Origin: an uncultured Polyangiaceae bacterium
Lineage (GTDB): Bacteria > Myxococcota_A > Polyangia > Polyangiales > Polyangiaceae
Length of the DNA stretch: 37,728 bases
Reading direction: 5' to 3'
Assembly: GCA_964531755.1 (NCBI GenBank)
Contig: CAZHGG010000001.1
Coordinates: 4,446 to 42,173 of the forward strand
The position numbers were made by a program, and so were the translations under genes. The notes under the pieces are model-generated. The model worked only from the letters and a program-made list of their open reading frames with translations. It searched no databases and had not been told where the DNA came from. Numbering within the stretch: the stretch's first letter is position 1; each line of letters begins with the position of its first letter. Shown here in pieces: positions 1 through 37,728 of the stretch.

Positions 1-3000
1 CCGCTGTCCGAGCTCGCCGCGCGCCTCTGGGGCCAGCCCACGACGGCGGGCGACGGTCGCAGAATGGCAAGGGCGACGCTCGCGCTGCTCACGCTCGCCG
101 CCGCGGCCCGCGATACCGTCGAGCAGCACCCGCTGGTCCCTCACCGCTTGCACGTGCTGACGCGCGGGCCCGAGGGGCTCTCCGTTTGTCTCAGTCCGAA
201 GTGTCCTCCGGAAGAGCGCCGCGTGCTTGGGCGGGGCGCGCTGGTCGCAGGCGCCGTGGATGCCTGCCCGCACTGCCGTTCCGTCGCACTGCCCCTCTAT
301 CGCTGCAGGCGCTGCGGCGAGGTCTTTCTGGGTGCTCGGCTGATCGATGCTGGGGAACGGGTCATCGCTTCGACCGGGCGCTCGCTCCACCAGCGCGCCA
401 AGCTGTGCGCCGCGGCGACCGACACCAGGCGCTCCGAGCACGATACGGAGCCGGCGTCGCGCTACGACGTGAGTCCATCCGACGGCGAGGTCCTCGGCCC
501 TGGGCAGGGCGTCGTCCCTCTCGTGTCCGTCGGTTGCTGTACGCGCTGTGGGCAGACACGGACGCCCGATCTCGACGAGGACGATGAAGAGCACCGCCGC
601 TTCGACGGATTCACGGTCGGCATGCGCGTCGCCAGGAACGTCGCCGCCGAGACGGTGTTGATGGCCCTTCCGCCCGCCGCGAGTCCACTTCGAGCGTGGC
701 TTCCTGCGGAGGGGCGACGCCTGCTCGCGTTCAGCGACAGCCGTGGAGACTCCGCCTCGCTCGGGGCCACGCTCGCCGCTCAGCACGAGCGACTGCTCTT
801 TCGGGCCCGACTCGCGAAGGCTGTAGCTGTCGACGATCCCGCGCAGGCGAAGCTTTGGAGGCGGGACCTCGGGCGGGCCAAGGAGGACCTCACGGACGCC
901 ACACCGTCCGAGCGCGTTCATCTCGAGGACAAGATCGCCGAGTTGGAGCGAAAGCTCCAAGCCCTCGACGCGGGAATCTCGCTCGAAACGCTCGTGCAAC
1001 GACTCCGACGCGATAAGATCCTCGACGAGCTCCTCGACCGAGACGAGGGCGCGCGTCAGACCGCGGAGCACTGGCGGCAGAGCGCCTCCGACCAACGCGC
1101 GAACAACCGCGCAGAGGTTCGAAAGAGGCTGGAGACCCCCATCGCGCGCGAGCTTGTGTCCACGTCTCCCACGGCCATTTCGCTCGAGACGATGGGGCTC
1201 GTCGAAGTGTCGTATCCTGGACTCAGCTCACTCGCGGTTCCGGATGGTCTCGTTGGTGTGCTCCCGCGGGCGCTCGCGGAGGCATGGCCGGACGTTCTCG
1301 CGGCGCTCTGCGACACACTACGCAGCGGCGGGATCGTCACGACGGGTCACGACGAGAGCGACCGGGAGTACGAGTATAGCCAGGTTCTCGGCAAATGGTG
1401 CCCGCTGTCGATCAGCTTCAAGCGAAGGACACCCTCGTTTCTCGGAGCGAGCGATCGCCACCGGCGTCGTCGCTTCGCCCTCGCGATCCTTGGTCCCAGC
1501 GCGACGGACGACGATGCGGTTCGGCTGCTCTCGGCCGCGTACGAGCAGCTTCGAACCAGCGGTCTCGCCTGGGTCCAAGTCAGTGACAAGGTCGAGCACG
1601 AAGGCGGCGTCACCACGGGAATTCGTATCGACTTCCGGGGGCTCACGTTTCGCGCTCCTCCCGCGCTCTTCCGGTCCGCCAGCGTGGGTCTCGTGTGGCC
1701 GCGCAGCGTGCTCGGATGTGCTCCCTATCCTGGCCACGGTGACACGGGGAGCGTGCGCGATCTTCGCCCGGTCACCCCCGCGGAGCTCGACGCCGATCCG
1801 CGGATCGGGCGTCATCGTCGTGAGCAGAAGGAGCCGCTGATGAAGAGGGGCCTCTGGGCCGAGGAGCACTCGGCGCAGCCGAGCGCGCGGGAAAACCGCA
1901 GGAACCAAGACCTCTTCAAGATCGGAGCCCGCAACGTCCTCAGCGCCACGACGACCATGGAGCTGGGGATCGACATCGGCGGTCTCCACGCGGTCTTCCT
2001 GGCGAACGTCCCGCCTGTGCGTGCGAACTACGTGCAGCGCGCCGGGCGCGCAGGCCGCCGGGCGGACGGCTCCTCCGTGGTGGTGACGTTCTGCCGCGCC
2101 AGCCCCTTCGACCACGAGGTGTTCAACCGCTTCGGGGACTTCTTCCGGCGGCTCCCGCGGGCCCCGCGGGTCCTTCTGGATAGGCGCCGGGTGGTTCAGC
2201 GCCACGTCCACGCACTCCTCCTCGGCCAGTTCATTCGGACCCACGCGAACCTCGGGACGAAGGTGGGCGCCATGAACGCCTTCGGTCGCCTCGCCTGGTT
2301 CATCGGCACGGACGTGCCGGCGTACTGGGAATCCGGAATGACTGACAAGCCCGCGTTCCCTGCTCCCAGGGATCCGGCCCCGGCGGACCAGTTTCTCGCC
2401 TATGTAGAGAGCCTGGCCGACGACCAAGAGACGCGGGCAGACATCGGGCGGCTCGTCGCTGGGACCAGCTTCGACAGGCTGAAGGATTCGGCCAACCCTG
2501 ACTGGGACCCATTCTTCGAGGAGGTGCGAAGGGCGCTGGACGACGCGCTCCGTCGCATACGCCAAGACGTCGACGAGCTACGGCGCGCGTACGACGATTG
2601 CGGGGACGCCAAGCGAGCGACGCATGCGATTCGCTACCGCGTCAAAGGCGTGCTCGCGCGGACGACGATCGAGGCCCTTGCCGAGCAGCAGTTCCTCCCG
2701 CGGTACGGGTTCCCGATTGGTGTACATCGACTCAAAGTCGTTGACGCGACTATCAAAAAGCAGGCCTCGCGACCGGATGCCTACCGCCTAGAGCGGGCGT
2801 CCCTCCTCGCGCTTGTCGAGTACGTCCCGGGAACCACGATCCTGGTTGGGGGCAAGGCTGTCACGTCGCGCGGTCTCCTGAAGCATTGGGCGGGAAACGC
2901 GATCGGGACGGACGTACAAGGCCTTCGGGGTCGCTTCGCCAAGTGCAAGAACGAACACTTCCACTACGCCGTCACGCAACACCTGCCTCCATGCCCCCTC

Positions 3001-3858
3001 TGCGGCGAAGGCCCCAAGACCCAGGGCGATCTGATGTTTCCGAGGCACGGCTTCAGCACAGCGGCCTGGGATCCCCCGCGCTGGAGCACGACCGTTGAGC
3101 GCGTCGGCTCCGTCGAGCAGGCGACCATCACTTTCGGACACGGAGACGAGGACGTCGTCGAGTCCTTCGGTGGCATCCCGGGGCTCCGCGCGAAGCACAA
3201 GGAGCTCGGCGAGATTCTCGTCTACAACGAGGGCGAGTGGGGCAAGGGATTCGCCATTTGCACGAAGTGCGGATACGCGGACAGTGAGCCGAAGTACGGG
3301 ACGGGGCGGCTCGATCTCCGGAATGGGTTCGAGTGGCACAGACCCCTCACTCAGGAGCGCGGCAGGTGCTGGGACGACGATACGCCGTCCCCCCTTCGCA
3401 ACCAAACCCTGGCCGCGAGCCAAGTCACCGACGTGCTGCTGCTCGACGTGAGCGGATGCAATGATCTCGCGTTCGCTGCTGCAAAGAGCCAGGCCGTCGC
3501 ACACACGCTGGCGCGCGCGCTTCAGAACGCGGGAGCTCGGATGCTCCAGGTGGACAGCCGCGAGCTCGGAGTGCTCGTGTTGCCGGTCGGCCCCGGGGCG
3601 GCCTTTCAAGCTCCCATCGTGTACGACAACGTGCCCGGGGGTGCCGGGCACGTCCGCGAGCTGATGGACGAGGGGCGCGGCTGGCTCGAGGCAGCGCGTC
3701 AGGTGCTCTACGGATCGCCCGAGCACGACGCGCGCTGCCATCGGGCGTGCTTGGACTGTGTCCTCACCTTCGACGCGCAGACGGCGATGCGCGAGGGGCT
3801 CATCGACCGCCGGCTGGCCCTCGCGGTGCTCGATCGTTGGCTGGGAGCGCGAGCGTGA
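1..3858 (+). CDS. SF2 (DEAD/DEAH-type) helicase with a C-terminal DUF1998/MrfA-like Zn-binding domain. It is 5'-partial: the RecA1/Walker-A half lies upstream of the window. DruE/DrmA-DrmB-like.
   Basis: Frame 1 is open from nt 1, with no stop before the ATG at 64, and no Walker A is present in the window, so the start is upstream. A Cys-rich Zn-ribbon insert is present (CLSPKCPP...CPHCRS...YRCRRCG, about 186-330). Helicase motifs: motif IV-like [12 protein letters not shown] (about 730), motif [14 protein letters not shown], motif [11 protein letters not shown] (about 2035-2061). The DUF1998 hallmark [13 protein letters not shown] lies at about 2686, followed by Cys clusters ([21 protein letters not shown]) up to about 3760. 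Confidence 0.8.
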
Positions 3859-4961
3859 GCGCGCTCACGGTCGAGGAGGTCGACGTGCTGGCTCAGTCCG
3901 CGCGAGCGCCCACCGAGCCCCTTCCGCGCTCCCTCCCCGATTTGCTCTTCCGAGGAGCGCTCCTGGAGCACACGATTCCGGGCCTCTCGTGGCGCGGCTT
4001 CGTGCGGCTCACCCAGGAGGTGCTCCTCCAAACGAACGGCGACGCAGAGGTCTGGGCCCGCGTCGCCTTCGCGCGCGACGTCGGGCGGCGCCACCTGGGC
4101 GAGCGGGCGCTCCTCGAGTGGCCGGTCGTGTCCTCGTGGTTCGCGGCGTTGGACAACAACGCCCAGTCGCGGGCGCTCGCGCATGCCGTCCAGTCCGCAG
4201 CCGACGCTGATCTGGAGGCCGTCGAAGGGTACGCGGCATCCGCGGAGGCGTGGCTCGATCGGGTGCCCGTGACCGCCGAGGCGTTGAGTCTGCGCGGCGC
4301 GGTCGGCCGCGGGTACGCCGCCCTTGGGGAGTACGGGAAGGCCGGGGTCGCGCTCGAGCGCGCGGTCGCGGGTTGGTTCGAGCTCGGGCGCGTCGGCGAC
4401 GCATCGCATCCCCTATGTGAGCTGCTCCGCGTTCGGGGAATTCAGCGAGACGCAGGCGCGGTGACGGTGCTCCGAAATCGGGTGGGCGCGTTCCTCGAGG
4501 CGACGCCCGATCCCACGTCGCGGGCGTTCGTCGAACTGGCCCTCGGCCGCGCCCTCGTCCAGAGCGGTGCGGGTGACGATGGCCAGACCGCCCTCCGTGA
4601 CACGGCGACGGACTGGGGGCAAGCTCCCCCGCATGTCCAGGCGTCGCGCCTTCGATGGCTCCACTACGTCGCAGTCACAAGCGCCGACGACGCGGCCGCC
4701 TCCGAGCACCTCGCCAAGCTTGACGACCTGCGGGACGAGGGGCAGCCGTACGATTCGGACCAGCGCTACGTGGCGCGCGTCGATCGAGGCCTCGCTCAGG
4801 GCTCCGTGCTCACGCCAGACGTCGAGGCGCTCGTCGGGCTCCTCCCCGGAGGTGACGAGGCGGCGAGGACGCTGGTGCGGCTCTCGGGCGGACGGCCGCT
4901 GGCGGACGCGATGAGAGATCGGGCGGTGGTGCGACGGATGGCATGGGAGTATAGGTATTGA
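3855..4961 (+). CDS. Hypothetical alpha-helical (TPR-like) protein, translationally coupled to the upstream helicase.
   Basis: The GTG at 3855 overlaps the helicase TGA (GTGA, 3855-3858). The frame is long with high GC3. Ala/Leu-rich helical repeats are present, e.g. [33 protein letters not shown] recognise no catalytic motif. The start is inferred from the overlap; the ORF track extends it to 3747 inside the upstream gene. Confidence 0.6.
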
Positions 4962-4992
4962 AGTCTCGCCTCACGCACGCGGAACTCGAACG

Positions 4993-7866
4993 ATGAGCCG
5001 GAAGACCCGTTCAGCCAACGCGACCAGCCCAATCCGCCCCGCGCCTCAGAGGACGCAGAAGGCGATCGACAAGGAGCGCCGAAGGGAAGGCAGTGACCTC
5101 GCGGCGAGCGTTGCGGGTTACCATCTCGAAGAGGCGTTTTGGTGCCATCATGTTCTCGACCTTCGACGTCGCATGCGGGTCGCCGTCGAGGCAGTGTTTC
5201 GTCACGTGTTCTGGGTTCGCGAGGGAGATCCCGAAGGGAAAGATCTCAGCACTCTGACGGAGGCCATCCAGCAGCGGGGGGGCGTTCGCTCGGAGGTCAT
5301 CGAGTGGGCGAACCAGTTGCGTCGTTTCGGGAACGAGGCCGCGCACGCGCGAGACCGCGTCCCGCTGCGTCAGCGCATGGAGGACTCTGAGGTCCGCGAT
5401 GCCCTCGAGCTCCTCCGGCGCGTGACGCAGTGGTACTACGGCACGTTCCTCGACGGCGCGCCGATTCCCGCTGCGATCGCGGCGAGCATCGCTTTCCTTG
5501 ATTCTAGGGACGTAGTCGCCGGGCGAATGACCGACGACCAGAGGTTCGGCCATGATCGTCAACTCTTCTTACTCCACGGAAAGTATCAGCTCGAACGTGT
5601 AGAGGGCGTGGGTTCAACAGCGGTCGTATACAAGGCCTTTGACACATTGCTCGAACGTGAACGGGCCCTGAAGGTTCAAACTCTCGAACTCAAGCAAAGT
5701 GAGAAAGCCCTCGAGAACATGCGAAAGGAGGCCAAGCTCCTGAGCGATACGACGCACCCTCGACTCGTTCCCGTGTCATCTGTCGATCGGCTGCCCGACG
5801 GTCGAATCTTCTTCGAGATGCCATTCCTGGTGGGGGGCTCGGTCGCGAGCCGGCTGGCGTCTGCCCCCGCGACCGGACTGGAGCCGAAGACGGCATTCAC
5901 ATGGGCCACCGACCTGATGGACGCGCTGGCGTTCCTCCACGACAAGCAACTTGTTCATCGTGACGTGAAGCCTGAGAACCTGCTCGTCGACGAGACCGGT
6001 CGGGCACAGCTCGCTGACTTTGGGCTCGCACGTACGCTCGATGGCAACGACTTCATTCGCACGCAGACGGTCGCGGGAACCTTTAGGTACCTCGCCCCCG
6101 AGGTGCAGCGTGGTGGTCGAGTAGGTCCCCCGGCAGACGTCTTTTCCGCAGCACTCGTGATTTGCCAACTGCTTGGTGGGGCCATAGACTCCAATGAGCT
6201 CGGTGAAGACCTGCCGCCCTCGGTGCGTGAGGTTCTCAGCGGCATGAGTCGCCAGAACCCGACCGAGCGACAGACCGCACGCGAGGCACTTGAACACATG
6301 CGAGGCTGGGTCGCCGATACCTCGCTCCACGTGCGCATGGAGCAGTGGCGAGAGGCTAGTCGCCTTGTCGGGGGGGCGACGGTCCGTCCCCGCCGCCCCG
6401 CCGCCACCGGAGTGGGGCTGCCACCGGCGGCGTCTCCTCCCGACGGTAACGTTGCGGCCGAACCATTCGTGACGCTGCTGGTCGCGCCAGGGAACCCTCT
6501 CGAAGTTGACATCGAGGTGGACCTCTCCGACTTGGCCGCGAAGCACACGGAGATCGGGCGCACCGAGCCCGCCGACATCGAGCCGGCGGCCGCGGAGGCC
6601 TTCGAAGTGGATGACCCCCACGTCGCTTCGGACACCGAGCTCGAGTTCGAGGACGCGGCGGACCTCGAGCGGAGCCCGTGGGACGGTTCCCCCGAAGCAC
6701 GGGCGTCCGGCGGGGTCGGATCGGAGAGCCAAGGTGATGTCGAGCTCGGCGTCCATGAAAAGCCCCTGACCCCTCCGCAGATTGAGTTCGAGGACGGGAC
6801 GAACCACGGGCCGCGCCTCGGCCAAGGTCCGCCCGAAGCCCGGGCGCGCACAGGGATTGAATCGGAGAACCGACGCGACCTCGAACGGCGCCTCCATCAG
6901 AATCCCCGGGACGCGGTCAGGCTGAACGCGCTCTACAGGGAGTATGAGCGGATGGCGGAGCCCGACTCCCAATGCGCGGTCGCGCAGGTCCTGAGTTACC
7001 TGGGAGCCGCGACTCCGGCACAGGGCGAACTTTGCGAGAGGTATCGTGCCGTGGGGCCCCTCCGCCGCACGACCGTCGTGACGCGCGACGCGTGGAGTCG
7101 ATTGCTCTTCGACATGGCGGATGACTCACCCGTCGGCGAAGTCCTGTCTGTGGTCGTTCCCGCCGTGCTCGACGAGCGGTTCGTCGTTCCGCGTGGGAGC
7201 AGGCCCGCCATCAGCGCGGGGTCGGAGGCCGGGGAAGACCTCCGGGTCGCGCGATCCTTCGCGAGGGCGTCGAGCATTCTCCGCGTTGAGCCGATCGCGC
7301 TGCACCTCTCGCCGGAGTGGGGAGGCCTCGTCGAAGTAGTGCCGCACCTTCGGCGAGGCTCGCGCCTCGGAAAGCTGGCGCTCTCCGGACGTTCGGAGCG
7401 TGAGCTCGCATTCCTCGCGGCGAGGCACCTTGCGTACTTTCGCGAGGAATTCTACATCGCGCTGCTCGTGCCAGACTGGCGTTGGCTCGCGGATGTCTTC
7501 CAGGCTGCGCTCGCCGTAGGCAACCCGGACCACCCCCTCGCAGGCTCGTTCACGGTCCCTCGGGTCGTCGAATCACTGAAGGCGATCCTTGGGCAGCGGT
7601 CCATCGATCTGCTGCGGCAACTCAGCCTTCGCGTCGCGGAGGCGAACGACCGCGTGGACGTCTCCCGCTGGGCGCTTTCGGTGGAGCGCAAGTGCGCACA
7701 GGCCGGTCTGCTTCTCTCGGGCGACCTCAAAGCGGCGGAGGCCGTCTTCGCGCTGGAGGTCGGAGACCGGGCACGGCTCGACGAGAAGATGAACGACCTG
7801 CTGAGCTTCACGCTCTCGGAGCGAGCGAGCAGGCTTCGCAAGGCGCTGGGCATCTCCCTCGCGTAG
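4993..7866 (+). CDS. Three-part protein: N-terminal DUF4145 (HEPN-superfamily) domain, Hanks-type Ser/Thr protein kinase, and an unknown C-terminal domain of about 330 aa.
   Basis: ATG at 4993. The DUF4145-like segment reads LDLRRRMRVAVEAVF...IEWANQLRRFGNEAAHARD; the R..GN.aaH motif is at 5323-5346. Kinase motifs: GVGSTAVVYKA...RALKV, HRDVKPENLLV (5956-), DFGLAR, GTFRYLAPE. An acidic low-complexity linker follows, then a C-terminal region I cannot assign. Confidence 0.88.
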   Translation: MSRKTRSANATSPIRPAPQRTQKAIDKERRREGSDLAASVAGYHLEEAFWCHHVLDLRRRMRVAVEAVFRHVFWVREGDPEGKDLSTLTEAIQQRGGVRSEVIEWANQLRRFGNEAAHARDRVPLRQRMEDSEVRDALELLRRVTQWYYGTFLDGAPIPAAIAASIAFLDSRDVVAGRMTDDQRFGHDRQLFLLHGKYQLERVEGVGSTAVVYKAFDTLLERERALKVQTLELKQSEKALENMRKEAKLLSDTTHPRLVPVSSVDRLPDGRIFFEMPFLVGGSVASRLASAPATGLEPKTAFTWATDLMDALAFLHDKQLVHRDVKPENLLVDETGRAQLADFGLARTLDGNDFIRTQTVAGTFRYLAPEVQRGGRVGPPADVFSAALVICQLLGGAIDSNELGEDLPPSVREVLSGMSRQNPTERQTAREALEHMRGWVADTSLHVRMEQWREASRLVGGATVRPRRPAATGVGLPPAASPPDGNVAAEPFVTLLVAPGNPLEVDIEVDLSDLAAKHTEIGRTEPADIEPAAAEAFEVDDPHVASDTELEFEDAADLERSPWDGSPEARASGGVGSESQGDVELGVHEKPLTPPQIEFEDGTNHGPRLGQGPPEARARTGIESENRRDLERRLHQNPRDAVRLNALYREYERMAEPDSQCAVAQVLSYLGAATPAQGELCERYRAVGPLRRTTVVTRDAWSRLLFDMADDSPVGEVLSVVVPAVLDERFVVPRGSRPAISAGSEAGEDLRVARSFARASSILRVEPIALHLSPEWGGLVEVVPHLRRGSRLGKLALSGRSERELAFLAARHLAYFREEFYIALLVPDWRWLADVFQAALAVGNPDHPLAGSFTVPRVVESLKAILGQRSIDLLRQLSLRVAEANDRVDVSRWALSVERKCAQAGLLLSGDLKAAEAVFALEVGDRARLDEKMNDLLSFTLSERASRLRKALGISLA

Positions 7867-7955
7867 CGCGCGGGCTTCTCGGCTCGGCGCGAGGGTGCGC
7901 TGCCAGTCCCCTGTGGAACCATCGAATGACCGGAAAGGCCTCGAGCCCTGAGCCG

Positions 7956-9062
7956 TCATCGGCCGCCGCGAGTCCCCTTGACCGCCGGTGCGCCCACAAC
8001 AGCATCGATGTAGTCGCCGGGTAGCCCGCGAGCTGTCGCGCCGTCGACGATGAGCCTCAGGTAATCCTCCGTCGGCCCACACCCGTCCGGGCACCTTGCC
8101 TTCGCGACGAACGTGAAGACCTCGACCGGCTGCGCGTCCCCTCCTCCTGTCACCCGCCACGCGGTCATCTCGCGCTTGGCGTAGCCCCCTTCGCGCCGGG
8201 CGAGCTCGACCGCGTCCTCGGGTGGAACGCTGTAGAGGAAGCCCCACACCATCGAACACGCGGACGTCTCGATGCTCGCGGCGTCGCATCGCCGAGTGAC
8301 GCTGTGCTTGTTGAACACCAGGCGGTGACCCGGCAGGAACGCAATGCCCTCGGCGCGCGCGTTCGGGGCCTTGGCCAACATCTCGCGCTCCGCGAGGTTC
8401 GACCCGTAGGCGAAGTAGGTCTCGGCGGCTTCCCATTCAATCGGCTGCCCCGAAGCCGGTAGCACGAGCCCGCTAAGGGCGTCCATGCGCTGCAGGAACG
8501 CTTCGCGAAGGTGCGGTGCACCGGTGGAGAGATCGCGGACGTATTCGCCGACCTCCGCCTGGATGGCCTCGTGGAACAGCCTCCTGTTGAGGATTCGCGT
8601 CTTGGCGCCCGCGACCTTCGTCAACATCTCGGGAGTGTCGACCCGAACCTTCCAGTCGCCGCGAGTCTCTCCGTTGTGGAGGAGCCCGTTGCGAACGTCT
8701 TGGAAGCCCCAGCGATCGTTCCCGGAGAAGCACGAAAATCGCGGCCCCTTCAGGAATGTGCGGAACGACTTCGCCGTCGTGTTCTCCCCAGTGGTCACGC
8801 GACCTTCGCGGAACGCCTGGAGGGTGTCGATCAGGAGGCAGTCGAGGGCCAAGATCGCGAAGCCAGGAACCAGGCCGTCCCTGCGCCCTGTGCTCGCGAG
8901 GGTGGCGATCGGCCCGAGGAATCGCTCGTCGAGGCGCCGCCGAACGGCGGCCACGACCTCCACCCAGGCCGCGTCGTCGGAGTGTGCGCCTTCCAGGCGG
9001 CCGCGAAGCTCGAGGTAGCGGCTAACCGGGAAACCCGATGCAAGCTCGGTCGTCAGATCCAT
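7956..9062 (-). CDS. Two-domain protein: N-terminal alpha-helical domain with an HEPN-type RNxxxH motif, and a C-terminal gamma-glutamylcyclotransferase (AIG2/GGCT-like) domain.
   Basis: ATG at 9062 overlaps the upstream gene's stop by 10 nt. RNGLLH is encoded at 8676-8693 (CGC AAC GGG CTC CTC CAC on the minus strand). The C-terminal YFAYGSNLAEREMLAKAPNA...GHRLVFNK...VWGFLYSVPPEDAVELARREGGY...EVFTFV follows the YGSL/GGCT-fold pattern (about 7990-8420). Confidence 0.8.
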   Translation of the reverse strand: MDLTTELASGFPVSRYLELRGRLEGAHSDDAAWVEVVAAVRRRLDERFLGPIATLASTGRRDGLVPGFAILALDCLLIDTLQAFREGRVTTGENTTAKSFRTFLKGPRFSCFSGNDRWGFQDVRNGLLHNGETRGDWKVRVDTPEMLTKVAGAKTRILNRRLFHEAIQAEVGEYVRDLSTGAPHLREAFLQRMDALSGLVLPASGQPIEWEAAETYFAYGSNLAEREMLAKAPNARAEGIAFLPGHRLVFNKHSVTRRCDAASIETSACSMVWGFLYSVPPEDAVELARREGGYAKREMTAWRVTGGGDAQPVEVFTFVAKARCPDGCGPTEDYLRLIVDGATARGLPGDYIDAVVGAPAVKGTRGGR

Positions 9063-11701
9063 CGTCCGAGCTCGTTTCTCGCCTGCACGCGCCCTGTAGG
9101 CTCAATACCCCAAGCATGGGCCGCCGCTCGAGCGGCGACGGCATACTTCGAGTCCGCGAGCCATCTCCGCCGCACGACGTCATTGCGCCTCTGGCGAAGG
9201 TACTGTGAAAGCTCGGAGTTCGCCCGAACGAAGTCCGCTAGATGAACGACATCGCCCTCTGGCCCAGTGGCGAGAGGAAGGTCGAGAGTACTTGTCGAAT
9301 ACTCCGGGAGACGGTCCCTTTCCTCGGCCCTGTAGAGGAGCCTCATCCACAGCGAGATCCAGCCGAGAATCTTCTGTCCATCAACTGTTCCACTATGAAG
9401 ACGAACTTCGATCGTGCCCATCCCTCGTTCGTCAAATAGTGGGCGAGGATTAACGGTAAGATATCTTCGACTCAGGTGCTCTAGAAAGTGTTTCTGCCAG
9501 TCATCCATCGTCGGGAAAGACAACAGTTGTTCAACATGCTGTCGAATCGGCTCGCAGCTCGGGTTCCATCCGCGCGACGGAGCGACCAGGCTGTAGAGCG
9601 CAGGCTCATAGTATGAAACTAGCTGCATGAGCCTTCGCAGCGCACGAAGGTCCTTGTTCCACGCGAAGTGAACATGGGTTCCCGTCTTCGGAGTGCTGAC
9701 CGACAGCCCGAGGCGTTTTGCTGCCGACTGAAGAGCATTGCAGGCTCGAACGACTTCTCGGTACCCGGCCTCCCCGCGCAATATGCGACTCGTCACTTCC
9801 CATCCGCAGCTGCTGTCCCACTCGACGTTCCACACCTCGTGGTTCTTGTCTTGTTCGTGATACTCCTCGCGGGGCTGCGCTGCCCTCTCTGTCTGGGGAA
9901 TCGACCGAAGCAGCGCGGTCGCGACCCTTAGCCAGTCAGGAGGCTTCTCGCCCGTGAAGTCGCTTCGGGTAAACTCAAATTCGATTCCGAAGTCCTGCTT
10001 CGGCTGAAGGTCGAAGCCAGCGATGCCCTCATACCCTTCGCAGAGCGCTATGTGCTCGAAGCGGGCCGGCTCGAAGGTGTACATTGGCGCTCGCGTCGCC
10101 GACTTGCCGCCCCGGCTGTCCGACCCCATCGGGTCGAAGAAGTGCTTGGGGGAAACAAGGACGTCGCCATGACGCGTCAAGGCGTCCTCGAAGTCGACGA
10201 TTCGGAACCCGTCCTTTCCTGGCGCCTTCCTCACTGCACGGCCGACCATTTGCGCAAACAGCGTCATGCTCGCCGTCGGGCGGGCCAAGAACACGGTCTT
10301 GATGCCGGGGATGTCGATGCCGTGCGTCATCATAGCGACGTTCACGAGGACGCAGGTGCGCTTCGTCTTGAACAGGTCGATCGCGGCGCGCCGCTCTTCG
10401 GGCCGCAGCGCCGAGTGGACCACGCCAACGGCAACGCCGCGCATCTTCAGCGCAGAAAATAGTCCCATCGCGTGCTGGATGTTGCAGGCAAAAATGAGCG
10501 TCTGCCCGTACCGCTCCCTGCCGTTGATGTAGGTGTCCACGATCATCCGAGTGCGTCGAGGGTCGTTCGCGAGCTCCGTGAGCGACGCCGTAGTAAAATC
10601 GCTGTAGCTGCTTCGCCGTACAGGGGCCCACGAGACGCGAGTCTTCACCGGAGGCTCTGGAAGCCTCGGCGCGAGCACGTCCATCCTTGCCAGGGTCGGG
10701 TAGTCGTATTCGCAGCCAACGAGGCGGAAGCCCGTCCCTTGGCGCGGCGTCGCCGTGAGGCCAACGAAGACGGCCTCGGGGTATGCCTTGAGCAGCCCGC
10801 GGTACGCCTGCTTGCCCTCACCCCAATGAAGCTCGTCGATGATCACGGTGTCGAAGGAGACCCCGGCGAAGTCCTTGTGCTTGCGGCGCCGCCACATGTG
10901 AATTGTCGTGTACGTGACGACGGCATCCGACCGAGGCGTGCGGCCGAAGAACTGGGCGGGCTCGCCCACGTGGCCAACGTATGCGCGCTTCCACCGTCGG
11001 CAGAGGTCGGTGGCCGCCTGCCGCAGGAGCGCCCAGTCCTTGGTGATCCAGAGGACGCGCCGTCCTTCCGTCAACGCGTGCGCGCCGATCCAGTCGTTGG
11101 CGATACGGGTCTTCCCTCCGCCCGTGGCCACGGTGATTCGGAGCCGACTTCGTCGAGTCGCGCGTGCTACCGCGAGCGCGAGCTCGCGCGTCAGCTCGCG
11201 CTGAAACGAATAGGGCTCGAAGCGCGAAGCCTCCTCGTTGAACTCAAGGTCGGAGGGGTCGGAGTCGTCTTCCAGGTCGTCAGGTGCCGAGTCGTCGTCG
11301 TCGAGGGCCTGCAGTCCGTCATCGGACTCTTGCTTCTCTTCGTCCTCTTCCGCTGCCGCGCTTCCCGACCCCGCGAAGCTCGAGAGTCGAACGAGCTCTG
11401 GAGGTGCCTGATTGTCGCGGAAACAGGCGAGCGCGATCCGAACGAGTTTGGCCTTGGAGTAAGTCGCATCCGGGAGGTGATAGGTCCCGCCGTCGCCGTC
11501 CGTGAGGTTAGCGAGAAGCACGCGGAGGTCCTGCTCGCGCAGGTCCCCAAAAAGTCGTTCATGGTCACCCCGATACGAACGCGCGAGCCGCTCGCGCTTC
11601 GCGACGATGCCGGCCTCCACGCCTCGAACGCGACATAGCCGGTCGATCGCGGCTCGGTCCGCGATCTTCAAGACGTCCAAGAGACTTCGGATCGTGACCA
11701 T
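9053..11701 (-). CDS. Fusion protein: N-terminal HeH/SAP-like segment and acidic linker, SF2 helicase (type III restriction res-subunit-like), and a C-terminal Amidoligase_2 (glutamine-synthetase-fold COOH-NH2 ligase) domain.
   Basis: ATG at 11701 is preceded by GGAGG. Helicase motifs: ITVATGGGKT (Walker A), VIIDELHWG (DExH), GLTATP, QMVGRAVRK (about 10171-11209). The C-terminal domain (about 9316-9991) reads FGIEFEF, WNVEWDSSCGWEVTS, GTHVHF, GTIEVRLHSGT, which matches the order and pattern I recall for Pfam Amidoligase_2. Confidence 0.85.
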   Translation of the reverse strand: MVTIRSLLDVLKIADRAAIDRLCRVRGVEAGIVAKRERLARSYRGDHERLFGDLREQDLRVLLANLTDGDGGTYHLPDATYSKAKLVRIALACFRDNQAPPELVRLSSFAGSGSAAAEEDEEKQESDDGLQALDDDDSAPDDLEDDSDPSDLEFNEEASRFEPYSFQRELTRELALAVARATRRSRLRITVATGGGKTRIANDWIGAHALTEGRRVLWITKDWALLRQAATDLCRRWKRAYVGHVGEPAQFFGRTPRSDAVVTYTTIHMWRRRKHKDFAGVSFDTVIIDELHWGEGKQAYRGLLKAYPEAVFVGLTATPRQGTGFRLVGCEYDYPTLARMDVLAPRLPEPPVKTRVSWAPVRRSSYSDFTTASLTELANDPRRTRMIVDTYINGRERYGQTLIFACNIQHAMGLFSALKMRGVAVGVVHSALRPEERRAAIDLFKTKRTCVLVNVAMMTHGIDIPGIKTVFLARPTASMTLFAQMVGRAVRKAPGKDGFRIVDFEDALTRHGDVLVSPKHFFDPMGSDSRGGKSATRAPMYTFEPARFEHIALCEGYEGIAGFDLQPKQDFGIEFEFTRSDFTGEKPPDWLRVATALLRSIPQTERAAQPREEYHEQDKNHEVWNVEWDSSCGWEVTSRILRGEAGYREVVRACNALQSAAKRLGLSVSTPKTGTHVHFAWNKDLRALRRLMQLVSYYEPALYSLVAPSRGWNPSCEPIRQHVEQLLSFPTMDDWQKHFLEHLSRRYLTVNPRPLFDERGMGTIEVRLHSGTVDGQKILGWISLWMRLLYRAEERDRLPEYSTSTLDLPLATGPEGDVVHLADFVRANSELSQYLRQRRNDVVRRRWLADSKYAVAARAAAHAWGIEPTGRVQARNELGRWI

Positions 11702-11707
11702 CAGATT

Positions 11708-11712
11708 CCTCC
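11708..11712 (-). promoter_or_regulatory. Shine-Dalgarno (GGAGG) for the helicase-amidoligase gene.
   Basis: The minus strand reads GAGGGGAGGAATCTG-ATG, a perfect GGAGG 6 nt upstream of the ATG at 11701. It lies in the 50-nt gap after the brxHI stop (11752). Confidence 0.6.
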
Positions 11713-11751
11713 CCTCGCAGACCGATTCGAGCGCCCCGTTGCCCTGGGTCG

Positions 11752-14700
11752 CTACCCGTCGTCCCCCTCAGGCACCTTCACCTTCCCCTTCGTCGTGGAC
11801 GCCACGCCCATCGTCTCGAGCTCCGCCCCTGGGGCCAACGATAGCGTGCGCGCGACGAACACCTCGCGTCGGCCGCTCGCGTGGCTGTACGAGCACGACA
11901 GCACCGGCGCGAGCGAAATCGGTGCTCCGCTGGGGCGGAGTAGGTAGCACCAGTTCTCCAGGAGCTTGCCTTGGACCCGTTCCTCGCGGACAGGGAAGTG
12001 ATCACTCCCGCCTTGAAGCACGCGAACCTGGTAGCGAGCCGGGCCGCCCGACACGTCGAAGTCCTGGAGAACGACGCGGACCACAAGCTTGAGCTCGGAG
12101 AGCCCCTCGAGCGCCTGCTCGAAGCGACGCCAAAGGGCATGCAACGCGTGCTCAGCCTGCGCGACGGCCTCCTCGTTCCGCGTGACCGCGTGAGAGAACA
12201 CGTTTCGCGCTGGAACGACCGTTTCGAAAATCTCCTTCGTGAGGTCCGACTGCTTCCCGTCGGCCGTCACCAGCGCACGACCTGGCCGGCTCGCCGGGTC
12301 CAAACCTCCCGGCGGCAACAATGCCGCCAGGCGCCACGCGAGCTCGAGCCAGGTGCCCATCGAGATCGGGCGGCGCAGGTCCTCCGTGATGAGCACGCGT
12401 GCTTGTTCGGGCAGTTGGCCGTCGTTGGTCGAACGGAGAAGCCCAAGCTCGACACCCACCAAGAACGTGAGCGCCTTCTCGAAGGCATCTCGCAGGGTCT
12501 TCACGCGAAGGACGACGTTCTCCTGACTCTCCACGAGGCCGTCGAACACGGCGATGGGATACGGAAGCACGCTTGGAGTCGACGTACCCGATGCCGGAGT
12601 CGTAGCAAGCGCAACATGAGCAGAAGACCGCGCCGCCGGAAGGACCTCCACGGGAAGCTCCGGAACCGCCGGTGGGACCGCCTCCGCGGCCCGTTCCGGA
12701 GCGGCGACCACCTCTTCCGCCACGTTCGCGGCGGAGAGCTCCCGAGCGCCCCCTAGCTCGCGCAGGACAGGCACGTGGTGCCCACACGCCTGCCCCAGCC
12801 AGCGCACGGTCCCCGCCACGTCCAGGAGGTAGCTCTCGACCACCTCCAAGGCGAACTTCTCGGGCAAGCAGTCCTGGAACTTGGAGAGCCGATACTCGGG
12901 CAGCCTCGCGAGCACCGCTCGCCGCGTGTCCGGGTCCGACCAGAAGGCCGGTGTGGCCATCCGCGCGATCGCCTTCCGGACGCTCTCGTGCCCAATTCCG
13001 TCGCCATCGATTCGGAGCTGAAAGTTGTCCGCCATCACCTTCCAACCCTCGGCCACCTCGAAGCCGTACTTGAGAGTGTGGTTCACCTGCCCGCCCGCGA
13101 ACGTCCACCAGAGCGCGACGCCCCCATCGAGCTGCACGGCGTGCCCATCGCGCCGAAGGAGCTCACCGAGATCGGCGCGCTTCTCCTCGATGTGCTTCCA
13201 CGCCACGTCGTCCACATACGGGTAGCGCGCGCTCTCGGTGAGGGCGCGCTTCATGCGCTGGCAGACATCGAGCCCGAGGTGCTGCGGGAGGTAGCCTCCC
13301 CAGCTTGGCTTCATGCCACGCGGCGCCTCGCGAACGACCACCTCACGATCTTCGTGGCTCACGCGGTCGACTGTCCATGCACGGCCACCAAGCAAGAACG
13401 AGCTCATTTGCTCGACCAGGCGATCGACGAAGCCCTGCTCCAGCGAGCCGACATCTCGCCTCGTGTGCCTGACGACTCGGTAGAGCTTCGGCGACGAGAA
13501 CACCGCGTAGAGCTCCAGGAAGTTCTTCTTCCCGAAGCGCTTCTCGGCCTTCTCGCCCATCGAGAGGAGCCCGTCCGCCTCGAAGAGGAACTGCTCCTTC
13601 TTCATGTGAAGGATCGCTTCGTCGTACTCCGCGCGAGTGATGGCGCGAAAGTCGGGCACGCGTGCGAGCTGCTCCCAGATGCGGTCGGCGCCAATGGCGC
13701 CGAACTGGAGCGTCATCGCGAGCACCTGGTGCACCAAGACAGGCCAACATCGCTCCTGCTTGGTCACGCGCTCGACCCACCCCTCGCGGGCGAGCTCGAC
13801 GAGCGCGACCGCCTGGAGCACGGACTCGGGGTCTTCGCAGAGGAACGCCGTGTTCGGACGCGTGCCCGCGCGCCTCCCCGTCCGGCCCATGCGCTGCATG
13901 AAGGACGAGACCGTGCTCGGCGCGTTCGCCTGGAAGACGAGATCGAGATCGCCCACGTCGATGCCGAGCTCGAGGGTCGACGTGCACACGATGCACGCGT
14001 TCGTCCCGTGGGCGAAGCGATCTTCGGCGGCCCTTCGCTCCTCCAACGAAACCGAGCTGTGATGCACGAACACGTCGATCTCGCGCCCGCGCATCCTCTC
14101 GGCGACCACCTCGGTGAGCGCCCGCGACTGGCAGAAGAACAAGCTCTTCTTGTTCGACGCCCGTCTCGCGGCGGCGGTCGCGACACCCGCCACGCTCTCG
14201 TGAAGTCCGATGGAGAGGTCGCGCTTGGCGGGGATCTTCGGCGGATCGACGACCACGCCCTCACGCTTGGACGAACCGCCGAGCCACGCGAGGATGTCGT
14301 GGGGATTGCCCACGGTGGCCGACAGTCCGACACGCTGAAGATCGTTTTGGCTTAGCGGCGCGAGTCGCTCGAGGACCGACATCAGGTGCGCCCCGCGATC
14401 GGTCCCCGCGAGCGCGTGAACCTCGTCGATCACCACGAGACGAAGGTCCTTGAAGAGCCGAACCACGGGGGAGCGAGGCGACACGAGCATGACCTCGAGC
14501 GACTCCGGCGTGGTCATGAGGATCTCGGCGGGCTCCCTCACGAACCGACGCCGCTCACCATCGGGGACGTCCCCGTGCCAGACGAAGCGCCGCAAGCCGA
14601 CCATCTCGGCGTACGTCCCGAGCCGCTCCTCCTGGTTGTTCAACAGGGCTTTGATGGGCGCGATGTAGAGGACCCCCACGCCGTCGGGCTCGCGCTCCAC

Positions 14701-14889
14701 CAGGCCCGCGAGCGCGGGGAAGATGGACGCTTCGGTCTTTCCTCCCGCGGTGGGCGCGAGCGCGACGACGTTCTTCCCGTCGAGGATGGCCTCCCCAGCG
14801 AGCTCCTGCACAGGGCGGAGCGAGGTCCACCCGAGGCGCGAGACGATCGCCTGTTGAAGGCGGGGCGGAAAGCGGGCGAACGCGGTCAT
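11752..14889 (-). CDS. brxHI: BREX Lhr-like DEAD/DEAH helicase BrxHI with a non-helicase C-terminal extension of about 330 aa.
   Basis: The N-terminus, FPPRLQQAIVSRLGWTSLRPVQELAGEAILDGKNVVALAPTAGGKTEA, is Lhr-type. Further motifs: VVIDEVHALAGTDRGAHL (DEVH), LGIDVGDLDLVFQ, FMQRMGRTGRR. ATG at 14889 overlaps the upstream stop (ATGA). Its position after brxD matches BREX types 2 and 6. Confidence 0.85.
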   Translation of the reverse strand: MTAFARFPPRLQQAIVSRLGWTSLRPVQELAGEAILDGKNVVALAPTAGGKTEASIFPALAGLVEREPDGVGVLYIAPIKALLNNQEERLGTYAEMVGLRRFVWHGDVPDGERRRFVREPAEILMTTPESLEVMLVSPRSPVVRLFKDLRLVVIDEVHALAGTDRGAHLMSVLERLAPLSQNDLQRVGLSATVGNPHDILAWLGGSSKREGVVVDPPKIPAKRDLSIGLHESVAGVATAAARRASNKKSLFFCQSRALTEVVAERMRGREIDVFVHHSSVSLEERRAAEDRFAHGTNACIVCTSTLELGIDVGDLDLVFQANAPSTVSSFMQRMGRTGRRAGTRPNTAFLCEDPESVLQAVALVELAREGWVERVTKQERCWPVLVHQVLAMTLQFGAIGADRIWEQLARVPDFRAITRAEYDEAILHMKKEQFLFEADGLLSMGEKAEKRFGKKNFLELYAVFSSPKLYRVVRHTRRDVGSLEQGFVDRLVEQMSSFLLGGRAWTVDRVSHEDREVVVREAPRGMKPSWGGYLPQHLGLDVCQRMKRALTESARYPYVDDVAWKHIEEKRADLGELLRRDGHAVQLDGGVALWWTFAGGQVNHTLKYGFEVAEGWKVMADNFQLRIDGDGIGHESVRKAIARMATPAFWSDPDTRRAVLARLPEYRLSKFQDCLPEKFALEVVESYLLDVAGTVRWLGQACGHHVPVLRELGGARELSAANVAEEVVAAPERAAEAVPPAVPELPVEVLPAARSSAHVALATTPASGTSTPSVLPYPIAVFDGLVESQENVVLRVKTLRDAFEKALTFLVGVELGLLRSTNDGQLPEQARVLITEDLRRPISMGTWLELAWRLAALLPPGGLDPASRPGRALVTADGKQSDLTKEIFETVVPARNVFSHAVTRNEEAVAQAEHALHALWRRFEQALEGLSELKLVVRVVLQDFDVSGGPARYQVRVLQGGSDHFPVREERVQGKLLENWCYLLRPSGAPISLAPVLSCSYSHASGRREVFVARTLSLAPGAELETMGVASTTKGKVKVPEGDDG

Positions 14890-15662
14890 GCGCCGCGCAA
14901 GCGCTGGTCAGTCTCGTTCATGAGACTCACGAACCTATCCATGGCCTCTTCACGGCGACTGAGAGCGTAGTCGAGCCACTCCTCGACAGAGGCATCCGAG
15001 GGCTCGTTGCTAGCCGCCTCCAGCCGAACGTGCATTCGATAGTGCTTGTAGTGGGGTTCAAGCGTTGCGAGCCCAATGCCGAACCGCTGGCACTCGCGAA
15101 CCACCTTGTCGAGCCTTGGATCCGAGAGCGTGAATCCCTTCTCTGGCCACTCCAGGAGGACGAACCCCTCGTGCGCGAACCGTGCGTGCGAAGCTGCTTC
15201 AAAGACAGCGTTCACGTCCCATACGCCCCACTGCTTAACTTCGAATGTCGTCAGCAGAACGCGGCGCTTGCGAAGCGTGGGATAGACCTCGACCGACACC
15301 TGAGTCACGTCGGGATTTTGCCACTTCCCCCGCTTGCGTAGCGACGCCGTGTCGAACGCAAGGCTCTCTGGTGAGTCTCGCTGAATGGCATCGACAAGCG
15401 GCGCGTATAGGTCCTTCTCCTTCTCGACCGAGGAGGTCGTTTCGTACTTGGGCGAGACCTCCCGCTCGCCCTTCCTCGTGAGACGTAGGCCGCCACCACG
15501 ACAGACGTACTTCTCCGCAAGTTCTTCGTGGATGACAGAGGCGCGAACCTCGTCGTAACGCTCATCGCCAAGGCTCAGCTCGAGCTTTATTCGTGCATTG
15601 GAGAGTCCGCCAGTCTCGGCCAGAAGATTCAGAACTCGCTCGCGGTCGCTGGGTCGTGCCAT
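14886..15662 (-). CDS. Hypothetical protein with an N-terminal winged-helix-like domain and a PD-(D/E)xK nuclease-like core. It is a non-canonical insert between brxD and brxHI.
   Basis: ATG at 15662 lies 3 nt after the brxD TAA, and the stop overlaps the brxHI ATG. The N-terminus, RERVLNLLAETGGLSNARIKLELSL...RLTRKGE, looks wHTH-like. The core reads E..LYAPLVDAI, then NPDVTQVSVEV, then TTFEVKQW (D118, E141-x-K143; about 15234-15311). The gene is visibly less GC-rich than its neighbours. Confidence 0.65.
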   Translation of the reverse strand: MARPSDRERVLNLLAETGGLSNARIKLELSLGDERYDEVRASVIHEELAEKYVCRGGGLRLTRKGEREVSPKYETTSSVEKEKDLYAPLVDAIQRDSPESLAFDTASLRKRGKWQNPDVTQVSVEVYPTLRKRRVLLTTFEVKQWGVWDVNAVFEAASHARFAHEGFVLLEWPEKGFTLSDPRLDKVVRECQRFGIGLATLEPHYKHYRMHVRLEAASNEPSDASVEEWLDYALSRREEAMDRFVSLMNETDQRLRGA

Positions 15663-15665
15663 TGT

Positions 15666-17036
15666 TTAAAACTCCACGGAGGTTTCGGGATAGCCCTTCT
15701 CGTCGTCGGGCTCGGGATCGTACGGGATGGCCTTCTTCCCCTCCGAGGCGCGCTGCTCTTCGATGGTATCGGGTCGCGGGGGCAGCGGAGGCAGCGGGGG
15801 CAGCCGCATGTCCGGGTTCTCTACCACCCAATCGAAGTCGTTCACGAGTCGCCTCATGAACTGCCTCGGGACCACTCCAACCTCGCCGCCCAGTCCCTTC
15901 GACACGTGGTCCACGAGCTGCTCGATCCGCTCGGGTGTGACGTTCTTCGCGACGATGTTCGGATCACCCCCTGGGTAGAGCTCGCGGAGGCGAAGCCCGA
16001 CGTCCTTCAGACGCGCTCGGTCGAACGGGCGCAGCTCGAGCTGCGGCTGCCGCATCGTCACGAGCCCTCCCTCGTTGAGAAAGCGGATACGATCGTGGAG
16101 CGGCTGGAGGCCCGCCACTCCGCGCCGCGTGTCGAAGAACTCCGGCGTCCCGGTGAAGACCCAGAGCAGACCCTCGAAGCTGTCCGCGTTGTCGATGATC
16201 TGACGAATGCCGTTCAGCGACTTGCCACGAACGTCGCCGCGCATCCGAAGGATGGTTTCGGCCTCGTCGACCACGACCACGAGCCCTTCGTAGCCGGCAG
16301 CCTTCACCACGGCGAGGATGCCGCGGAGGTAGTGCATCGCGTCGGTGCTCGTGATCTCGCCACGGATACCCGCGCTCCGCTTCTCGGCCGCGCTCACGTT
16401 TTCGCTCCCCGAGAGCCACGAGAGCAACGCGCCCGCTTCGCGCACCTTCCCGGCTTGCTTCAACGAGAAGATCTCACGAAGCACGCGGCCGAGGTCTTCG
16501 GGCGCCTTCCCGCCGGTGAGAGAGCGAATGTCCTCTTCGATTCGCTTCTGCACCTTCTGGTCGAAGTCCGGAGCGCTCTCGTCCGCGCCGCCTGCGACGA
16601 GCGCGTTCTCCACCTTCGCGATCCATCGGTCGATGATGTCGCCGAGCGCGCCGCGAGGGCATGAGCTGGTCCCGAGCTCCTGGACCACGCGGCGGTAGAG
16701 GTCCTCGAACTTGTGCAGGTGAAAGTCGTTGTCGGAGACCACCACGAAGCTCGTGGCGAACCCCAAGCCCGGCGTGCTCGTGGGCGCGGGCGTGGGCGTT
16801 CGTCGATAGTGCTGCGCGTCGAGCACCGCCAGCCTGGCCATGAAGGTCTTCCCGCAGCCGTATCCGCCACGCAAGAACTTGAAGACCCCTTCGCCGGACG
16901 CCGCCAACGTGAGGAGTCTCGTGATCTCGGCGTGCTGCCTCTCGACTCCGACAGCAAACGCCTCGAGCCCGCGCTCCGGGACGACTCCGGAGCGAAGGCG
17001 CTCGAAGATGTGCTCGCGATCTCGTTGGCTTATCAT
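15666..17036 (-). CDS. brxD: BREX ATP-binding protein BrxD (DUF2791 P-loop ATPase).
   Basis: The internal ATG at 17036 overlaps the pglZ TGA (ATGA). The N-terminus reads MISQRDREHIFERLRSGVVPERGLEAFAVGVE...FKFLRGGYGCGKTF (Walker A), with VVVVDEAE as Walker B. The 135 codons upstream in the ORF track are Arg-rich and overlap pglZ. Confidence 0.85.
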   Translation of the reverse strand: MISQRDREHIFERLRSGVVPERGLEAFAVGVERQHAEITRLLTLAASGEGVFKFLRGGYGCGKTFMARLAVLDAQHYRRTPTPAPTSTPGLGFATSFVVVSDNDFHLHKFEDLYRRVVQELGTSSCPRGALGDIIDRWIAKVENALVAGGADESAPDFDQKVQKRIEEDIRSLTGGKAPEDLGRVLREIFSLKQAGKVREAGALLSWLSGSENVSAAEKRSAGIRGEITSTDAMHYLRGILAVVKAAGYEGLVVVVDEAETILRMRGDVRGKSLNGIRQIIDNADSFEGLLWVFTGTPEFFDTRRGVAGLQPLHDRIRFLNEGGLVTMRQPQLELRPFDRARLKDVGLRLRELYPGGDPNIVAKNVTPERIEQLVDHVSKGLGGEVGVVPRQFMRRLVNDFDWVVENPDMRLPPLPPLPPRPDTIEEQRASEGKKAIPYDPEPDDEKGYPETSVEF

Positions 17037-19891
17037 CGGTCTCCTTCTCGTATGTAGACCTTGCCGGCGTCGTTGATCTCGACCCGCACCCGGAATGGCA
17101 ACTTCGGGAAATAGCTCTCGAGCTCGCCGGAGAACCTTCGGACCGCCCGTGGCGACCCCAACATCGTGGGACCCGCAAGCTCGACCTCGGTCACGCGTCC
17201 GTGGGTCTCGATGTGAAGGAACGCTCGGCGAACGCCCTCGTCGCCGATGGCGTCGCCCCACGCGAGCGGCGGCGCCGGGCTGGAGGCGCCCCGCGCCGTG
17301 CTCGCGCTCGCCGTTCCGCTCACGGCGTACCACTGCTCGGGGATGGCGCTCTGCACGTTCTCGATGTTGTCCGGATGGTGGACCTCGAGGCGGACGCGCT
17401 CGTCGGTGTCCCCCTCGAGTCCAAAGAAGACCTCGGTCCACGCCTCACCCACCGGGACTTTGAGGCGGCCCAGCTTGAGCTCGCCCGGACCGGCCAGGTC
17501 CTTGAACACGACGCGGACGGGGTAGCGCGGGTCCCGATCAGGAACGCGCACACCGAGGTCGATGGTCCCAGCGGCGGCGAACCCGAGGCTCGCGGTCGTC
17601 TCCTTGGCGAAGCCGATGCGGAGGCGCAGGCGATGACTGCCCATCACGTCGGGCAGGGGCTCGACCTCGATCGCGTATTCGGAATAACCGCCCTGCTCGG
17701 CACGCTTTCGCGTCACGGTGAGGACCGGGATCACGCGCTCTTGAGGGCTATTCCCTCCGTGAACGAACGAGGCTCCGCTGTTGCCCGTGGCGAACACCGC
17801 CGTGTCCTCCCGGAAGAGCAGGTAACCCGAGATCCCCTCGTAGCCGAGCGACGACACCGACACCGGAAGCATGCCGGGCTCGGCACGGGGGTGCTCGTCG
17901 AGGACGTGGCGGCGCTGCGGATCGGCCTTTCTTCCGAACGGCCGGATCTCGGTGGTCTCGTCTTGTAGGAGGAAGCCGTGGTCCGCGGTGAACACGCAGC
18001 TCTTCACCCCCGCGAGCTGGAGGTGATGCCAAGCGGCCTTGATCTGTCGGAGCGTGGACTCGAACGTGGGCAGTCCGACATTGGCTTCCCCAGCGTCGTC
18101 GATCGCCCGGGAATGCACGACGACCAGCGCGTGCGGCTTCACCTTCCGGATCAGGTCCTCCGTGTGCGCGTCGCAGACCTCCGCGAGCTTGAGGAGCAGC
18201 GCCGGCTTCTGGCTGCTGCGCATTCCCATCGAGCGTGAGCGATCTTCGGGCTTTCGGACCGTGTATTCGCCCGTCTTGAATCCCTGAAAGACGCCATCCA
18301 CGAGGAGCTTGCCGCCCTGCACGACGGGAGCGAGGGCGTTCATTCCCACCGATGTGAGGGTGGGCAGCTCGGCGAGGCGAGGCTTCAGGCTCACGATCGC
18401 GCCGGGGCCTCCCAGCTCCGACGCGAGCTCGGTCGCCATCTCGAAGCGAAACGCGTCGATGAGAAAGACGGCGACCTTCTCCCCCGTTCGCGTCAGAGGA
18501 TGAACGGTCTGCTCGTAGAGAGTCCGCTGTTGCAGCTCGGGCGAAGGCAGGAAGCCGTGGTCCTTGCACAACTGCGAGAAGTCTCTGGCGAGCTGGTCGG
18601 CCCAGGTTCGGTGGGCGCGGCGCAGCTCGCTGGCGACCTCGCGGAGGGCGCTGTAGTGGGGCAGGCGTGACTCGAGGAGCGCGAGTCGCCGTTGCTCGAA
18701 CTTCCTGTGCGCGAAGTCGACCTTGTAGGCTCCGGACGCGTACCGTTCAGCCGCCTCGTCGAGGCTCCGGGCACCGGCGAGGGGGCGTGGGTATTCAGCA
18801 ATCCGCGCTCCGAGATCGGCGGCGTCTCCGACGAGGGTCCACTCCCAGCGCCTCGGCTGCTCCCGCTGAAGCCAGAAGGACTTGCCGCCCTGGCGCGCAT
18901 CGCACCACGCCTTGGCCTTCGCGAACTCGCCCTTGCGGAGCGCGTCGACCGCGCCGGTGAGGACGCGAGTGGCCTCCTTCCGAAACGTGTCGATCTGCCC
19001 AAGATCGTCGGCCGTCATCGTCGAGAGCTCCTCCTCGAGGAACCCTTCGACCTCATTGGCGAGGCGCTCGTAGGCGTCGCCGTGATCGCGGCGAATCTGC
19101 GCGCAGAGATCGCCGCACGCCTTCACCAGGGGGATCGACAGGCTCTTCAACCTTCGGAGGTGTTCGTTGTGCGCCGGGCGGCGGAGATCGTGGACGTACT
19201 CGACGGAGAGGATCCAGCCCCCGAGCTGGTGGAGAATGCGGTCGAGAGGTTTGGCCTTCGCGTCGCCCTGGTAGAACGCCTCCCAGGCGGTGTCCATGCC
19301 GGTGAGTCGGTGAACGTAGCTCGCGAGCGTGGCGATTCCTTCGGGAGTGGCCACGTCCGGTGCGAGGCCGCCCGGATCGGAGAGCGCGTCCGCGAGCATC
19401 CTCGGGCCAAACTCGGAGAGCTTCGCGCCGAGGCCGAAGGTGCTCTGCGACGCCGCGGACACGAGCCACGCGTCCGCGGCCTCGAGCGTCGGCTTCCCTG
19501 CGAGGAACGCGTCGACCTCGGCGGGCGCCATCCGCGCGGTGGCAGCCTCGCGGATCAGGGTGTCGAGCGCCTTCCGAAATCGGAAGCCGGGGGCATAGAG
19601 CTCGAGCAGCGGAGTCTTGCGGATGGACTCCTCGTTGAAGCCCGGCATGTGGACGAGGAGCGGATGTTTGTCGAGGCCGCTGCCGTACGGCTCGAGCTTG
19701 AAGAGCAGCTCCAGGAAGCTCCCGCGGAAGCCCACCACCGGGAACGGCGTCTCGCCGCTCGCCTGCTTGGCCTCCAGGCCGCGCACGAAGGCCGTGTAGT
19801 GGGCGTCTTTGTCGAGCCACACGACGATGCCCTGGCGCCGGATCTCGTCGGCGAGCTCTTGTTCGAGGAGTGTCGAGACGGGGCCGCTCAC
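17033..19891 (-). CDS. pglZ: BREX alkaline-phosphatase-superfamily protein PglZ.
   Basis: A 952-aa protein placed between pglX and brxD. The N-terminus IRRQGIVVWLDKDAHY and the central block VAVFLIDAFRFEM...VVVHSRAIDDAG...FTADHGF are consistent with a PglZ domain. The start is a GTG at 19891, so start confidence is moderate. Confidence 0.85.
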   Translation of the reverse strand: MSGPVSTLLEQELADEIRRQGIVVWLDKDAHYTAFVRGLEAKQASGETPFPVVGFRGSFLELLFKLEPYGSGLDKHPLLVHMPGFNEESIRKTPLLELYAPGFRFRKALDTLIREAATARMAPAEVDAFLAGKPTLEAADAWLVSAASQSTFGLGAKLSEFGPRMLADALSDPGGLAPDVATPEGIATLASYVHRLTGMDTAWEAFYQGDAKAKPLDRILHQLGGWILSVEYVHDLRRPAHNEHLRRLKSLSIPLVKACGDLCAQIRRDHGDAYERLANEVEGFLEEELSTMTADDLGQIDTFRKEATRVLTGAVDALRKGEFAKAKAWCDARQGGKSFWLQREQPRRWEWTLVGDAADLGARIAEYPRPLAGARSLDEAAERYASGAYKVDFAHRKFEQRRLALLESRLPHYSALREVASELRRAHRTWADQLARDFSQLCKDHGFLPSPELQQRTLYEQTVHPLTRTGEKVAVFLIDAFRFEMATELASELGGPGAIVSLKPRLAELPTLTSVGMNALAPVVQGGKLLVDGVFQGFKTGEYTVRKPEDRSRSMGMRSSQKPALLLKLAEVCDAHTEDLIRKVKPHALVVVHSRAIDDAGEANVGLPTFESTLRQIKAAWHHLQLAGVKSCVFTADHGFLLQDETTEIRPFGRKADPQRRHVLDEHPRAEPGMLPVSVSSLGYEGISGYLLFREDTAVFATGNSGASFVHGGNSPQERVIPVLTVTRKRAEQGGYSEYAIEVEPLPDVMGSHRLRLRIGFAKETTASLGFAAAGTIDLGVRVPDRDPRYPVRVVFKDLAGPGELKLGRLKVPVGEAWTEVFFGLEGDTDERVRLEVHHPDNIENVQSAIPEQWYAVSGTASASTARGASSPAPPLAWGDAIGDEGVRRAFLHIETHGRVTEVELAGPTMLGSPRAVRRFSGELESYFPKLPFRVRVEINDAGKVYIREGDR

Positions 19892-19984
19892 GAGGGGATC
19901 CTACTCTTGCCTTCAGGCATCTTCGAGCTCACGGAGAGGGGAATCGAGCACCGAGCCACCCGCGTGGCGTGACGGCTTCCGAGA

Positions 19985-22900
19985 TCAGGCATCGGCGCCC
20001 TCGCCCTCGTCGTCCGAAGCCTCCCCGTCGAACAGCGGGCCGGCACCTGCGTCGTCTCCCTCATTCTCGGCGTCGGCCTTGGCGTTCTTCTTCTCGCGCC
20101 GCTTCATCTCCTTCGCGAGCGCCTCCTGCGCCTCTTCGGCGTGCTCCGCCAAGAACCGCGCGCGGGCCTCGTCGGAGCCGGGCTCGTCGATCGTGAAGTC
20201 GGGACGAATCTCGTCTTTCAGGCGCAGCTCCCACGCGTACGCCTTCGCGGGATGAAGCTCCCAGAAGCACCCGTGGGCGACGGCGAGCGAGGGGTCTTCA
20301 TGGCACTTCGCGCGCACGCGCGTGGGGAAGTAGCGCGCGGCCAGATGGGACCAGTCGTAGTCCTTCTTCGCCCCTCCACCTGCGGGCGCGTTCGCGAGCT
20401 CTTTCCACCACTTCTTGGGGTCTTTCCACTGCGGCTCGAGGAGCGGCCAGAGGGCGGCGCTGTTGACCATCACGCCGTCGTCGAGGTCCATGGCGAAGCG
20501 CGCGTCGCGCTCGCGGGGTTGGGTCTTGTCGTCCGACGGAGGAGCGCCCTTCTCGGCCAGCTCGGTGACCTTGGCGATGAAGTCGCCGAGCTCTTCGGTG
20601 AGCTTCTGCACCTCGGTGAAGCGCTTCTCGGCCTTGCTCTTCGCGGCGCCCGTGGCGTTGCTGGCGGCGCGCGCTGTGCGCAAGTCGTCGAGCTCGCCCT
20701 CGAGGCGGCGCTTCGCGGGCATCAGGTGATCGGCGAGCAGCACGTTGAGTGTGTCGTCGGCCCATCGGTGGATGGAGACGAGCGCCACGAAGGATCGCTT
20801 CGAGGACGAGAGCGGGAAGTAGATGGGGCGGTTTTCGTAGAGCTTCTTGTGGAAATCGAAGAACGATTTGCGGAGGTAGGTGCGGAGGGAGTCCCCTTGG
20901 CCGACGTGGGCTCCGTGCCCTTTCCAGGCTTCGAGGAGCGGGGCGCAGGCGGGGAGATCGAGCGAGTCGGGGCCTTCAGGGGAGACGAAGAGGAGCGGCA
21001 CGCCCGAAGGAGGGCCCTCCAAAGGGAACCGCCCAAGCGCCAAGCCGACCGCGAAAGACACATGGTCCTCGGGCCGCGCAGTCTCGTAGACAGGCTCGTA
21101 GGGAGGGAGCGGGGCCCCCTCGGGGCGGTCCACGGCGAGCTGGGCCCAGGCCTGGGCGTAGGTCCACGCGGAGGGGCCGGGGGAGAGGAATTCCACGGAG
21201 GGCTCGCGGTGAGATTCGTGCTCGGAGAAACTCGTGTCGAGTGTGGAGAAAATGGTCTCCGTCTTCGACAAGGGAAACAGCGGCAGGCGTGCGACGTCAG
21301 AAAGCTCAAAGTGAACCGACGGATTGAAGTCCGACAAGAGTCGGCGAGCTCGTAAGCTGTTGAGTACGCACACCACGTAGTGACTCGCGGCACCGGCAAA
21401 CACCGTCGACCCCACATTTGAAAACACGCTGGGATATCGGTGGGATCTTGCGGAGAATGTCGCGCCCGTGGTGCAGAACGCTATCCCAGGTTCGAAGTAC
21501 TTGGATTCGCTCGGAATGTACTTCGATATTGAACGGTAGGCATGCTCGTGTCGGACTTTCATCTCCAGTCCCGTTGCATGCCACCTGAGCACGACCGTGA
21601 GTGGCTCAATCCACTCGCGACCCTTGGCGCCCGTAATGAAGGCTACCCATCCGTCGCGCTGCGCGGTCTTCGGCGCGAAAACGGGCACTTCCCACGCCAT
21701 TCGGACGTAGCGAGGGTTGTCCTGCGTCGCCATGCCAGCACGACCCGAGTATTTGCTACCGAAGCTAGGCAACTCACGGTACTCGGCAAGAAATTCCCGC
21801 GACCACCAATAAACAACCGGCTCCCCCTCGATGACCCCAAACCCCCGCGGGTCGAACTCGAACCGCCCCACCTGAGCCAACACCGCCGCCCGCTTCCTCC
21901 CGGTCCGCGCGCGATCGTACGATCGGTCGTCCAACGGTGTCGGCTGCGTCGCGACGCTCGGCACACCGGGATGGGGAGCCCGCCGGAACACTGGGACGGA
22001 TACAGCGAGAACCTCATTGGGAACTTCATCGAAGGCGCCTCGATCGAAGTCGCCGATGGACCGGAGGTCGTACGTCTCCAGGAGACGTTTCCGCAGCTCC
22101 GCAAACTGCCCCAAGAACATCCACCCCCGCATCGTCACCAGCGCCGAGATCCCGCCCTCCCGCACGAACTCGAGCCCCCGCTCCAAGAAGGCGGCATACA
22201 AATCCGCCTTCCCCCGCGGATAGTGCGTCGCCACATACCCGAACGCCCCCGAGGCCTTGGTGAGCCCCTGGTACGGCGGATTCCCCACGACCACGTCGTA
22301 CGCGCCCTCCTTCGCGAGCCGCACGAAGCGCACCCCGGCGGCGAGCTGCTCTCCGTCGAGCCGGAGGCCCAGGTCCTCCGAGCGCGAGTGCCCGGCGAGG
22401 AACACCTCGAGCTTGTCGAGCACTGTGGCCTTGGCCTCTTCGGCAGTCATCTTCACCGCCTCGGTGGCGAAGCCCCCGAAGAGGTCCCCCTGGCCGTGCG
22501 CGCGGAGGAGCTCCACCTCGACGTCTCGAATGGCGCCCTCCACCGCGGCGTCCACCTTGAGCAGCGAGCCGAGGTAGTCCACGCCCGCGAGCGACGTGAG
22601 GAGCTTCTGCGTGAGCTCCTCCGGAATGCCCACTTCGCGCTTCAAGTCACGCCGCAGCGCCGAGACCGCCGGATCGTCGGCCGGGAGATTCCCGAGCTGA
22701 AGCACCGGCGCCACGAGGTTCACGCGCTTGGGCCGGCAGCCCTTGGCGAGCGACTTGGCCTTCAGAAAGAGGCCCGCCGCGGCGATCTGGATGGCCCGAG
22801 GGTCGATGTCGAGCCCATGAAGGTTGTTCTCGAGGATCGACTCGGCGATGGCCTTGTCGGTGAGGTCGGCGCCGAGGTGCCGCGCCTCCTCCCGGTACAT

Positions 22901-24094
22901 CGCCACGAGCAGATCGAACGCAATCACCAAGAAGTGCCCGCTCCCACACGCGGGGTCGAGCAGCTTGATGTCGCGCACCGACCGAGGCGCCCGCGCCACC
23001 GCGTCGTCGGGGATGGCCTGGGGTACGTAATATTTCCAGTGCTCCTCGAGCTCGCCCTCGAGCGGCATCAGCGCGTCGAGCGGCATCTCCCCCGCCTCGC
23101 GCTTCGCTCGCCACTCGGCACGACGCGCGTCGAGCAGGGGCAACACACGCTCGGCGTCCGCGGTCCACCCGTGCTTCTTGCACATGGCCAGCCACGTGAG
23201 GCCGAGGCTGTTCTGGAGGAGCCACTCCACCATGTACCGCTCGGTGAACATCTGCGTCTTCGAGGCGATTTCGTGCGGCTCGATCTTGCCGCCCCCGGCG
23301 ATCTTGTCGTCCAGCGCCTCGCGGTCCGGATCGTTCCAATACTGGTAGACCCAGCCGAGGGTCGTCTCGTCCTGCCAGGCGCTCTCGAGCCCGGGGTCGT
23401 CCAGGCGCTCGACCACCTCGCGCAGCGTGGCCGCGGGAATGCCGAAGAGCCGCGTGAGCCCCACGTCGCCGAAGAGGCCCGGCAGGTCCACTGCCAGCTC
23501 GTCGAACACGAGCTGGAGCAGCACCGCGTAACCCTCGGTCTCGTCGTTCGTTCCCCCGCCGCAGAGGGCCGGCGCGAACTCGCGAAGCTCGCGGTAGCCT
23601 TTGCTGTTCCAGCCGCCGGTGAGCACAGCGGGCTTGGAGAGCCCGAGGGCCTCGAGCTGGCGCAGGAGCACGAGCCGGTTCAGCAGGGTCGCCGCCGCTT
23701 CTTTCTCGGCCTGCGCGAGGAGACGCTCCTTGATGGCCAAGAGCTCGCTCGGGCGAACGGGGGCGCCGGCCTTGGCGGGCTTGGCCGACTTGCCGGCCTT
23801 GGCGGGCTTGACGGAGGCCGAGGAGGCCGAGGGGGTGGGAGCACCGAAGCCGGCCCGCGCCCGCGCGTCCAGAGTGGCCTCGATGCGCAGGCGTCGCTCT
23901 CGGTGCGCCTCGTCGAGGCCTGCCTTCTCGAGGGGAACCGAGAGCCGGTAGCGCCGATCGGCCTCGTCGTGAATGGCACGCAGAAGCCGCGCGCGGAGTC
24001 CCTTGTTCGCGCTGTCGTGCGACGAGGTGCCGCGGATAGTCTCGGCGAGGAGCTTCTTGGCTTCTGGGGTGAGGCGAGGGAGGTCGTTCACCAT
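19985..24094 (-). CDS. pglX: BREX adenine-specific DNA methyltransferase PglX.
   Basis: Motif I is LLDPACGSGHFLV and motif IV is VVGNPPYQG. Size is about 1369 aa. The ATG at 24094 (MVNDLPRLTPEAKK) overlaps the stop of the upstream small ORF by 1 nt (TGATG). The 77 further upstream codons in the track are Arg/Gly-rich and I reject them. Confidence 0.92.
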   Translation of the reverse strand: MVNDLPRLTPEAKKLLAETIRGTSSHDSANKGLRARLLRAIHDEADRRYRLSVPLEKAGLDEAHRERRLRIEATLDARARAGFGAPTPSASSASVKPAKAGKSAKPAKAGAPVRPSELLAIKERLLAQAEKEAAATLLNRLVLLRQLEALGLSKPAVLTGGWNSKGYRELREFAPALCGGGTNDETEGYAVLLQLVFDELAVDLPGLFGDVGLTRLFGIPAATLREVVERLDDPGLESAWQDETTLGWVYQYWNDPDREALDDKIAGGGKIEPHEIASKTQMFTERYMVEWLLQNSLGLTWLAMCKKHGWTADAERVLPLLDARRAEWRAKREAGEMPLDALMPLEGELEEHWKYYVPQAIPDDAVARAPRSVRDIKLLDPACGSGHFLVIAFDLLVAMYREEARHLGADLTDKAIAESILENNLHGLDIDPRAIQIAAAGLFLKAKSLAKGCRPKRVNLVAPVLQLGNLPADDPAVSALRRDLKREVGIPEELTQKLLTSLAGVDYLGSLLKVDAAVEGAIRDVEVELLRAHGQGDLFGGFATEAVKMTAEEAKATVLDKLEVFLAGHSRSEDLGLRLDGEQLAAGVRFVRLAKEGAYDVVVGNPPYQGLTKASGAFGYVATHYPRGKADLYAAFLERGLEFVREGGISALVTMRGWMFLGQFAELRKRLLETYDLRSIGDFDRGAFDEVPNEVLAVSVPVFRRAPHPGVPSVATQPTPLDDRSYDRARTGRKRAAVLAQVGRFEFDPRGFGVIEGEPVVYWWSREFLAEYRELPSFGSKYSGRAGMATQDNPRYVRMAWEVPVFAPKTAQRDGWVAFITGAKGREWIEPLTVVLRWHATGLEMKVRHEHAYRSISKYIPSESKYFEPGIAFCTTGATFSARSHRYPSVFSNVGSTVFAGAASHYVVCVLNSLRARRLLSDFNPSVHFELSDVARLPLFPLSKTETIFSTLDTSFSEHESHREPSVEFLSPGPSAWTYAQAWAQLAVDRPEGAPLPPYEPVYETARPEDHVSFAVGLALGRFPLEGPPSGVPLLFVSPEGPDSLDLPACAPLLEAWKGHGAHVGQGDSLRTYLRKSFFDFHKKLYENRPIYFPLSSSKRSFVALVSIHRWADDTLNVLLADHLMPAKRRLEGELDDLRTARAASNATGAAKSKAEKRFTEVQKLTEELGDFIAKVTELAEKGAPPSDDKTQPRERDARFAMDLDDGVMVNSAALWPLLEPQWKDPKKWWKELANAPAGGGAKKDYDWSHLAARYFPTRVRAKCHEDPSLAVAHGCFWELHPAKAYAWELRLKDEIRPDFTIDEPGSDEARARFLAEHAEEAQEALAKEMKRREKKNAKADAENEGDDAGAGPLFDGEASDDEGEGADA

Positions 24095-24357
24095 CAGCGA
24101 CGCTCGCTCGCGAGTGCGCCGCCCACGGCCTCGGTGCCGGGAACGGGGGGAATGAGCGAAGCCTGGAGCTTCGCGAGCTGCGCGGAACGCTCCACGGTGA
24201 AATACATCTCTCGACACGACGTACACGTCGGAACCGCGAAGGAGTCCGGGATCGGGAGAAACATCCCACGGCGGTATTCGGCCGCTCGGCCTGGCCCGGA
24301 GGTAAGACCCACCTCGGCTCCACACTCGGCGCAGCGAAACGGCTGAAAGTCACTCAT
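24094..24357 (-). CDS. Small (87 aa) four-Cys zinc-ribbon protein between brxC and pglX. It is not a canonical BREX gene.
   Basis: MSDFQPFRCAECGAEVG...AVPTCTSCREMYF gives a CxxC...CxxC arrangement. The stop overlaps the pglX ATG. An alternative GTG start at 24462 would overlap the brxC stop (GTGA), but it adds an Arg-rich, low-complexity 35 aa. Confidence 0.55.
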   Translation of the reverse strand: MSDFQPFRCAECGAEVGLTSGPGRAAEYRRGMFLPIPDSFAVPTCTSCREMYFTVERSAQLAKLQASLIPPVPGTEAVGGALASERR

Positions 24358-24458
24358 GTTGATGTGTTCCACAGTGTTCGTCGGTCGGCGAGGTCCGCGG
24401 GTGCCGAGCAAGAGAGCACGACGGTCGCGGTGATGCCGCCTTGAAGGGTCCAGCTCAC

Positions 24459-27400
24459 TCACGTCAGCCTCACGCGCCCGCCCCGGTCCAGTGTCGGGCC
24501 GATCCGCTCTTCCAGCTCCACCAGCACCGCCTTCAATTCGGCCCGGCTCGCGATCTCCCGGCCTCGCAGGCGGGTCTCGACCTTCACCACCGGCACCACC
24601 GGGCTCGGCGAGGCGCCCGCTGGCTTGGCCTTCCGGGCGAGCTCGTCGTCCAGGCGGTCGTTCGCCAGGTCCTCCGCCTGGTGAAGGCGGCTCGCGAAGC
24701 GGTCCCGCAGCTCGACCAGCGTGGGAGAGATGGCCTCGGCCGAAGTGTCCACCAGGCTCTCGGCGATCGGGCGGAGCACCCGATGGACCGCGTCCGCGTC
24801 GAGCTCGGCGAACCCCGCGCGTGTCTTCACGCGCGCTGTCACAGCGTCGGCGTCGAGGTTCTGCCGGTTGAGGAGCGCCCCTCGGACCTCGACGTAGCGC
24901 GCGCGGATCCGCGCAGACGCCGGCCCGAGCGGCGCGACGTCACGCCAGGGCCGCTCGGTCTCGAGGTGAGCGCACACGAGCTCGGCGTCGGTCTCGAGCC
25001 CCGCGAGCTCCTCCATCGCCCGGAGCTGCGAGAGCGCGTGGTCGCGGGTCTGCGCGGCCTCGTTCACCGTGTCGATCGCCTCCGGGGTGAGCTCGGCGCT
25101 GCACACCCCGAGCTGCTCGAAGCCATCCCGCAGGACGTCGAGGTTTCGCTTCACGGCGACCACGGTCTTCTGGACGAGCCGTGAGCGGTAGCTGTCTTCG
25201 AGGGCCCGATCGAGCTTCTGGAGCGCCTTCGGAAGCGCGGGGCGCCCTGGGAGCTGGTTCATGCGTCGCTCGAGATCGCGGAGGCGCTCGCGAGTGGGCA
25301 CGAAGTGAAGGAACACGGTGTCCGCGATGGCCTCGTCGTCCGGCTCGAGGTCGACCTGAAGCATGCTCTGGAAGAGTCGACGAATGGCGATCCTGTCCCG
25401 CCCGGTGACCTCGCCCTCCATGGCCGGGAACAGCTCCGCGCGACGGAAATCGCGATCTTTGGTGAAGAGATCGCGCACGCCCGGGTCTTGATGGGAGGTG
25501 ATGTCGTCGCCTTGCTCGGGACGAATGCGCACCTTCTTTCCGCGGAGGAGCCCCGCGCAGCACGCCTTCACGAGATCGGGCGCGTAGCCATAAGGCGGGC
25601 TCACGAACATGGCCACGAGAGCCTGCCCGGAGAGGCCGCCGTTCTTCTCGATCTCCTGGGCAATTCGCGTCGGGAAGAGGCCCGTGCAGGACGCGACGTA
25701 TTTGCCTGCGTCGAGCGCGAGGAGCCCAAGCCCCCCGTCCATGAACTTCGTGGATGGCCCCGTCAGCTCCCTCTCGAGGAGCTGCCCGAGCTCGGCGGGC
25801 GAGACCGCGATCTCGGAGAAGTGCGGGTAGAGATCGGGCAAGATGCGCGTGACCATGGTGCCGAGCGCGGTGCTGAACGCGCTCCCCGCGTCGCGCGGGC
25901 GGAGCTGCTGACCGCGAAAATACGCCGTGCCCTCCAGGAAGGACTCCGCCACAGCCGCACGCACGCGCGCCGAGAGCTCGTCGAAGCGAGCCTCTTCCTC
26001 GATCAAGAGGCGCTGCTTCTCTCGTGAGAGCGACGCACGGCGCGACGTGTACCGCTCGATGAGCTTCTCCGAGCGCGCGAGCTGCCTGGCGTGGTCCTCG
26101 ATCGCGCCCGACTCGCCGACCACCCACACGAGGCGATTGCGGTAGAGTTCCTGATCGCTCTTCGGGACCCACGCCGCGGCGGTGCGGTCCTCTTTCCTGG
26201 CGAGAAAGCGAAAGTCGACCGCGGCCGTCGAGTCCTCGCGGGCGTCCTGGAGCTTCACGTCGTGGGCCTGGCGCCCGTCGGAGAACCAGAGCGTCCACGG
26301 GAACGTACGGCCCTTCCACCGTGGCCGCTCCTGGCTCGAGCCCACGAGGTTCTTCAGGGCATCTTGGGTAATCTTGCTGATCTGCTCCTGGGTGACGCCG
26401 ACATCGTCGCGCTCTCGTTGCCACTCCTGCCCCGCCGAGCTCTGGATCTTGTACCCGTGCTTCTCGGAGTACGAGAGAAGGCTCTGCGAGCGGAGCTTCT
26501 CGAGCGCCTCGGTCACCGCTTGCACGCGGTTGCCTTCGCCGAGTCGTGAGTAGAGGCACGCCGCCACGAGCGCGGGCATCGTGGGCACTTGCTCCTGAAT
26601 GAGCTCGAGCAGGGCCACGGCTTTTCCCACGCGGATGGCGAACGCGTCGTCGCGAACCTTCGGATCGGCGAAGATGCGCGAGAGGGTGGTCTGAACGTCG
26701 GCGTCCAGCGCCGAGTGCTGGACCTCGAAGATCGCGTCGATCGTGACGAGCGCGCCCACCTCCCCGTTCGCCAGCTTCTGCTCTCGAAAGAGCTCGCCAA
26801 GGAGCTGAAGGAGGCCGCGGATCGCGTGGTCGTCGCCCTGCATGCGGTTCGATCGCGTGCGGAGGTTCGACGTGACTTGCATGAGGAGATCGATGTGCCC
26901 CGGGAGCATCGGATAGACCTCGACGAAGTCCTCCTCGGTGATGTCCTCGCACTGGTACCCGTAGAGCTTCAGATCGCCGCGGTGCTTCTGGAAAAGATCG
27001 CGGAGAGTGCCCTCGAGCTCGGGTTTCTTCTTGAGGAGACGCTTGTGGACGACGTCGCGGATGTTGGTCGTCCCGAGGTGAACGCGAAGGTGCGTGGGGA
27101 AGCGGTCCTTCAGCTTGCCTAGATTGTTGTTCTCGGCCTGGTCCTCGAGCTTCTGCTGACCGGTCGCGAAGAGCCACACCCGCCCCTTGAGGCGCTGCCC
27201 GAGCTCGGAGACGAACGACTGGAGCTTGAGCATCCGGCCCTCGTCTTGGTGAACGTATTGGCTCACCTCGTCGACGACGATGAAGAGGCTCCGGTTCTCC
27301 TCCCGGGTGTGAATCATGGCGTCGATGGCCTCGACCACCTCACGCACGCCGGTGCCTGCCCCGGTGCGCGAACCGGCGCGGCTGTCGATCCAGCTCATGG

Positions 27401-28109
27401 GATCGGGGTAGCGGTCGGGCTTCATCACGTGGAGCACGTGGGAGAAGTGGTCGTCCGCCTGCTCCTCTTCCTTGGCGACCGCCCAGTCCTTGCCGAGGGT
27501 CTTCTTGGCCGTGTGGACGAACGCCTCCCACTCGCCGTCGCGCTCGAGCTTCAGCTCGTAGTCGGCGACGAGGTTGCTCTTGGAGCAATACCCCAGGCGA
27601 CTCTGCACGAGGCGCAGCACGGCCGAGTGGATGTGCTCGTTGTCGCGGGCCACGCCGCCGATGTCGAACACGACCGCGATGGGATTCACGCGCTTCGCGA
27701 GCGCGTCCCAGGCGAGGACGAGCTCCTGGCGTCGCGGGGAGTCGTCACGCGTGAGCAGCGCCGACCAGAGAGGCGTCCCGTCGGGCAGCACCACACCGTC
27801 GAGCGAGAGCCCGAGCAGCTTGGCGAAGCTCGACTTTCCAGAGCCGAAGAAGCCCGAGATCCACGACGCCGGCAGCTCGGGGCCGCTCTTCTTGGTCAGC
27901 TCCTGCGAGATGCCTTCGAGCAGGTGAACGAACTGCTCGTGAATACCCGACTTCACGCGCCGGCCGCGCGGATCACCCTCGGGGTACCCGCCCGTGATGA
28001 TGTATTCGCTGACCTCCGCCTGGAGCTTGGCTGGGCTCTGCTCGTGGAAGTAGACGACCGGCGGGATGTCCCGGGTCACGTCGGCGACGAACAGGTCTCG
28101 AATCTTCAT
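24459..28109 (-). CDS. brxC: BREX P-loop ATPase BrxC/PglY (DUF499 family).
   Basis: A 1216-aa protein. It starts MKIRDLFVADVTRDIPPVVYFHEQSP, with Walker A at SGFFGSGKSSFAKLLGL and Walker B at LFIVVDEVSQY. It sits directly after brxB with a 28-nt gap. Confidence 0.9.
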   Translation of the reverse strand: MKIRDLFVADVTRDIPPVVYFHEQSPAKLQAEVSEYIITGGYPEGDPRGRRVKSGIHEQFVHLLEGISQELTKKSGPELPASWISGFFGSGKSSFAKLLGLSLDGVVLPDGTPLWSALLTRDDSPRRQELVLAWDALAKRVNPIAVVFDIGGVARDNEHIHSAVLRLVQSRLGYCSKSNLVADYELKLERDGEWEAFVHTAKKTLGKDWAVAKEEEQADDHFSHVLHVMKPDRYPDPMSWIDSRAGSRTGAGTGVREVVEAIDAMIHTREENRSLFIVVDEVSQYVHQDEGRMLKLQSFVSELGQRLKGRVWLFATGQQKLEDQAENNNLGKLKDRFPTHLRVHLGTTNIRDVVHKRLLKKKPELEGTLRDLFQKHRGDLKLYGYQCEDITEEDFVEVYPMLPGHIDLLMQVTSNLRTRSNRMQGDDHAIRGLLQLLGELFREQKLANGEVGALVTIDAIFEVQHSALDADVQTTLSRIFADPKVRDDAFAIRVGKAVALLELIQEQVPTMPALVAACLYSRLGEGNRVQAVTEALEKLRSQSLLSYSEKHGYKIQSSAGQEWQRERDDVGVTQEQISKITQDALKNLVGSSQERPRWKGRTFPWTLWFSDGRQAHDVKLQDAREDSTAAVDFRFLARKEDRTAAAWVPKSDQELYRNRLVWVVGESGAIEDHARQLARSEKLIERYTSRRASLSREKQRLLIEEEARFDELSARVRAAVAESFLEGTAYFRGQQLRPRDAGSAFSTALGTMVTRILPDLYPHFSEIAVSPAELGQLLERELTGPSTKFMDGGLGLLALDAGKYVASCTGLFPTRIAQEIEKNGGLSGQALVAMFVSPPYGYAPDLVKACCAGLLRGKKVRIRPEQGDDITSHQDPGVRDLFTKDRDFRRAELFPAMEGEVTGRDRIAIRRLFQSMLQVDLEPDDEAIADTVFLHFVPTRERLRDLERRMNQLPGRPALPKALQKLDRALEDSYRSRLVQKTVVAVKRNLDVLRDGFEQLGVCSAELTPEAIDTVNEAAQTRDHALSQLRAMEELAGLETDAELVCAHLETERPWRDVAPLGPASARIRARYVEVRGALLNRQNLDADAVTARVKTRAGFAELDADAVHRVLRPIAESLVDTSAEAISPTLVELRDRFASRLHQAEDLANDRLDDELARKAKPAGASPSPVVPVVKVETRLRGREIASRAELKAVLVELEERIGPTLDRGGRVRLT

Positions 28110-28137
28110 GGTCTGCAGTTCCCTACGACGAGCGCGC

Positions 28138-28803
28138 TCATGGATAGATGCGGGGGCGGTAGTCGCGATCGGCGGGCAGCTCGCACATGAACGAGAGCGC
28201 GCTCGTGGTCACGTCCGTTCGCTCTCCGGGGTAGAGGAGCACGACCGGGATGTTCCGCGTCTTGCCGTCGATGTGCTTGAGGAGCGCGGACGAGCGAAAG
28301 AAGGGGTAGAGCGCGCCGGCCCGCCCGAGGAGGACGAGCGTGCGGTCGGCCCTGTCGGGGTATTTCGCCGAGAAGTCCGCGACGAGCTTGGCGACGTCGC
28401 CGGCTATTCCGTCGGGCCCTTCGATGTGGGGAGCGATCTTGTCGCGCAGGTGGGCGAGGGCGCGCTCGGGGTCTTTCTCGTAGAGGCGCCGCTCGCGGCT
28501 CGTGAGGGCGTCGATGTTCGCCTGGCCCGTGGCTCGAATTCGGTCCAACAGGAGCTTCTGGAGGGAGATGGGGAGCACGCCCCAGCCTTCGGCGCGGAGC
28601 TTGTCGGTCAGGCGGCGTATGAGCTGACGGAGCTTGAACTCGTCTTTCGGGCGATACGGCAAGATCGCAAAGCGGTAGTTCCGCATCGTGCTGATCTGCG
28701 GCCCCTCGGGGGCGAGCAGATCGCGCTCGAGCGCGGCGACCGCTGCTTCGAGGGACTCGTGGAGGGCGCCAGGCTGGCCACGCGATGAAGAGCTCTCGGT
28801 CAT
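28138..28803 (-). CDS. brxB: BREX protein BrxB (DUF1788).
   Basis: The internal ATG at 28803 overlaps the brxA stop (ATGA). The 221-aa product carries ISTMRNYRFAILPYRPKDEFKLRQLIRRL and LVLLGRAGALYPFFRSSALLKHIDGKTRNIPVVLLYPGE, the DUF1788 pattern as I recall it. Confidence 0.82.
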   Translation of the reverse strand: MTESSSSRGQPGALHESLEAAVAALERDLLAPEGPQISTMRNYRFAILPYRPKDEFKLRQLIRRLTDKLRAEGWGVLPISLQKLLLDRIRATGQANIDALTSRERRLYEKDPERALAHLRDKIAPHIEGPDGIAGDVAKLVADFSAKYPDRADRTLVLLGRAGALYPFFRSSALLKHIDGKTRNIPVVLLYPGERTDVTTSALSFMCELPADRDYRPRIYP

Positions 28804-29612
28804 AGGGTGGCCTTCGCCCAGTCGGTGAGGCCTGCGGCCTCCCAGTCGAGCTCGGTGAGGTGGGCCATGCGGCGGAAGGTGATGCCTTCGAGCGAGCGGA
28901 GCCTCTGGTCGAGAAAGCCCTCGGTCAGCCCCACCGACGCAAGATAGGGATTTTCGGTGAGCGTGCCCGAGAACCGGAGGCCTCGCAGCAGGTGAAGCAA
29001 GTAGCCGAGCGCGAGATCGGGCACCTTGGGGACGAGGAGGAGCCGTGCCCCACGCCCCGCGGAGAGGAGCCCCGCCTCGGACGCGGCGGACATCAGCTTG
29101 CTTGCGAACTGCACACAGGTGGCCTCCGACCAGCGGCCGGGAAATTCGTTCTTCACCCACCGAAGCACGGTGTCGCGGTCGAGCGGACGCGAAGCGAGAT
29201 CGACGAGGCGCCGCTCGAGGAGCAGCTCCCCGGTGAATCGGCGATAGAGCGGGTCCGAGAGCTGCAAGTGCCAGTGGCAGATGGCCTGCCTCGTGGGCAT
29301 GTCCATCCCACGCCACCGGCGAAGGACCTCGAGCGCTTCGGGGAACGGATCGTAGCGTACGGCGAAGCTCTGGAGCAGAAACCGGACACGCTCGAGGCTC
29401 TTGCTGCCGAACCACCGCTCCTCGAACGCCACGAGGGCGCGGTCCGCCGAGGGGATCGAGGGATCGACGTGCTCCCAGTACCTCCGAGATTCCTCGATCC
29501 CGAGGGCGAGCCGCAGGATGCGCGTGTGGACGGCGGTAGCCTCGGACGGACGCTCGGCGTGTCCGGCGCCTTCGCGGTCCTTGTTCAATGCAGCGGCCCC
29601 CACCCTCTTCAA
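28800..29612 (-). CDS. brxA: BREX protein BrxA-like (DUF1819-like).
   Basis: The call rests mainly on position, immediately upstream of brxB with a 4-nt overlap, and on an all-helical composition. At 270 aa it is longer than a typical BrxA. The start is ambiguous: TTG at 29612 or GTG at 29603. Confidence 0.65.
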   Translation of the reverse strand: MKRVGAAALNKDREGAGHAERPSEATAVHTRILRLALGIEESRRYWEHVDPSIPSADRALVAFEERWFGSKSLERVRFLLQSFAVRYDPFPEALEVLRRWRGMDMPTRQAICHWHLQLSDPLYRRFTGELLLERRLVDLASRPLDRDTVLRWVKNEFPGRWSEATCVQFASKLMSAASEAGLLSAGRGARLLLVPKVPDLALGYLLHLLRGLRFSGTLTENPYLASVGLTEGFLDQRLRSLEGITFRRMAHLTELDWEAAGLTDWAKATL

Positions 29613-29616
29613 GCGA

Positions 29617-30207
29617 TCACTCCTCCAGCTTGAAGTAGGGCAAGGGGTAGTGTTCAGCGAGTGGCACCAGCGCGGCGGCCAAATTCTTCACCTGGACGTC
29701 GAGGGCTTCGGGGCGCGCGCCGAGACCGCGAGTGAGCTGCCGCCCGTTGGGCACCGTGGTGAAGGCCGGGGAGTTTGCCTGCCCCGCGAGGGCCGCGACG
29801 AGCTTCTTGCGCACAGCAGGCGAGAAATCGGCGTCAAGACGGACCGGAAGCGAGAGGGCCTTCTCCGGTGGACGGCCCGAGCGCTTGTGGGCCGCGAGGC
29901 GATCGGCGAGCTGCTCGTCTGCTTCGAAGCCCAGAAAGTACAAAGAGCGCATCTTGTCGGGATCGGCCATCCTGCCGCGCGCCTTCGCGTCGGTACGCCG
30001 AGCGGCCTCACGGACTGCCTCGAGTGAAGCCCACGCGTGCGTCTGGGGCAGGAGCCGCGCCAAGAAATCTCCGCCTCCCGCCTCGTCGATGAGGTCGGTA
30101 TCCCACCAGCCGAGGCGGCGCGGCGTGCACCGGCCCTCACCAGCCCACGCGACCGTGAGCTGGAGCGCGAGGATCGCGTCGAGGGTCTCGTCGGAAATGG
30201 GCGTCAT
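29617..30207 (-). CDS. brxE: First gene of the BREX operon; putative BrxE (BREX type-6-specific protein).
   Basis: A 196-aa ORF with ATG at 30207, ending 4 nt before brxA. The assignment is positional, since type 6 is defined by an extra gene upstream of brxA. I cannot verify a BrxE sequence signature from memory. Confidence 0.5.
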   Translation of the reverse strand: MTPISDETLDAILALQLTVAWAGEGRCTPRRLGWWDTDLIDEAGGGDFLARLLPQTHAWASLEAVREAARRTDAKARGRMADPDKMRSLYFLGFEADEQLADRLAAHKRSGRPPEKALSLPVRLDADFSPAVRKKLVAALAGQANSPAFTTVPNGRQLTRGLGARPEALDVQVKNLAAALVPLAEHYPLPYFKLEE

Positions 30208-30236
30208 CGGGCGAGGAGCCTACGCCCTCCTTGGCG

Positions 30237-30836
30237 ATGGGAACAAGGCTCGAGTCGGTTCGCACCGGATCCCCGCAGCCGGTGTGTGCGCTGTGGTACC
30301 TTCGCCCCGTGGGGACGCGCGACGAGTGGAACGAGCTGGTCGGGAGCTTGGGCGAGACCGATCGCACGCGAAGCCCACGCTTCCCGGAATTTTACGTGCT
30401 CGCCGTTCGCGATGGGGCGAAGTTCCTGGCGTCGTTTCGGGCGAGCCTGGGCGACGAGCGGATCCACGATCTCATCCACGACGTCCTCGCCGACGCCGAC
30501 ACCATCCTCCGGGCCGATACGCCCCGCGCCCTCTTCTATACGGCGCTCAAGCGGCGCGCCATCTCCTGGAAGCGCCGCGGGGACGCGCCGGTCGTCGAGA
30601 CTCCGCCCGTCGAGGTCGCGACCGAGCACGCACACGCCGTGGAGGCGCGGCGCGCGTTCGTGCTCGACGCTCAGGCTGCGTTCGACGCCCTCCCCGATCG
30701 CGAGCGCCTGATCGTGGCGGCGGCCGCGCTCGGCGAAGACCGCGAGACCATCGCTCGCGACCTCCGGACCACGCGCGCGAACGTGGATCAGATCGTGAGC
30801 CGCGCGCGAAAGCGCTTCCGGGAGGGTGGCCCGTGA
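30237..30836 (+). CDS. ECF-like sigma-70 family RNA polymerase sigma factor.
   Basis: Region 2-like: FPEFYVLAVRDGAKFLASFRASLGDERIHDLIHDVL. Region 4.2-like: LPDRERLIVAAAALGEDRETIARDLRTTRANVDQIVSRARKRFRE. The start is uncertain among TTG 30231, ATG 30237, and GTG 30282 or 30309. It is divergent from brxE. Confidence 0.75.
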   Translation: MGTRLESVRTGSPQPVCALWYLRPVGTRDEWNELVGSLGETDRTRSPRFPEFYVLAVRDGAKFLASFRASLGDERIHDLIHDVLADADTILRADTPRALFYTALKRRAISWKRRGDAPVVETPPVEVATEHAHAVEARRAFVLDAQAAFDALPDRERLIVAAAALGEDRETIARDLRTTRANVDQIVSRARKRFREGGP

Positions 30837-31603
30837 AGCTCCCCAGCCGAGACATGCGACTTGCCGGCGGGCTCGTCTGCCCCGCGCGCGCGATCGACCG
30901 CGCGGCGTGGCTCGAGCATGTGGTCAAGCACCCCCTCGGCGTGAACGCCATCGCGCGCAACTCGGGCCGCGATCCGTGGAACCTCGAAGGGTGGGACCGC
31001 CTGAGCCCCCCCGTCGTCACCCAGGCCCAGCGCGACGAAGTGCTCCGTGGCATCGCGAGTCTGCGTGAGGAGAAGCTTCGGTGCGAGGTCCCCGAGCTTC
31101 GGGGCAAAAAGTCCGGCTCGGAACCCGATCGCCTCGCGTGTCGAAAGTGCGTCGTGCCGATCGTCTCGCGCTGCGAGAAGCTCCTCGACGCCGACGATGG
31201 TGTGGGAAGCCGGTATGCTTCGGTGACCGAAGAGCTGCTCGGCGCGCTCGAGGAGGGGCAGGGCGTGGTGATCGCCCCGGCGAGCTTCCACGAAGCGATC
31301 CAACGGCTCTGGCGAGCCCCCGAGCGCCTCGCGGGCTTGGTCGTCCTCACGATTGGGCTCGACCGCGCGTGCGCCGCCGTGCCCATCGCGAGGATCAGTC
31401 GAGCGGACGGGGTGCGCGCCGAGCTCTACTTCGAGGAGCCGAACCGACTCCGTTGGCGGACGGCGTACCGCAACGCGGCCCTGACGAGGACCGGTCCTCA
31501 GATCGTGAGCTTCGTCGGGGAGGTGGCGCGACCGTCTCCCGGACTCGCGTTGTCAGATCTCTGCGTGGTGCCGCGTCGTTGGTGGGAGGCACATGGCATC
31601 TGA
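30833..31603 (+). CDS. Hypothetical cytoplasmic protein; an anti-sigma or adaptor role is possible but unsupported.
   Basis: The GTG at 30833 overlaps the sigma-gene TGA (GTGA). GC3 is high. No transmembrane segment is evident. A Cys cluster, RCEVPEL...ACRKCVVPIVSRC, is present. This is the 3' part of the 623-aa track ORF, whose upstream part I reject. Confidence 0.55.
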   Translation: MKLPSRDMRLAGGLVCPARAIDRAAWLEHVVKHPLGVNAIARNSGRDPWNLEGWDRLSPPVVTQAQRDEVLRGIASLREEKLRCEVPELRGKKSGSEPDRLACRKCVVPIVSRCEKLLDADDGVGSRYASVTEELLGALEEGQGVVIAPASFHEAIQRLWRAPERLAGLVVLTIGLDRACAAVPIARISRADGVRAELYFEEPNRLRWRTAYRNAALTRTGPQIVSFVGEVARPSPGLALSDLCVVPRRWWEAHGI

Positions 31604-32726
31604 TCTTTACGGCATCGCCGTACGTGACACGAACGCGGCCCTTCGCGGGGTCGAGCGCGACCTCTCCCGGGCCGTCGAAAACGCGGAATGGCTGCAAATT
31701 CCGCTCGCCCGCGTCGGCGATGCCTTGCGCCTCGGGCTCGAGCTCTCGCGCCCTTTGCGCGCGTGGCTCGGAGGCCTCGCGCCGGAGGAGCTCAAGGGCG
31801 CGCTCGCGAGCATGACCGAAGAAGCCGCCTCGTGGAGCCTGCCCACGCGGCCCGTTGGCGAGGACGAAGATCCGATCTTGACCACCGTCCTCCGGCGCCG
31901 CGACGAGGCCGAGAGCCTTCGCGCGGCCGTGCGTCGGGCCGCCCAACCGAAGGGGCATGTCGCCCAGAGCTGGTCCGAATACGTCGCCCTCTCTGCGGCG
32001 CTGTCGACGGCGGACGACGGGATTCGTCGCGTGGTTACGCGCGCCCGGGTCACGGAGCTTCTCGGCGCGCGCGCCGCGATGCGGCCGACCTGGGCCGACG
32101 CGTTCGACGAAGAGCCCGACGAGGAGCCTTCCACCGACGAGGGCGACCTGCCCCTCGGCGTGGCCGCCACCGTTCGCCTCGCCGACGAGGACATCGCGCG
32201 CTACGTGACGCGAGGAGCGCTCTCGCGCCTGGTCGAAGGCATGGCAGCGGCCAATGGGCAGTTCGCCGAGGAGCTCGCCGAGTGCATCGACGGCCTCCTC
32301 GAGGCGCGCGAGGAGGTCGCCTGGGTCGCTCGAAGGTGGCGAAAGGCTGCGCCGATTCGCTGCGAGAGGGACCCTCTCGTCCTCCGCTCCGTGCCCGCCG
32401 TGCGGTTGGCCGCGGCCTCGGCCCCGGTGGTCTCGTCCGAGGCGACGCTCGTTCATCTCTGGACGCTCTCCCCACTCGACGCGGAAGCATGTGTCGAGCT
32501 GACGCCGCGCGAGGTGGTGCTCGTCGTGTTTCCCGGGGAAGACCCCCTCCTCCGCTTGGAGCTCGCGGATCGCGTTTGTACGGCGGCGGACGAAGACGGC
32601 GTGTGGCGAGTGAGGCTCGCCCTGCCGTCCGGACCGGTGACGGTTCGCGTGGTCGGCGCCGACGGCCGCGTGTTCGCGTCGGAGCTTGGCTTCGCAAACG
32701 CCGATCCGTCCGATGAAGCGGAGTGA
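31593..32726 (+). CDS. Hypothetical protein (377 aa) with an acidic central linker and a beta-rich C-terminus.
   Basis: ATG at 31593 overlaps the upstream gene by 11 nt. The frame has consistently high GC3. I recognise no motif. Confidence 0.6.
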   Translation: MASDLYGIAVRDTNAALRGVERDLSRAVENAEWLQIPLARVGDALRLGLELSRPLRAWLGGLAPEELKGALASMTEEAASWSLPTRPVGEDEDPILTTVLRRRDEAESLRAAVRRAAQPKGHVAQSWSEYVALSAALSTADDGIRRVVTRARVTELLGARAAMRPTWADAFDEEPDEEPSTDEGDLPLGVAATVRLADEDIARYVTRGALSRLVEGMAAANGQFAEELAECIDGLLEAREEVAWVARRWRKAAPIRCERDPLVLRSVPAVRLAAASAPVVSSEATLVHLWTLSPLDAEACVELTPREVVLVVFPGEDPLLRLELADRVCTAADEDGVWRVRLALPSGPVTVRVVGADGRVFASELGFANADPSDEAE

Positions 32727-34461
32727 CTTCGAGGCTCGACTCCGCGAGCTGAAGCGCCTCCCGCGGGGCTCCGCGAGAGCGAAGATGTTCGTGAGCGATC
32801 TCGAGCGAGCCGCGCCCGACATGGCCCACGCGCTCCGCGAGGAGCTGAGGCGCGTGGCTGCGGAGCATGGCCTCGGCGGGGGCGCGATCTTCGCGAAGCC
32901 GCTGGGTGTCGGCGAGAGTTGGCTCTTGCTGTTCGAGCCCCCCAAGCAGGGCCATGTCTTTCGCCTTCGGGCCTCCTTCGAGCCCGGCGGGAAAGAGGGA
33001 CGCCTCGAGGCCGAGATCCGTCGCGCCTATCGGGGCCTCGTCGCCAGCGCGGCGAAGGTCGGCCGGCACCTCGACCACCGGGTGCCCCCCGTCGTCACGA
33101 TGGACGCCCCGACGCTGGCTCACTTCGAGATCGAGGGGAGCTCGCTGGGGCTCAGCGTGGCCATCGCGGCGCTGTCGGCGGCCACGTTGCGCGCCCCGGA
33201 CTCGCGGGTAGCCGCTTCGGCTCAGGTACGGGATGACGGCAGGTTGGCGCCCGTCGAGCACCTCGCGCCGAAGCTCGAGGCGCTTCGTCAGGCCCACCCC
33301 GAAGTCGAGCGAGTGCTCGTGGCCGCGGGGCAAGACACGCGCGACTACCACGGGCCGCTCGAGATCGTGCCCGCGCACCATCTGGTCGACGCGATGTCTC
33401 CGTGTGGGCTCACGTTCGACTCGCTCCCCGAGGCACGACTCGACAGCTTCCGTGAACGAATCGAGCGTTTCGCCAGCGAGAATGGCCACCCGCACGGTGT
33501 CGATGACTGGAAGCGCCTCTCGCTCGAGGCGTGGGAGACCGCGAAGGTGCTCGAGCCCCACGAGCCCGCGCGGGCGGGCGCGGCGCTGGCTTTCGCTGCC
33601 CGCTTCGCCGTCCACGCGGGCGAGCCAGAGGGGGCTACGACGCTCCTCCGCGAGGCCCCGACTCTGGACGTCGACGCCTATCCCGAGCTCCACGCCTGCC
33701 GCCTCATCGCGCGCGCCACGAGCGCGATCGACCTGGACGATCCCGCCCACGCGTGGGCGCTGGCCGCCGAGGCCGTCGCCGCATGCGAAGCGCTCGGAGG
33801 CAGCGACCGCCGCGAGCTGCTCGGTCAGGCCTATGGCACGTTGGGGCGAGCGATCCTCCACGCCGGATCTCCCGCGGAAGCGGAAGGCCCTCTGCGTAAG
33901 GGCATGGACCACCATGCGAGGGTGTGCCCGGCGGAGGCCCCCCGCTCGGGCTGCTACCTCGCCACCTGCCTGCGCAGGATGGGACGGCTCGAGGATGCAG
34001 CGCAAATCGTGGATGCGGCGCTCGAAGCCTTGAAGCCCGAACGCTGGGATCTCCACGTGACGACGAAGAACTACCTGCATCTGGAACGCGCGCGGATCTT
34101 CTCGGAGTCCAACGACTCAGCGGCCGCCATTGGCGCCTTCGAGCTCGTCTGCCGGGCACAGAGTCGAGACTCGAGCTATCCGCGCCTCGGCGCGCTTCGA
34201 GGTTTAGCGAGCGCGTATCGCCTGGCGGGCGAGCTTGCGCGGGCCGACGAAGCGCTCCGCGCCTGTCTGGCCGTCGGGCGCGCCGCCGGGACCCCTCGCA
34301 CCATCGCGCGAGTGGCTGCGATTCCTGCGGGCGAGCTGCTCGTCTCGGACGCGCGCACGTCGGTCGACCGCGCCGATCTCGAGCAGGTGTGGCGGGTAGC
34401 GTTCGGCCCGGACTTGTCGCCCGACGGAATCCGCGAACGACTGAGGACCTGGATCTACTGA
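32713..34461 (+). CDS. Lon-like (peptidase S16) serine protease domain fused to C-terminal TPR-like repeats.
   Basis: ATG at 32713 overlaps the upstream gene by 14 nt. FEIEGSSLGLSVAIAALSAATLRAPDSRVAASAQVRDDGRLAPVEHLAPKLEALRQAHPEVERVLVAAGQ aligns by eye to E. coli Lon DGPSAGIAMCTALVSCLTG...[37 protein letters not shown]. The Ser (S144, 33142-33144) and Lys (K187, 33271-33273) fall at the dyad positions. The C-terminal half (about 33500-34440) is Ala/Leu-rich and TPR-like. Confidence 0.72.
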   Translation: MKRSDFEARLRELKRLPRGSARAKMFVSDLERAAPDMAHALREELRRVAAEHGLGGGAIFAKPLGVGESWLLLFEPPKQGHVFRLRASFEPGGKEGRLEAEIRRAYRGLVASAAKVGRHLDHRVPPVVTMDAPTLAHFEIEGSSLGLSVAIAALSAATLRAPDSRVAASAQVRDDGRLAPVEHLAPKLEALRQAHPEVERVLVAAGQDTRDYHGPLEIVPAHHLVDAMSPCGLTFDSLPEARLDSFRERIERFASENGHPHGVDDWKRLSLEAWETAKVLEPHEPARAGAALAFAARFAVHAGEPEGATTLLREAPTLDVDAYPELHACRLIARATSAIDLDDPAHAWALAAEAVAACEALGGSDRRELLGQAYGTLGRAILHAGSPAEAEGPLRKGMDHHARVCPAEAPRSGCYLATCLRRMGRLEDAAQIVDAALEALKPERWDLHVTTKNYLHLERARIFSESNDSAAAIGAFELVCRAQSRDSSYPRLGALRGLASAYRLAGELARADEALRACLAVGRAAGTPRTIARVAAIPAGELLVSDARTSVDRADLEQVWRVAFGPDLSPDGIRERLRTWIY

Positions 34462-34518
34462 TCCGGCTGGAATCGGAGCCAGGACGTCAGAAACCCTCGG
34501 CTCGCACGTCGTGTGGGA

Positions 34519-36981
34519 ATGCTCACCCTCCCCCGCGCTCCCCGCGCCCTGGTCCCCGCGTCTCCTCCCCACCACCCGCGCTCTGCGGCGAGCTCGGCGA
34601 TGGCCATGGCTCCCACCGCGCCTGCCTGGCAGCCTCACCTGTCGCTCAAGCTCCGCAACGCGACGACGGGCGTCAACCCGCGCGATCACCAGCTCGCCGC
34701 GTGGGACCGAATGACTGCCCACTACCTCCAAGAGGGCAAGCAGGCTGGAATCGTCGTCGTGCCCACCGGCGGCGGGAAGACGGTCCTCGCCGCCCACTGG
34801 CTGCTCGAGCACCACATTCGCAACGGCGGCCGCGTGCTCTGGCTCGCGCATCGCCGCAGCTTGCTCCGCCAGGCCATGAGCACGTTCCACAACCTTGGAA
34901 ACGTGGCCTATCCGAAGCCGGCGCTGCACTTGGCGACGGTCTCCTCGACCGACGCGAAGTGGACCACCATCAGCACCGACCACGACGTGGTGTTCTCGTC
35001 GATGCAGACTGGCGTGCTCGACACGAACCTGGGCTTCGTCGAGGCGTTCGTGAAGGAGGCCCCGAGCGGTACGTTCGTGGTCGTCGACGAGGCCCACCAC
35101 GCCCCCGCGCCGAGCTACGCCCGCCTTCTGCGCTCGTTGAAGTCCTGGGACTGCAAGCTCCTCGGTCTGACGGCGACGCCCGTGCGCGCGAACGACGAGG
35201 ACGCGAAGCGACTCGCGGCCCTCTTCGACATCGAGAGGCCGCACAATCGGCCGCTCTACCAGGTCACACGTCGCCAGCTCACCGATCAGGGCATCCTCGC
35301 CCACCCGGCCTTCACGACGGTGAAGACCGAAGTGAACCTCGAGAAGGACTTCACCCCCGAGGACTACCGGCACCTCGAGCGCTACGGCGAGATGGGCCCG
35401 AACGTGCTCCACCGGCTCGCGAAGAACGCGCACCGCAACAAGCTCATCGTGGACGAGTACAAGAAGGGAAAGGCCAAATACGGCCCCACCATCATGTTCG
35501 CCGCCGACACGCTCCACGCGCAGACGCTCGCCCACGAGCTGCAGAAGGCGGGCATCGACGCGGACTATGTCGACTACAGCCGCAAGGACGCGCAGGTGGT
35601 CATGGAGAGCTACCGAACCCGCAAGAAGCCCGACGTCCTCGTGAACGTCGAGATGCTCACCGAGGGCTTCGACGCGCCGCACACGCGCACCGTGTTCATC
35701 GCGCGTCCCACGCGCTCGCCTGGCCTCGTGTCGCAGATGGTCGGCAGGGCGCTGCGCGGAAAGAGGTCCGGCGGAAACGAGATTGCTCACCTCGTGACGT
35801 TCCGTGACACGTGGGAGCAGTTCGACGTGCTCGACACCGAGTACGTGCTCCGCGAGGCCGAGGACTCCGAGAAGCTTCCCGAAGTCACCACGCCCAGCCA
35901 GCTCGTGGTCATTCCTCCGGAGCTCGTGACGGAGGCGTACCGCATCCTCCAGAGCAACGTCCGCGGACACCTCGTCGGCGTGTTCCAGTGCCTCCCGCAC
36001 AGCTGGTACGCCTGGATCGAGGTCCTCGAAGACGACCTCCAACCCCGGCACGTCATGGTGTTCGACAACCAGATCGCAGGGTTCGAGGCCCTCCTCGCCG
36101 CCTTCCCCACGAGCGAGGGGATCCCGGAGGAGATCACCGAGGACTTCGCGAGGGCGCTGGTGCAGCGCTTCTTCGTGGACGTCCCCGATCCGCTTCCCCG
36201 CTGGGCCGACGTGGCGGCCCTCCTCCACGCGAGGCGGAGCGACTTCGGCATCACGCACTACACGTTCGAGGAGAAGAGCGCCTTCGACCCGAACGCGCTC
36301 GCTCGGCAGATCCTGGAGCGGAAGCTAGCGAGACTCGAGGAGCACGCGTTCCTCCAGGGCGTTTGGGACGCGAACCAGGCCTGCCGAAGCGTGTACCGCG
36401 ACGATCTTCGGTCTTTCCTCGAGGACGTGTCGGCCGAGATGCTCGAGCTCACCGCGCCGCCCCCCGCGAAGCTGGCGCCGGAGATCGAGAGAATCGTCCC
36501 GCAGTCTGCGCCGCGCGCGTGGGGCAAGGGAGAACAAGGCTATTCGCTGGTCGGCCTCCGTCGCAGCGTGCTCAGCATCAAGAAGCACTTTCCGGGCGGG
36601 CCGCCTCCCGTGTCCGAGATGCGTTGGTCGGAGCGGCCCACCACGCGACTCTGGGGCTTCTGTCGCTACTCGGACAGGAGCATCACGCTCAACTGCGTCC
36701 TCGACTCGCCGGATATCCCGTACTTCGTTTTGGAGTACCTCATGTTCCACGAGATGCTCCACGCCGACATGCCAAGCGCTGGCCACAACCGCGACTACCG
36801 CGAGCGAGAGCGTGGGTACACACCCTCGGCGGAGGCCCTGGAGGACGCGGAAAGACGCGGGATCCGGCCGGGGGCGAACGCGGGGCCGCTGTTCTGGTAC
36901 GTCACGGCGGACCGGTTTCTCGGGACGTTCGACCGGTATTACCTGCACAAGGCGCCGGGGACGACGATGGAAGTGGGGTGA
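34519..36981 (+). CDS. SF2 helicase (type III restriction res-subunit-like, paralogous to 9053..11701) fused to a C-terminal DUF45/YgjP-like HExxH zinc metallopeptidase domain.
   Basis: Helicase motifs: VVVPTGGGKT, VVVDEAHHAP, GLTATP, QMVGRALRG. The C-terminus RLWGFCRYSDRSITLNCVLDSPDIPYFVLEYLMFHEMLHADMPSAGHNRDY matches the DUF45 pattern (rWGsC...i.lN..L...p...leYVvvHELcH....H), with HEMLH at 36748-36762. The start is ambiguous: ATG 34519, or ATG 34600/34606, which would remove a Pro/Ala-rich leader. Confidence 0.85.
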   Translation: MLTLPRAPRALVPASPPHHPRSAASSAMAMAPTAPAWQPHLSLKLRNATTGVNPRDHQLAAWDRMTAHYLQEGKQAGIVVVPTGGGKTVLAAHWLLEHHIRNGGRVLWLAHRRSLLRQAMSTFHNLGNVAYPKPALHLATVSSTDAKWTTISTDHDVVFSSMQTGVLDTNLGFVEAFVKEAPSGTFVVVDEAHHAPAPSYARLLRSLKSWDCKLLGLTATPVRANDEDAKRLAALFDIERPHNRPLYQVTRRQLTDQGILAHPAFTTVKTEVNLEKDFTPEDYRHLERYGEMGPNVLHRLAKNAHRNKLIVDEYKKGKAKYGPTIMFAADTLHAQTLAHELQKAGIDADYVDYSRKDAQVVMESYRTRKKPDVLVNVEMLTEGFDAPHTRTVFIARPTRSPGLVSQMVGRALRGKRSGGNEIAHLVTFRDTWEQFDVLDTEYVLREAEDSEKLPEVTTPSQLVVIPPELVTEAYRILQSNVRGHLVGVFQCLPHSWYAWIEVLEDDLQPRHVMVFDNQIAGFEALLAAFPTSEGIPEEITEDFARALVQRFFVDVPDPLPRWADVAALLHARRSDFGITHYTFEEKSAFDPNALARQILERKLARLEEHAFLQGVWDANQACRSVYRDDLRSFLEDVSAEMLELTAPPPAKLAPEIERIVPQSAPRAWGKGEQGYSLVGLRRSVLSIKKHFPGGPPPVSEMRWSERPTTRLWGFCRYSDRSITLNCVLDSPDIPYFVLEYLMFHEMLHADMPSAGHNRDYRERERGYTPSAEALEDAERRGIRPGANAGPLFWYVTADRFLGTFDRYYLHKAPGTTMEVG

Positions 36982-36982
36982 G

Positions 36983-37345
36983 GTGAAGGGCCGGCTCGAC
37001 GCATTCGCGACGATCCCGCCGCGCTATGGGCGCGCGACCGTCACCCTCGTCGCGAGTGCTCACGAGGTGCGCCGCTCGACGGCGCCAACATCGTCGCGAG
37101 GCACGAGCGCACCTGCGGCAGGCATCAGCGCGTCGGGCCCCGAGCGTCGACGCGAGCTCCTCGAGCCCAAGCGCGCCGGCCGCACCCCCAGGATGCGCGA
37201 CCGACTGCTGGCCCAGGTCGCCGACATCGGTGCGCTCTACACACGATGGGTCGATCTCGGCCGCAGCGTCGGCCTCATGACTGCCCGCACCGGAAAGCTC
37301 CTCGACCTCTACGGCGCGGATCTCCTCGCGAAGGCCGTCGCCTAG
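36983..37345 (+). CDS. Small hypothetical protein (120 aa); the N-terminal half is low-complexity.
   Basis: The GTG at 36983 lies 2 nt after the helicase stop. GC3 stays high across the whole frame. The C-terminal MRDRLLAQVADIGALYTRWVDLGRSVGLMTARTGKLLDLYGADLLAKAVA looks like real helical protein. An alternative ATG sits at 37193. No homology recognised. Confidence 0.35.
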   Translation: MKGRLDAFATIPPRYGRATVTLVASAHEVRRSTAPTSSRGTSAPAAGISASGPERRRELLEPKRAGRTPRMRDRLLAQVADIGALYTRWVDLGRSVGLMTARTGKLLDLYGADLLAKAVA

Positions 37346-37515
37346 TCCCACCCTGCGTCGCCTGCCGTCTTCCGCTCGGGAAGGCCTCGGCGCTATGGCG
37401 GAAGAAGAGGCACCCTCGGTGAACTGTCGCGCGTGGGCGTTCTGCCGCGGAATCCGGACTTCGGGCCGGCTGAACCTGATTGGTCGACTCGAGGCGTTCC
37501 GTAAGCAACGGACTC

Positions 37516-37728
37516 CTACCGCTCCCATAGGAAGCCGAACGCGGGTGCGAAGCAGCTGGCGCTGGACGTGACGAGAGCGCCGAAGCGATGCGCCTCGAGG
37601 TAGCTGCGCGTCGCATAGACGCTCGCGTCCTCCTGACAGGCAGGAACCGCGATGAACGAGCCGGCCGCGCGGAGCCCGCGCCAGCGGAGCGCGTCCTGAT
37701 AGACGTGCACGTCAGCGAGTCCTTCGTG
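37516..37728 (-). CDS. 3' end of an unidentified CDS that enters from beyond the right edge.
   Basis: The minus-strand frame is open from nt 37728 to the TAG at 37516, with mostly GC-ending codons (...HVYQDALRWRGLRAAGSFIAVPACQEDASVYATRSYLEAHRFGALV...). I recognise no family. Confidence 0.4.
   Translation of the reverse strand, partial: HEGLADVHVYQDALRWRGLRAAGSFIAVPACQEDASVYATRSYLEAHRFGALVTSSASCFAPAFGFLWER

Follow-up and report, generated by a model that had tools for sequence, protein, structure and literature searches.

The window, i.e., the whole stretch of 37,728 nucleotides analysed here, carries three closely spaced genes on its plus strand between positions 1 and 7866: the 3' part of a gene for a DruE-like helicase, a smaller gene that we call M, and a gene for a protein in which a HEPN-type domain precedes a serine/threonine kinase (the HEPN-kinase). 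The program-made list of open reading frames (ORFs) and their translations shows the latter as a single, intact ORF of 957 aa with an ATG start. The features that matter for what follows are these, with the evidence for each given in parentheses:

1..3858, plus strand: 3' 1285 codons of a DruE-like (YprA-family) SF2 helicase gene, with Helicase_C and the MrfA Zn-binding (DUF1998) domain (PADLOC, Pfam)
3855..4961, plus strand: gene M, 368 aa, with a GTG start that overlaps the helicase stop codon (GTGA) (homologues in related loci)
4993..7866, plus strand: HEPN (DUF4145) domain, Ser/Thr kinase, linker and apparently acquired C-terminal domain (957-aa ORF)
5092..5460, plus strand: DUF4145-type HEPN domain, about aa 34-156 (Pfam, profile search, AF2 and Foldseek, five-sequence alignment)
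5587..6297, plus strand: Hanks-type Ser/Thr kinase domain, aa 199-435 (Pfam Pkinase, PknB-like matches in the PDB, motif coordinates)
6316..6804, plus strand: acidic, Pro-rich linker, aa 442-604 (composition; coding frame kept)
6805..7863, plus strand: apparently acquired C-terminal domain, aa 605-957 (family alignment, AF2 model, breakpoint, dN/dS)

A preliminary description of positions 4993-7866 had proposed this succession of HEPN domain, kinase, acidic linker and C-terminal domain, and the ORF, its translation and Pfam bear it out for the protein at hand. The C-terminal domain is no feature of the family, however: in homologues of the HEPN-kinase, this domain is either of another kind or absent.

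Pfam Pkinase (PF00069) matches aa 199-435 with an E-value of 8.1e-37 and 127.5 bits against a cutoff of 31.7 bits, and the nearest solved structures are bacterial kinases of the PknB/PknA type (E about 1e-24 to 1e-25). The catalytic motifs had been reported to be complete, and all of them can indeed be located: the Gly-loop EGVGSTA (aa 204-210), the lysine of RALKV (K227), the alphaC glutamate (E246), HRDVKPEN (aa 322-329, nt 5956-5979, with HRD at 322-324 and N329), DFG (aa 342-344), a PknB-like TQT in the activation loop (aa 357-359) and YLAPE (aa 366-370, with APE at 368-370). Kinase catalytic residues look active in four of the five family members. P0177, the most distant homologue, has a degenerate kinase domain in which HRD is changed to HGN, the catalytic-loop Lys to Asp and DFG to DLD and from which the activation loop is deleted, and is thus a predicted pseudokinase that has nonetheless kept its HEPN motif.

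The N-terminal domain had been described as being of the DUF4145/HEPN type, which several lines of evidence support. With the full-length protein, Pfam DUF4145 (PF13643) scores 20.8 bits and thus falls short of the 23.1-bit gathering score, while the isolated N-terminus passes it marginally (23.8-24.2 bits, E 3.5e-5 to 4.9e-5); all four close family members are matched as well, with a best E-value of 2e-6. A profile built from four sequences of this domain retrieves P0174 from 1.8e9 proteins searched (E 1.9e-7), and P0174 itself matches DUF4145 with 48 bits and E 1.3e-12, which links the domain transitively to bona fide DUF4145 proteins. The AF2 model, built from only four sequences, has a pLDDT of 74.5, and its top Foldseek matches in the PDB are the HEPN proteins 1o3u and 1ufb (probability 0.97-0.99, target-normalised TM 0.57-0.63), at non-significant E-values of 0.3-0.4. 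The sequence LRRFGNEAAH is present as reported, though it spans aa 109-118 and nt 5317-5346, the previously given 5323-5346 covering only its last eight residues. Within it, R111-FGNEAA-H118 (aa 111-118) forms an R-x6-H motif that fits the R-x4-6-H pattern of HEPN domains, and R111, N114 and H118 (nt 5323-5346) are invariant in an alignment of all five family members. On the strength of the profile and motif matches, we assign the N-terminus to the DUF4145 family of HEPN domains, with its R-x6-H intact and an RNase function predicted. To our knowledge, RNase activity has never been demonstrated biochemically for DUF4145 HEPN domains.

Similarity to other HEPN-kinases stops at about nt 6315, where a linker rich in Ala, Glu, Pro and Asp begins (aa 442-604) that is probably disordered, contains no real tandem repeats and for which no homologues were found. 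Throughout this linker, GC by codon position keeps to the same frame (GC2 lowest), so that neither a frameshift nor the fusion of two genes by sequencing error finds support. A promoter and terminator scan of 3600-8200 returned terminator-like sites only at chance level; its single promoter-like match lies within the kinase coding region and is not counted as evidence.

The remaining ca. 350 aa (aa 605-957) belong with a ca. 500-aa Polyangiaceae family (P0122-P0173), with whose C-terminal two-thirds they share 32-50% identity as a diverged paralogue. Members of this family consist of a conserved N-terminal region, a coiled coil and this C-domain and are found in housekeeping contexts such as beside a TPR gene or in a BatD/VWA operon. 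As only these two-thirds are kept, the window protein does not have the full-length architecture of that family. Insertion of a defence island into a native stand-alone gene was considered and rejected, because the N-terminal 127 aa of the family have left no trace in any frame of the window and the usual neighbours are absent as well. The C-terminal domain matches nothing in Pfam, NCBIfam or a PDB profile search. Its AF2 model is confident (pLDDT 82, pTM 0.84) and shows TPR-like helices together with an alpha/beta core of weak similarity to zincin peptidases. No Foldseek match of this model in PDB or BFVD was significant, and zincin/M48-type peptidases and TPR proteins recur among the matches obtained; since an HExxH motif is absent from this family, we do not call the domain a peptidase. 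It is under purifying selection (dN/dS 0.28). Contigs of 97% identity from three samples diverge from the window at 6804/6805 and have an in-frame stop there, which we read as a recombination breakpoint in that strain. The last nine linker residues to the left of the breakpoint, IEFEDGTNH, resemble the stand-alone family, which suggests that the continuity seen in the window is native and that the other strain has been rearranged. We also dismissed the domain as a conserved part of the HEPN-kinases, because it has no similarity to the C-terminal domain of P0003 and belongs with the stand-alone family instead. By these comparisons, it appears to be a lineage-specific replacement of the usual helical C-terminal domain of the family, i.e., a strain-specific add-on. 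It is a candidate sensor or adaptor, and the family can be defined without it.

Upstream of the HEPN-kinase, the helicase and helical-repeat genes are as they had been described, with the correction that the helicase frame is open from base 1 and hence cut by the window edge, which leaves about 430 5' codons outside. The PADLOC model DruE3 matches the helicase with E 3.7e-142 (5.6e-196 for the full-length helicase of the related locus L001), but only up to about profile position 1675 of 2055, as the protein stops at MZB and lacks the PLD nuclease. Pfam finds DEAD, Helicase_C and MZB in these DruE-like helicases, and of them Helicase_C and MZB in the window fragment. With 73% identity, the fragment corresponds to residues 433-1712 of the homologue in L001, which has 1717 aa in all. 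The product of gene M has no match in Pfam, PADLOC, NCBIfam or the PDB; it has conserved motifs (25 residues, not shown, and a C-terminal AWEYRY) and homologues in L001 (58%), L011 (44%) and L002 (39%), each of them encoded directly 3' of the DruE-like gene. On the P0177 contig, a 368-aa gene lies likewise 3' of the DruE-like gene and is recognised by size and position. The kinase ORF begins 31 nt after M. Directly upstream of the DruE-like gene, related loci encode a large, fast-evolving protein without annotated domains (X, 916-1180+ aa), and L001, L002 and L012 have such a large gene in the position of DruH. X could not be accepted as DruH itself, because PADLOC detects no DruH in it even at E-values of up to 10.

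The HEPN-kinases are a very rare family: four relatives turned up when 1.8 billion representative proteins were searched with a profile, which makes five loci with the window included. Scans of GTDB species representatives with the N-terminal profile and gene M gave no matches, a JGI metagenome scan for the family returned only an unrelated kinase, and a plasmid collection contained nothing for either the N-terminus or M. The gene orders are as follows:

window: DruE-like helicase, M, kinase
L002: X, DruE-like helicase (1708 aa), M (466 aa), kinase (764 aa)
L011: DruE-like helicase, M (370 aa), kinase (752 aa)
L001: kinase, divergent from X (946 aa), DruE-like helicase (1717 aa), M (368 aa)
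P0177 contig: kinase (780 aa), X (916 aa), DruE-like helicase (1716 aa), 368-aa gene

The HEPN-kinase thus always adjoins the helicase module: it lies beside the DruE-like helicase and the ca. 368-aa gene in five of five loci despite changes in gene order, and the adjacency is kept down to identities of 30% for the kinase and 42% for DruE. All five loci are metagenomic and of similar GC (64-67%), so that shared ancestry could inflate the apparent synteny. The preliminary description had suggested that kinase, DUF1998 helicase and the gene after it may form a three-gene system, and they are indeed syntenic in every locus in which a homologue was found. Loci that extend far enough have the large upstream protein as well, so that the unit probably comprises four genes; in the window the position of X falls outside, and the fourth gene is assigned from the related loci.

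Hanks-type kinases in defence islands are known from PD-T4-6, Stk2, PglW of BREX type 2 and MAD6 of MADS, and PADLOC indeed reports PD-T4-6 (1e-46, profile positions 9-210 of 347), mad6 (2e-43) and PglW (7e-18), all on the kinase core only. In NCBIfam, MAD6 reaches 133.3 bits against a cutoff of 460 and PglW 63.4 bits against a cutoff of 990, and the matched model regions of PD-T4-6, MAD6 and PglW contain no HEPN domain and belong to systems with different partners. The BREX system that adjoins the kinase in the window is of type 6 and lies on the opposite strand. The idea that the kinase might supply it in trans with a PglW-like activity does not hold up, since the similarity is limited to the kinase core and the neighbours of the kinase in the other four loci include no BREX genes.

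The closer relationship is to Druantia type III. Like DruE of type III-B, the window helicase is a compact YprA-family protein with MZB/DUF1998 and without the PLD nuclease, and the placement of X in related loci resembles that of DruH, though without a match to the DruH HMM. Published Druantia III-A and III-B consist of DruH and DruE only (10.64898/2026.05.13.724758), whereas M and the HEPN-kinase are additional here in five of five loci; the helicase thus qualifies as DruE, while neither an adjacent DruH nor the two-gene layout is found. None of the literature that we searched ties Druantia to a kinase. A 36%-identical helicase on Roseomonas plasmids is preceded by a single large gene (1325 aa) and has neither M nor the kinase beside it; IS elements follow this helicase, so that downstream genes may have been lost. 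Going by HMM scores and genomic context, the module is probably a variant of Druantia resembling type III-B rather than a helper of BREX.

We therefore propose, with a probability of roughly 50%, that the HEPN-kinase is a conserved part of a rare four-gene defence module built on a compact, nuclease-less DruE-like helicase, within which it is predicted to be the effector. Besides the HEPN-kinase, the module would comprise X (916-1180+ aa), which takes the place of DruH, a DruE-like helicase of about 1710 aa and M of about 368 aa. Its helicase part would sense phage DNA intermediates as in the published type III-A, and the HEPN-kinase would provide the effector or back-up arm that the DruE-like helicase is missing. 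Nucleotide binding or autophosphorylation of the TQT loop would drive dimerisation of the kinase domains and so bring two HEPN domains together to form one composite RNase site, and RNA cleavage would then stop growth or phage gene expression. The proposed logic is that of Ire1 and RNase L with the order of domains reversed. This analogy had been drawn at the outset and is reasonable as an analogy; it gains from P0177, whose degenerate kinase with a retained HEPN motif favours a HEPN RNase effector that is regulated by the kinase.

The window protein has in common with Ire1 and RNase L an antiviral context and the union of a Ser/Thr kinase with a HEPN domain in a single chain, and RNase L also shares with P0177 a pseudokinase that keeps the HEPN motif. 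However, the HEPN domain is N-terminal and of the DUF4145 type here, whereas the KEN domain follows the kinase there, and Pfam finds nothing KEN-like C-terminal to the kinase. KEN has been listed as restricted to eukaryotes, a 2013 list of DUF4145 fusions contains no kinase (PMC3710099), and the literature searched describes no prokaryotic kinase-HEPN fusion. By this comparison, we regard the fusion as independent of and convergent with Ire1 and RNase L, with RNase activity and activation by dimerisation as predictions. A more far-reaching and tentative version would be that an RNase L/Ire1-like enzyme evolved independently in bacteria, in which a kinase or pseudokinase gates a fused HEPN RNase, and became the effector arm of a III-B-like helicase; this would make the module a new four-gene subtype of Druantia that leads from DNA sensing to RNA degradation, with a swappable C-terminal domain, captured in the window protein from a housekeeping protein of the host, setting sensing or docking.

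Phosphotransfer instead of RNA cleavage could be the output as well, given the fully active-looking kinase in four of five members. There are two other readings. In the first, the kinase would turn the helicase complex on or off by phosphorylating the DruE-like helicase, M or X, and the HEPN domain would cleave no RNA but bind nucleic acid or serve assembly. Such a regulatory subunit would fit the tight operonic linkage (the GTGA overlap of helicase and M and the 31 nt between M and the kinase), the active-looking kinases and the report that interactions of DruH and DruE with host proteins in Druantia III-A shift upon infection (10.64898/2026.05.13.724758). Yet a purely phospho-regulatory role would lead one to expect the reverse of what is seen, an invariant R-x6-H alongside the loss of kinase residues in P0177, and a compact DruE without nuclease would leave the module without an obvious effector, so that we give this reading only a modest chance. 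Slightly less probable still is a stand-alone kinase of the Stk2 or PD-T4-6 type that senses infection and aborts it by phosphorylating proteins of host or phage, with a HEPN-like domain that is non-catalytic and serves regulation or binding of nucleic acid, and with the helicase genes as independent neighbours in a shared island. PD-T4-6 models are the best PADLOC matches, the full set of catalytic residues comes with a PknB-like TQT activation loop, and defence genes cluster in islands anyway, the whole window being one island. However, the PD-T4-6 match is confined to the core common to kinases in general (aa 194-397) and does not exceed that to PknB, island clustering alone hardly accounts for a DruE-like gene and M that adjoin the kinase in all five loci even where genes are rearranged and identity is down to 30%, and the P0177 homologue has been kept with the module even without its catalytic Asp.

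The continuity of the protein itself can also be questioned: its functional part might end soon after the kinase, and the C-terminal 350 aa might stem from a separate gene, truncated at its N-terminal end, whose in-frame fusion to the kinase is an accident of island insertion or recombination or an artefact of metagenome mis-assembly. The nearest homologue, P0001, has just 549 aa, similarity to other HEPN-kinases ends at nt 6315, the 97%-identical contigs from three samples part at 6804/6805 with an in-frame stop, and the exact 957-aa product has no other record. Against such a chimera, the 2.9 kb are free of stops and frame changes and keep their coding GC pattern across the linker, the nine residues left of the breakpoint point to the other strain as the rearranged one, and the C-domain has been under purifying selection. 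We consider this the most doubtful of the three alternatives, and even if true, it would affect only the tail and leave the HEPN-kinase and its linkage to the helicase module standing.

Druantia systems are widespread, and their mechanism is only now emerging. The proposed four-gene module would provide, with HEPN-kinase and M, a testable candidate for the effector arm through which a nuclease-less III-B DruE harms phages, and it would tie DNA sensing by a helicase to shutdown at the RNA level. If the kinase gates the RNase, the protein would be a convergent counterpart of RNase L and Ire1 of which one branch has drifted to a pseudokinase. The swap of the C-terminal domain and the strain-level breakpoint would illustrate how defence proteins acquire host domains.

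N-terminal HEPN domains are also shared with other helicase-centred systems such as the HEPN-DUF499 ATPase of 'BREX-related' systems or HsdR and REase-helicases with DUF4145, though there they are fused to the ATPase or helicase and here to a kinase encoded by a separate gene. HEPN domains fused to core parts of such systems have been proposed to be back-up suicide effectors (PMC12839542; PMC3710099). In NCBIfam, the window protein itself shows a weak match to the N-terminal region of HsdR.

The gene at 4993-7866 (+), hereafter HEPN-kinase, is one open reading frame (ORF) of 957 aa that starts with ATG. The preliminary description had presented it as a fusion of a HEPN (DUF4145) domain to a Ser/Thr kinase with intact motifs, and Pfam, the motifs themselves and a profile link all bear this out. 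Residues 199-435 match the protein kinase domain (Pfam, E 8.1e-37), the nearest solved structures are bacterial PknB/PknA-type kinases, and the catalytic elements are all there as judged from sequence motifs:

Motifs of HEPN-kinase
aa 109-118, LRRFGNEAAH in the N-terminal domain
aa 204-210, Gly loop EGVGSTA
K227 and E246, beta3 Lys and alphaC Glu
aa 322-329, HRDVKPEN
aa 342-344, DFG
aa 357-359, activation-loop TQT pair
aa 368-370, APE

The TQT pair resembles the phospho-threonine pair of M. tuberculosis PknB. Assignment of the N-terminal domain draws on several lines of evidence. The Pfam DUF4145 model scores 20.8 bits on the full-length protein, below its gathering score of 23.1 bits, and a marginal 23.8-24.2 bits on the isolated domain, while all four close family members have a DUF4145 match (best E 2e-6). 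A profile of four N-terminal domains retrieved just seven of 1.84 billion representative proteins (HMMER), among them P0174 (E 1.9e-7), which itself scores 48 bits with DUF4145 (E 1.3e-12). An AF2 model of the domain (pLDDT 74.5, from four input sequences only) has the classical HEPN structures 1o3u and 1ufb as best PDB matches and further HEPN toxins lower down, with E-values that are not significant throughout. Combined, the family matches, the link to P0174 and the matches of the model make a predicted HEPN/DUF4145 domain with an intact R-x6-H motif (R111...H118) a sound assignment. The Ala/Glu/Pro/Asp-rich linker at aa 442-604 keeps an in-frame codon-position GC pattern, and aa 605-957 are modelled with confidence (pLDDT 82, pTM 0.84).

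Searching the full sequence against 5.8 billion clustered proteins returned thousands of kinases, with the N-terminal domain common to just three: P0001 (549 aa, 75% identity), P0002 (752 aa) and P0003 (764 aa, 61% identity), each of which aligns to the first ~45% of HEPN-kinase only. The HMMER profile search added P0177 (780 aa, ~30% identical) as a distant fourth relative. There were no relatives among 185,579 GTDB species representatives or in the plasmid collection, a JGI metagenome scan yielded an unrelated kinase only, and no existing record of the exact 957-aa product was found.

Gene order could be compared at five loci including the window, with no isolate genome among them. The partners of the kinase gene are a DruE-like helicase of the YprA family, M (a protein of ~368 aa without known family) and X (a large protein in the position of DruH):

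Gene orders at the five loci
Window: DruE-like (cut by the window edge), M (368 aa, GTG start overlapping the helicase stop), 31 nt, kinase
L002 (with P0003): X (>1180 aa), DruE-like (1708 aa), M (466 aa), kinase (764 aa)
L011: DruE-like (fragment), M (370 aa), kinase (752 aa)
L001: kinase, divergent from X (946 aa), DruE-like (1717 aa), M (368 aa)
P0177 contig (L012): kinase (780 aa), X (916 aa), DruE-like (1716 aa), 368-aa protein

The helicases of the other loci are 73% to 42% identical to that of the window and the M proteins 58% to 39%, and the X proteins are mutually homologous and fast-evolving. The kinase gene sits at the 3' end, at the 5' end or on the opposite strand, always inside the cluster. 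That it has been relocated and inverted yet never left the cluster is taken as evidence that HEPN-kinase, helicase and M are functionally linked beyond mere co-residence in an island. Synteny kept in all five loci thus upholds the proposal of a three-gene system of helicase, M and kinase, and the unit probably extends to four genes including X. The other half of that interpretation, a PglW-like activity supplied in trans to type-6 BREX, finds no support because BREX does not adjoin the kinase in any of the other four loci; HEPN-kinase resembles PglW, MAD6 and PD-T4-6 in the kinase core only, with scores far below family cutoffs. The three most informative results go beyond the preliminary description: HEPN-kinase is tied obligatorily to a nuclease-less Druantia-like helicase, one homologue is an apparent pseudokinase that keeps its HEPN site, and the C-terminal domain seems to be of mosaic, strain-variable origin.

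Two of these loci hold further genes of note. Beside P0177, L012 292-1353 (-) encodes a protein of 353 aa whose C-terminus is hydrophobic and whose motif 'WGNLAAHAKG' is DUF4145-like except that Gln takes the place of Arg. It matches the HEPN profile with E 3.7e-4 (pairwise hhalign), and this neighbourhood may thus contain two HEPN genes, the second of them possibly inactive. In L002 12304-22295, on the downstream side of the P0003 module, there are genes for an AAA_5 ATPase and two partners without assignment, followed by a PLD pair similar to PDC-M27A/ZacB and a SNF2-like helicase; given these defence-like genes, L002 is a defence island, too.

The helicase matches the DruE models of PADLOC with E 3.7e-142 (window fragment) and 5.6e-196 (full-length protein of L001). 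Since the match covers the DruE3 profile (2055 positions) only up to position ~1675 and MZB/DUF1998 is the last domain of the protein, the helicase is predicted to be without the C-terminal PLD nuclease part. A survey of YprA proteins describes a 'Druantia Type III-like' branch of helicases mostly without nuclease (PMC12458937), and in a 2026 preprint subtype III-B comprises DruH and a compact DruE without PLD domains (10.64898/2026.05.13.724758). Neither that survey nor the other Druantia literature searched links Druantia to a kinase or HEPN-kinase, and there is no kinase among the DUF4145 fusions catalogued by Anantharaman et al., who give KEN as eukaryotic (PMC3710099). X does not match the DruH HMM. 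Given the PLD-less helicase, the published III-B and the absence of a kinase from the Druantia literature searched, we call the module a new four-gene, Druantia III-B-like variant, a label that derives from HMM scores and context. The closest annotated relative of the helicase that we found (36% identical) lies on Roseomonas plasmids and differs in having a single large upstream gene without M or kinase, although IS elements follow it. On Roseomonas mucosa plasmid AP031465.1 (27094-36343), this compact DruE-like helicase has 1731 aa, is annotated just as 'DEAD/DEAH box helicase' and is preceded by a hypothetical gene of 1325 aa. IS elements flank the two, which look like a Druantia III-B-like pair that annotation has missed.

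The five-sequence alignment offers a view on which activity matters. In P0177, HRD has become HGN, the catalytic-loop Lys is Asp, DFG is DLD and the activation loop is deleted, so this protein keeps the kinase fold and has probably lost phosphotransfer. R111, N114 and H118 are invariant, and the HEPN site is therefore retained in all five members, even with a degenerate kinase. In Ire1 and RNase L, nucleotide-dependent dimerisation of the kinase domains builds a composite HEPN active site; the former joins an active kinase to KEN and the latter a pseudokinase, a pattern like that within the HEPN-kinase family. In the model that we favour, the helicase module would sense phage DNA intermediates, as published for III-A, and HEPN-kinase would be switched on by dimerisation or activation-loop autophosphorylation, upon which paired HEPN domains would cut RNA and growth or phage expression would be halted. 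HEPN domains on components of helicase-centred systems have been proposed to be back-up suicide effectors (PMC12839542). The main rivals to such an RNase-based scheme are that the kinase itself is the effector, similar to PD-T4-6 or Stk2, or that it regulates the helicase complex by phosphorylation.

The C-terminal domain is no common feature of the family. P0001 stops soon after the kinase domain, and P0002, P0003 and P0177 have another, helical C-terminal domain (~300 aa) with L(R/V)RLFRP as a shared motif at its end. Instead, aa 605-957 align at 32-50% identity with the C-terminal two-thirds of the proteins in a ~500-aa stand-alone family (53 clusters) whose source-named members are from Polyangiaceae or other Myxococcota. 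These proteins (P0122-P0173) start with ~100 strongly conserved residues, followed by a coiled coil, an acidic linker and the modelled C-domain. Gene neighbourhoods were of housekeeping type in the three members looked up, with a TPR gene and BatD/VWA operon in two and succinate dehydrogenase in one; in the former two (3/4 loci, L004-L007; e.g., L004 6001-7494) the gene has a ~950-aa TPR gene on one side and the BatD/VWA operon on the other. The window contains none of the usual neighbours and, with every frame checked, no trace of the family's N-terminal 127 aa. This rules out a native stand-alone gene interrupted in place, and aa 605-957 are by these sequence criteria a captured, N-terminally truncated paralogue.

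Three short contigs from one study (SRR14092368, SRR14092370 and SRR14092382) are 97% identical to window 6805-8271. Their 5' flank (GTTGTCGCGGACCTGCAAGAATAGTTGACGCCAATCA) is unrelated to the window, with an in-frame stop directly left of 6805:

Divergent flanks at junction 6804/6805
L008 1-37
L009 1-20
L010 1-37

These features indicate that closely related strains differ by recombination at the front edge of the C-terminal domain. None of the three contigs extends more than 37 nt beyond the junction, suggesting that the assembly graph branches there because of strain differences. Directly left of the breakpoint, the nine window residues IEFEDGTNH still match IELEDARSH of the stand-alone family, and the domain shows dN/dS ~0.28 between the two strains (14.5 non-synonymous and 18.5 synonymous changes); both argue that the window ORF is real and not an accident. 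No sequence-library match to aa 605-957 was found, structure searches gave recurrent zincin/M48-type peptidase and TPR matches that were all non-significant, and the domain has no HExxH motif. In our view it may be a sensor or adaptor specific to this lineage, or a passenger.

Next to the kinase gene, 7956-11701 (-) encodes an 882-aa SF2 helicase (ResIII and Helicase_C) fused to Amidoligase_2 and, downstream with a 10-nt overlap, a 368-aa AIG2/GGACT-like protein (gamma-glutamyl cyclotransferase fold). Flanked by BREX BrxHI and the kinase gene, the two make an unusual pair and could be a defence module of their own, based on peptide tagging or an amidoligase. A BREX type 6 gene set occupies 11752-30207 (-):

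BREX genes of the window
29617-30207 (-), BrxE
28138-29415 (-), 425-aa BrxB-containing ORF
24459-28109 (-), BrxC
19985-24325 (-), PglX
17033-19891 (-), PglZ
within 15666-17441 (-), BrxD
14886-15662 (-), unassigned 258-aa ORF
11752-14889 (-), BrxHI

There is no separate BrxA match in this set, and the BrxB-containing ORF has ~220 unassigned N-terminal residues. Three more co-directional ORFs with coding-type GC3 lie at 31593-36981 (+):

Further ORFs of the window
within 31593-36981 (+), 377-aa ORF, no family
within 31593-36981 (+), 591-aa TPR protein
within 31593-36981 (+), 822-aa ResIII/SNF2-like helicase with a weak C-terminal YgjP-like metallopeptidase match

With these ORFs besides the other defence genes, the entire 37.7-kb window looks like one defence island.

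Follow-up and report, generated by a model that had tools for sequence, protein, structure and literature searches.

Immediately downstream of a BREX operon in an uncultured Polyangiaceae bacterium lie two overlapping genes, one encoding a helicase joined to a putative amide ligase and the other a protein with a gamma-glutamyl cyclotransferase (GGCT) domain, which raises the question of what this pair does and whether it belongs to BREX. We addressed this question in a window of 37,728 nucleotides of contig CAZHGG010000001.1. Our preferred reading, to which we assign a probability of about 0.42, is that the two genes are not BREX components but a mobile cassette that has settled downstream of the last gene of a type 6 BREX operon, that it represents a helicase-tethered form of the amidoligase-GGCT cassette of phages, and that it most likely serves in defense against phages or mobile DNA or in the modulation of such defense.

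A gene pair contiguous with a type 6 BREX operon

The operon upstream of the pair comprises brxE, brxB, brxC, pglX, pglZ, brxD, and brxHI and, judged by this gene content, is a type 6 BREX system. Between brxE and brxB a single brxA candidate was scanned, the open reading frame at 30204-30635, and it gave no PADLOC match; the type 6 assignment therefore rests on the other seven genes. The elements of the pair are as follows.

7956..9062, minus strand: partner gene (N-terminal domain plus GGCT), 368 amino acids, from the open reading frame and sequence
9053..11701, minus strand: helicase-Amidoligase_2 fusion gene, 882 amino acids, from the open reading frame and Pfam domains
11708..11712, minus strand: GGAGG ribosome-binding site, 6 nt 5′ of the ATG at 11701, read from the sequence

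The fusion gene is on the same strand as brxHI and is separated from the brxHI stop (11752) by a gap of 50 nt that contains no terminator-like site by consensus scan; the pair directly adjoins the operon and is probably cotranscribed with it. The start of the partner gene and the stop of the fusion gene share 10 nt (ATGGATCTGA), suggesting that the two are translationally coupled. The overlap, the gap, the GGAGG, and the motif positions given in the original prediction all agreed with the sequence. Since homologues of the fusion with the same architecture form more than 100 clusters and those of the partner 99, both are genuine protein families and not chance open reading frames.

The fusion protein joins an SF2 helicase to an amidoligase

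All Pfam matches for the fusion and its partner exceed the curated cutoffs. At the level of sequence, they confirm that the product of 9053-11701 combines an entire SF2 DExH helicase with an Amidoligase_2 domain in one polypeptide, as had been proposed from its motifs.

11387..11701, minus strand: N-terminal module, amino acids 1 to ~105, from an alignment of N termini
10187..11221, minus strand: SF2 DExH helicase/translocase core, amino acids 161-505, from Pfam ResIII and Helicase_C and motifs I, II, III, and VI
9341..10000, minus strand: Amidoligase_2 domain, amino acids 568-787, from Pfam PF12224; glutamine-synthetase-like ATP-dependent COOH-NH2 ligase
9056..9340, minus strand: conserved C-terminal tail, amino acids 788-882, from conserved residues

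The helicase core matches ResIII (residues 161-320, E 4e-15) and Helicase_C (residues 392-492, E 2.8e-15) and carries the motifs ATGGGKT (192-198), DELH (289-292), LTATP (315-319), and QMVGRAVR (484-491), within which T193, G196, K197, D289, E290, H292, T318, Q484, G487, R488, and R491 are invariant in the homologue alignment. Its nearest solved relatives are RadD (6jde), a 953-amino-acid helicase (7clg), and the type I restriction subunit HsdR (3h1t), and in PADLOC it scores best against restriction enzymes of type IV (mREase_IV, E 6e-19) and type I (REase_I, E 2e-12). With HsdR and the SauUSI-like type IV enzymes, to which its core is most similar, the fusion shares the architecture of a DNA motor with a C-terminal effector as well as the location in defense islands. 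However, its effector is an amide ligase and not a nuclease; it lacks a PLD, PD-(D/E)XK, or HNH domain and comes without dedicated methyltransferase or specificity subunits.

The N-terminal module is conserved only in the subclade whose partner is an N-domain-GGCT protein, where it follows the pattern IRxLLDxL..AIDRLC..RGV...LARSYRGDHE..DLR..DL..LL. Some relatives (P0053, P0058, P0072, and P0085) have a Pfam SAP domain (PF02037) at this position; because the window protein itself has no Pfam match there, it is by inference that we regard the module as possibly SAP-like and DNA binding.

The amidoligase domain matches PF12224 over residues 568-787 with 59.5 bits against a cutoff of 22 (E 5.8e-16). 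It contains FGIEFEF (571-577), WNVEWDSSCGWEVTS (624-638), GTHVHF (674-679), and GTIEVRLHSGT (762-772), and E574, E576, D629, E635, H676, E699, R710, E765, and R767 are invariant in 33 homologues. Its near kin are almost exclusively fused to helicases and almost never free-standing. For the C-terminal tail, which has no Pfam family, the homologue alignment lists W781, L784, W785, D817, W847, and W864 as invariant. GC content falls to 0.587 over the amidoligase region.

The Pup ligase PafA, the depupylase Dop, and the gamma-glutamyl-polyamine synthetase PuuA are glutamine-synthetase-fold ligases whose products are gamma-glutamyl amides. The analogy with these enzymes lies in the shared fold of ATP-dependent carboxylate-amine ligases and in a writer/eraser logic on gamma-glutamyl-lysine or gamma-glutamyl-amine bonds. 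It goes no further than that, as the fusion gave no sequence match to those families, no Pup-like tag gene is seen here, and the eraser would be a cyclotransferase (GGCT) instead of a ligase paralogue.

The partner carries a GGCT domain and a conserved N-terminal domain

7995..8423, minus strand: gamma-glutamyl cyclotransferase (GGCT/AIG2-like) domain, amino acids 214-356, from Pfam, Foldseek, and profile matches
8454..9062, minus strand: N-terminal domain, amino acids 1-203, a large family in which R43, R47, C75, R124, and H129 are near-invariant

Pfam, structural, and profile comparisons support the GGCT assignment of the partner's C terminus. Pfam matched AIG2_2 (residues 272-353, E 6.2e-10) and GGACT (residues 216-323, E 1.6e-5); the model resembled human GGCT (3cry/2rbh) in Foldseek (E 8e-11, TM 0.78); and the family profile matched human GGCT with an E of 8e-25, the segment YFAYGSNL (216-223) being identical and E291 aligning with the catalytic Glu in the DEQEG segment of the human enzyme.

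The N-terminal domain had been read as a HEPN RNase, in which case the partner would be a toxin for abortive infection under the control of the amidoligase/GGCT chemistry. Its RNGLLH motif (Rx4H; residues 124-129, nt 8676-8693) is real, and R124, H129, R43, and R47 are nearly invariant across 142 diverse family members; the AlphaFold model (pLDDT 89.6, pTM 0.87) is chiefly alpha-helical, and HEPN-like elements occur elsewhere in the window (DUF4145 in a kinase protein and RNVFSH in the BrxHI extension). However, neither HEPN nor any other family was found in Pfam (E ≤ 10), NCBIfam, or PADLOC, and this confident model matched no HEPN or other fold in the PDB (best E 1.9, TM ≤ 0.25) or among the BFVD viral models. 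Moreover, the helix bearing the motif is followed by an inserted three-stranded sheet that is foreign to the HEPN core. The family (1,775 representatives) consists mainly of stand-alone proteins of ∼200 amino acids in unremarkable neighborhoods with no recognizable antitoxin, and GGCT is its sole recurrent partner. Units of N-domain and GGCT also occur alone in ordinary neighborhoods with no obvious immunity gene (L170-172 and, as split genes, L182 and L183), which argues against a suicide toxin; others without the fusion lie inside a PRTRC element in Bryobacter (L081) or adjoin an iSirtuin-STAND gene (L176-178). The N-terminal 200 amino acids are thus not demonstrably HEPN, and we consider the toxin reading very improbable.

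The pair recurs outside BREX, in varied defense islands

The two genes are also adjacent in the closest relatives (L083, L084-86, and L173-175), and in L179/180 the fusion adjoins a truncated partner, bearing out the expectation that they would be syntenic in other genomes. The pair neighbors a type I R-M system and an NB-ARC STAND NTPase in L083 and BrnT/A, type I R-M, and SLFN genes in L084-86, and more distant fusions adjoin type IIG/ISP R-M genes (a type ISP-like system in L181 and an MmeI-like enzyme at P0049) or Gabija (L037). Neither gene matches any system in the PADLOC models beyond generic helicase similarity, consistent with the earlier statement that the pair falls outside the described BREX types and named defense systems.

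The pair had also been described as attached to BREX. A dedicated accessory, serving like other BREX add-ons as a modulator or extra effector, would cooperate with BrxHI and PglZ on DNA that BREX recognizes. Besides its contiguity with brxHI in the window, with no terminator-like site between, a distant fusion in a planctomycete (L018) and a myxobacterial MAG (L017) has, independently, pglZ and a brxA-like gene directly upstream, these belonging to another, type-3-like BREX, and a BrxHI/SngC-like helicase adjoins the fusion in L013. On the other hand, BREX is absent from most of the ∼45 contexts examined, being present only in the window and in L017/L018; tblastn with the window's BREX proteins against 48 fusion loci from species-representative genomes found nothing beyond helicase-level similarity; the closest relatives adjoin type I R-M, STAND, and toxin-antitoxin (TA) genes without BREX; and neither gene is part of a defined BREX gene set or covered by the PADLOC BREX models. 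The attachment to BREX was therefore overstated, and we consider a dedicated accessory role quite improbable. The pair is not BREX specific and appears to move between defense islands.

Alternatively, the module could be unrelated to defense, a RadD-like DNA repair or maintenance factor of large-genome predatory and soil bacteria that lies in variable regions by chance. The repair helicase RadD is the best match of the helicase in both NCBIfam and the PDB, many fusion loci have metabolic or unknown neighbors, and the fusion has a narrow taxonomic spread (Myxococcota, Planctomycetota, Bdellovibrionota, and a few others). Yet the RadD similarity (80.7 bits) is far under the family cutoff of 720 bits, the distribution is patchy, with nonconserved neighborhoods containing integrases, HTH genes, and transposases, and adjacency to R-M, BREX, Gabija, STAND, and TA genes is recurrent, all of which makes a repair role distinctly unlikely. 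Split or truncated fusion genes were seen in several MAGs (L014, L030, L038, L040, and L044).

Amide-bond enzymes beside distant fusions

Next to distant fusions we found a solo GGACT gene (L006), solo GGCT genes (L007 and L030), tandem GGCT genes (L181), FGase (L028 and L029), and Gamma_PGA_hydro with Diphthami_syn_2 downstream (L026). This recurrence of gamma-glutamyl or amide-bond enzymes supports a glutamyl ligase/hydrolase chemistry and strengthens the proposed writer/eraser logic, although no recognizable amide-bond enzyme adjoins ∼80% of the fusion loci from species-representative genomes, so that the fusion can evidently function or persist by itself.

The same neighbors bear on whether the fusion might be a DNA-activated small-molecule enzyme that senses DNA and makes or consumes a gamma-glutamyl metabolite (e.g., by gamma-glutamylating polyamines, as PuuA does with putrescine), its product being recycled by the GGCT, FGase, or PGA-hydrolase partner. 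The partners found are all small-molecule or oligomer hydrolases, and the N-domain-GGCT unit occurs by itself in ordinary neighborhoods. Such substrates are also the usual ones: mostly small molecules in the case of glutamine-synthetase-fold ligases, and free gamma-glutamyl amino acids and amines for GGCT and GGACT enzymes. However, a purely metabolic role is hard to square with the covalent attachment to a RadD/HsdR-type DNA motor seen across more than 100 clusters and with the near absence of free-standing close kin in this amidoligase clade, and we regard this explanation as unlikely.

Relation to phage amidoligase cassettes

A phage and Firmicute cassette of amidoligase (PF12224) and AIG2/GGCT, with or without an amidotransferase (GAT)-like peptidase, was reportedly described by Iyer, Abhiman, Burroughs, and Aravind in Mol Biosyst in 2009. 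We found amidoligase and GGCT genes within a DNA-metabolism module of Geobacillus phage GR1; GGACT, amidoligase, and GAT genes in Arthrobacter phage Waltz, with a DNA helicase gene ∼1.3 kb upstream; and an amidoligase-GGCT pair in Clostridium prophages. Amidoligase genes are also part of phage thymidine-hypermodification clusters (PMC8989533).

The window pair shares with the phage cassette the two enzyme families side by side in the same orientation and conserved amidoligase catalytic residues. It differs in that the amidoligase, only 25 to 30% identical to the phage enzymes, is covalently linked to a full SF2 DNA helicase whose N terminus is possibly SAP-like, in that the GGCT partner has an extra 200-amino-acid domain, in the lack of a GAT-like gene, and in its location in defense islands. 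The helicase fusion was absent from the best 80 IMG/VR matches, GenBank phages, and PLSDB plasmids and is cellular. Of the original proposal of an undescribed system, the pairing of amidoligase and GGCT was thus already known from phages, whereas the helicase fusion, the extra N-domain, and the defense-island setting are new.

Proposed role of the cassette

In the mobile-cassette reading, the SF2 DExH motor, as kin of RadD, type I HsdR, and type IV restriction helicases, would bind or track DNA. The fused amidoligase, driven by ATP, may then couple a glutamate-type carboxylate with an amine of a DNA-associated target, for which a protein lysine, a polyamine, or an amine-bearing modified base are candidates. 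Family membership and neighboring genes point to glutamate as the donor, and the amide bond made is probably gamma-glutamyl. The partner GGCT would cleave gamma-glutamyl-amine bonds and free 5-oxoproline, a step that could limit, reset, or further process the modification, while the N-domain, a module habitually found with GGCT, possibly contributes substrate recognition or a second catalytic step. Genomic context is the sole basis on which we infer a defense function: because the cassette and its relatives recur among restriction, BREX, Gabija, STAND, and TA genes, their most likely role would be defense against phages or mobile DNA, or its modulation.

Gene layout of the pair and the adjoining BREX operon

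According to PADLOC, the minus strand of the window (GC content, about 67%) carries a type 6 BREX operon. At its 3' end lie the gene for an SF2 helicase-Amidoligase_2 protein (referred to here as the fusion) and the gene for a partner protein that joins an N-terminal domain (N-domain; residues 1 to 203) to a gamma-glutamyl cyclotransferase (GGCT) domain (residues 214 to 356). We refer to these two genes as the cassette.

Genes of the BREX operon (assigned by PADLOC unless stated otherwise) and of the cassette in the window
29617-30207, minus strand: brxE
inside 28138-29415, minus strand: brxB
24459-28109, minus strand: brxC
19985-24325, minus strand: pglX
17033-19891, minus strand: pglZ
15666-17441, minus strand: brxD
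14886-15662, minus strand: ORF of 258 amino acids (aa) between brxD and brxHI, outside the canonical type 6 BREX gene list
11752-14889, minus strand: brxHI, product of 1045 aa
9053-11701, minus strand: fusion gene, 882 aa, starting 50 nt past the brxHI stop and 6 nt past a GGAGG
7956-9062, minus strand: partner gene, 368 aa, starting within the final 10 nt of the fusion gene

The cassette is probably cotranscribed with the BREX operon in the window. The 258-aa ORF has no match in Pfam, PADLOC, or NCBIfam, and no brxA was identified, the sole candidate scanned between brxE and brxB (ORF 30204-30635) being without a PADLOC match. The last ∼345 residues of BrxHI (about 700 to 1045; window 11752-12792, minus strand) fall outside both PADLOC BrxHI profile matches and have no Pfam match; they contain ARNVFSHAV, an R-x4-H-like motif. 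The original prediction described a helicase-amidoligase gene followed by a HEPN-like/GGCT gene. Given that all the motifs it listed are in place and that the Pfam domains score above their curated cut-offs, this observation of the gene pair is confirmed.

The helicase-amidoligase fusion

The Pfam models ResIII, Helicase_C, and Amidoligase_2 each match the fusion above their curated cut-offs. Amidoligase_2 (PF12224), which had been expected in the C-terminal part, was found there (59.5 bits; cut-off, 22; E = 5.8e-16), spanning profile positions 2 to 243 of 245. The full set of SF2 motifs I, II (DExH), III, and VI is present, and the helicase residues T193/G196/K197, D289/E290/H292, T318, and Q484/G487/R488/R491 are invariant in an alignment of 33 members. 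The same holds for E574, E576, E635, H676, E699, R710, E765, and R767 of the ligase domain across 33 diverse homologues; in this fold, these residues (ExE strand, HxH, E.R) would be metal and ATP binders. This acidic, histidine, and arginine set is the pattern expected for a working glutamine-synthetase-fold ligase, and ATP-dependent amide-bond formation is predicted.

By similarity, the helicase core falls nearest to DNA enzymes: RadD, type I HsdR, the 953-aa helicase 7clg (probably SauUSI, a type IV enzyme), and, in PADLOC, the models for type IV and type I restriction. The first ∼105 residues of the fusion are conserved in the subclade nearest the window protein only and align where some relatives bear a Pfam SAP domain; they may bind DNA. 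Upstream of the BREX operon, the opposite strand encodes a second SF2 helicase, of 822 aa (34513-36981, plus strand). This protein is a paralog of the fusion's helicase part, with 30% identity across about 360 aa (E = 5e-30), and has the same nearest solved relatives (RadD, 7clg, and HsdR), but its C-terminal half of about 390 aa is different and unassigned; the minus-strand ORF 34204-36258 that overlaps its gene is probably a shadow.

The fusion architecture is common to more than 100 protein clusters, and its hosts among species-representative genomes are mainly metagenome-assembled genomes (MAGs) of Myxococcota, Planctomycetota, and Bdellovibrionota, with a few Gammaproteobacteria and Geobacter. 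When the ligase domain alone was used as the query, essentially just pieces of fusions were returned, and this search found no close free-standing amidoligase clade; phage amidoligases are 25 to 30% identical to this domain. The ligase clade of the fusion therefore lives joined to the motor. The fusion was not found among the best 80 IMG/VR matches, in GenBank phages, or in PLSDB plasmids; in viral contigs, phages, and plasmids, nothing beyond the helicase part or distantly related solo amidoligases was recovered.

Over the amidoligase domain (window 9001-10000), the GC content dips to 0.587 between flanks of 0.65 to 0.68, which may be a trace of a foreign origin of the domain. In five MAG loci (L014, L030, L038, L040, and L044), the fusion gene is truncated or broken into two ORFs, which could reflect gene decay or assembly error.

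The partner joins a GGCT domain to an uncharacterized domain family

Both profile and fold comparisons agree with the GGCT/AIG2 domain proposed for the C-terminal part of the partner. It matches AIG2_2 with 39.8 bits (cut-off, 27) and GGACT with 25.9 bits (cut-off, 22.8), and in the AlphaFold model of the partner (pLDDT 89.5), residues 214 to 356 fit human gamma-glutamyl cyclotransferase (Foldseek E = 8e-11, TM 0.78). Human GGCT is also matched by a profile of the partner family (E = 8e-25); the partner's YFAYGSNL (216-223) recurs unchanged in the human protein, and the invariant E291 aligns opposite the Glu of the human DEQEG segment, presumably the catalytic Glu98. GGCT domains of the same subfamily also occur inside far larger ORFs of metagenome contigs (L132, 8396-15145; L142, 9950-12394; L151, 837-2807).

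The N-domain had been taken for a HEPN domain on the strength of its motif R124-N-G-L-L-H129. This motif is real, satisfies the HEPN pattern R-x4-6-H, and is conserved: in 142 diverse N-domain relatives, conservation reaches at least 90% for R124 and H129, and likewise for R43, R47, and C75. The family assignment did not hold. The window domain and two relatives match no Pfam family at E ≤ 10, NCBIfam and PADLOC yield no match either, and none of 141 family representatives matches the HEPN models of Pfam. A separate and confident model of the N-domain (pLDDT 89.6, pTM 0.87) gave a best E value of 1.9 against the PDB (Foldseek; TM ≤ 0.25); none of the 57 matches listed is a HEPN protein, and BFVD gave no match (best E = 0.13). 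The model thus does not appear to superpose on the HEPN four-helix bundle, a negative result that is strong but not absolute because HEPN domains are divergent. Since the motif by itself is insufficient, we rejected the HEPN assignment as unsupported.

An exhaustive profile search places the N-domain in a large family (1,775 representatives at E ≤ 1e-3 and 1,087 at E ≤ 1e-10), most of whose members are stand-alone proteins of about 200 aa. A GGCT domain is present in 16 of the 141 top representatives, one has a marginal DUF6495 match (E = 6e-4), and the remainder match no Pfam family. At loci L182 and L183, a seemingly stand-alone N-domain gene is followed by an overlapping, separate GGCT gene. 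In L167-169, the N-domain is joined not to GGCT but to a nucleoside 2-deoxyribosyltransferase domain (about 3767-5007 in L167), and a GGCT remnant is still readable immediately downstream, in a different frame (HMM E = 4e-20), a domain replacement caught in the act. The N-domain and GGCT thus form a functional unit by themselves. The fused gene of L167-169 adjoins a PD-(D/E)XK gene.

The unit is often found in unremarkable neighborhoods (L170-172 and L182), which argues against a toxin role. With the missing profile and fold matches, this makes an abortive-infection function of the N-domain as a HEPN protein very improbable, its conserved motif notwithstanding. In a Bryobacter aggregatus contig (JNIF01000004.1; L081, 8001-9188), an N-domain-GGCT protein stands alone inside a PRTRC-type mobile element with Prok_Ub, PRTRC_E, SSB, DUF3150, and radical SAM genes. 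In L176-178, such a protein adjoins an iSirtuin-nSTAND NTPase, a resolvase, and ParG, with GmrSD and SIR2 genes also nearby in L177.

Synteny of the pair and other enzymes of amide bonds

The exact order of fusion and N-domain-GGCT gene recurs in the closest relatives. The pair lies directly behind type I restriction-modification (R-M) genes and an NB-ARC/TPR STAND NTPase in L083, is flanked in L084-86 by a BrnT/BrnA toxin-antitoxin pair on one side and by a type I R-M system with an SLFN/AlbA_2 ATPase on the other (the two genes overlap there by 11 nt), is found on short contigs in L173-175, and has a truncated N-domain gene in L179/180. The adjacency in these relatives bears out the synteny expected in other genomes, and contigs of equal length point to further pairs among the protein clusters (P0003/P0125, P0005/P0126, and P0055/P0193). 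At the 48 fusion loci from species-representative genomes, no N-domain lies beside the fusion.

The gene beside the fusion repeatedly encodes another enzyme that acts on gamma-glutamyl or N-acyl-glutamate bonds. Distant fusions neighbor GGACT (L006), GGCT (L007 and L030), tandem GGCT (L181), or FGase (L028 and L029), and in L026 a poly-gamma-glutamate hydrolase lies upstream and a diphthamide-synthase-like PP-loop enzyme downstream. Alongside such neighbors, we considered that DNA might merely trigger gamma-glutamylation of a small molecule, e.g., a polyamine, which we regard as rather unlikely. Most other neighbors have no recognizable domain and are mutually unrelated: the unknown genes downstream of other fusions show no homology among themselves or to window genes, and all-versus-all clustering of the flanks revealed no generally conserved neighbor. 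A metagenome scan with the partner alignment returned mostly generic solo GGCT genes because these share the YFAYGSN pattern.

Relation to phage amidoligase/GGCT cassettes

Amidoligase_2 genes reportedly form a conserved neighborhood with AIG2/GGCT, often together with a GAT-like peptidase, in phages and Firmicutes (a description credited to Iyer et al. 2009). The window has an AIG2/GGCT-type neighbor of this kind, in that the GGCT-domain gene overlaps the fusion gene. We found amidoligase and GGCT genes within the DNA-metabolism module of Geobacillus phage GR1, in Clostridium prophages, and in Arthrobacter phage Waltz, where a GAT gene and a DNA helicase gene lie nearby. Phage thymidine-hypermodification clusters also contain amidoligase genes (PMC8989533). 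The window pair combines the same enzyme families as the phage cassette but differs in being cellular and in having its ligase tethered to a helicase. In the literature searched, Iyer et al. 2009 being outside its scope, no paper linked an amidoligase with BREX, a helicase fusion, or a defense system. The proposal of an undescribed system stands in part: the amidoligase/GGCT pairing itself is known from phages; new are the fusion to a motor, the added N-domain family, and the setting among defense genes.

BREX and other defense contexts

As proposed, the pair falls outside the BREX gene sets: among PADLOC BREX models, the fusion matches BrxHI alone, through the Helicase_C part (E = 1e-10, residues 399-493), and the partner matches none. 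It likewise belongs to no named defense system in PADLOC-DB v2, where no system-specific model was matched and similarity was limited to generic helicase domains. Its attachment to BREX is only partly borne out, since the genes are contiguous in the window but do not regularly co-occur with BREX in relatives; of about 45 contexts, only the window and L017/L018 have BREX genes next to the fusion. In L017/L018, pglZ and a brxA-like gene immediately precede the fusion, with an SNF2 helicase upstream; these loci represent a second BREX type with a fusion, in two phyla. A cassette dedicated to BREX as an accessory would fit both arrangements, yet with so few BREX neighbors this is quite unlikely.

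Other fusions lie beside Gabija (L037), a type ISP-like enzyme (L181), an MmeI-like enzyme (P0049), or a BrxHI/SngC-like helicase (L013), and integrases, HTH genes, and transposases are common near distant fusions, giving an impression, though not a statistical measure, of enrichment in defense islands. Some other fusion loci have plain metabolic neighbors. Across this range of settings, a role in DNA maintenance without defense appears unlikely. Co-occurrence with Ser/Thr kinases (L001, L008, L027, L042, L047, and L055) was set aside because kinases are very abundant in these phyla, with no background rate computed.

In the window itself, a 957-aa protein convergent with the pair (4993-7866, plus strand) shows a weak match to DUF4145, a family classed as HEPN (E = 4e-4, below the cut-off), contains a Ser/Thr kinase resembling the PD-T4-6 and MAD6 defense kinases, and ends in about 500 aa that are unassigned; kinases of its kind also occur near the distant fusions L001, L042, L047, and L055. 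A DruE-like helicase (64-3858, plus strand), whose C terminus bears an MZB (MrfA Zn-binding) domain, and the following 404-aa ORF (3747-4961, plus strand), which has no match in any library, may be part of another defense system.

Proposed function and implications

Our preferred reading is that the window pair is a cellular variant of the phage amidoligase/GGCT cassette, with its ligase tethered to a helicase, that moves between defense islands and here came to lie at the 3' end of BREX. We observe the domain identities of the cassette, its residue conservation, and its synteny; to these we add a substrate, a direction of control, and a defense role that we infer. In the proposed mechanism, to which as a whole we assign a probability of about 0.4, the motor would engage DNA, the ligase would build a gamma-glutamyl-type amide on a DNA-associated amine, and the GGCT partner would remove such bonds as 5-oxoproline. 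A bolder version, possible but doubtful, is that a restriction-type motor brings a glutamate ligase to invading DNA and that gamma-glutamylation of a phage target constitutes a new immunity effector chemistry. Possible targets would be a phage protein or polyamines bound to DNA, or else primary amines on hypermodified phage bases. Such a mechanism would amount to a modification-dependent "type IV restriction by ligation" without cleavage, in which the GGCT-type eraser would protect or reset the host.

If the fusion modifies DNA-associated targets, it would offer the first functional handle since 2009 on the phage amidoligase/GGCT/GAT cassettes, and amide ligation (glutamylation) would join the short list of bacterial immunity effector chemistries. 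The N-domain flags a large family of about 1,800 representative clusters that has neither a Pfam model nor a fold match, and its conserved Arg, His, and Cys residues, together with its exclusive GGCT partnership, suggest an unrecognized enzyme of gamma-glutamyl metabolism. For BREX, the pair represents a candidate accessory cassette at the 3' end of two BREX types.

Follow-up and report, generated by a model that had tools for sequence, protein, structure and literature searches.

A gene between brxD and brxHI in a BREX type-6 operon

The DNA analysed here, referred to as the window, is a stretch of 37,728 nucleotides from an uncultured Polyangiaceae bacterium (GenBank assembly GCA_964531755.1, contig CAZHGG010000001.1). 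It carries on its reverse strand a BREX type-6 operon assigned with Pfam and PADLOC, with an additional gene, hereafter gene X, lying between brxD and brxHI. The features are listed below in window coordinates.

11752..14889 (-): brxHI, Lhr/Ski2-like SF2 helicase (PADLOC BrxHI, 2e-291 over residues 1-701)
14886..15662 (-): gene X, predicted endonuclease of 258 aa, wHTH plus PD-(D/E)xK of MmcB-like fold (ORF translation, homologues, AF2, dN/dS)
15459..15662 (-): gene X residues 1-68, N-terminal winged helix-turn-helix (DSSP of the AF2 model)
15150..15419 (-): gene X residues 82-171, predicted PD-(D/E)xK catalytic core (secondary-structure order, invariant residues, Foldseek)
14895..15119 (-): gene X residues 182-256, C-terminal subdomain made of a helix, a beta hairpin and two long helices (model and alignment)
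15417-15419, 15309-15311, 15240-15242, 15234-15236 and 15198-15200 (-): codons of the predicted catalytic residues E82, D118, E141, K143 and E155, respectively
15666..17036 (-): brxD, ORC/Cdc6-type AAA+ ATPase, directly upstream of gene X (Pfam BrxC_BrxD 4e-116, PADLOC BrxD 6e-151)
17033..30207 (-): rest of the BREX type-6 operon (Pfam and PADLOC)
17033-19891 (-): pglZ
19985-24325 (-): pglX
24459-28109 (-): brxC/pglY
about 28138-28800 (-): brxB
29617-30207 (-): brxE

The brxD gene starts at 17036 with an ATGA overlap with pglZ and stops with TAA at 15666-15668; the three nucleotides aca then separate it from the gene X ATG at 15662, and a GGAG lies 9 nt 5' of this ATG. At the other end, an ATGA at 14886-14889 combines the TGA of gene X with the ATG of brxHI. 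The coordinates and junction sequences therefore confirm the sequence-only reading, which had described a 258-aa ORF 3 nt from brxD and overlapping brxHI. Translation and a check of the codons by hand (gac 15311-15309, gaa 15242-15240, aag 15236-15234) likewise place P117-D118, E141-V-K143 and E155-A-A-S-H159 where that reading had put them. Its remark on composition also holds: gene X has a G+C of 0.602 and a GC3 of 0.710, against 0.659-0.676 and 0.854-0.887 for the flanking core genes (BrxC, PglX, PglZ, BrxD and the core of BrxHI). A search for promoter or terminator signals between gene X and its neighbour genes revealed none. The downstream BrxHI bears a lineage-specific extension of about 345 aa (11752-12789), its relatives being 700-704 aa, or 843 aa, in length.

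Gene X is a real gene: 94 clusters of homologues were found and dN/dS among the copies embedded in BREX loci is 0.06-0.18, which rules out a chance ORF. Its DNA was also found in several independent activated-sludge metagenomes, and the RNA runs searched gave no match to its sequence.

Domains and conserved residues of the gene X protein

The AF2 model of the full-length protein has a pLDDT of 91.4. According to DSSP, its N-terminus consists of three helices (residues 6-17, 22-29 and 33-45) followed by a beta hairpin (49-61), and Foldseek matches this part to MarR, ZitR, NadR and PcaV with rmsd values of 1.2-3 A over about 65 residues. Sequence searches of profiles against the PDB (alignments A1 and A3, described below) returned ZitR at E 0.005-0.03, for the wHTH only. 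Pfam scans of 46 relatives and of 10 distant longer relatives gave weak wHTH, DUF7343, Rrf2 and DUF5343 matches, which concern the N-termini only. These matches agree with the winged-helix-like N-terminus proposed earlier.

Since the full-length Foldseek search was swamped by MarR matches, the nuclease domain was folded again alone (pLDDT 94.4). Both AF2 models display the same core order, alpha-beta-beta-beta-alpha-beta, with alpha1 at residues 82-96 (starting at E82), beta1 at 101-104, beta2 at 119-127 (P117-D118 just before it), beta3 at 132-143 (E141-V-K143), alpha2 at 150-160 (E155-AASH) and beta4 at 165-171 (E171-W172). In this arrangement E82, D118 and E141-x-K143 occupy the canonical PD-(D/E)xK positions. 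The top Foldseek matches of the isolated domain are all PD-(D/E)xK proteins: 3dnx (E 1e-4), itself classified as PD-(D/E)xK (PMC3424549), is the nearest, and SfsA, MspJI, Hjc, VRR-NUC and Cas4 are further top folds. A phage protein annotated as "MmcB-like DNA repair protein" matches with E 3e-7 and TM 0.71. The models thus support a PD-(D/E)xK fold for the C-terminal part of the protein, as the sequence-only reading had anticipated.

Residues E82, P117-D118 and E141-x-K143 are invariant in three alignments, A1 (46 sequences), A2 (23 truncated sequences) and A3 (54 sequences). Among 54 relatives, down to 21% identity, E82, P117, D118, E141 and K143 together with L85 form the sole invariant columns. 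The catalytic triad is therefore the most conserved feature of what proves to be a very large family. In the C-terminal subdomain, C191, R193, F194, G195 and G197 are conserved, and this region could possibly serve as a dimerisation or partner surface.

A solitary family with one clade captured in BREX-6

A profile of the nuclease domain matches 1196 clusters at 50% identity, and no model covers this domain in Pfam, NCBIfam, PADLOC or PHROGs scans of the gene X protein. Throughout the family the nuclease domain invariably occupies the C-terminus, preceded by a DNA-binding or sensor module that differs between members. Most members are solitary genes unrelated to BREX, and the protein can thus evidently work without BREX. 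Paraburkholderia megapolitana and Rhodanobacter, for instance, have solitary homologues. The solitary copies often adjoin an integrase, transposases, CRISPR-Cas or an excisionase, and several of them sit among metabolic or housekeeping genes, outside defence islands. All-versus-all BLAST of the flanking ORFs was used to look for a partner gene shared between loci (for instance a small ORF upstream, a methyltransferase or a helicase), and none emerged beyond near-identical genomes. Among about 35 loci, an imuB-dnaE2 mutagenesis cassette was seen once, with the solitary homologue L004 directly downstream of it. Finally, a scan of 2.9 million viral contigs gave a single, distant family locus, so the family is not one of phage genes.

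The copies found between brxD and brxHI belong to six BREX-6 lineages and group in a single crown clade, with support 99/98, which branches from within the solitary copies. The 1-3-nt gap to brxD and the 4-nt overlap with brxHI recur in four of the five other lineages (L001, L008/9, L024/25 and L030-32); unlike these, L033 has a gap of 2 nt at both junctions. Inside the same clade, L029 is solitary again. The phylogeny also hints at some exchange between embedded and solitary copies.

It had been stated that brxD and brxHI are normally adjacent. This was surveyed in a small sample of eight BREX-2/6 loci on plasmids, retrieved by means of BrxD; two of them were left uncounted, as the incomplete PLSDB gene table does not list their helicase. 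In the six loci where both genes were located (five annotated, one by tblastn), they are directly adjacent, with no gene between them. Gene X is missing from BREX-6 loci whose BrxD is 59-66% identical; the BREX-6 loci of Aulosira, Pseudanabaena and Azospirillum lack it. It does not belong to the type-6 core and is an accessory of one BREX-6 sublineage only. In all four embedded loci checked, its GC3 is below that of the flanking genes. The nested phylogeny, this GC3 deficit and the empty site in related BREX-6 loci together indicate that gene X was acquired, in keeping with the earlier suggestion.

Once embedded, gene X has been under purifying selection, as the dN/dS values above indicate, and it has been kept in lineages that show saturation at synonymous sites. 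In the two closest loci BrxD and BrxHI have the same dN as gene X; in L008 and L030 the dN of gene X reaches 0.23-0.30, versus 0.15 for BrxD.

Possible functions of gene X within and outside BREX

In modification-dependent enzymes of the Mrr and DpnI types, a winged helix reads the DNA and a PD-(D/E)xK domain cuts it, and such enzymes are solitary, with no methyltransferase partner. Gene X shares with them this two-module logic and the solitary habit of its family. It gave no match to Mrr_N, Mrr_cat or PADLOC mREase_IV, and an Mrr-type type IV identity was rejected. The same holds for Shedu SduA, whose DUF4263 was unmatched in Pfam and PADLOC. In the Hachiman pair HamA-HamB, a PD-(D/E)xK-type nuclease similarly stands beside a Ski2-like helicase; HamA was discarded given that DUF1837 was not matched in PADLOC or Pfam and that most relatives of gene X have no helicase neighbour. 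A type II restriction-modification endonuclease was set aside as well, there being no methyltransferase in the annotated flanks and no conserved neighbour for the solitary copies, and so was BrxR, a wHTH-WYL protein encoded at the 5' end of its locus, as gene X lacks a WYL domain and lies mid-operon. The nearest fold remains that of MmcB-like proteins (PF06319 / COG5321; 3dnx), with the same PD-(D/E)xK core. These are single-domain proteins of about 145 aa, found mainly in Alphaproteobacteria and associated with the repair of mitomycin C damage (PMC13705206), whereas gene X has in addition a wHTH at its N-terminus and a helical subdomain at its C-terminus. PF06319 was not matched by the gene X protein at E<=10, nor by 46 relatives at E<=0.1.

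As for BREX itself, the statement that it has no identified nuclease is outdated: Rakesh and Krishnan (NAR 2026, PMC12839542) cite a nuclease activity of PglZ and report that the auxiliary nucleases most often embedded in BREX loci are PD-(D/E)xK REases. Like gene X, the latter are REase-fold genes inside a BREX operon with core genes on both sides, and they are proposed there as auxiliary or backup effectors beside PglZ. The REases described in the text of that article are standalone or fused to HARE-HTH, ATPases, helicases or Shedu-type modules, gene X combining a wHTH with an MmcB-like domain. The same source also covers BrxU, a GmrSD-family type IV enzyme of type-1 BREX, as a self-sufficient embedded nuclease that adds a second layer of protection. 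BrxU combines DUF262/ParB with HNH, versus wHTH and PD-(D/E)xK in gene X, and we saw no relation between them in sequence or fold.

On this basis, our preferred explanation, to which we would give a probability of roughly 55%, is that gene X is an auxiliary nuclease of BREX-6 with its own target recognition, derived from a solitary mobile family. The protein would be an active metal-dependent PD-(D/E)xK DNA endonuclease, with E82, D118, E141 and K143 as catalytic residues and E155 on the next helix, and its MarR-like winged helix would direct the nuclease to DNA. Its closest relatives are solitary, horizontally mobile and free of any obligate partner. In one or a few capture events, a copy entered the brxD-brxHI junction of one type-6 sublineage, where purifying selection maintains it and where it is probably transcribed together with its neighbours and coupled to them in translation. 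Its most likely role would be an auxiliary nucleolytic layer cutting invader DNA that is not stopped by the methylation-based BREX core, much as the GmrSD enzyme BrxU does in a type-1 locus. The embedded PD-(D/E)xK accessory nucleases and GmrSD enzymes reported in BREX loci (PMC12839542) offer a precedent. The reality of the gene, its fold, the conservation of its motif, the spread of the family, the insertion and the selection are established here, and we infer the endonuclease activity, its substrate, its role in defence and its independence from BrxD and BrxHI. Some observations do argue against an autonomous add-on. The precise insertion into the BrxD-BrxHI dyad, coupled on both sides, would rather favour functional integration; the nearest structural relatives are tied to DNA repair and not to restriction; several solitary copies lie among metabolic genes; and no PADLOC or defence-family model matches gene X.

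One may wonder whether gene X has become an integral effector that binds BrxHI, is loaded or activated by BrxD and cleaves DNA unmethylated at BREX sites, in the manner of Hachiman HamA-HamB, the Cas3 HD-helicase or the Lhr-MPE pair, which would provide a true restriction step in this BREX-6 sublineage. Supporting this idea, BrxD and BrxHI are presented in PMC12839542 as a tightly linked dyad, in which BrxHI is classed as Ski2-like and likened to HamB and BrxD is proposed to load or activate it. Gene X intrudes into this otherwise inseparable dyad, free of any intervening gene in the six sampled loci where both genes were located; its tight junctions are repeated in four of the five other lineages, with short gaps in L033, and its dN is on a par with that of both partners in the nearest loci. 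On the other hand, the family is ancestrally solitary and partnerless, L029 has reverted to this state from within the BREX clade, and the dN excess over BrxD in L008 and L030 suggests that cassettes were swapped, not that gene X co-evolved with a protein it binds. In addition, PADLOC found no HamA and no Hachiman structure was among the top Foldseek matches. We consider such an effector as a tentative alternative, and find it slightly more doubtful still that the captured wHTH-nuclease would serve as the cleaving subunit of a helicase-nuclease machine in which BrxD loads BrxHI and which degrades DNA without the PglX mark. The idea that gene X makes this BREX variant mechanistically different found no support here; most of its relatives are solitary and unrelated to BREX. 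Another hypothesis comes from the MmcB-like matches cited above, along with which Holliday-junction resolvases appear: gene X could be a repair or structure-specific nuclease that, for example, unhooks or nicks damaged or branched DNA, and inside BREX would act on the DNA intermediates, of host or invader, that BrxHI generates, or be a passenger with no defence role. The L004 copy lies downstream of imuB-dnaE2, the pathway that MmcB is thought to feed (PMC13705206), and some solitary copies have housekeeping or metabolic neighbours. However, PF06319 is unmatched at the sequence level, MmcB proteins have no wHTH, the imuB-dnaE2 linkage is isolated with no conserved neighbour elsewhere, and a scattered occurrence, nearby mobile elements and uptake into a defence operon are features usual for defence cargo and not for repair genes. 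A repair function seems unlikely to us.

Two further explanations appear very improbable. A non-catalytic DNA-binding regulator or sensor, similar to BrxR, whose wHTH would tune the operon and whose REase fold would mediate dimerisation or bind a ligand, would suit the MarR-like N-terminus, one JGI annotation of homologues as "predicted transcriptional regulator" and the inactive REase folds known in BREX helicases (supplement of PMC12839542). It fits poorly with the catalytic E, D and ExK residues being the most conserved of a superfamily-level alignment, with the mid-operon position, which leaves no free upstream DNA, and with the lack of a WYL or ligand domain. The alternative that the protein is a DNA-binding specificity factor is unlikely for the first of these reasons, the catalytic residues being invariant. 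It is just as hard to credit that a selfish, homing-like endonuclease persists in the brxD-brxHI junction by its own drive and with no benefit to BREX. A single-gene unit occurring in many unrelated contexts, with a GC3 below its surroundings in every lineage checked and hints of exchange between embedded and solitary copies, could be so interpreted; yet the gene is under strong purifying selection and durably retained, its translational coupling looks seamless, with no disruption, there are no accompanying repeats, intein or intron context or recombinase, and viral contigs are nearly devoid of it.

Accessory PD-(D/E)xK nucleases in BREX have already been published in general form, which limits the surprise of the present case. 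Given a nuclease domain beyond the reach of Pfam, NCBIfam, PADLOC and PHROG models and an invariant motif, the family is a candidate for a new family of solitary defence or repair nucleases. As the anti-phage mechanism of BREX is still debated, a gene apparently coupled in translation to both brxD and brxHI provides a concrete genetic handle, and loci with gene X also occur in cultured Sorangium strains such as So ce385 and So ce861. Should gene X turn out to be the cutting subunit of a BrxHI machine, there would exist a form of BREX with a bona fide restriction step, and this would open a tractable way into the action of BrxD and BrxHI.

A gene within the brxD-brxHI junction

The operon in the window has a type-6 BREX layout, in the order brxE, brxB, brxC/pglY, pglX, pglZ, brxD, gene X and brxHI, with strong Pfam and PADLOC matches throughout its BREX genes. 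Gene X lies between the genes for the AAA+ ATPase BrxD and the SF2 helicase BrxHI.

Operon features discussed here (BREX genes by Pfam and PADLOC)
29617-30207 (-), brxE
24459-28109 (-), brxC/pglY
17033-19891 (-), pglZ
15666-17036 (-), brxD, its start overlapping pglZ as ATGA
14886-15662 (-), gene X, a 258-aa ORF
11752-14889 (-), brxHI

The brxD stop codon (TAA, 15666-15668) is followed by three bases and then by the gene X ATG, which has a GGAG nine bases on its 5' side, and an ATGA is common to the gene X stop (TGA) and the brxHI start at 14889. ORF and junction sequence thus bear out what the sequence-only reading had described, a 258-aa ORF with a 3-nt gap after brxD and an ATGA overlap with brxHI. 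We did not see any promoter-like or terminator-like signals between gene X and either neighbour, so co-transcription is the natural reading, and gene X is probably transcribed together with brxD and brxHI. The lower G+C claimed for it was also found: 0.602, with a GC3 of 0.710, versus 0.659-0.676 and 0.854-0.887 in the genes for BrxC, PglX, PglZ, BrxD and the BrxHI core.

The window BrxHI is 1045 aa long, versus 700-704 aa in two other loci with a gene X homologue (L001, L008) and 843 aa in a third (L024); its C-terminal extra ~345 aa (11752-12789, (-)), after an Ala/Pro-rich linker, have no Pfam match. The same island (7956-11701 (-) and 1-7866 (+)) holds, downstream of brxHI, a helicase-amidoligase gene with an AIG2/GGCT partner, as well as a DruE-like helicase and a DUF4145-kinase fusion. 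The sequence, from an uncultured organism, recurs in several independent activated-sludge metagenomes; a search among RNA runs found none with it.

Predicted fold and putative active site

No model matched the gene X protein in Pfam, NCBIfam, PADLOC and PHROG scans. An AlphaFold2 model was built on the family alignment (pLDDT 91.4), and a second one for residues 75-258 alone (94.4). Residues 1-68 are modelled as a three-helix winged helix that superposes on MarR, ZitR, NadR and PcaV with an rmsd of 1.2-3 A. This wHTH is weakly detectable by sequence (profile versus PDB: ZitR, E 0.005-0.03), and relatives' N-termini give weak Pfam matches to HTH_24, Rrf2, MarR and DUF7343. Residues 82-171 follow in the order alpha-beta-beta-beta-alpha-beta, where E82 starts the first helix, D118 directly precedes the second strand, E141-V-K143 ends the third and E155 lies on the following helix, a predicted layout that is the canonical PD-(D/E)xK arrangement. 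Translation and alignment place P117-D118, E141-V-K143 and E155-AASH where they had been claimed.

The restriction-endonuclease fold that had been proposed was recovered by Foldseek, with PD-(D/E)xK proteins on top. Against the PDB, the best match of the domain model is 3dnx (E 1.3e-4, TM 0.61), followed by SfsA, MspJI, archaeal Hjc resolvases and BsmI; against viral predicted structures it is an 'MmcB-like DNA repair protein' (E 2.9e-7, TM 0.71), with further matches to several MmcB-like entries, VRR-NUC, Cas4, YqaJ and a resolvase. A survey of the superfamily lists 3dnx as a PD-(D/E)xK structure (PF06319/COG5321; PMC3424549). Taken together, these matches make the predicted fold secure. The nearest branch of the modelled fold is MmcB-like by structure only, and no HMM-level link to it appeared when the gene X protein or its relatives were compared with Pfam, or the profile with the PDB.

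A database search gave 94 homologue clusters, every one labelled hypothetical. When 46 family members are aligned, E82, G112, W114, N116, P117, D118, E141, K143, E155, A157, E171 and W172 are among the columns without variation. A profile of the nuclease domain, searched exhaustively, reached 1196 representatives (50% identity) at E<=1e-3 and 594 at E<=1e-10, all of which carry this domain at the C-terminus, after N-terminal regions that span 75-260 aa. Across 54 diverse members with identities as low as 21%, only E82, L85, P117, D118, E141 and K143 stay invariant. Within this large family, which curated libraries leave uncovered, constraint is thus strongest at the putative active site, and this argues for catalysis and not for a decayed fold. 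Distant relatives (P0123, P0127-P0138, P0161, P0182 and others) join the same C-terminal domain to longer, differing N-termini (DUF5343, Rrf2-like, or unannotated regions of 140-260 aa). The family, which has no curated model, is a modular one of 'variable reader + nuclease'.

Embedded copies, solitary copies and the origin of the insertion

Five other homologues are embedded in BREX operons, each between brxD and brxHI.

Embedded copies (source or protein; locus; identity to gene X; brxD side, brxHI side; GC3 of the copy at 10001-10777 and of flanking genes, where calculated)
Sorangium sp. So ce385; L001; 80%; 3-nt gap, 4-nt overlap; 0.69 and 0.91-0.96
P0005; L024/L025; 78%; 2-nt gap, 4-nt overlap; 0.73 and 0.86-0.88 (L024)
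Metagenome contig; L033; 78%; 2-nt gap, 2-nt gap
P0011; L008/L009; 71%; 3-nt gap, 4-nt overlap; 0.59 and 0.78-0.83 (L008)
P0018; L030-32; 64%; 1-nt gap, 4-nt overlap

The So ce385 BREX-6 locus (L001 1-5827) encodes two PglX-like methyltransferases in tandem, of 1324 and 1329 aa, with an 85-aa ORF between their genes. The L008 island already has a type IV system, a McrBC pair (13107-16348) that directly follows brxHI on the other strand.

The other loci with DNA available (~35 distinct, 29-71% identity) are free of BREX genes over 4-10 kb or as far as the contig reaches, and comparison of flanking ORFs gave no conserved neighbour, near-identical genomes apart. Several of these solitary copies have mobile elements or defence genes beside them: on a Paraburkholderia plasmid an integrase, in Sorangium So ce887 an integrase fragment with HNH and antitoxin, and elsewhere type I-E CRISPR-Cas with transposases or an excisionase-like HTH_17. 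Others are placed among metabolic genes, and on viral contigs the family is nearly absent (one distant locus). A solitary homologue with 62% identity follows a 425-aa Peptidase_C14 (caspase-like) and FKBP_C protein, ~55 nt away, on each of three contigs (L021-L023) that come from different samples. In one instance only (L004 3983-10783, with L034 on the same contig), a homologue (63% identity) and an abutting 87-aa ORF directly follow an imuB - acetyltransferase - dnaE2 mutagenesis cassette, a linkage of interest because MmcB, the nearest fold, is thought to feed ImuC/DnaE2 (PMC13705206).

In a maximum-likelihood tree all six embedded copies, gene X included, group in a single crown clade (11 sequences, support 99/98), which also includes five solitary copies and is nested within solitary lineages. 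The well-supported branches require just one gain; the best tree takes three changes, so that escapes or cassette swaps of the embedded gene are possible. In BREX-6 loci on Aulosira, Pseudanabaena and Azospirillum plasmids, with a more distant BrxD (59-66% identity), brxD and brxHI are adjacent with gaps of 2-90 nt, and likewise in 3/5 BREX-2 plasmid loci, the other two being left out because the helicase is absent from an incomplete gene table. The two genes are thus normally adjacent, as had been stated, and none of the six sampled plasmid BREX-2/6 loci with both genes located has a gene at this junction; the insertion is therefore derived and lineage-restricted. Homologues at this position in other BREX loci, which the sequence-only reading had asked about, were seen in the five further embedded lineages and not in these plasmid loci.

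In each locus checked (window, L001, L008, L024) the embedded gene falls short of its BREX neighbours in GC3 by 0.13-0.27. This deficit persists although synonymous divergence between lineages has reached saturation; it could reflect selection to keep a dangerous enzyme weakly expressed, or the cassette may have been replaced repeatedly. The gene is under strong purifying selection (dN/dS 0.06-0.18). With the two nearest loci it has a dN of 0.125-0.138, equal to the values for BrxD (0.141-0.145) and BrxHI (0.121-0.131); with L008 and L030 its dN is higher (0.23-0.30 versus 0.15 for BrxD).

Possible roles in BREX

We propose, with a probability of roughly 55%, that gene X encodes an active wHTH-guided PD-(D/E)xK endonuclease, self-sufficient when solitary and captured as an extra nucleolytic layer. 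Its ancestor would have been a solitary gene for an enzyme already of this kind, later taken into a BREX operon that it would now serve. Since solitary copies have no methyltransferase partner, the enzyme must spare normal host DNA or be tightly controlled; modification-dependent or structure-specific enzymes do spare such DNA.

In the main rival reading, gene X would have become the DNA-cutting member of a module with BrxD and BrxHI, as favoured by its coupling to neighbours on both sides and its exact position inside a dyad called tightly linked in PMC12839542. The solitary ancestry, one solitary copy within the embedded clade and a divergence uneven relative to BrxD speak against such a partnership, which we hold to be the less likely reading. 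An MmcB-type repair nuclease, which the MmcB-like viral-structure matches and the solitary copy behind imuB-dnaE2 would suit, is improbable, and we give very little credence to a non-catalytic regulator and just as little to a selfish nuclease gene. As for the sequence-only interpretation, the acquired nuclease is upheld by fold, nested tree, GC3 deficit and empty junctions, but a mechanistically distinct BREX is not, most relatives being solitary.

Its premise that BREX has no identified nuclease is outdated: PMC12839542 (NAR 2026) cites nuclease activity of PglZ and reports that, of the auxiliary nucleases encoded within BREX and related loci, PD-(D/E)xK REases are the most prevalent, with GmrSD/HNH, OLD-TOPRIM, HEPN and others also present. 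Gene X falls in this category, so its general kind is already known. Relative to the text of that paper, what would be new is this particular family, so far unannotated, together with its structural relationship to MmcB-like proteins, its site within the BrxD-BrxHI dyad and the evidence for recruitment from solitary mobile copies.

Follow-up and report, generated by a model that had tools for sequence, protein, structure and literature searches.

What is the role of the four plus-strand genes that lie divergent to brxE in the window (the whole stretch of 37,728 nt analysed here), and do they belong to the BREX system at their side? The first-pass annotation had described an overlapping chain of sigma factor, two proteins without recognisable domains and Lon-TPR protease. 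Our ORF check of the window returned exactly this chain (P1 to P4): the P1 stop and the P2 start have GTGA in common (30833-30836), and overlaps of 11 nt (31593-31603) and 14 nt (32713-32726) join P2 to P3 and P3 to P4. The 4/11/14-nt pattern repeats in the homologous loci L001, L002, L003 and L008 (4/11/4 in L005), so the overlaps are not due to chance; the 4-nt P1/P2 overlap is kept in all loci, and gene calls of further loci also contain abutting or overlapping genes. The same annotation had placed the chain start within 30 nt of the brxE start, which had to be corrected. The P1 frame is open from 30159, but homologues place the conserved start at GTG 30309, so the gene begins 101 nt from the brxE ATG (30207).

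The cassette keeps a constant gene order in about 12 other metagenomic contexts, next to varying neighbours (McrBC, type I R-M, SbcCD-like pairs, a kinase/vWA/PP2C operon, STAND-like ATPases). BREX is absent from all 12 of these and stands beside the cassette only in this window, where it is type-6-like and complete, brxE included. The synteny comparison proposed earlier thus showed a cassette conserved as a unit, with every context a defence island or mobile region. Among 185,579 representative genomes a single one contains it, and in metagenomes it turned up in a few dozen clusters. The four genes form a rare, self-contained module that neighbours BREX rather than forming part of it. Most likely, with a probability of roughly 0.55, the cassette works autonomously as a sigma switch that is gated by the protease and into which an effector is plugged.

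Table 1. Coordinates of the cassette genes, the downstream gene and the regulatory elements in the window
Feature	Position	Strand	Basis
Extended -10 promoter-like element TGGTACCTT, 6 nt 5′ of the sigma start codon	30294..30302	+	TGnTAnnnT pattern across loci
P1, divergent ECF-type sigma factor (predicted), 175 aa, start GTG	30309..30836	+	start set by homologues
P2, 256-aa soluble protein, fold without known relatives	30833..31603	+	homologue clusters, AlphaFold2 model
Internal promoter-like site GTCAGAT-N15-CGTCGT in the 3′ end of P2, 13 nt 5′ of the P3 ATG	31552..31579	+	PWM, 22.8 bits
P3, soluble protein of several domains, 377 aa, candidate for a cleavable anti-sigma or a substrate	31593..32726	+	homologues, model
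RLAAA codons, P3 residues 271-275	32403..32417	+	within (V/I)PxxRLAAA(T/S), low-pLDDT linker
P4, 582 aa, Lon-like (S16) protease domain followed by TPR repeats	32713..34461	+	family profile, homologues
ECF-type promoter motif GTCAGAA-N14-CGTCGT (predicted), 6 nt 5′ of ATG 34519	34486..34512	+	exact match, 23.4 bits
P5, 820-aa ResIII/DEAD-type helicase with C-terminal YgjP-like zinc metallopeptidase	34519..36981	+	Pfam matches

The last product had been described as a Lon-like Ser-Lys protease with TPR repeats, and this was borne out. In P4 the protease domain spans approximately residues 56-235 and the TPR region 263-582, while the AAA+ module is absent; the start at ATG 32713 yields the 14-nt overlap with P3 seen in homologues. 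The P4 family profile matched 46 Lon protease-domain entries (best E 5.8e-6), plus TPR entries. Residues S144 (codon 33142-33144) and K187 (33271-33273) are invariant among 15 P4 sequences and align with the active-site Ser and Lys in Lon of A. fulgidus. The TPR domain is no more variable than the protease domain and is therefore unlike a fast-evolving phage sensor.

Regarding the two middle proteins, the earlier description also held: searches of Pfam, NCBIfam, PADLOC and PDB gave no match to P2 or P3, and neither has a convincing transmembrane segment, the highest hydrophobic window of P2 being a beta-hairpin in the model. P2 is the most conserved member of the cassette, with invariant C84, C103-x2-C106, C114, H29 and H33; none of its 39 homologue clusters carries a Pfam domain, and its AlphaFold2 model (pLDDT 91.8) had no match in PDB or BFVD (best E 0.015, TM about 0.2). 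P3, with 17 homologue clusters likewise free of domains, is composed of a helical domain (1-170), an acidic disordered linker (177-192), a second helical domain (198-252), and then a flexible linker with a conserved motif that leads to a beta-sandwich (285-369). Its model has a pLDDT of 84 and structural matches only to generic beta-sandwiches. Within the flexible linker the sequence neighbouring the motif is variable, and the xAA core is kept in 16 of 16 homologues (LAA in 14, YAA/FAA in two), which makes RLAAA, by analogy, a candidate for cleavage by Lon-TPR or for an Ala-Ala C-degron. We prefer to see P3 as the cleavable anti-sigma and P2 as a zinc-binding co-factor made 1:1 with the sigma factor, but the choice of sigma holder is a guess, since neither protein resembles any anti-sigma, CalpT, Csx30 or Csx31.

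The output of the switch had been left between BREX and the downstream helicase-peptidase, and three regions had been named for the cognate promoter. We noticed a two-block motif first in five spacers between P4 and the fifth gene. When the whole window was scanned with a PWM, only two sites reached 14 bits or more: the top one before P5, which falls inside the suggested region 34462-34518, and one inside P2. The two other regions (5′ of brxE and 11702-11751) as well as the rest of BREX lack the motif, so only the helicase-peptidase part of the proposal is retained. Four further sites lie at independently called gene starts (L001 3358, L018 13129, L016 8127 and L016 3360), and the distance to the ATG is alike for homologous and non-homologous neighbours in L001, L002, L003, L005, L008, L016 and L018. 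All genes preceded by the motif begin with ATG 6-7 nt past the second block, and no sigma-70 -10 is present there. The pattern GTCAGA-N15-16-CGT-N9-ATG has nine occurrences in 233 kb against 0.035 expected (maximum one in 200 simulations), a count made over loci of shared descent with a pattern defined partly after inspection. No motif could be recognised near the neighbour genes of L010, L014 and L015, or before the gene directly 3′ of P4 in L016 and L018. Based on sequence, the site before P5 is predicted to be a leaderless promoter of the effector gene dependent on the P1 sigma, and the site inside P2 a sigma-dependent promoter for P3-P4.

P5 matched ResIII (1e-21), Helicase_C (1e-9) and YgjP-like (4e-4) in Pfam, has HEMLH at residue 744, and shares 70% identity with the fifth gene of L003/L004 and L008/L009, above the conservation of P3 and P4. 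In this window, P5 rather than BREX is the predicted effector, the gene that the switch turns on. The fifth gene differs among cassette loci, and the motif-wired neighbours elsewhere appear to be SbcCD-like nuclease/ATPase pairs, a DUF2130 protein, uncharacterised proteins and the kinase/vWA/PP2C operon; type I R-M operons are possibly wired to the cassette as well. Many of these predicted effectors resemble DNA-repair enzymes. This would suit a stress or DNA-damage ECF module outside immunity, in which an endogenous signal (protein or DNA damage) induces repair: the helicase with its SprT/YgjP-like metallopeptidase would act on DNA-protein crosslinks, and Metallophos plus SMC-like ATPase (SbcCD-like) pairs would process DNA ends. 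The TPR domain that is not hypervariable also speaks for such a module, as does PADLOC, which recognised neither the cassette nor most effectors as known defence proteins. However, all contexts are of defence or mobile type (BREX, Druantia-like, McrBC, type I R-M, transposase, phage tail genes), and the distribution is very rare and patchy. Moreover, effectors, including kinase/vWA/PP2C and STAND-like ATPases, are swapped between close relatives, which is typical of conflict systems and not of core repair. We therefore consider a stress module unlikely, and it is only the genomic context that suggests an anti-phage role of the effectors.

For P1, the first-pass annotation had reported signatures of sigma-70 regions 2 and 4.2. 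Taken by itself, the P1 sequence of the window hits only models of region 4 and of HTH domains, with region 4 under the Pfam cut-off (E 5.7e-5) and TIGR02937 also under cut-off (E 2e-6); region 2 is not seen in it and becomes detectable only with the 54-member family profile. Some relatives also match GerE and HTH_28, and hhalign against E. coli RpoE aligned region 4 only. All this could indicate a sigma4/LuxR-like helix-turn-helix activator or repressor, for which the GTCAGAA...CGTCGT sites would be operators and not promoters. Against this, the family profile aligned over full length to the ECF sigmas CnrH, SigE, SigH, SigJ and SigL and covers regions 2 and 4 of at least 10 ECF sigma structures (E down to 3e-12); Sigma70_r4_2 is matched by 6/6 cassette sigmas and 43/54 wider relatives, and Sigma70_r2 is passed by 11/54. 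In addition, blocks 14-15 nt apart at that distance from a leaderless ATG have a -35/-10/+1 geometry, no TAnnnT -10 is nearby, and the blocks resemble known ECF promoters with a CGTC-type -10, e.g. ECF41 TGTCACA-N16-CGTC. Judged by these profiles, P1 is a divergent ECF-type sigma factor, and an HTH regulator seems improbable.

Equally improbable, in our view, is that the motifs are kept only by shared ancestry or coding constraint, so that the cassette has no dedicated target and P5 is co-transcribed or independently expressed. This reading would agree with the homology of the loci, with the conserved peptide SDLCVVPRRWW encoded at the internal site and with a pattern refined after inspection. 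Yet the spacers around the motif cannot be aligned, and the genes behind the motif are non-homologous, lie to either side of the cassette and on either strand, and have independently called ATGs at a constant distance from it. A codon test of P2 in 11 loci pointed in the same direction: among 36 invariant degenerate amino-acid columns only five are codon-invariant, including TCA (S241) and CGT (R248), i.e. the two motif blocks. In 11-13 loci both codons are fixed at the internal site, and P2 uses them rarely otherwise; its remaining invariant residues vary synonymously. A dedicated regulator of BREX in place of BrxR, whose sigma would activate the operon from brxE-brxA-brxB-brxC onwards once the protease is triggered, is very unlikely: the divergent brxE lies just 101 nt away, the divergent neighbour is a methylation-based type I R-M system in at least six other contexts and motif-like sites of 16-20 bits precede hsdM in L003, L005, L008, L011 and L018, but BREX itself has no motif site and occurs in 0/12 other contexts, and the cassette keeps its own downstream target.

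For the cassette itself we found a different element. TGnTAnnnT occurs 6-8 nt 5′ of the sigma start in nine loci (in L001 as the variant TGTAGTCT), in flanking sequence otherwise not alignable, while a generic sigma-70 scan gave no -35/-10 pair. From the position of TGGTACCTT, 6 nt before the sigma start, a leaderless cassette transcript driven by the housekeeping sigma is therefore predicted. This mRNA would carry P1 and P2, which are coupled in translation, and by read-through also P3/P4. At rest, P1 would be held by P2 and/or P3. An infection- or stress-derived signal may reach the TPR domain of the ATPase-less P4, whose Ser144-Lys187 would then cut a partner, probably P3, in the flexible linker at RLAAA; the resulting Ala-Ala C-terminus would be finished by cellular ClpXP-type proteases, by analogy with CalpT and RseA. 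The freed P1 could direct RNA polymerase to GTCAGAA-N14/15-CGTCGT, for which motif, geometry and conservation were observed. At the site inside P2 it would boost P3-P4 in a feedback loop, and before ATG 34519 it would give a leaderless mRNA for P5, the executing effector. In other genomes, the same sensor cassette and motif appear to wire different neighbours. The cytoplasmic switch of sigma, partner and protease, separate from BREX, that the first-pass annotation suggested agrees with all our observations, among them a cassette conserved beside varied neighbours; its gating, the identity of the anti-sigma and the infection trigger are what we infer.

Protease-controlled sigma factors have precedents in defence, namely CalpLTS, Craspase/Csx30/Csx31/RpoE and DdvS-DdvA, and the switch is best read, by analogy, as a CRISPR-independent counterpart of CalpL/CalpT/CalpS and Craspase-Csx30-RpoE whose effectors may be swappable, promoter-tagged and leaderless. 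Like P4, the type III CRISPR-associated CalpL is soluble, belongs to the Lon-type Ser-Lys proteases without an ATPase and carries a fused sensor domain at its C-terminal end, with a dyad near the N-terminus (S152/K193 or S154/K195; bioRxiv 10.1101/2024.05.08.593097). Its output is an ECF-like sigma that a soluble partner keeps in check, as proposed for the cassette. CalpL cleaves CalpT in an unstructured region and exposes a degron ending in LAA (bioRxiv 10.1101/2024.05.08.593097), a parallel to the RLAAA of P3. However, the CalpL sensor is a cA4-binding SAVED domain instead of TPR, the cassette has no CRISPR-Cas genes nearby, and it encodes two partners in place of one, neither similar to PDB entries (for CalpT, as far as its deposited fragment is part of that library). 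The P4 protease profile hit no CalpL chain at E<=10 against the 46 classical Lon entries, the only link being a PADLOC CRISPR-Lon match (E 0.058). The cassette allows a prediction of its cognate promoter and of the genes it targets; we found no such report for CalpS.

The type III-E Craspase module is also made up of four parts, a protease with TPR, an ECF sigma and two accessory proteins whose fold is unknown, and cleavage of one accessory protein gates RpoE. Its protease Csx29 is a TPR-CHAT caspase-like Cys-His enzyme, whereas P4 is of the Lon Ser-Lys type; it is activated by RNA-guided Cas7-11, unlike a cassette without CRISPR context, and P2 and P3 show no sequence or structural similarity to any PDB entry. 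DdvS-DdvA of Myxococcus xanthus is an ECF sigma/anti-sigma pair controlling a CBASS-CRISPR defence island, where the DdvA side has TPR, a protease-like domain and a sigma-binding Cys/His zinc site (PMC11506125). DdvS turns on neighbouring defence genes, as proposed for P1, and the cassette probably comes from a similar group of hosts (high-GC delta/Myxococcota-like). The PDB matches of the P1 profile contain no chain labelled DdvS. DdvA is a transmembrane protein with periplasmic TPR-CHAT that needs RseP-type intramembrane proteolysis, and its protease-like domain is part of the anti-sigma; the cassette is predicted to be all cytoplasmic, with its Lon-type protease on a separate polypeptide.

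As in sigmaE-RseA-DegS/RseP-ClpXP (bioRxiv 10.1101/2024.05.08.593097), sigma and partner of the cassette are predicted to be co-transcribed and translationally coupled, release would come from site-specific cleavage exposing an Ala-Ala C-degron, and the predicted promoter has two blocks with a CGT-type -10. The cassette differs in that it has no membrane anchoring and encodes a dedicated protease in the operon. Its sigma gene is not visibly auto-regulated, having the housekeeping extended -10 upstream and the internal sigma-type promoter for P3-P4 only, and its predicted targets, leaderless genes at its side, vary from genome to genome.

Four plus-strand ORFs at 30.2-34.5 kb, encoding an ECF-type sigma factor (P1), two uncharacterised proteins (P2 and P3) and a Lon-TPR protease (P4), form a conserved cassette. 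The chain of overlapping ORFs described in the first-pass annotation is real, with overlaps of 4 nt (GTGA, 30833-30836), 11 nt (31593-31603) and 14 nt (32713-32726), and a 57-nt spacer separates the P4 stop (34461) from the ATG (34519) of a fifth gene, P5. Among 5.8 billion proteins, the homologues fell into 14 clusters for P4, 39 for P2 and 17 for P3, named only 'hypothetical' or 'TPR repeat protein'. On every contig long enough to judge, the four genes stand in one order, with products of ~175-195, ~255, ~375 and ~580 aa. The 4/11/14-nt overlaps are repeated in four of these mostly metagenomic loci (L001, L002, L003 and L008), and L005 has 4/11/4. The cassette is rare: one locus was recovered among 185,579 representative genomes (the distant L010, in a Deltaproteobacteria MAG), the scan of metagenome contigs gave three short contigs, and none was found in plasmid or viral contig collections. 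None of P1-P4 is covered by a PADLOC (2023) model, and non-exhaustive literature searches, which did find CalpLTS, Craspase and DdvS/DdvA, returned no published description of the cassette.

The homologues set the start of P1 at GTG 30309, giving a protein of 175 aa; the first-pass annotation had placed it at 30208-30237, and both that start and the distance to brxE have to be corrected. The Sigma70_r4_2 model was matched by all six cassette sigmas (best E 7e-9) and by 43 of 54 wider relatives, and the window P1 scored E 5.7e-5 and 23.1 bits against a Pfam cut-off of 25.7. Sigma70_r2 was matched neither by the window P1 nor by the six cassette sigmas, and 11 of the 54 wider relatives pass it. 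TIGR02937 (sigma70-ECF superfamily) aligned below its cut-off to residues 77-198 of the 201-aa P1 ORF (model positions 27-163 of 165, E 2e-6). The region 2 signature earlier ascribed to P1 was over-stated, as the protein alone matches only region 4, below cut-off. An exhaustive search gave 131 representative relatives, nearly all of 165-200 aa and with full-length matches. Positions 5-177 of the 54-member profile align to the ECF sigma structures 4cxf (3e-12), 5uxx and 9m9d, and the profile aligns almost full-length to CnrH (E 3e-12) and to SigE, SigH, SigJ and SigL of M. tuberculosis. It supersedes an hhalign comparison of the six cassette sigmas with an approximate E. coli RpoE sequence, which aligned region 4 only and with poor statistics. 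At 175 aa, P1 has the small size of ECF (group 4) sigmas, which measure ~170-200 aa and have no region 1.1 or 3. We accept it as a divergent ECF-type sigma factor, with region 2 backed at the family level only. The contig of one distant sigma relative, P0104, spans 1.1 kb only and told nothing further.

P4 starts at ATG 32713 and comprises 582 aa, of which residues ~56-235 form a Lon proteolytic domain and ~263-582 TPR repeats. As a single sequence it gives weak matches only (TIGR02902, 2.7e-4; 1z0c, 0.06), whereas a profile of the protease domain matched 46 Lon entries in the PDB (E 5.8e-6 to 1e-3). In the alignment with A. fulgidus Lon (1z0c/1z0e), S144 and K187 coincide with the catalytic Ser-Lys pair, and both are invariant in 15 sequences. 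P4 gave no match to an AAA+ module or Walker motif; ~55 residues come before the protease domain and the TPR repeats after it, so P4 is an ATPase-less Lon-like protease and not a canonical Lon. The C-terminal half matches TPR models (TPR_MalT, 6.5e-6; TPR_12; 4y6c, 3.7e-8), and no SAVED domain was detected in the protein. The TPR part is not a hypervariable sensor: its mean pairwise identity is 0.55, and that of the protease domain 0.58.

The two middle proteins matched nothing in Pfam, NCBIfam, PADLOC or PDB sequence profiles. P2 (256 aa) is the best conserved member of the cassette, with 63-72% identity among the closer loci. Its invariant cysteines, C84, C103-x2-C106 and C114, make a C-x18-CxxC-x7-C pattern that is likely a zinc site and is unlike the Hx3Cx2C of Class I/ZAS anti-sigma factors. 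The AlphaFold2 model of P2 (pLDDT 91.8) has no significant relative in PDB or BFVD; weak papain-like and DUB matches (E 0.015, TM ~0.2) were rejected as noise. The model of P3 (377 aa, pLDDT 84.1) consists of two helical domains split by an acidic disordered linker, followed by another flexible linker and, at the C-terminus, a beta-sandwich, and its PDB search gave no significant match, only generic beta-sandwich similarities. P2 and P3 offer two confident novel folds. The second linker of P3, of low pLDDT, holds the motif (V/I)PxxRLAAA(T/S) in all 16 homologues while its flanks vary, and we regard the motif as a candidate LAA-type degron or cleavage site. When CalpL cuts its partner in an unstructured segment, a degron ending in LAA becomes exposed, and cellular proteases depend on this degron to free the sigma (bioRxiv 10.1101/2024.05.08.593097); the VAA of RseA, discussed in the same work, behaves likewise. 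The anti-sigma models of Pfam, zf-HC2 and RskA included, were matched neither by P3 at E<=10 nor by P2, and a resemblance of P3 198-252 to a classical anti-sigma domain ('AYxDGELS...') had no profile support and was dropped. Because of its RLAAA motif and its build of domains and linkers, P3 is our preferred candidate for the anti-sigma that is cleaved; P2, Cys-rich and translationally coupled to the sigma, could equally be the sigma-binding partner. None of P1-P4 has a convincing transmembrane segment.

The spacer that follows P4 was compared across loci. GTCAGAA(A/C/T)-N-(G)CGTCGT is present in the window (34486-34512), L003, L008, L002 and L005, where the fifth gene encodes a helicase-peptidase (window, L003, L008), a DUF2130 protein (L002) or an uncharacterised 571-aa protein (L005). 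In all five discovery spacers exactly 6 nt separate the end of the second block from the ATG, a -35/-10 promoter geometry which points to leaderless mRNA. P5 joins a ResIII helicase to a YgjP-like metallopeptidase with HEMLH; its mechanical ORF starts at GTG 34513, and the homologues and the promoter geometry move the start to ATG 34519, with a protein of 820 aa and a leaderless mRNA as the outcome. The helicase-peptidase had earlier been proposed as an output of the cassette, and a 23.4-bit motif at 34486, just before its ATG, makes it the predicted one. The motif also occurs at gene starts called independently of it: before Metallophos plus SMC-like ATPase operons upstream of the cassette in L001 (ATG 3358) and downstream of it in L018 (ATG 13129), and in L016 before the first gene of a divergent kinase/vWA/PP2C operon (ATG 8127) and before a HATPase gene (ATG 3360). 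Across loci the sites lie 6-7 nt before leaderless ATGs, and they precede non-homologous genes on both sides of the cassette and on both strands. The pattern GTCAGA-N15-16-CGT-N9-ATG, partly defined after inspection, occurs nine times in 233 kb of loci related by descent against 0.035 expected (at most one in 200 Markov simulations). A PWM built from the five discovery sites only gave 32 matches of at least 15 bits, with 6.9 expected. P1 is the predicted reader of the motif. No recognisable motif was found in L010, L014 and L015, the loci that diverge most, whose sigmas may have another recognition sequence. Weaker motif-like sites of 16-20 bits followed by a 5' UTR precede divergent type I hsdM genes in L003 (7300, -), L008 (6358, -), L011 (904, -), L005 (7476, -) and L018 (7639, -). 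These hsdM genes are possible targets, and the sigma may also induce R-M in some genomes. Several of them are HTH_3-HsdM fusions.

Two further motif-like sequences were noticed. A second perfect motif (GTCAGAATCC...GCGTCGT, 24.1 bits) lies at 15417-15450 in L003, and at 13562 in L004. It stands 3.7 kb downstream of the cassette and 6 nt ahead of an uncalled ORF of 62 codons, perhaps a further small gene of the regulon. A low-scoring (~15.6-bit) GTCTGCATCGACGAGAA...ACGTCGT runs antisense inside the helicase-peptidase gene in the window (35009, -), L003 (12268, -) and L008 (12285, -); its presence in all three helicase-peptidase loci probably just follows from conservation of the coding sequence.

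Scanning both strands of the window with the PWM at 14 bits or more gave only the effector site at 34486 and a 22.8-bit site at 31552. The latter falls within the 3' end of P2 and stops 13 nt short of the ATG of P3. Conservation of this site alone proves nothing, since it encodes the conserved peptide SDLCVVPRRWW. Codon choice in P2 is more informative. Across 11 loci, 36 invariant amino-acid columns allow synonymous choice and only five are codon-invariant: two Cys (TGC, a common codon), a His encoded by the CAT from which P3 takes its start codon, S241 and R248. S241 is always TCA, a codon used for 7 of 124 Ser elsewhere in P2, and R248 is always CGT, used for 27 of 305 Arg. These two codons are precisely the -35 (GTCAGA) and -10 (CGT) blocks, and they are kept also in the more distant L010 and L012. 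Their invariance argues for selection at the nucleotide level, and the internal site is most simply read as a sigma-dependent promoter for P3-P4.

Upstream of the sigma start the loci are not alignable, save for an extended -10 element, TGnTAnnnT, which nine loci carry 6-8 nt ahead of the start codon and L001 as a variant. This suggests that the housekeeping sigma transcribes the cassette constitutively, as a leaderless mRNA. The same region lacks the sigma-type motif, so the sigma gene is not visibly auto-regulated. Nothing useful came from scanning 29900-34700 for generic sigma-70 promoters and for terminators.

The neighbours of the cassette change between loci. A divergent type I R-M system is found in six contexts (L003/4, L005/6, L008, L014, L018 and the P0004 contig), and L001 carries McrBC, an SbcCD-like pair and type I R-M. 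A kinase-like/vWA/PP2C/HATPase operon adjoins the cassette in L016/17 and on the P0013 contig, STAND-like ATPases are neighbours in L015 and L016, and transposase and phage tail genes also occur. Counting the window BREX and the decayed L019, the cassette stands back-to-back with methylation-based defence in 8 of ~13 contexts, and this recurrent placement hints that the trigger could be failure or inhibition of methylation-based defence.

The functionally closest systems are CalpL/CalpT/CalpS, the Craspase set (Csx29/Csx30/Csx31/RpoE) and DdvS-DdvA, and the cassette is a member of none of them. CalpL carries a SAVED sensor on its Lon protease, whereas P4 carries TPR. CalpL/T/S is tied to type III CRISPR-Cas, while no cas gene appears in the window annotation or among the genes tabulated for 12 other contexts. 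P4 reached only E 0.058 with the PADLOC CRISPR-Lon model, and its protease profile matched classical Lon and no CalpL chain at E<=10, presuming that the PDB copy has CalpL entries. The protease of Craspase, Csx29, is a caspase-like CHAT protease with a Cys-His dyad, and P4 matches Lon, not CHAT; P2 and P3, with no sequence or fold match in PDB, showed no homology to Csx30 or Csx31, presuming that these are represented there. DdvS-DdvA of Myxococcus has a membrane anti-sigma, unlike the cassette, which has no membrane anchor. The TPR sensor, the Lon-type protease, the unmatched P2 and P3, and the lack of CRISPR and of a membrane anchor set the cassette apart.

What the analysis shows directly is the conserved cassette, the ECF-type sigma, the Lon-type dyad with TPR, and the promoter motifs with their geometry. 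From these sequence features we infer the following mechanism. P1 would be sequestered by P2 and/or P3, and a signal received through the TPR domain would let P4 cut the partner of the sigma. Freed P1 would then fire the internal promoter, feeding back on P3-P4, and the effector promoter, the effector in the window being P5. The first-pass annotation had put forward a cytoplasmic protease/sigma switch forming a separate module, which we judge right. We tentatively propose, with a probability of about 0.35, a previously undescribed, CRISPR-independent immune switch in which a constitutive cytoplasmic Lon-TPR sensor and two novel-fold partners release a private sigma onto leaderless promoter-tagged effectors, the trigger possibly being failed methylation-based defence. 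To our knowledge, transcription-level immune signalling by a protease-released sigma has so far been described either under CRISPR control (CalpLTS, Craspase) or with a membrane anti-sigma (DdvA/DdvS) and nowhere else, and the cassette would show this logic as a free-standing, portable sensor.

A non-immune stress-response role for the cassette seems rather unlikely to us, and stays live because the effectors resemble repair enzymes that PADLOC does not know. That the cassette regulates BREX, as proposed earlier, is very improbable and unsupported, as there is no motif upstream of brxE (30208-30308), elsewhere in BREX or at 11702-11751, BREX adjoins the cassette in the window only and in none of 12 other contexts, and the PADLOC BREX models did not match P1-P4. 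BREX and the helicase-peptidase should not be lumped in the annotation of the window; the helicase-peptidase goes with the sigma cassette.

If the immune switch is true, inhibition of methylation-based defence, for example by anti-restriction proteins, could be the trigger, the cassette would be a second-line 'guard' of R-M and BREX, and any defence gene, however toxic or costly, would become infection-inducible once GTCAGAA-N14-CGTCGT-N6-ATG stood in front of it. The short promoter with its leaderless ATG would be a readable output code that tags effectors and makes the induced arm of a defence island testable, together with the roles of the effectors (helicase-metallopeptidase, SbcCD-like pairs) and the triggering of the TPR-Lon protease. 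The compact orthogonal sigma/promoter pair could also serve synthetic biology.

The window itself (GC ~67%) is a defence island with a complete type-6-like BREX system on the minus strand, and its left-end genes show that the island stacks at least four or five systems.

Coordinates of features in the window
Feature	Position	Strand	Remark
Druantia DruE-like SNF2 helicase	64-3858	+	E 4e-142, left end of window
404-aa ORF, uncharacterised	within 64-7866	+	left end
957-aa protein with PD-T4-6/PglW-like Ser/Thr kinase domain	4993-7866	+	
368-aa AIG2/GGACT gamma-glutamyl-cyclotransferase-like protein	7956-9062	-	overlaps helicase-Amidoligase_2 gene
882-aa ResIII helicase fused to Amidoligase_2	9053-11701	-	downstream of BrxHI
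BrxHI	11752-14889	-	
BrxD	within 15666-17441	-	
PglZ	17033-19891	-	
PglX	19985-24325	-	
BrxC	24459-28109	-	
BrxB	28138-28800	-	
BrxA	28800-29612	-	
BrxE	29617-30207	-	
Extended -10 element TGGTACCTT	30294-30302		upstream of sigma start

The helicase core of the Amidoligase_2 fusion shares 30% identity with P5 (E 4e-30), so the island has two paralogous helicases with differing C-terminal enzymes, metallopeptidase and amidoligase. The fusion and its AIG2/GGACT neighbour could be a separate peptide-ligation conflict system. The mechanical BrxD ORF (15666-17441) shares ~400 nt with PglZ, and the BrxD model match starts only at residue 137; the true start is therefore probably downstream of 17441. 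A 258-aa ORF between BrxD and BrxHI (14886-17441, -) has no Pfam or PADLOC match.

L019, a seventh R-M context in which only a methylase fragment of the degraded R-M is left, holds a decaying copy of the cassette. Its P2 is cut to a 20-codon remnant (VKVLLSDRCVGVPHRWESHES, 8934-9001) that joins the first and last codons and lacks the CGT block. Finally, a small divergent gene of 73-74 codons lies just upstream of the sigma gene in L001 (7301-7525, -) and on the P0004 contig (7279-7500, -); in the window brxE takes that side, hence the gene has no counterpart there.

Follow-up and report, generated by a model that had tools for sequence, protein, structure and literature searches.

A Lon-like protease with a TPR solenoid, encoded beside a BREX type 6 operon, as the candidate protease of a sigma-factor switch

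The stretch of DNA analyzed here (37,728 nucleotides from an uncultured Polyangiaceae bacterium, called the window) carries a BREX type 6 operon, in which PADLOC and NCBIfam identify BrxE, BrxB, BrxC, PglX, PglZ, BrxD, and BrxHI. The gene for a Lon-like protein fused to TPR-like repeats, Lon-TPR, lies 2.5 kb from brxE, and this position raises the question of which process the protease serves. An earlier note on this DNA had offered two answers, that Lon-TPR is an analogue of or replacement for BrxL, the Lon-like component of other BREX types, or that it is a sensor-protease. The evidence favors the second, through the coupling of Lon-TPR to genes for a sigma factor and a partner protein, p377, and often to a third gene, geneX. 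We put at roughly 55% the probability that Lon-TPR acts as the protease in a sigma-factor switch that is cytoplasmic, independent of ATP, and gated by proteolysis, a counterpart of CalpL-CalpT-CalpS that operates independently of CRISPR. The features of the locus are collected in Table 1.

Table 1. Features of the locus, with positions counted from the first nucleotide of the window
Feature	Coordinates	Strand	Remarks
BREX type 6 operon (brxE ... brxHI)	11752..30207	-	divergent from the cassette; context, not a cassette member
ECF-like sigma factor	30231..30836	+	201 aa from TTG 30231; alternative ATG 30237; first cassette gene
Cys/His-rich protein (geneX)	30833..31603	+	about 249-256 aa; start GTG 30833 or ATG 30854; optional cassette member
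Partner protein (p377)	31593..32726	+	377 aa; directly upstream of Lon-TPR
p377 disordered loop with R-L-A-A-A-S motif	32403..32435	+	aa 271-281; predicted cleavage site
Lon-TPR protease	32713..34461	+	582 aa; 14-nt overlap between its start and the p377 stop
Lon (S16) proteolytic domain	32893..33417	+	aa ~61-235; profile match, Foldseek, and dyad
TPR-like helical solenoid	33499..34458	+	aa 263-582 (repeat in the model, aa 263-579)
ResIII/SF2 helicase with YgjP-like metallopeptidase tail	34513..36981	+	822 aa; Pfam and PADLOC matches

The ATG start of Lon-TPR agrees with the N-terminus of its homologues, MKRxEFE. In the AlphaFold model (mean pLDDT 89), the protein folds first into three helices, the only elements N-terminal to the Lon (S16) fold, and ends in the TPR-like solenoid. 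A single-sequence search with NCBIfam LonB gives a weak match at E = 2.6e-4 over aa 136-224, which covers model positions 435-523 only. Pfam ChlI (PF13541) scores 13.4 bits (E = 0.07) against a cut-off of 27 bits, and Lon_C (PF05362) yields no Pfam match to the Lon-TPR of the window at E ≤ 1; a precomputed PF05362 match exists for 3 of the 23 homologues listed (P0020, P0021, and P0024). A family profile built from 20 sequences retrieves the proteolytic domain of E. coli Lon (1rr9) at E = 6e-8 along with dozens more Lon structures, and the Lon structure 2x36 is matched by family profile at E = 1e-8. The top Foldseek matches to the model are Lon P-domains, with target TM scores of 0.65-0.74 over about 180 residues and a probability of 1.0; the structures listed are all of classical Lon. 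The Lon proteolytic domain first proposed from an alignment by eye is thus recovered by profile and by predicted structure; of the Pfam check suggested at the time, the TPR part gave weak matches, the Lon_C part gave none, and the Lon assignment stands through the family profile.

The two putative catalytic residues lie in the motifs EGSSLG (aa 141-146) and LAPKLEA (aa 184-190). In the profile alignment, Ser144 (codon 33142-33144) falls on the catalytic Ser position and Lys187 (codon 33271-33273) on the Lys of the LKEKL motif of E. coli Lon. Both are invariant in 20 close homologues; among 71 representatives that share 22-41% identity, just seven alignment columns are invariant, and these residues account for two of them, in agreement with the preservation originally seen by eye. 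Also as previously noted, no Walker A motif is present anywhere in the protein, and there is no GK[ST] motif. Sequence and model together indicate that Lon-TPR joins a Lon S16 fold with an intact Ser-Lys dyad to a C-terminal TPR region and has no AAA+ module. The proteolytic fold and the dyad are common to the canonical LonA, LonB, and LonC enzymes (MEROPS S16), whereas the AAA+ unfoldase of those enzymes and the N-domain of LonA are both missing. Because the unfoldase is absent, processive ATP-dependent degradation is not expected, and site-specific cleavage is the more likely activity.

The repeat in the C-terminal 300 or so residues is all-helical in the model and had been correctly recognized as TPR-like. 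Pfam matches to it are weak (TPR_MalT, E = 6e-6; TPR_12, E = 1e-4), and the family profile retrieves TPR structures of the kinesin-light-chain type at E = 2e-14. The 71 representatives keep Gly375, Arg379, Arg421, and Arg461 of this region without exception and the C-terminal Tyr almost without exception. The mean frequency of the top residue is 0.455 in the TPR region compared with 0.456 in the Lon domain, that is, the two are equally conserved, which is more in keeping with a conserved binding partner than with the recognition of phage proteins that evolve fast.

Lon-TPR is the last member of a plus-strand operon, the cassette, in which stop and start codons overlap and the genes are translationally coupled; the GTG start of geneX, for instance, overlaps the stop of the sigma gene as GTGA. 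The sigma gene itself lies head-to-head with brxE, whose ATG is at 30207. A GC3 frame plot supports plus-strand coding across the sigma gene and geneX. The minus-strand open reading frames 30204-30635 and 30547-31386, considered as genes upstream of brxE, are ruled out by the same plot. The product of the first gene matches Pfam Sigma70_r4_2 at E = 7e-5 (22.8 bits, below the gathering cut-off of 25.7 bits), with no Pfam match to sigma region 2, and its family profile aligns over sigma2 and sigma4 of the ECF sigma factors 5uxx and CnrH (4cxf) at E of about 2e-3; on these alignments it is best described as an ECF-like, divergent sigma factor. For geneX, there is no Pfam or PDB match apart from weak PDB matches to cytochrome c552, which rest on a CxxC stretch lacking the heme His and were judged spurious. 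His22, His26, Cys77, Cys96, Cys99, and Cys107 of geneX are conserved in 14-15 of 15 orthologues, and a zinc-binding co-regulator or anti-sigma factor is a possible assignment.

The partner protein p377 is a candidate substrate or anti-sigma factor. Its AlphaFold model (pLDDT 81) comprises a helical N-terminal region, an acidic disordered segment, further helices, a disordered loop, and a C-terminal β-sandwich. No significant PDB match was obtained by sequence or by fold, since Foldseek gives nothing at E ≤ 0.001 and returns generic β-sandwich matches only, and neither an anti-sigma fold nor a CalpT-like (MazF/DUF2080) fold was detected. The loop, with pLDDT below 50, sits between two folded parts, and the segment around it varies in sequence and length, whereas 23 of 24 orthologues keep Ala273 and all 24 keep Ala274. 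By analogy, this conserved Ala-Ala pair is probably the site at which Lon-TPR would cleave. That the sigma factor is bound by p377 or geneX we infer from gene order only. All of the cassette proteins are predicted to be cytoplasmic.

In all 27 evaluable loci the p377 gene immediately precedes Lon-TPR, in most cases overlapping it by 4 nt, and a sigma gene lies upstream in 22 of 22; geneX occupies the same position in 15 of those 22. In terms of distribution, the cassette is carried by 25 of 401 genomes of the order, which belong to 17 of its 136 genera, and by two of four other genomes searched within the genus. The Lon-TPR family comprises at least 88 sequence clusters (50% identity) at E ≤ 1e-30, with look-alike clusters in several phyla. 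Protein-atlas clusters for one homologue (P0005) are annotated as "hypothetical protein" only, and no publication was found on the Lon-TPR/sigma cassette. A search upstream of eight sigma genes for a shared promoter motif of the -35/-10 type returned none above shuffled controls.

The cassette is patchily distributed and located in defense islands. The window also encodes a DruE-like helicase and a PD-T4-6-like kinase, and the gene that follows Lon-TPR encodes the helicase-peptidase of Table 1. In six other genomes (G305, G670, G632, G592, G639, and G473), homologues of the latter (31-55% identity) are encoded no more than 20 kb from the cassette, and in three of the six the gene is paired with one for an SMC-like ATPase; the helicase-peptidase gene is probably a separate defense gene, though recurrent near the cassette. 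Type I restriction-modification (R-M) genes lie near the cassette in five other genomes, with hsdM head-to-head with the sigma gene in two of these, and further neighbors of defense type include GmrSD, an HTH-M78 protein, an SMC-like ATPase, and helicase-peptidase genes. With flank annotation limited, for about ten loci, to tblastn searches against the window and R-M proteins, many loci show no recognizable defense genes in their flanks and have instead genes for Ser/Thr kinases, TPR/STAND proteins, and histidine kinases or response regulators. No cas genes were found among the open reading frames of the window (PADLOC and Pfam) or among 49 flanking open reading frames of other loci.

The arrangement of the cassette is reminiscent of CalpL-CalpT-CalpS, in which genes for an ECF-like sigma factor and a partner protein likewise accompany the protease. 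CalpL is an ATPase-less Lon-fold protease whose dyad, numbered S152/K193 or S154/K195, has almost the same position as S144/K187 in Lon-TPR, and both proteins consist of an N-terminal helical domain, a Lon domain, and a C-terminal sensor. CalpL cuts CalpT at an LAAA motif in a poorly structured region (bioRxiv 10.1101/2024.05.08.593097), and the Ala-Ala pair of p377 likewise lies in an unstructured segment. The two systems differ in their sensors, a SAVED domain responding to cA4 in CalpL as opposed to a TPR solenoid in Lon-TPR, for which neither Pfam nor PADLOC reports a SAVED match; with the solenoid in place of SAVED, a cyclic oligoadenylate is not the expected input. They differ also in that CalpL-CalpT-CalpS is associated with type III CRISPR, in that CalpT combines a MazF-like part with DUF2080, which p377 does not, and in that most cassette loci add the Cys/His-rich gene. 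Membership of Lon-TPR in the CalpL family was considered and set aside, as CalpL is absent from the PDB matches of two family profiles (at E ≤ 1 and E ≤ 10) and the PADLOC CRISPR-Lon model matches only weakly, at E = 0.057. In sequence, the Lon domain of Lon-TPR shows no detectably greater similarity to CalpL than to LonA or LonB.

Two further systems share part of this logic. The type III-E CRISPR protein Csx29 (TPR-CHAT, Craspase) is described as working with a cleavable partner, Csx30, that holds the ECF-type factor CASP-sigma (bioRxiv 10.1101/2024.05.08.593097). A TPR-containing protease is thus paired with a cleavable, sigma-holding partner, as proposed for the cassette, whereas the protease fold of Csx29 is CHAT (caspase-like) and is triggered when Cas7-11 binds target RNA, and Lon-TPR has a Lon fold and no CRISPR component. 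In Myxococcus xanthus, two reports describe control of a CBASS-CRISPR island by the ECF sigma/anti-sigma pair DdvS/DdvA (PMC11506125, PMC6061681). This pair is a precedent for the switching on of a neighboring defense island, although DdvA is a transmembrane anti-sigma factor and no Lon-TPR protease takes part, in contrast to the predicted cytoplasmic proteins of the cassette.

In the mechanism that we favor, the sigma factor would be held inactive by p377, with help from geneX where it is present. A trigger, perhaps a protein or ligand associated with infection or else a change of the partner complex, would engage the TPR domain and thereby switch on or position the Lon domain. The latter would then cut p377 in the conserved disordered R-L-A-A-A-S loop and free the sigma factor, possibly following further degradation. 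The freed factor would transcribe its targets, plausibly the cassette itself and adjacent defense genes, for which BREX-6 or the helicase-peptidase here and type I R-M elsewhere are plausible candidates. A more specific proposal, which we regard as rather doubtful, takes the cassette to be an infection-sensing transcription switch for the adjoining methylation-based defense operon (BREX-6 here, type I R-M elsewhere), such that the cut at the Ala-Ala loop would let the sigma factor drive the divergent operon or the helicase-peptidase gene.

The same protease-gated switch might instead be a general stress or developmental module of large-genome bacteria that resides next to BREX or R-M only because it lives in variable islands. 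The kinase, TPR/STAND, and two-component genes in many flanks would suit such a module, as would a TPR domain that is conserved and not diversifying, and no homologue was found in phage and plasmid collections. We nevertheless hold it to be somewhat unlikely, as type I R-M, GmrSD, helicase-peptidase, and BREX genes are repeatedly found next to the cassette, in some cases head-to-head, the spread of the cassette is very patchy even within the genus, and one locus lies directly against a tRNA gene, at its 3' end. TPR sensors joined to effector domains are common in defense proteins (Avs/STAND), and this frequent pairing, the intact dyad, and the placement in a defense island would also agree with an abortive-infection effector, in which the TPR domain would sense a phage protein, the freed Lon domain would degrade essential host or phage proteins, p377 would be an inhibitor or antitoxin, and the sigma factor would merely set the expression of the operon. 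This arrangement is unlikely: it leaves the strict co-conservation of the sigma gene unexplained, a cognate partner with a conserved Ala-Ala loop suggests a dedicated substrate, the TPR surface shows conservation and not variation, and both characterized protease-plus-sigma trios cleave their anti-sigma partner.

Lon-like domains without protease activity exist, as in RadA and ComM, and the Lon fold of Lon-TPR could be a binding or oligomerization module of an inert scaffold. RadA does appear among the weak PDB matches of the family profiles, and the protein's own Pfam match is to ChlI and not to Lon_C; this reading is very improbable all the same, given that the dyad is invariant among representatives that share 22-41% identity and differ over most of the domain and that its motif context, GxSxG ... 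L-x-x-K-L, is that of active Lon. As to BrxL, the nearness of Lon-TPR to brxE is what invites the view that it substitutes for BrxL as an accessory of a BREX type that lacks it, and the BrxL of BREX types 1 and 4 too has a Lon-like (C-terminal) domain and a phage-defense context. We give this view next to no chance. Lon-TPR is encoded on the strand opposite the BREX-6 operon and in an operon of its own, the same cassette stands beside type I R-M in other genomes, and the PADLOC BrxL model does not match it. The linkage count called for in the earlier note refutes the idea: around the 27 other Lon-TPR loci, with flanks of up to 18 kb per side, no BrxC, PglX, PglZ, BrxB, BrxD, or BrxE is encoded. 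BrxL is an AAA+ DNA translocase (PMC11341690), a DNA-binding and DNA-translocating ring ATPase whose gene shares an operon with BREX, whereas Lon-TPR has no ATPase and is linked to BREX at no other locus; the activity of BrxL needs the AAA+ motor, and therefore Lon-TPR, which lacks one, cannot supply it.

The favored reading would clearly correct the idea that a nearby Lon-like gene complements the BREX types without BrxL. To our knowledge, trios of protease, anti-sigma, and sigma factor have so far appeared solely as output arms of type III CRISPR, namely CalpL/T/S and Craspase/Csx30/CASP-sigma. If the favored reading is true, a free-standing trio with a TPR sensor would make this signaling logic a general bacterial module and not a CRISPR specialty, and it would provide, for study or engineering, a simple protease switch that cuts site-specifically and without ATP. 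It would also open a testable route to how expression of BREX or type I R-M might be induced and, should the more specific proposal of a defense-operon switch hold, the cassette would represent, for BREX or R-M, the first induction circuit gated by a protease and independent of CRISPR.

The 582-residue protein Lon-TPR has an ATG start that fits the N-terminus MKRxEFE common to all homologues, and the Lon-type S16 domain, Ser/Lys motifs and TPR-like C-terminal part that the earlier note had recognized by eye are borne out. Support for the Lon domain is weak in single-sequence scans, where NCBIfam LonB matches over the protease end of the model only (E 2.6e-4), Pfam ChlI and PADLOC CRISPR-Lon match at E 0.07 and 0.057, and Pfam PF05362 gives no match; it is much stronger at the family level. 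The whole architecture is shared by about 23 proteins, each some 580 aa long. A profile made with 20 of these matches the Escherichia coli Lon proteolytic domain (1rr9, E 6e-8) and dozens more Lon structures, and the alignment to 1rr9 puts Ser144 of the EGSSLG motif (aa 141–146) at the position of the catalytic serine and Lys187 of LAPKLEA (aa 184–190) at that of the LKEKL lysine. The top Foldseek matches of the AlphaFold model (mean pLDDT 89) are Lon P-domains, with target TM-scores of 0.65–0.74. Lon-TPR has both the fold and the dyad of an S16 proteolytic domain. A motif scan found Walker A nowhere in the protein, in agreement with the note, and GK[S/T] was likewise absent; without an AAA+ module Lon-TPR is not a canonical Lon. 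The C-terminal part is modeled as a helical solenoid; its Pfam matches to TPR models are weak, and by profile it matches kinesin-light-chain-type TPRs with E 2e-14.

With the N-terminal and Lon part as query, an exhaustive HMM search returned 1314 representatives at E <= 1e-3 and 88 at E <= 1e-30, nearly all of the latter 555–640 aa long. An alignment of 71 of these 88 (22–41% identity to the query) has only seven invariant columns, S144 and K187 among them. The TPR domain is non-diversifying and as conserved as the protease domain (mean top-residue frequency 0.455 versus 0.456), and it contains the invariant residues G375, R379, R421, and R461. This conservation speaks less for diverse phage proteins than for a conserved ligand, for example a conserved molecule or the complex of cognate partners.

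In the window, a GC3 frame plot indicates coding on the plus strand from 30231 onwards and marks the minus-strand ORFs of this region as artefacts. The first four genes of the operon overlap at their junctions (GTGA, then 11 nt, then 14 nt), and 51 nt separate Lon-TPR from the helicase-peptidase gene. Only 23–29 nt lie between the start of brxE (30207, minus strand) and that of the sigma gene (TTG 30231 or ATG 30237, plus strand), so that each promoter must lie inside the opposite gene. None of the four cassette proteins has a convincing transmembrane segment.

Features of the window and predicted regions of the Lon-TPR and p377 proteins
Feature	Position	Strand	Basis or remark
404-aa ORF	3747-4961	+	between DruE-like helicase and PD-T4-6-like kinase
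BREX type 6 operon	11752-30207	-	BrxE, BrxA/B, BrxC, PglX, PglZ, BrxD, inserted gene, BrxHI
BrxHI C-terminal domain (roughly 265 aa)	11770-12567; aa about 775-1040	-	no Pfam match
Sigma-like gene	30231-30836	+	Sigma70 region 4 match, E 7e-5
geneX, 249 aa	30833/30854-31603	+	no database match
p377, 377 aa	31593-32726	+	no match
Lon-TPR, 582 aa	32713-34461	+	ORF
Helicase-peptidase, ResIII helicase with YgjP-like metallopeptidase tail	34513-36981	+	Pfam/PADLOC scans
Lon-TPR, three N-terminal helices	aa 3-51		AlphaFold model
Lon-TPR, Lon domain	about aa 61-235		AlphaFold model
Lon-TPR, all-helical repeat solenoid	aa 263-579		AlphaFold model
p377, helical region	aa 5-170		model
p377, acidic disordered stretch	aa 176-193		model
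p377, further helices	aa 198-252		model
p377, disordered loop	aa 271-281		model
p377, C-terminal beta-sandwich	aa 285-369		model

The comparison set comprised 27 further loci, each encoding a full-length Lon-TPR relative, from same-order representative genomes, one public metagenome-assembled genome, and metagenome contigs. A p377 orthologue lies directly upstream of Lon-TPR in 27/27 evaluable loci, a count that includes one frameshifted p377 and one locus in which only a fragment is adjacent and the full copy is 11 kb off; the p377/Lon-TPR junction is a 4-nt overlap as a rule. The sigma gene is present in all 22 loci with enough upstream sequence and geneX in 15 of the 22; within this order, the form with four genes, including this Cys/His-rich protein, is the more common. 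The cassette appears decayed or rearranged in genome G632, where p377 is split over two frames (locus L061 1910-3213), and in G478, where the sigma gene and full p377 lie 11 kb from a Lon-TPR gene that keeps only a C-terminal fragment of p377 upstream (L066 5713-8549 / 17425-19570). The metagenome-assembled genome G528 carries two cassette copies on different contigs (L056 and L057 = L001), one with and one without geneX, so both forms coexist in a single genome.

From the position of Lon-TPR beside BREX, the earlier note had proposed an analogue of or replacement for BrxL. BrxL is an AAA+ ring translocase stimulated by DNA (PMC11341690), an activity that Lon-TPR, having no ATPase, cannot replace, and BrxC, PglX, PglZ, BrxB, BrxD, and BrxE are absent within up to 18 kb on either side of the cassette in all 27 loci; we therefore reject Lon-TPR as BrxL or a BrxL substitute. 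The other proposal, a sensor-protease with the TPR repeats as sensor, gains support in the more specific form of a proposed protease-gated sigma switch from the constancy of p377 and the sigma gene. Regulation of BREX by the cassette sigma protein is conjectural; no shared promoter motif above shuffled controls was found upstream of eight sigma genes.

Aligned with ECF sigma factors (5uxx, CnrH 4cxf; E about 2e-3), the profile of the sigma proteins covers both sigma2 and sigma4 and includes DLxxD, a typical motif of region 2 in ECF factors, and the protein is on this basis a predicted divergent ECF-type sigma factor. Neither Pfam nor the PDB yielded a homologue of the geneX product; its residues H22, H26, C77, C96, C99, and C107, kept in 14–15 of 15 orthologues, suggest a putative metal site. 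No match to p377 was found by sequence or by fold. In its AlphaFold model (pLDDT 81), a disordered loop precedes the C-terminal beta-sandwich, and among 24 orthologues the one constant part of this loop, which otherwise differs in both sequence and length, is an [R/L]-x-A-A-[A/S/T] core, with A273 in 23 and A274 in all 24. The conserved Ala-Ala loop is a concrete predicted cleavage site.

The closest characterized systems are the CRISPR-associated protease/sigma trios. CalpL contains an N-terminal domain, a Lon domain whose dyad is S152/K193 (or S154/K195), and SAVED as its C-terminal sensor; with cA4 bound, it oligomerizes and cuts the anti-sigma factor CalpT at an Ala-rich LAAA motif in a poorly structured region (bioRxiv 10.1101/2024.05.08.593097). 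Csx29 (TPR-CHAT) acts likewise on Csx30/CASP-sigma. The cassette has a parts list equivalent to that of the CalpL trio, except that a TPR solenoid stands in for SAVED: the Lon domain is ATPase-less and has its dyad at the same place, an ECF-like sigma factor is encoded nearby in the cassette, and the obligate partner, p377, carries in a predicted disordered loop a conserved Ala-Ala motif. From these shared parts we propose that the cassette would constitute a protease-gated sigma switch. Lon-TPR lacks a SAVED domain, its partner is not of the CalpT type, no link to CRISPR was seen in the window or the flanks scanned, and the Lon-TPR family profiles did not retrieve CalpL from the PDB; membership of the CalpL family is rejected on these grounds, and it is only by analogy that we infer that Lon-TPR may work like CalpL. 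No account of a Lon-TPR/sigma cassette was found in the literature searches.

Other ATPase-less Lon-TPR architectures occur in the same phylum. Forms of about 900–1080 aa (loci L017-L020 in genomes G262, G059, G380, and G372) have a 400–530-aa N-terminal extension and no sigma or p377 neighbors, and are a different architecture of the same superfamily. In forms of about 600 aa, the TPR-like C-terminal half differs from that of Lon-TPR; the 404-aa ORF of the window is about 32% identical to this half in such proteins of other genomes (L021 8472-9317, L022 10555-11295), likewise near Ser/Thr kinases, and stands alone without a Lon domain. The window's genome encodes a second ATPase-less protein with an N-domain and a Lon-like domain (G000:C127:8113-8340; L004 1036-2898; open frame 621 aa, family profile E 7e-10, no Pfam match). 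Every look-alike cluster in the protein atlas is labeled "hypothetical protein"; these clusters come from Myxococcota, Planctomycetota, and Lentisphaerota.

In three genomes, homologues of the helicase-peptidase with 54–55% identity (L080 2022-6691, L081 2009-6657, L061 16174-19892) follow immediately on a gene for an SMC/AAA_21-like ATPase of about 1065 aa, in what looks like a two-gene system; in the window, the helicase-peptidase gene is without this partner, directly after Lon-TPR. The C-terminal domain of BrxHI shares 52.6% identity with the extension at the C-terminus of the cassette-adjacent type I HsdR proteins in G670 and 37–47% with the HsdR extensions of G632, G592, G432, and G494, and is thus one uncharacterized domain, fused to BrxHI in the window and to HsdR elsewhere, in every case within an island that has the cassette as well and in many the helicase-peptidase. 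In L033 (about 2210-2265) and the near-identical L032, the sequence some 200 nt upstream of sigma ends in a tRNA-like 3' arm, GGTTCGAATCCC, which suggests that this island inserted beside a tRNA gene.

The cassette is patchily distributed, being carried by 25 of 401 genomes of the order, in 17 of 136 genera, and, within the genus of the window, by two of four other genomes; no homologues were found in plasmid and phage collections. As for adjacent defense genes, those of type I R-M (HsdM, HsdS, HsdR) adjoin it in five genomes (G670, G632, G592, G432, and G494), and in G670 and G632 the sigma gene faces hsdM head-to-head across at most about 100 nt, matching the brxE/sigma arrangement of the window. 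GmrSD, an HTH-M78 (IrrE-like) protein, and an SMC-like ATPase are near it in other genomes, helicase-peptidase homologues are <=20 kb away in six other genomes, and other loci have in their flanks instead Ser/Thr kinases, STAND/TPR proteins, CHAT, MavL, YhcG nuclease, and two-component genes. Given this patchy spread and these varied neighbors, the cassette is an island-borne accessory module, often, though not always, located beside self/non-self methylation systems.
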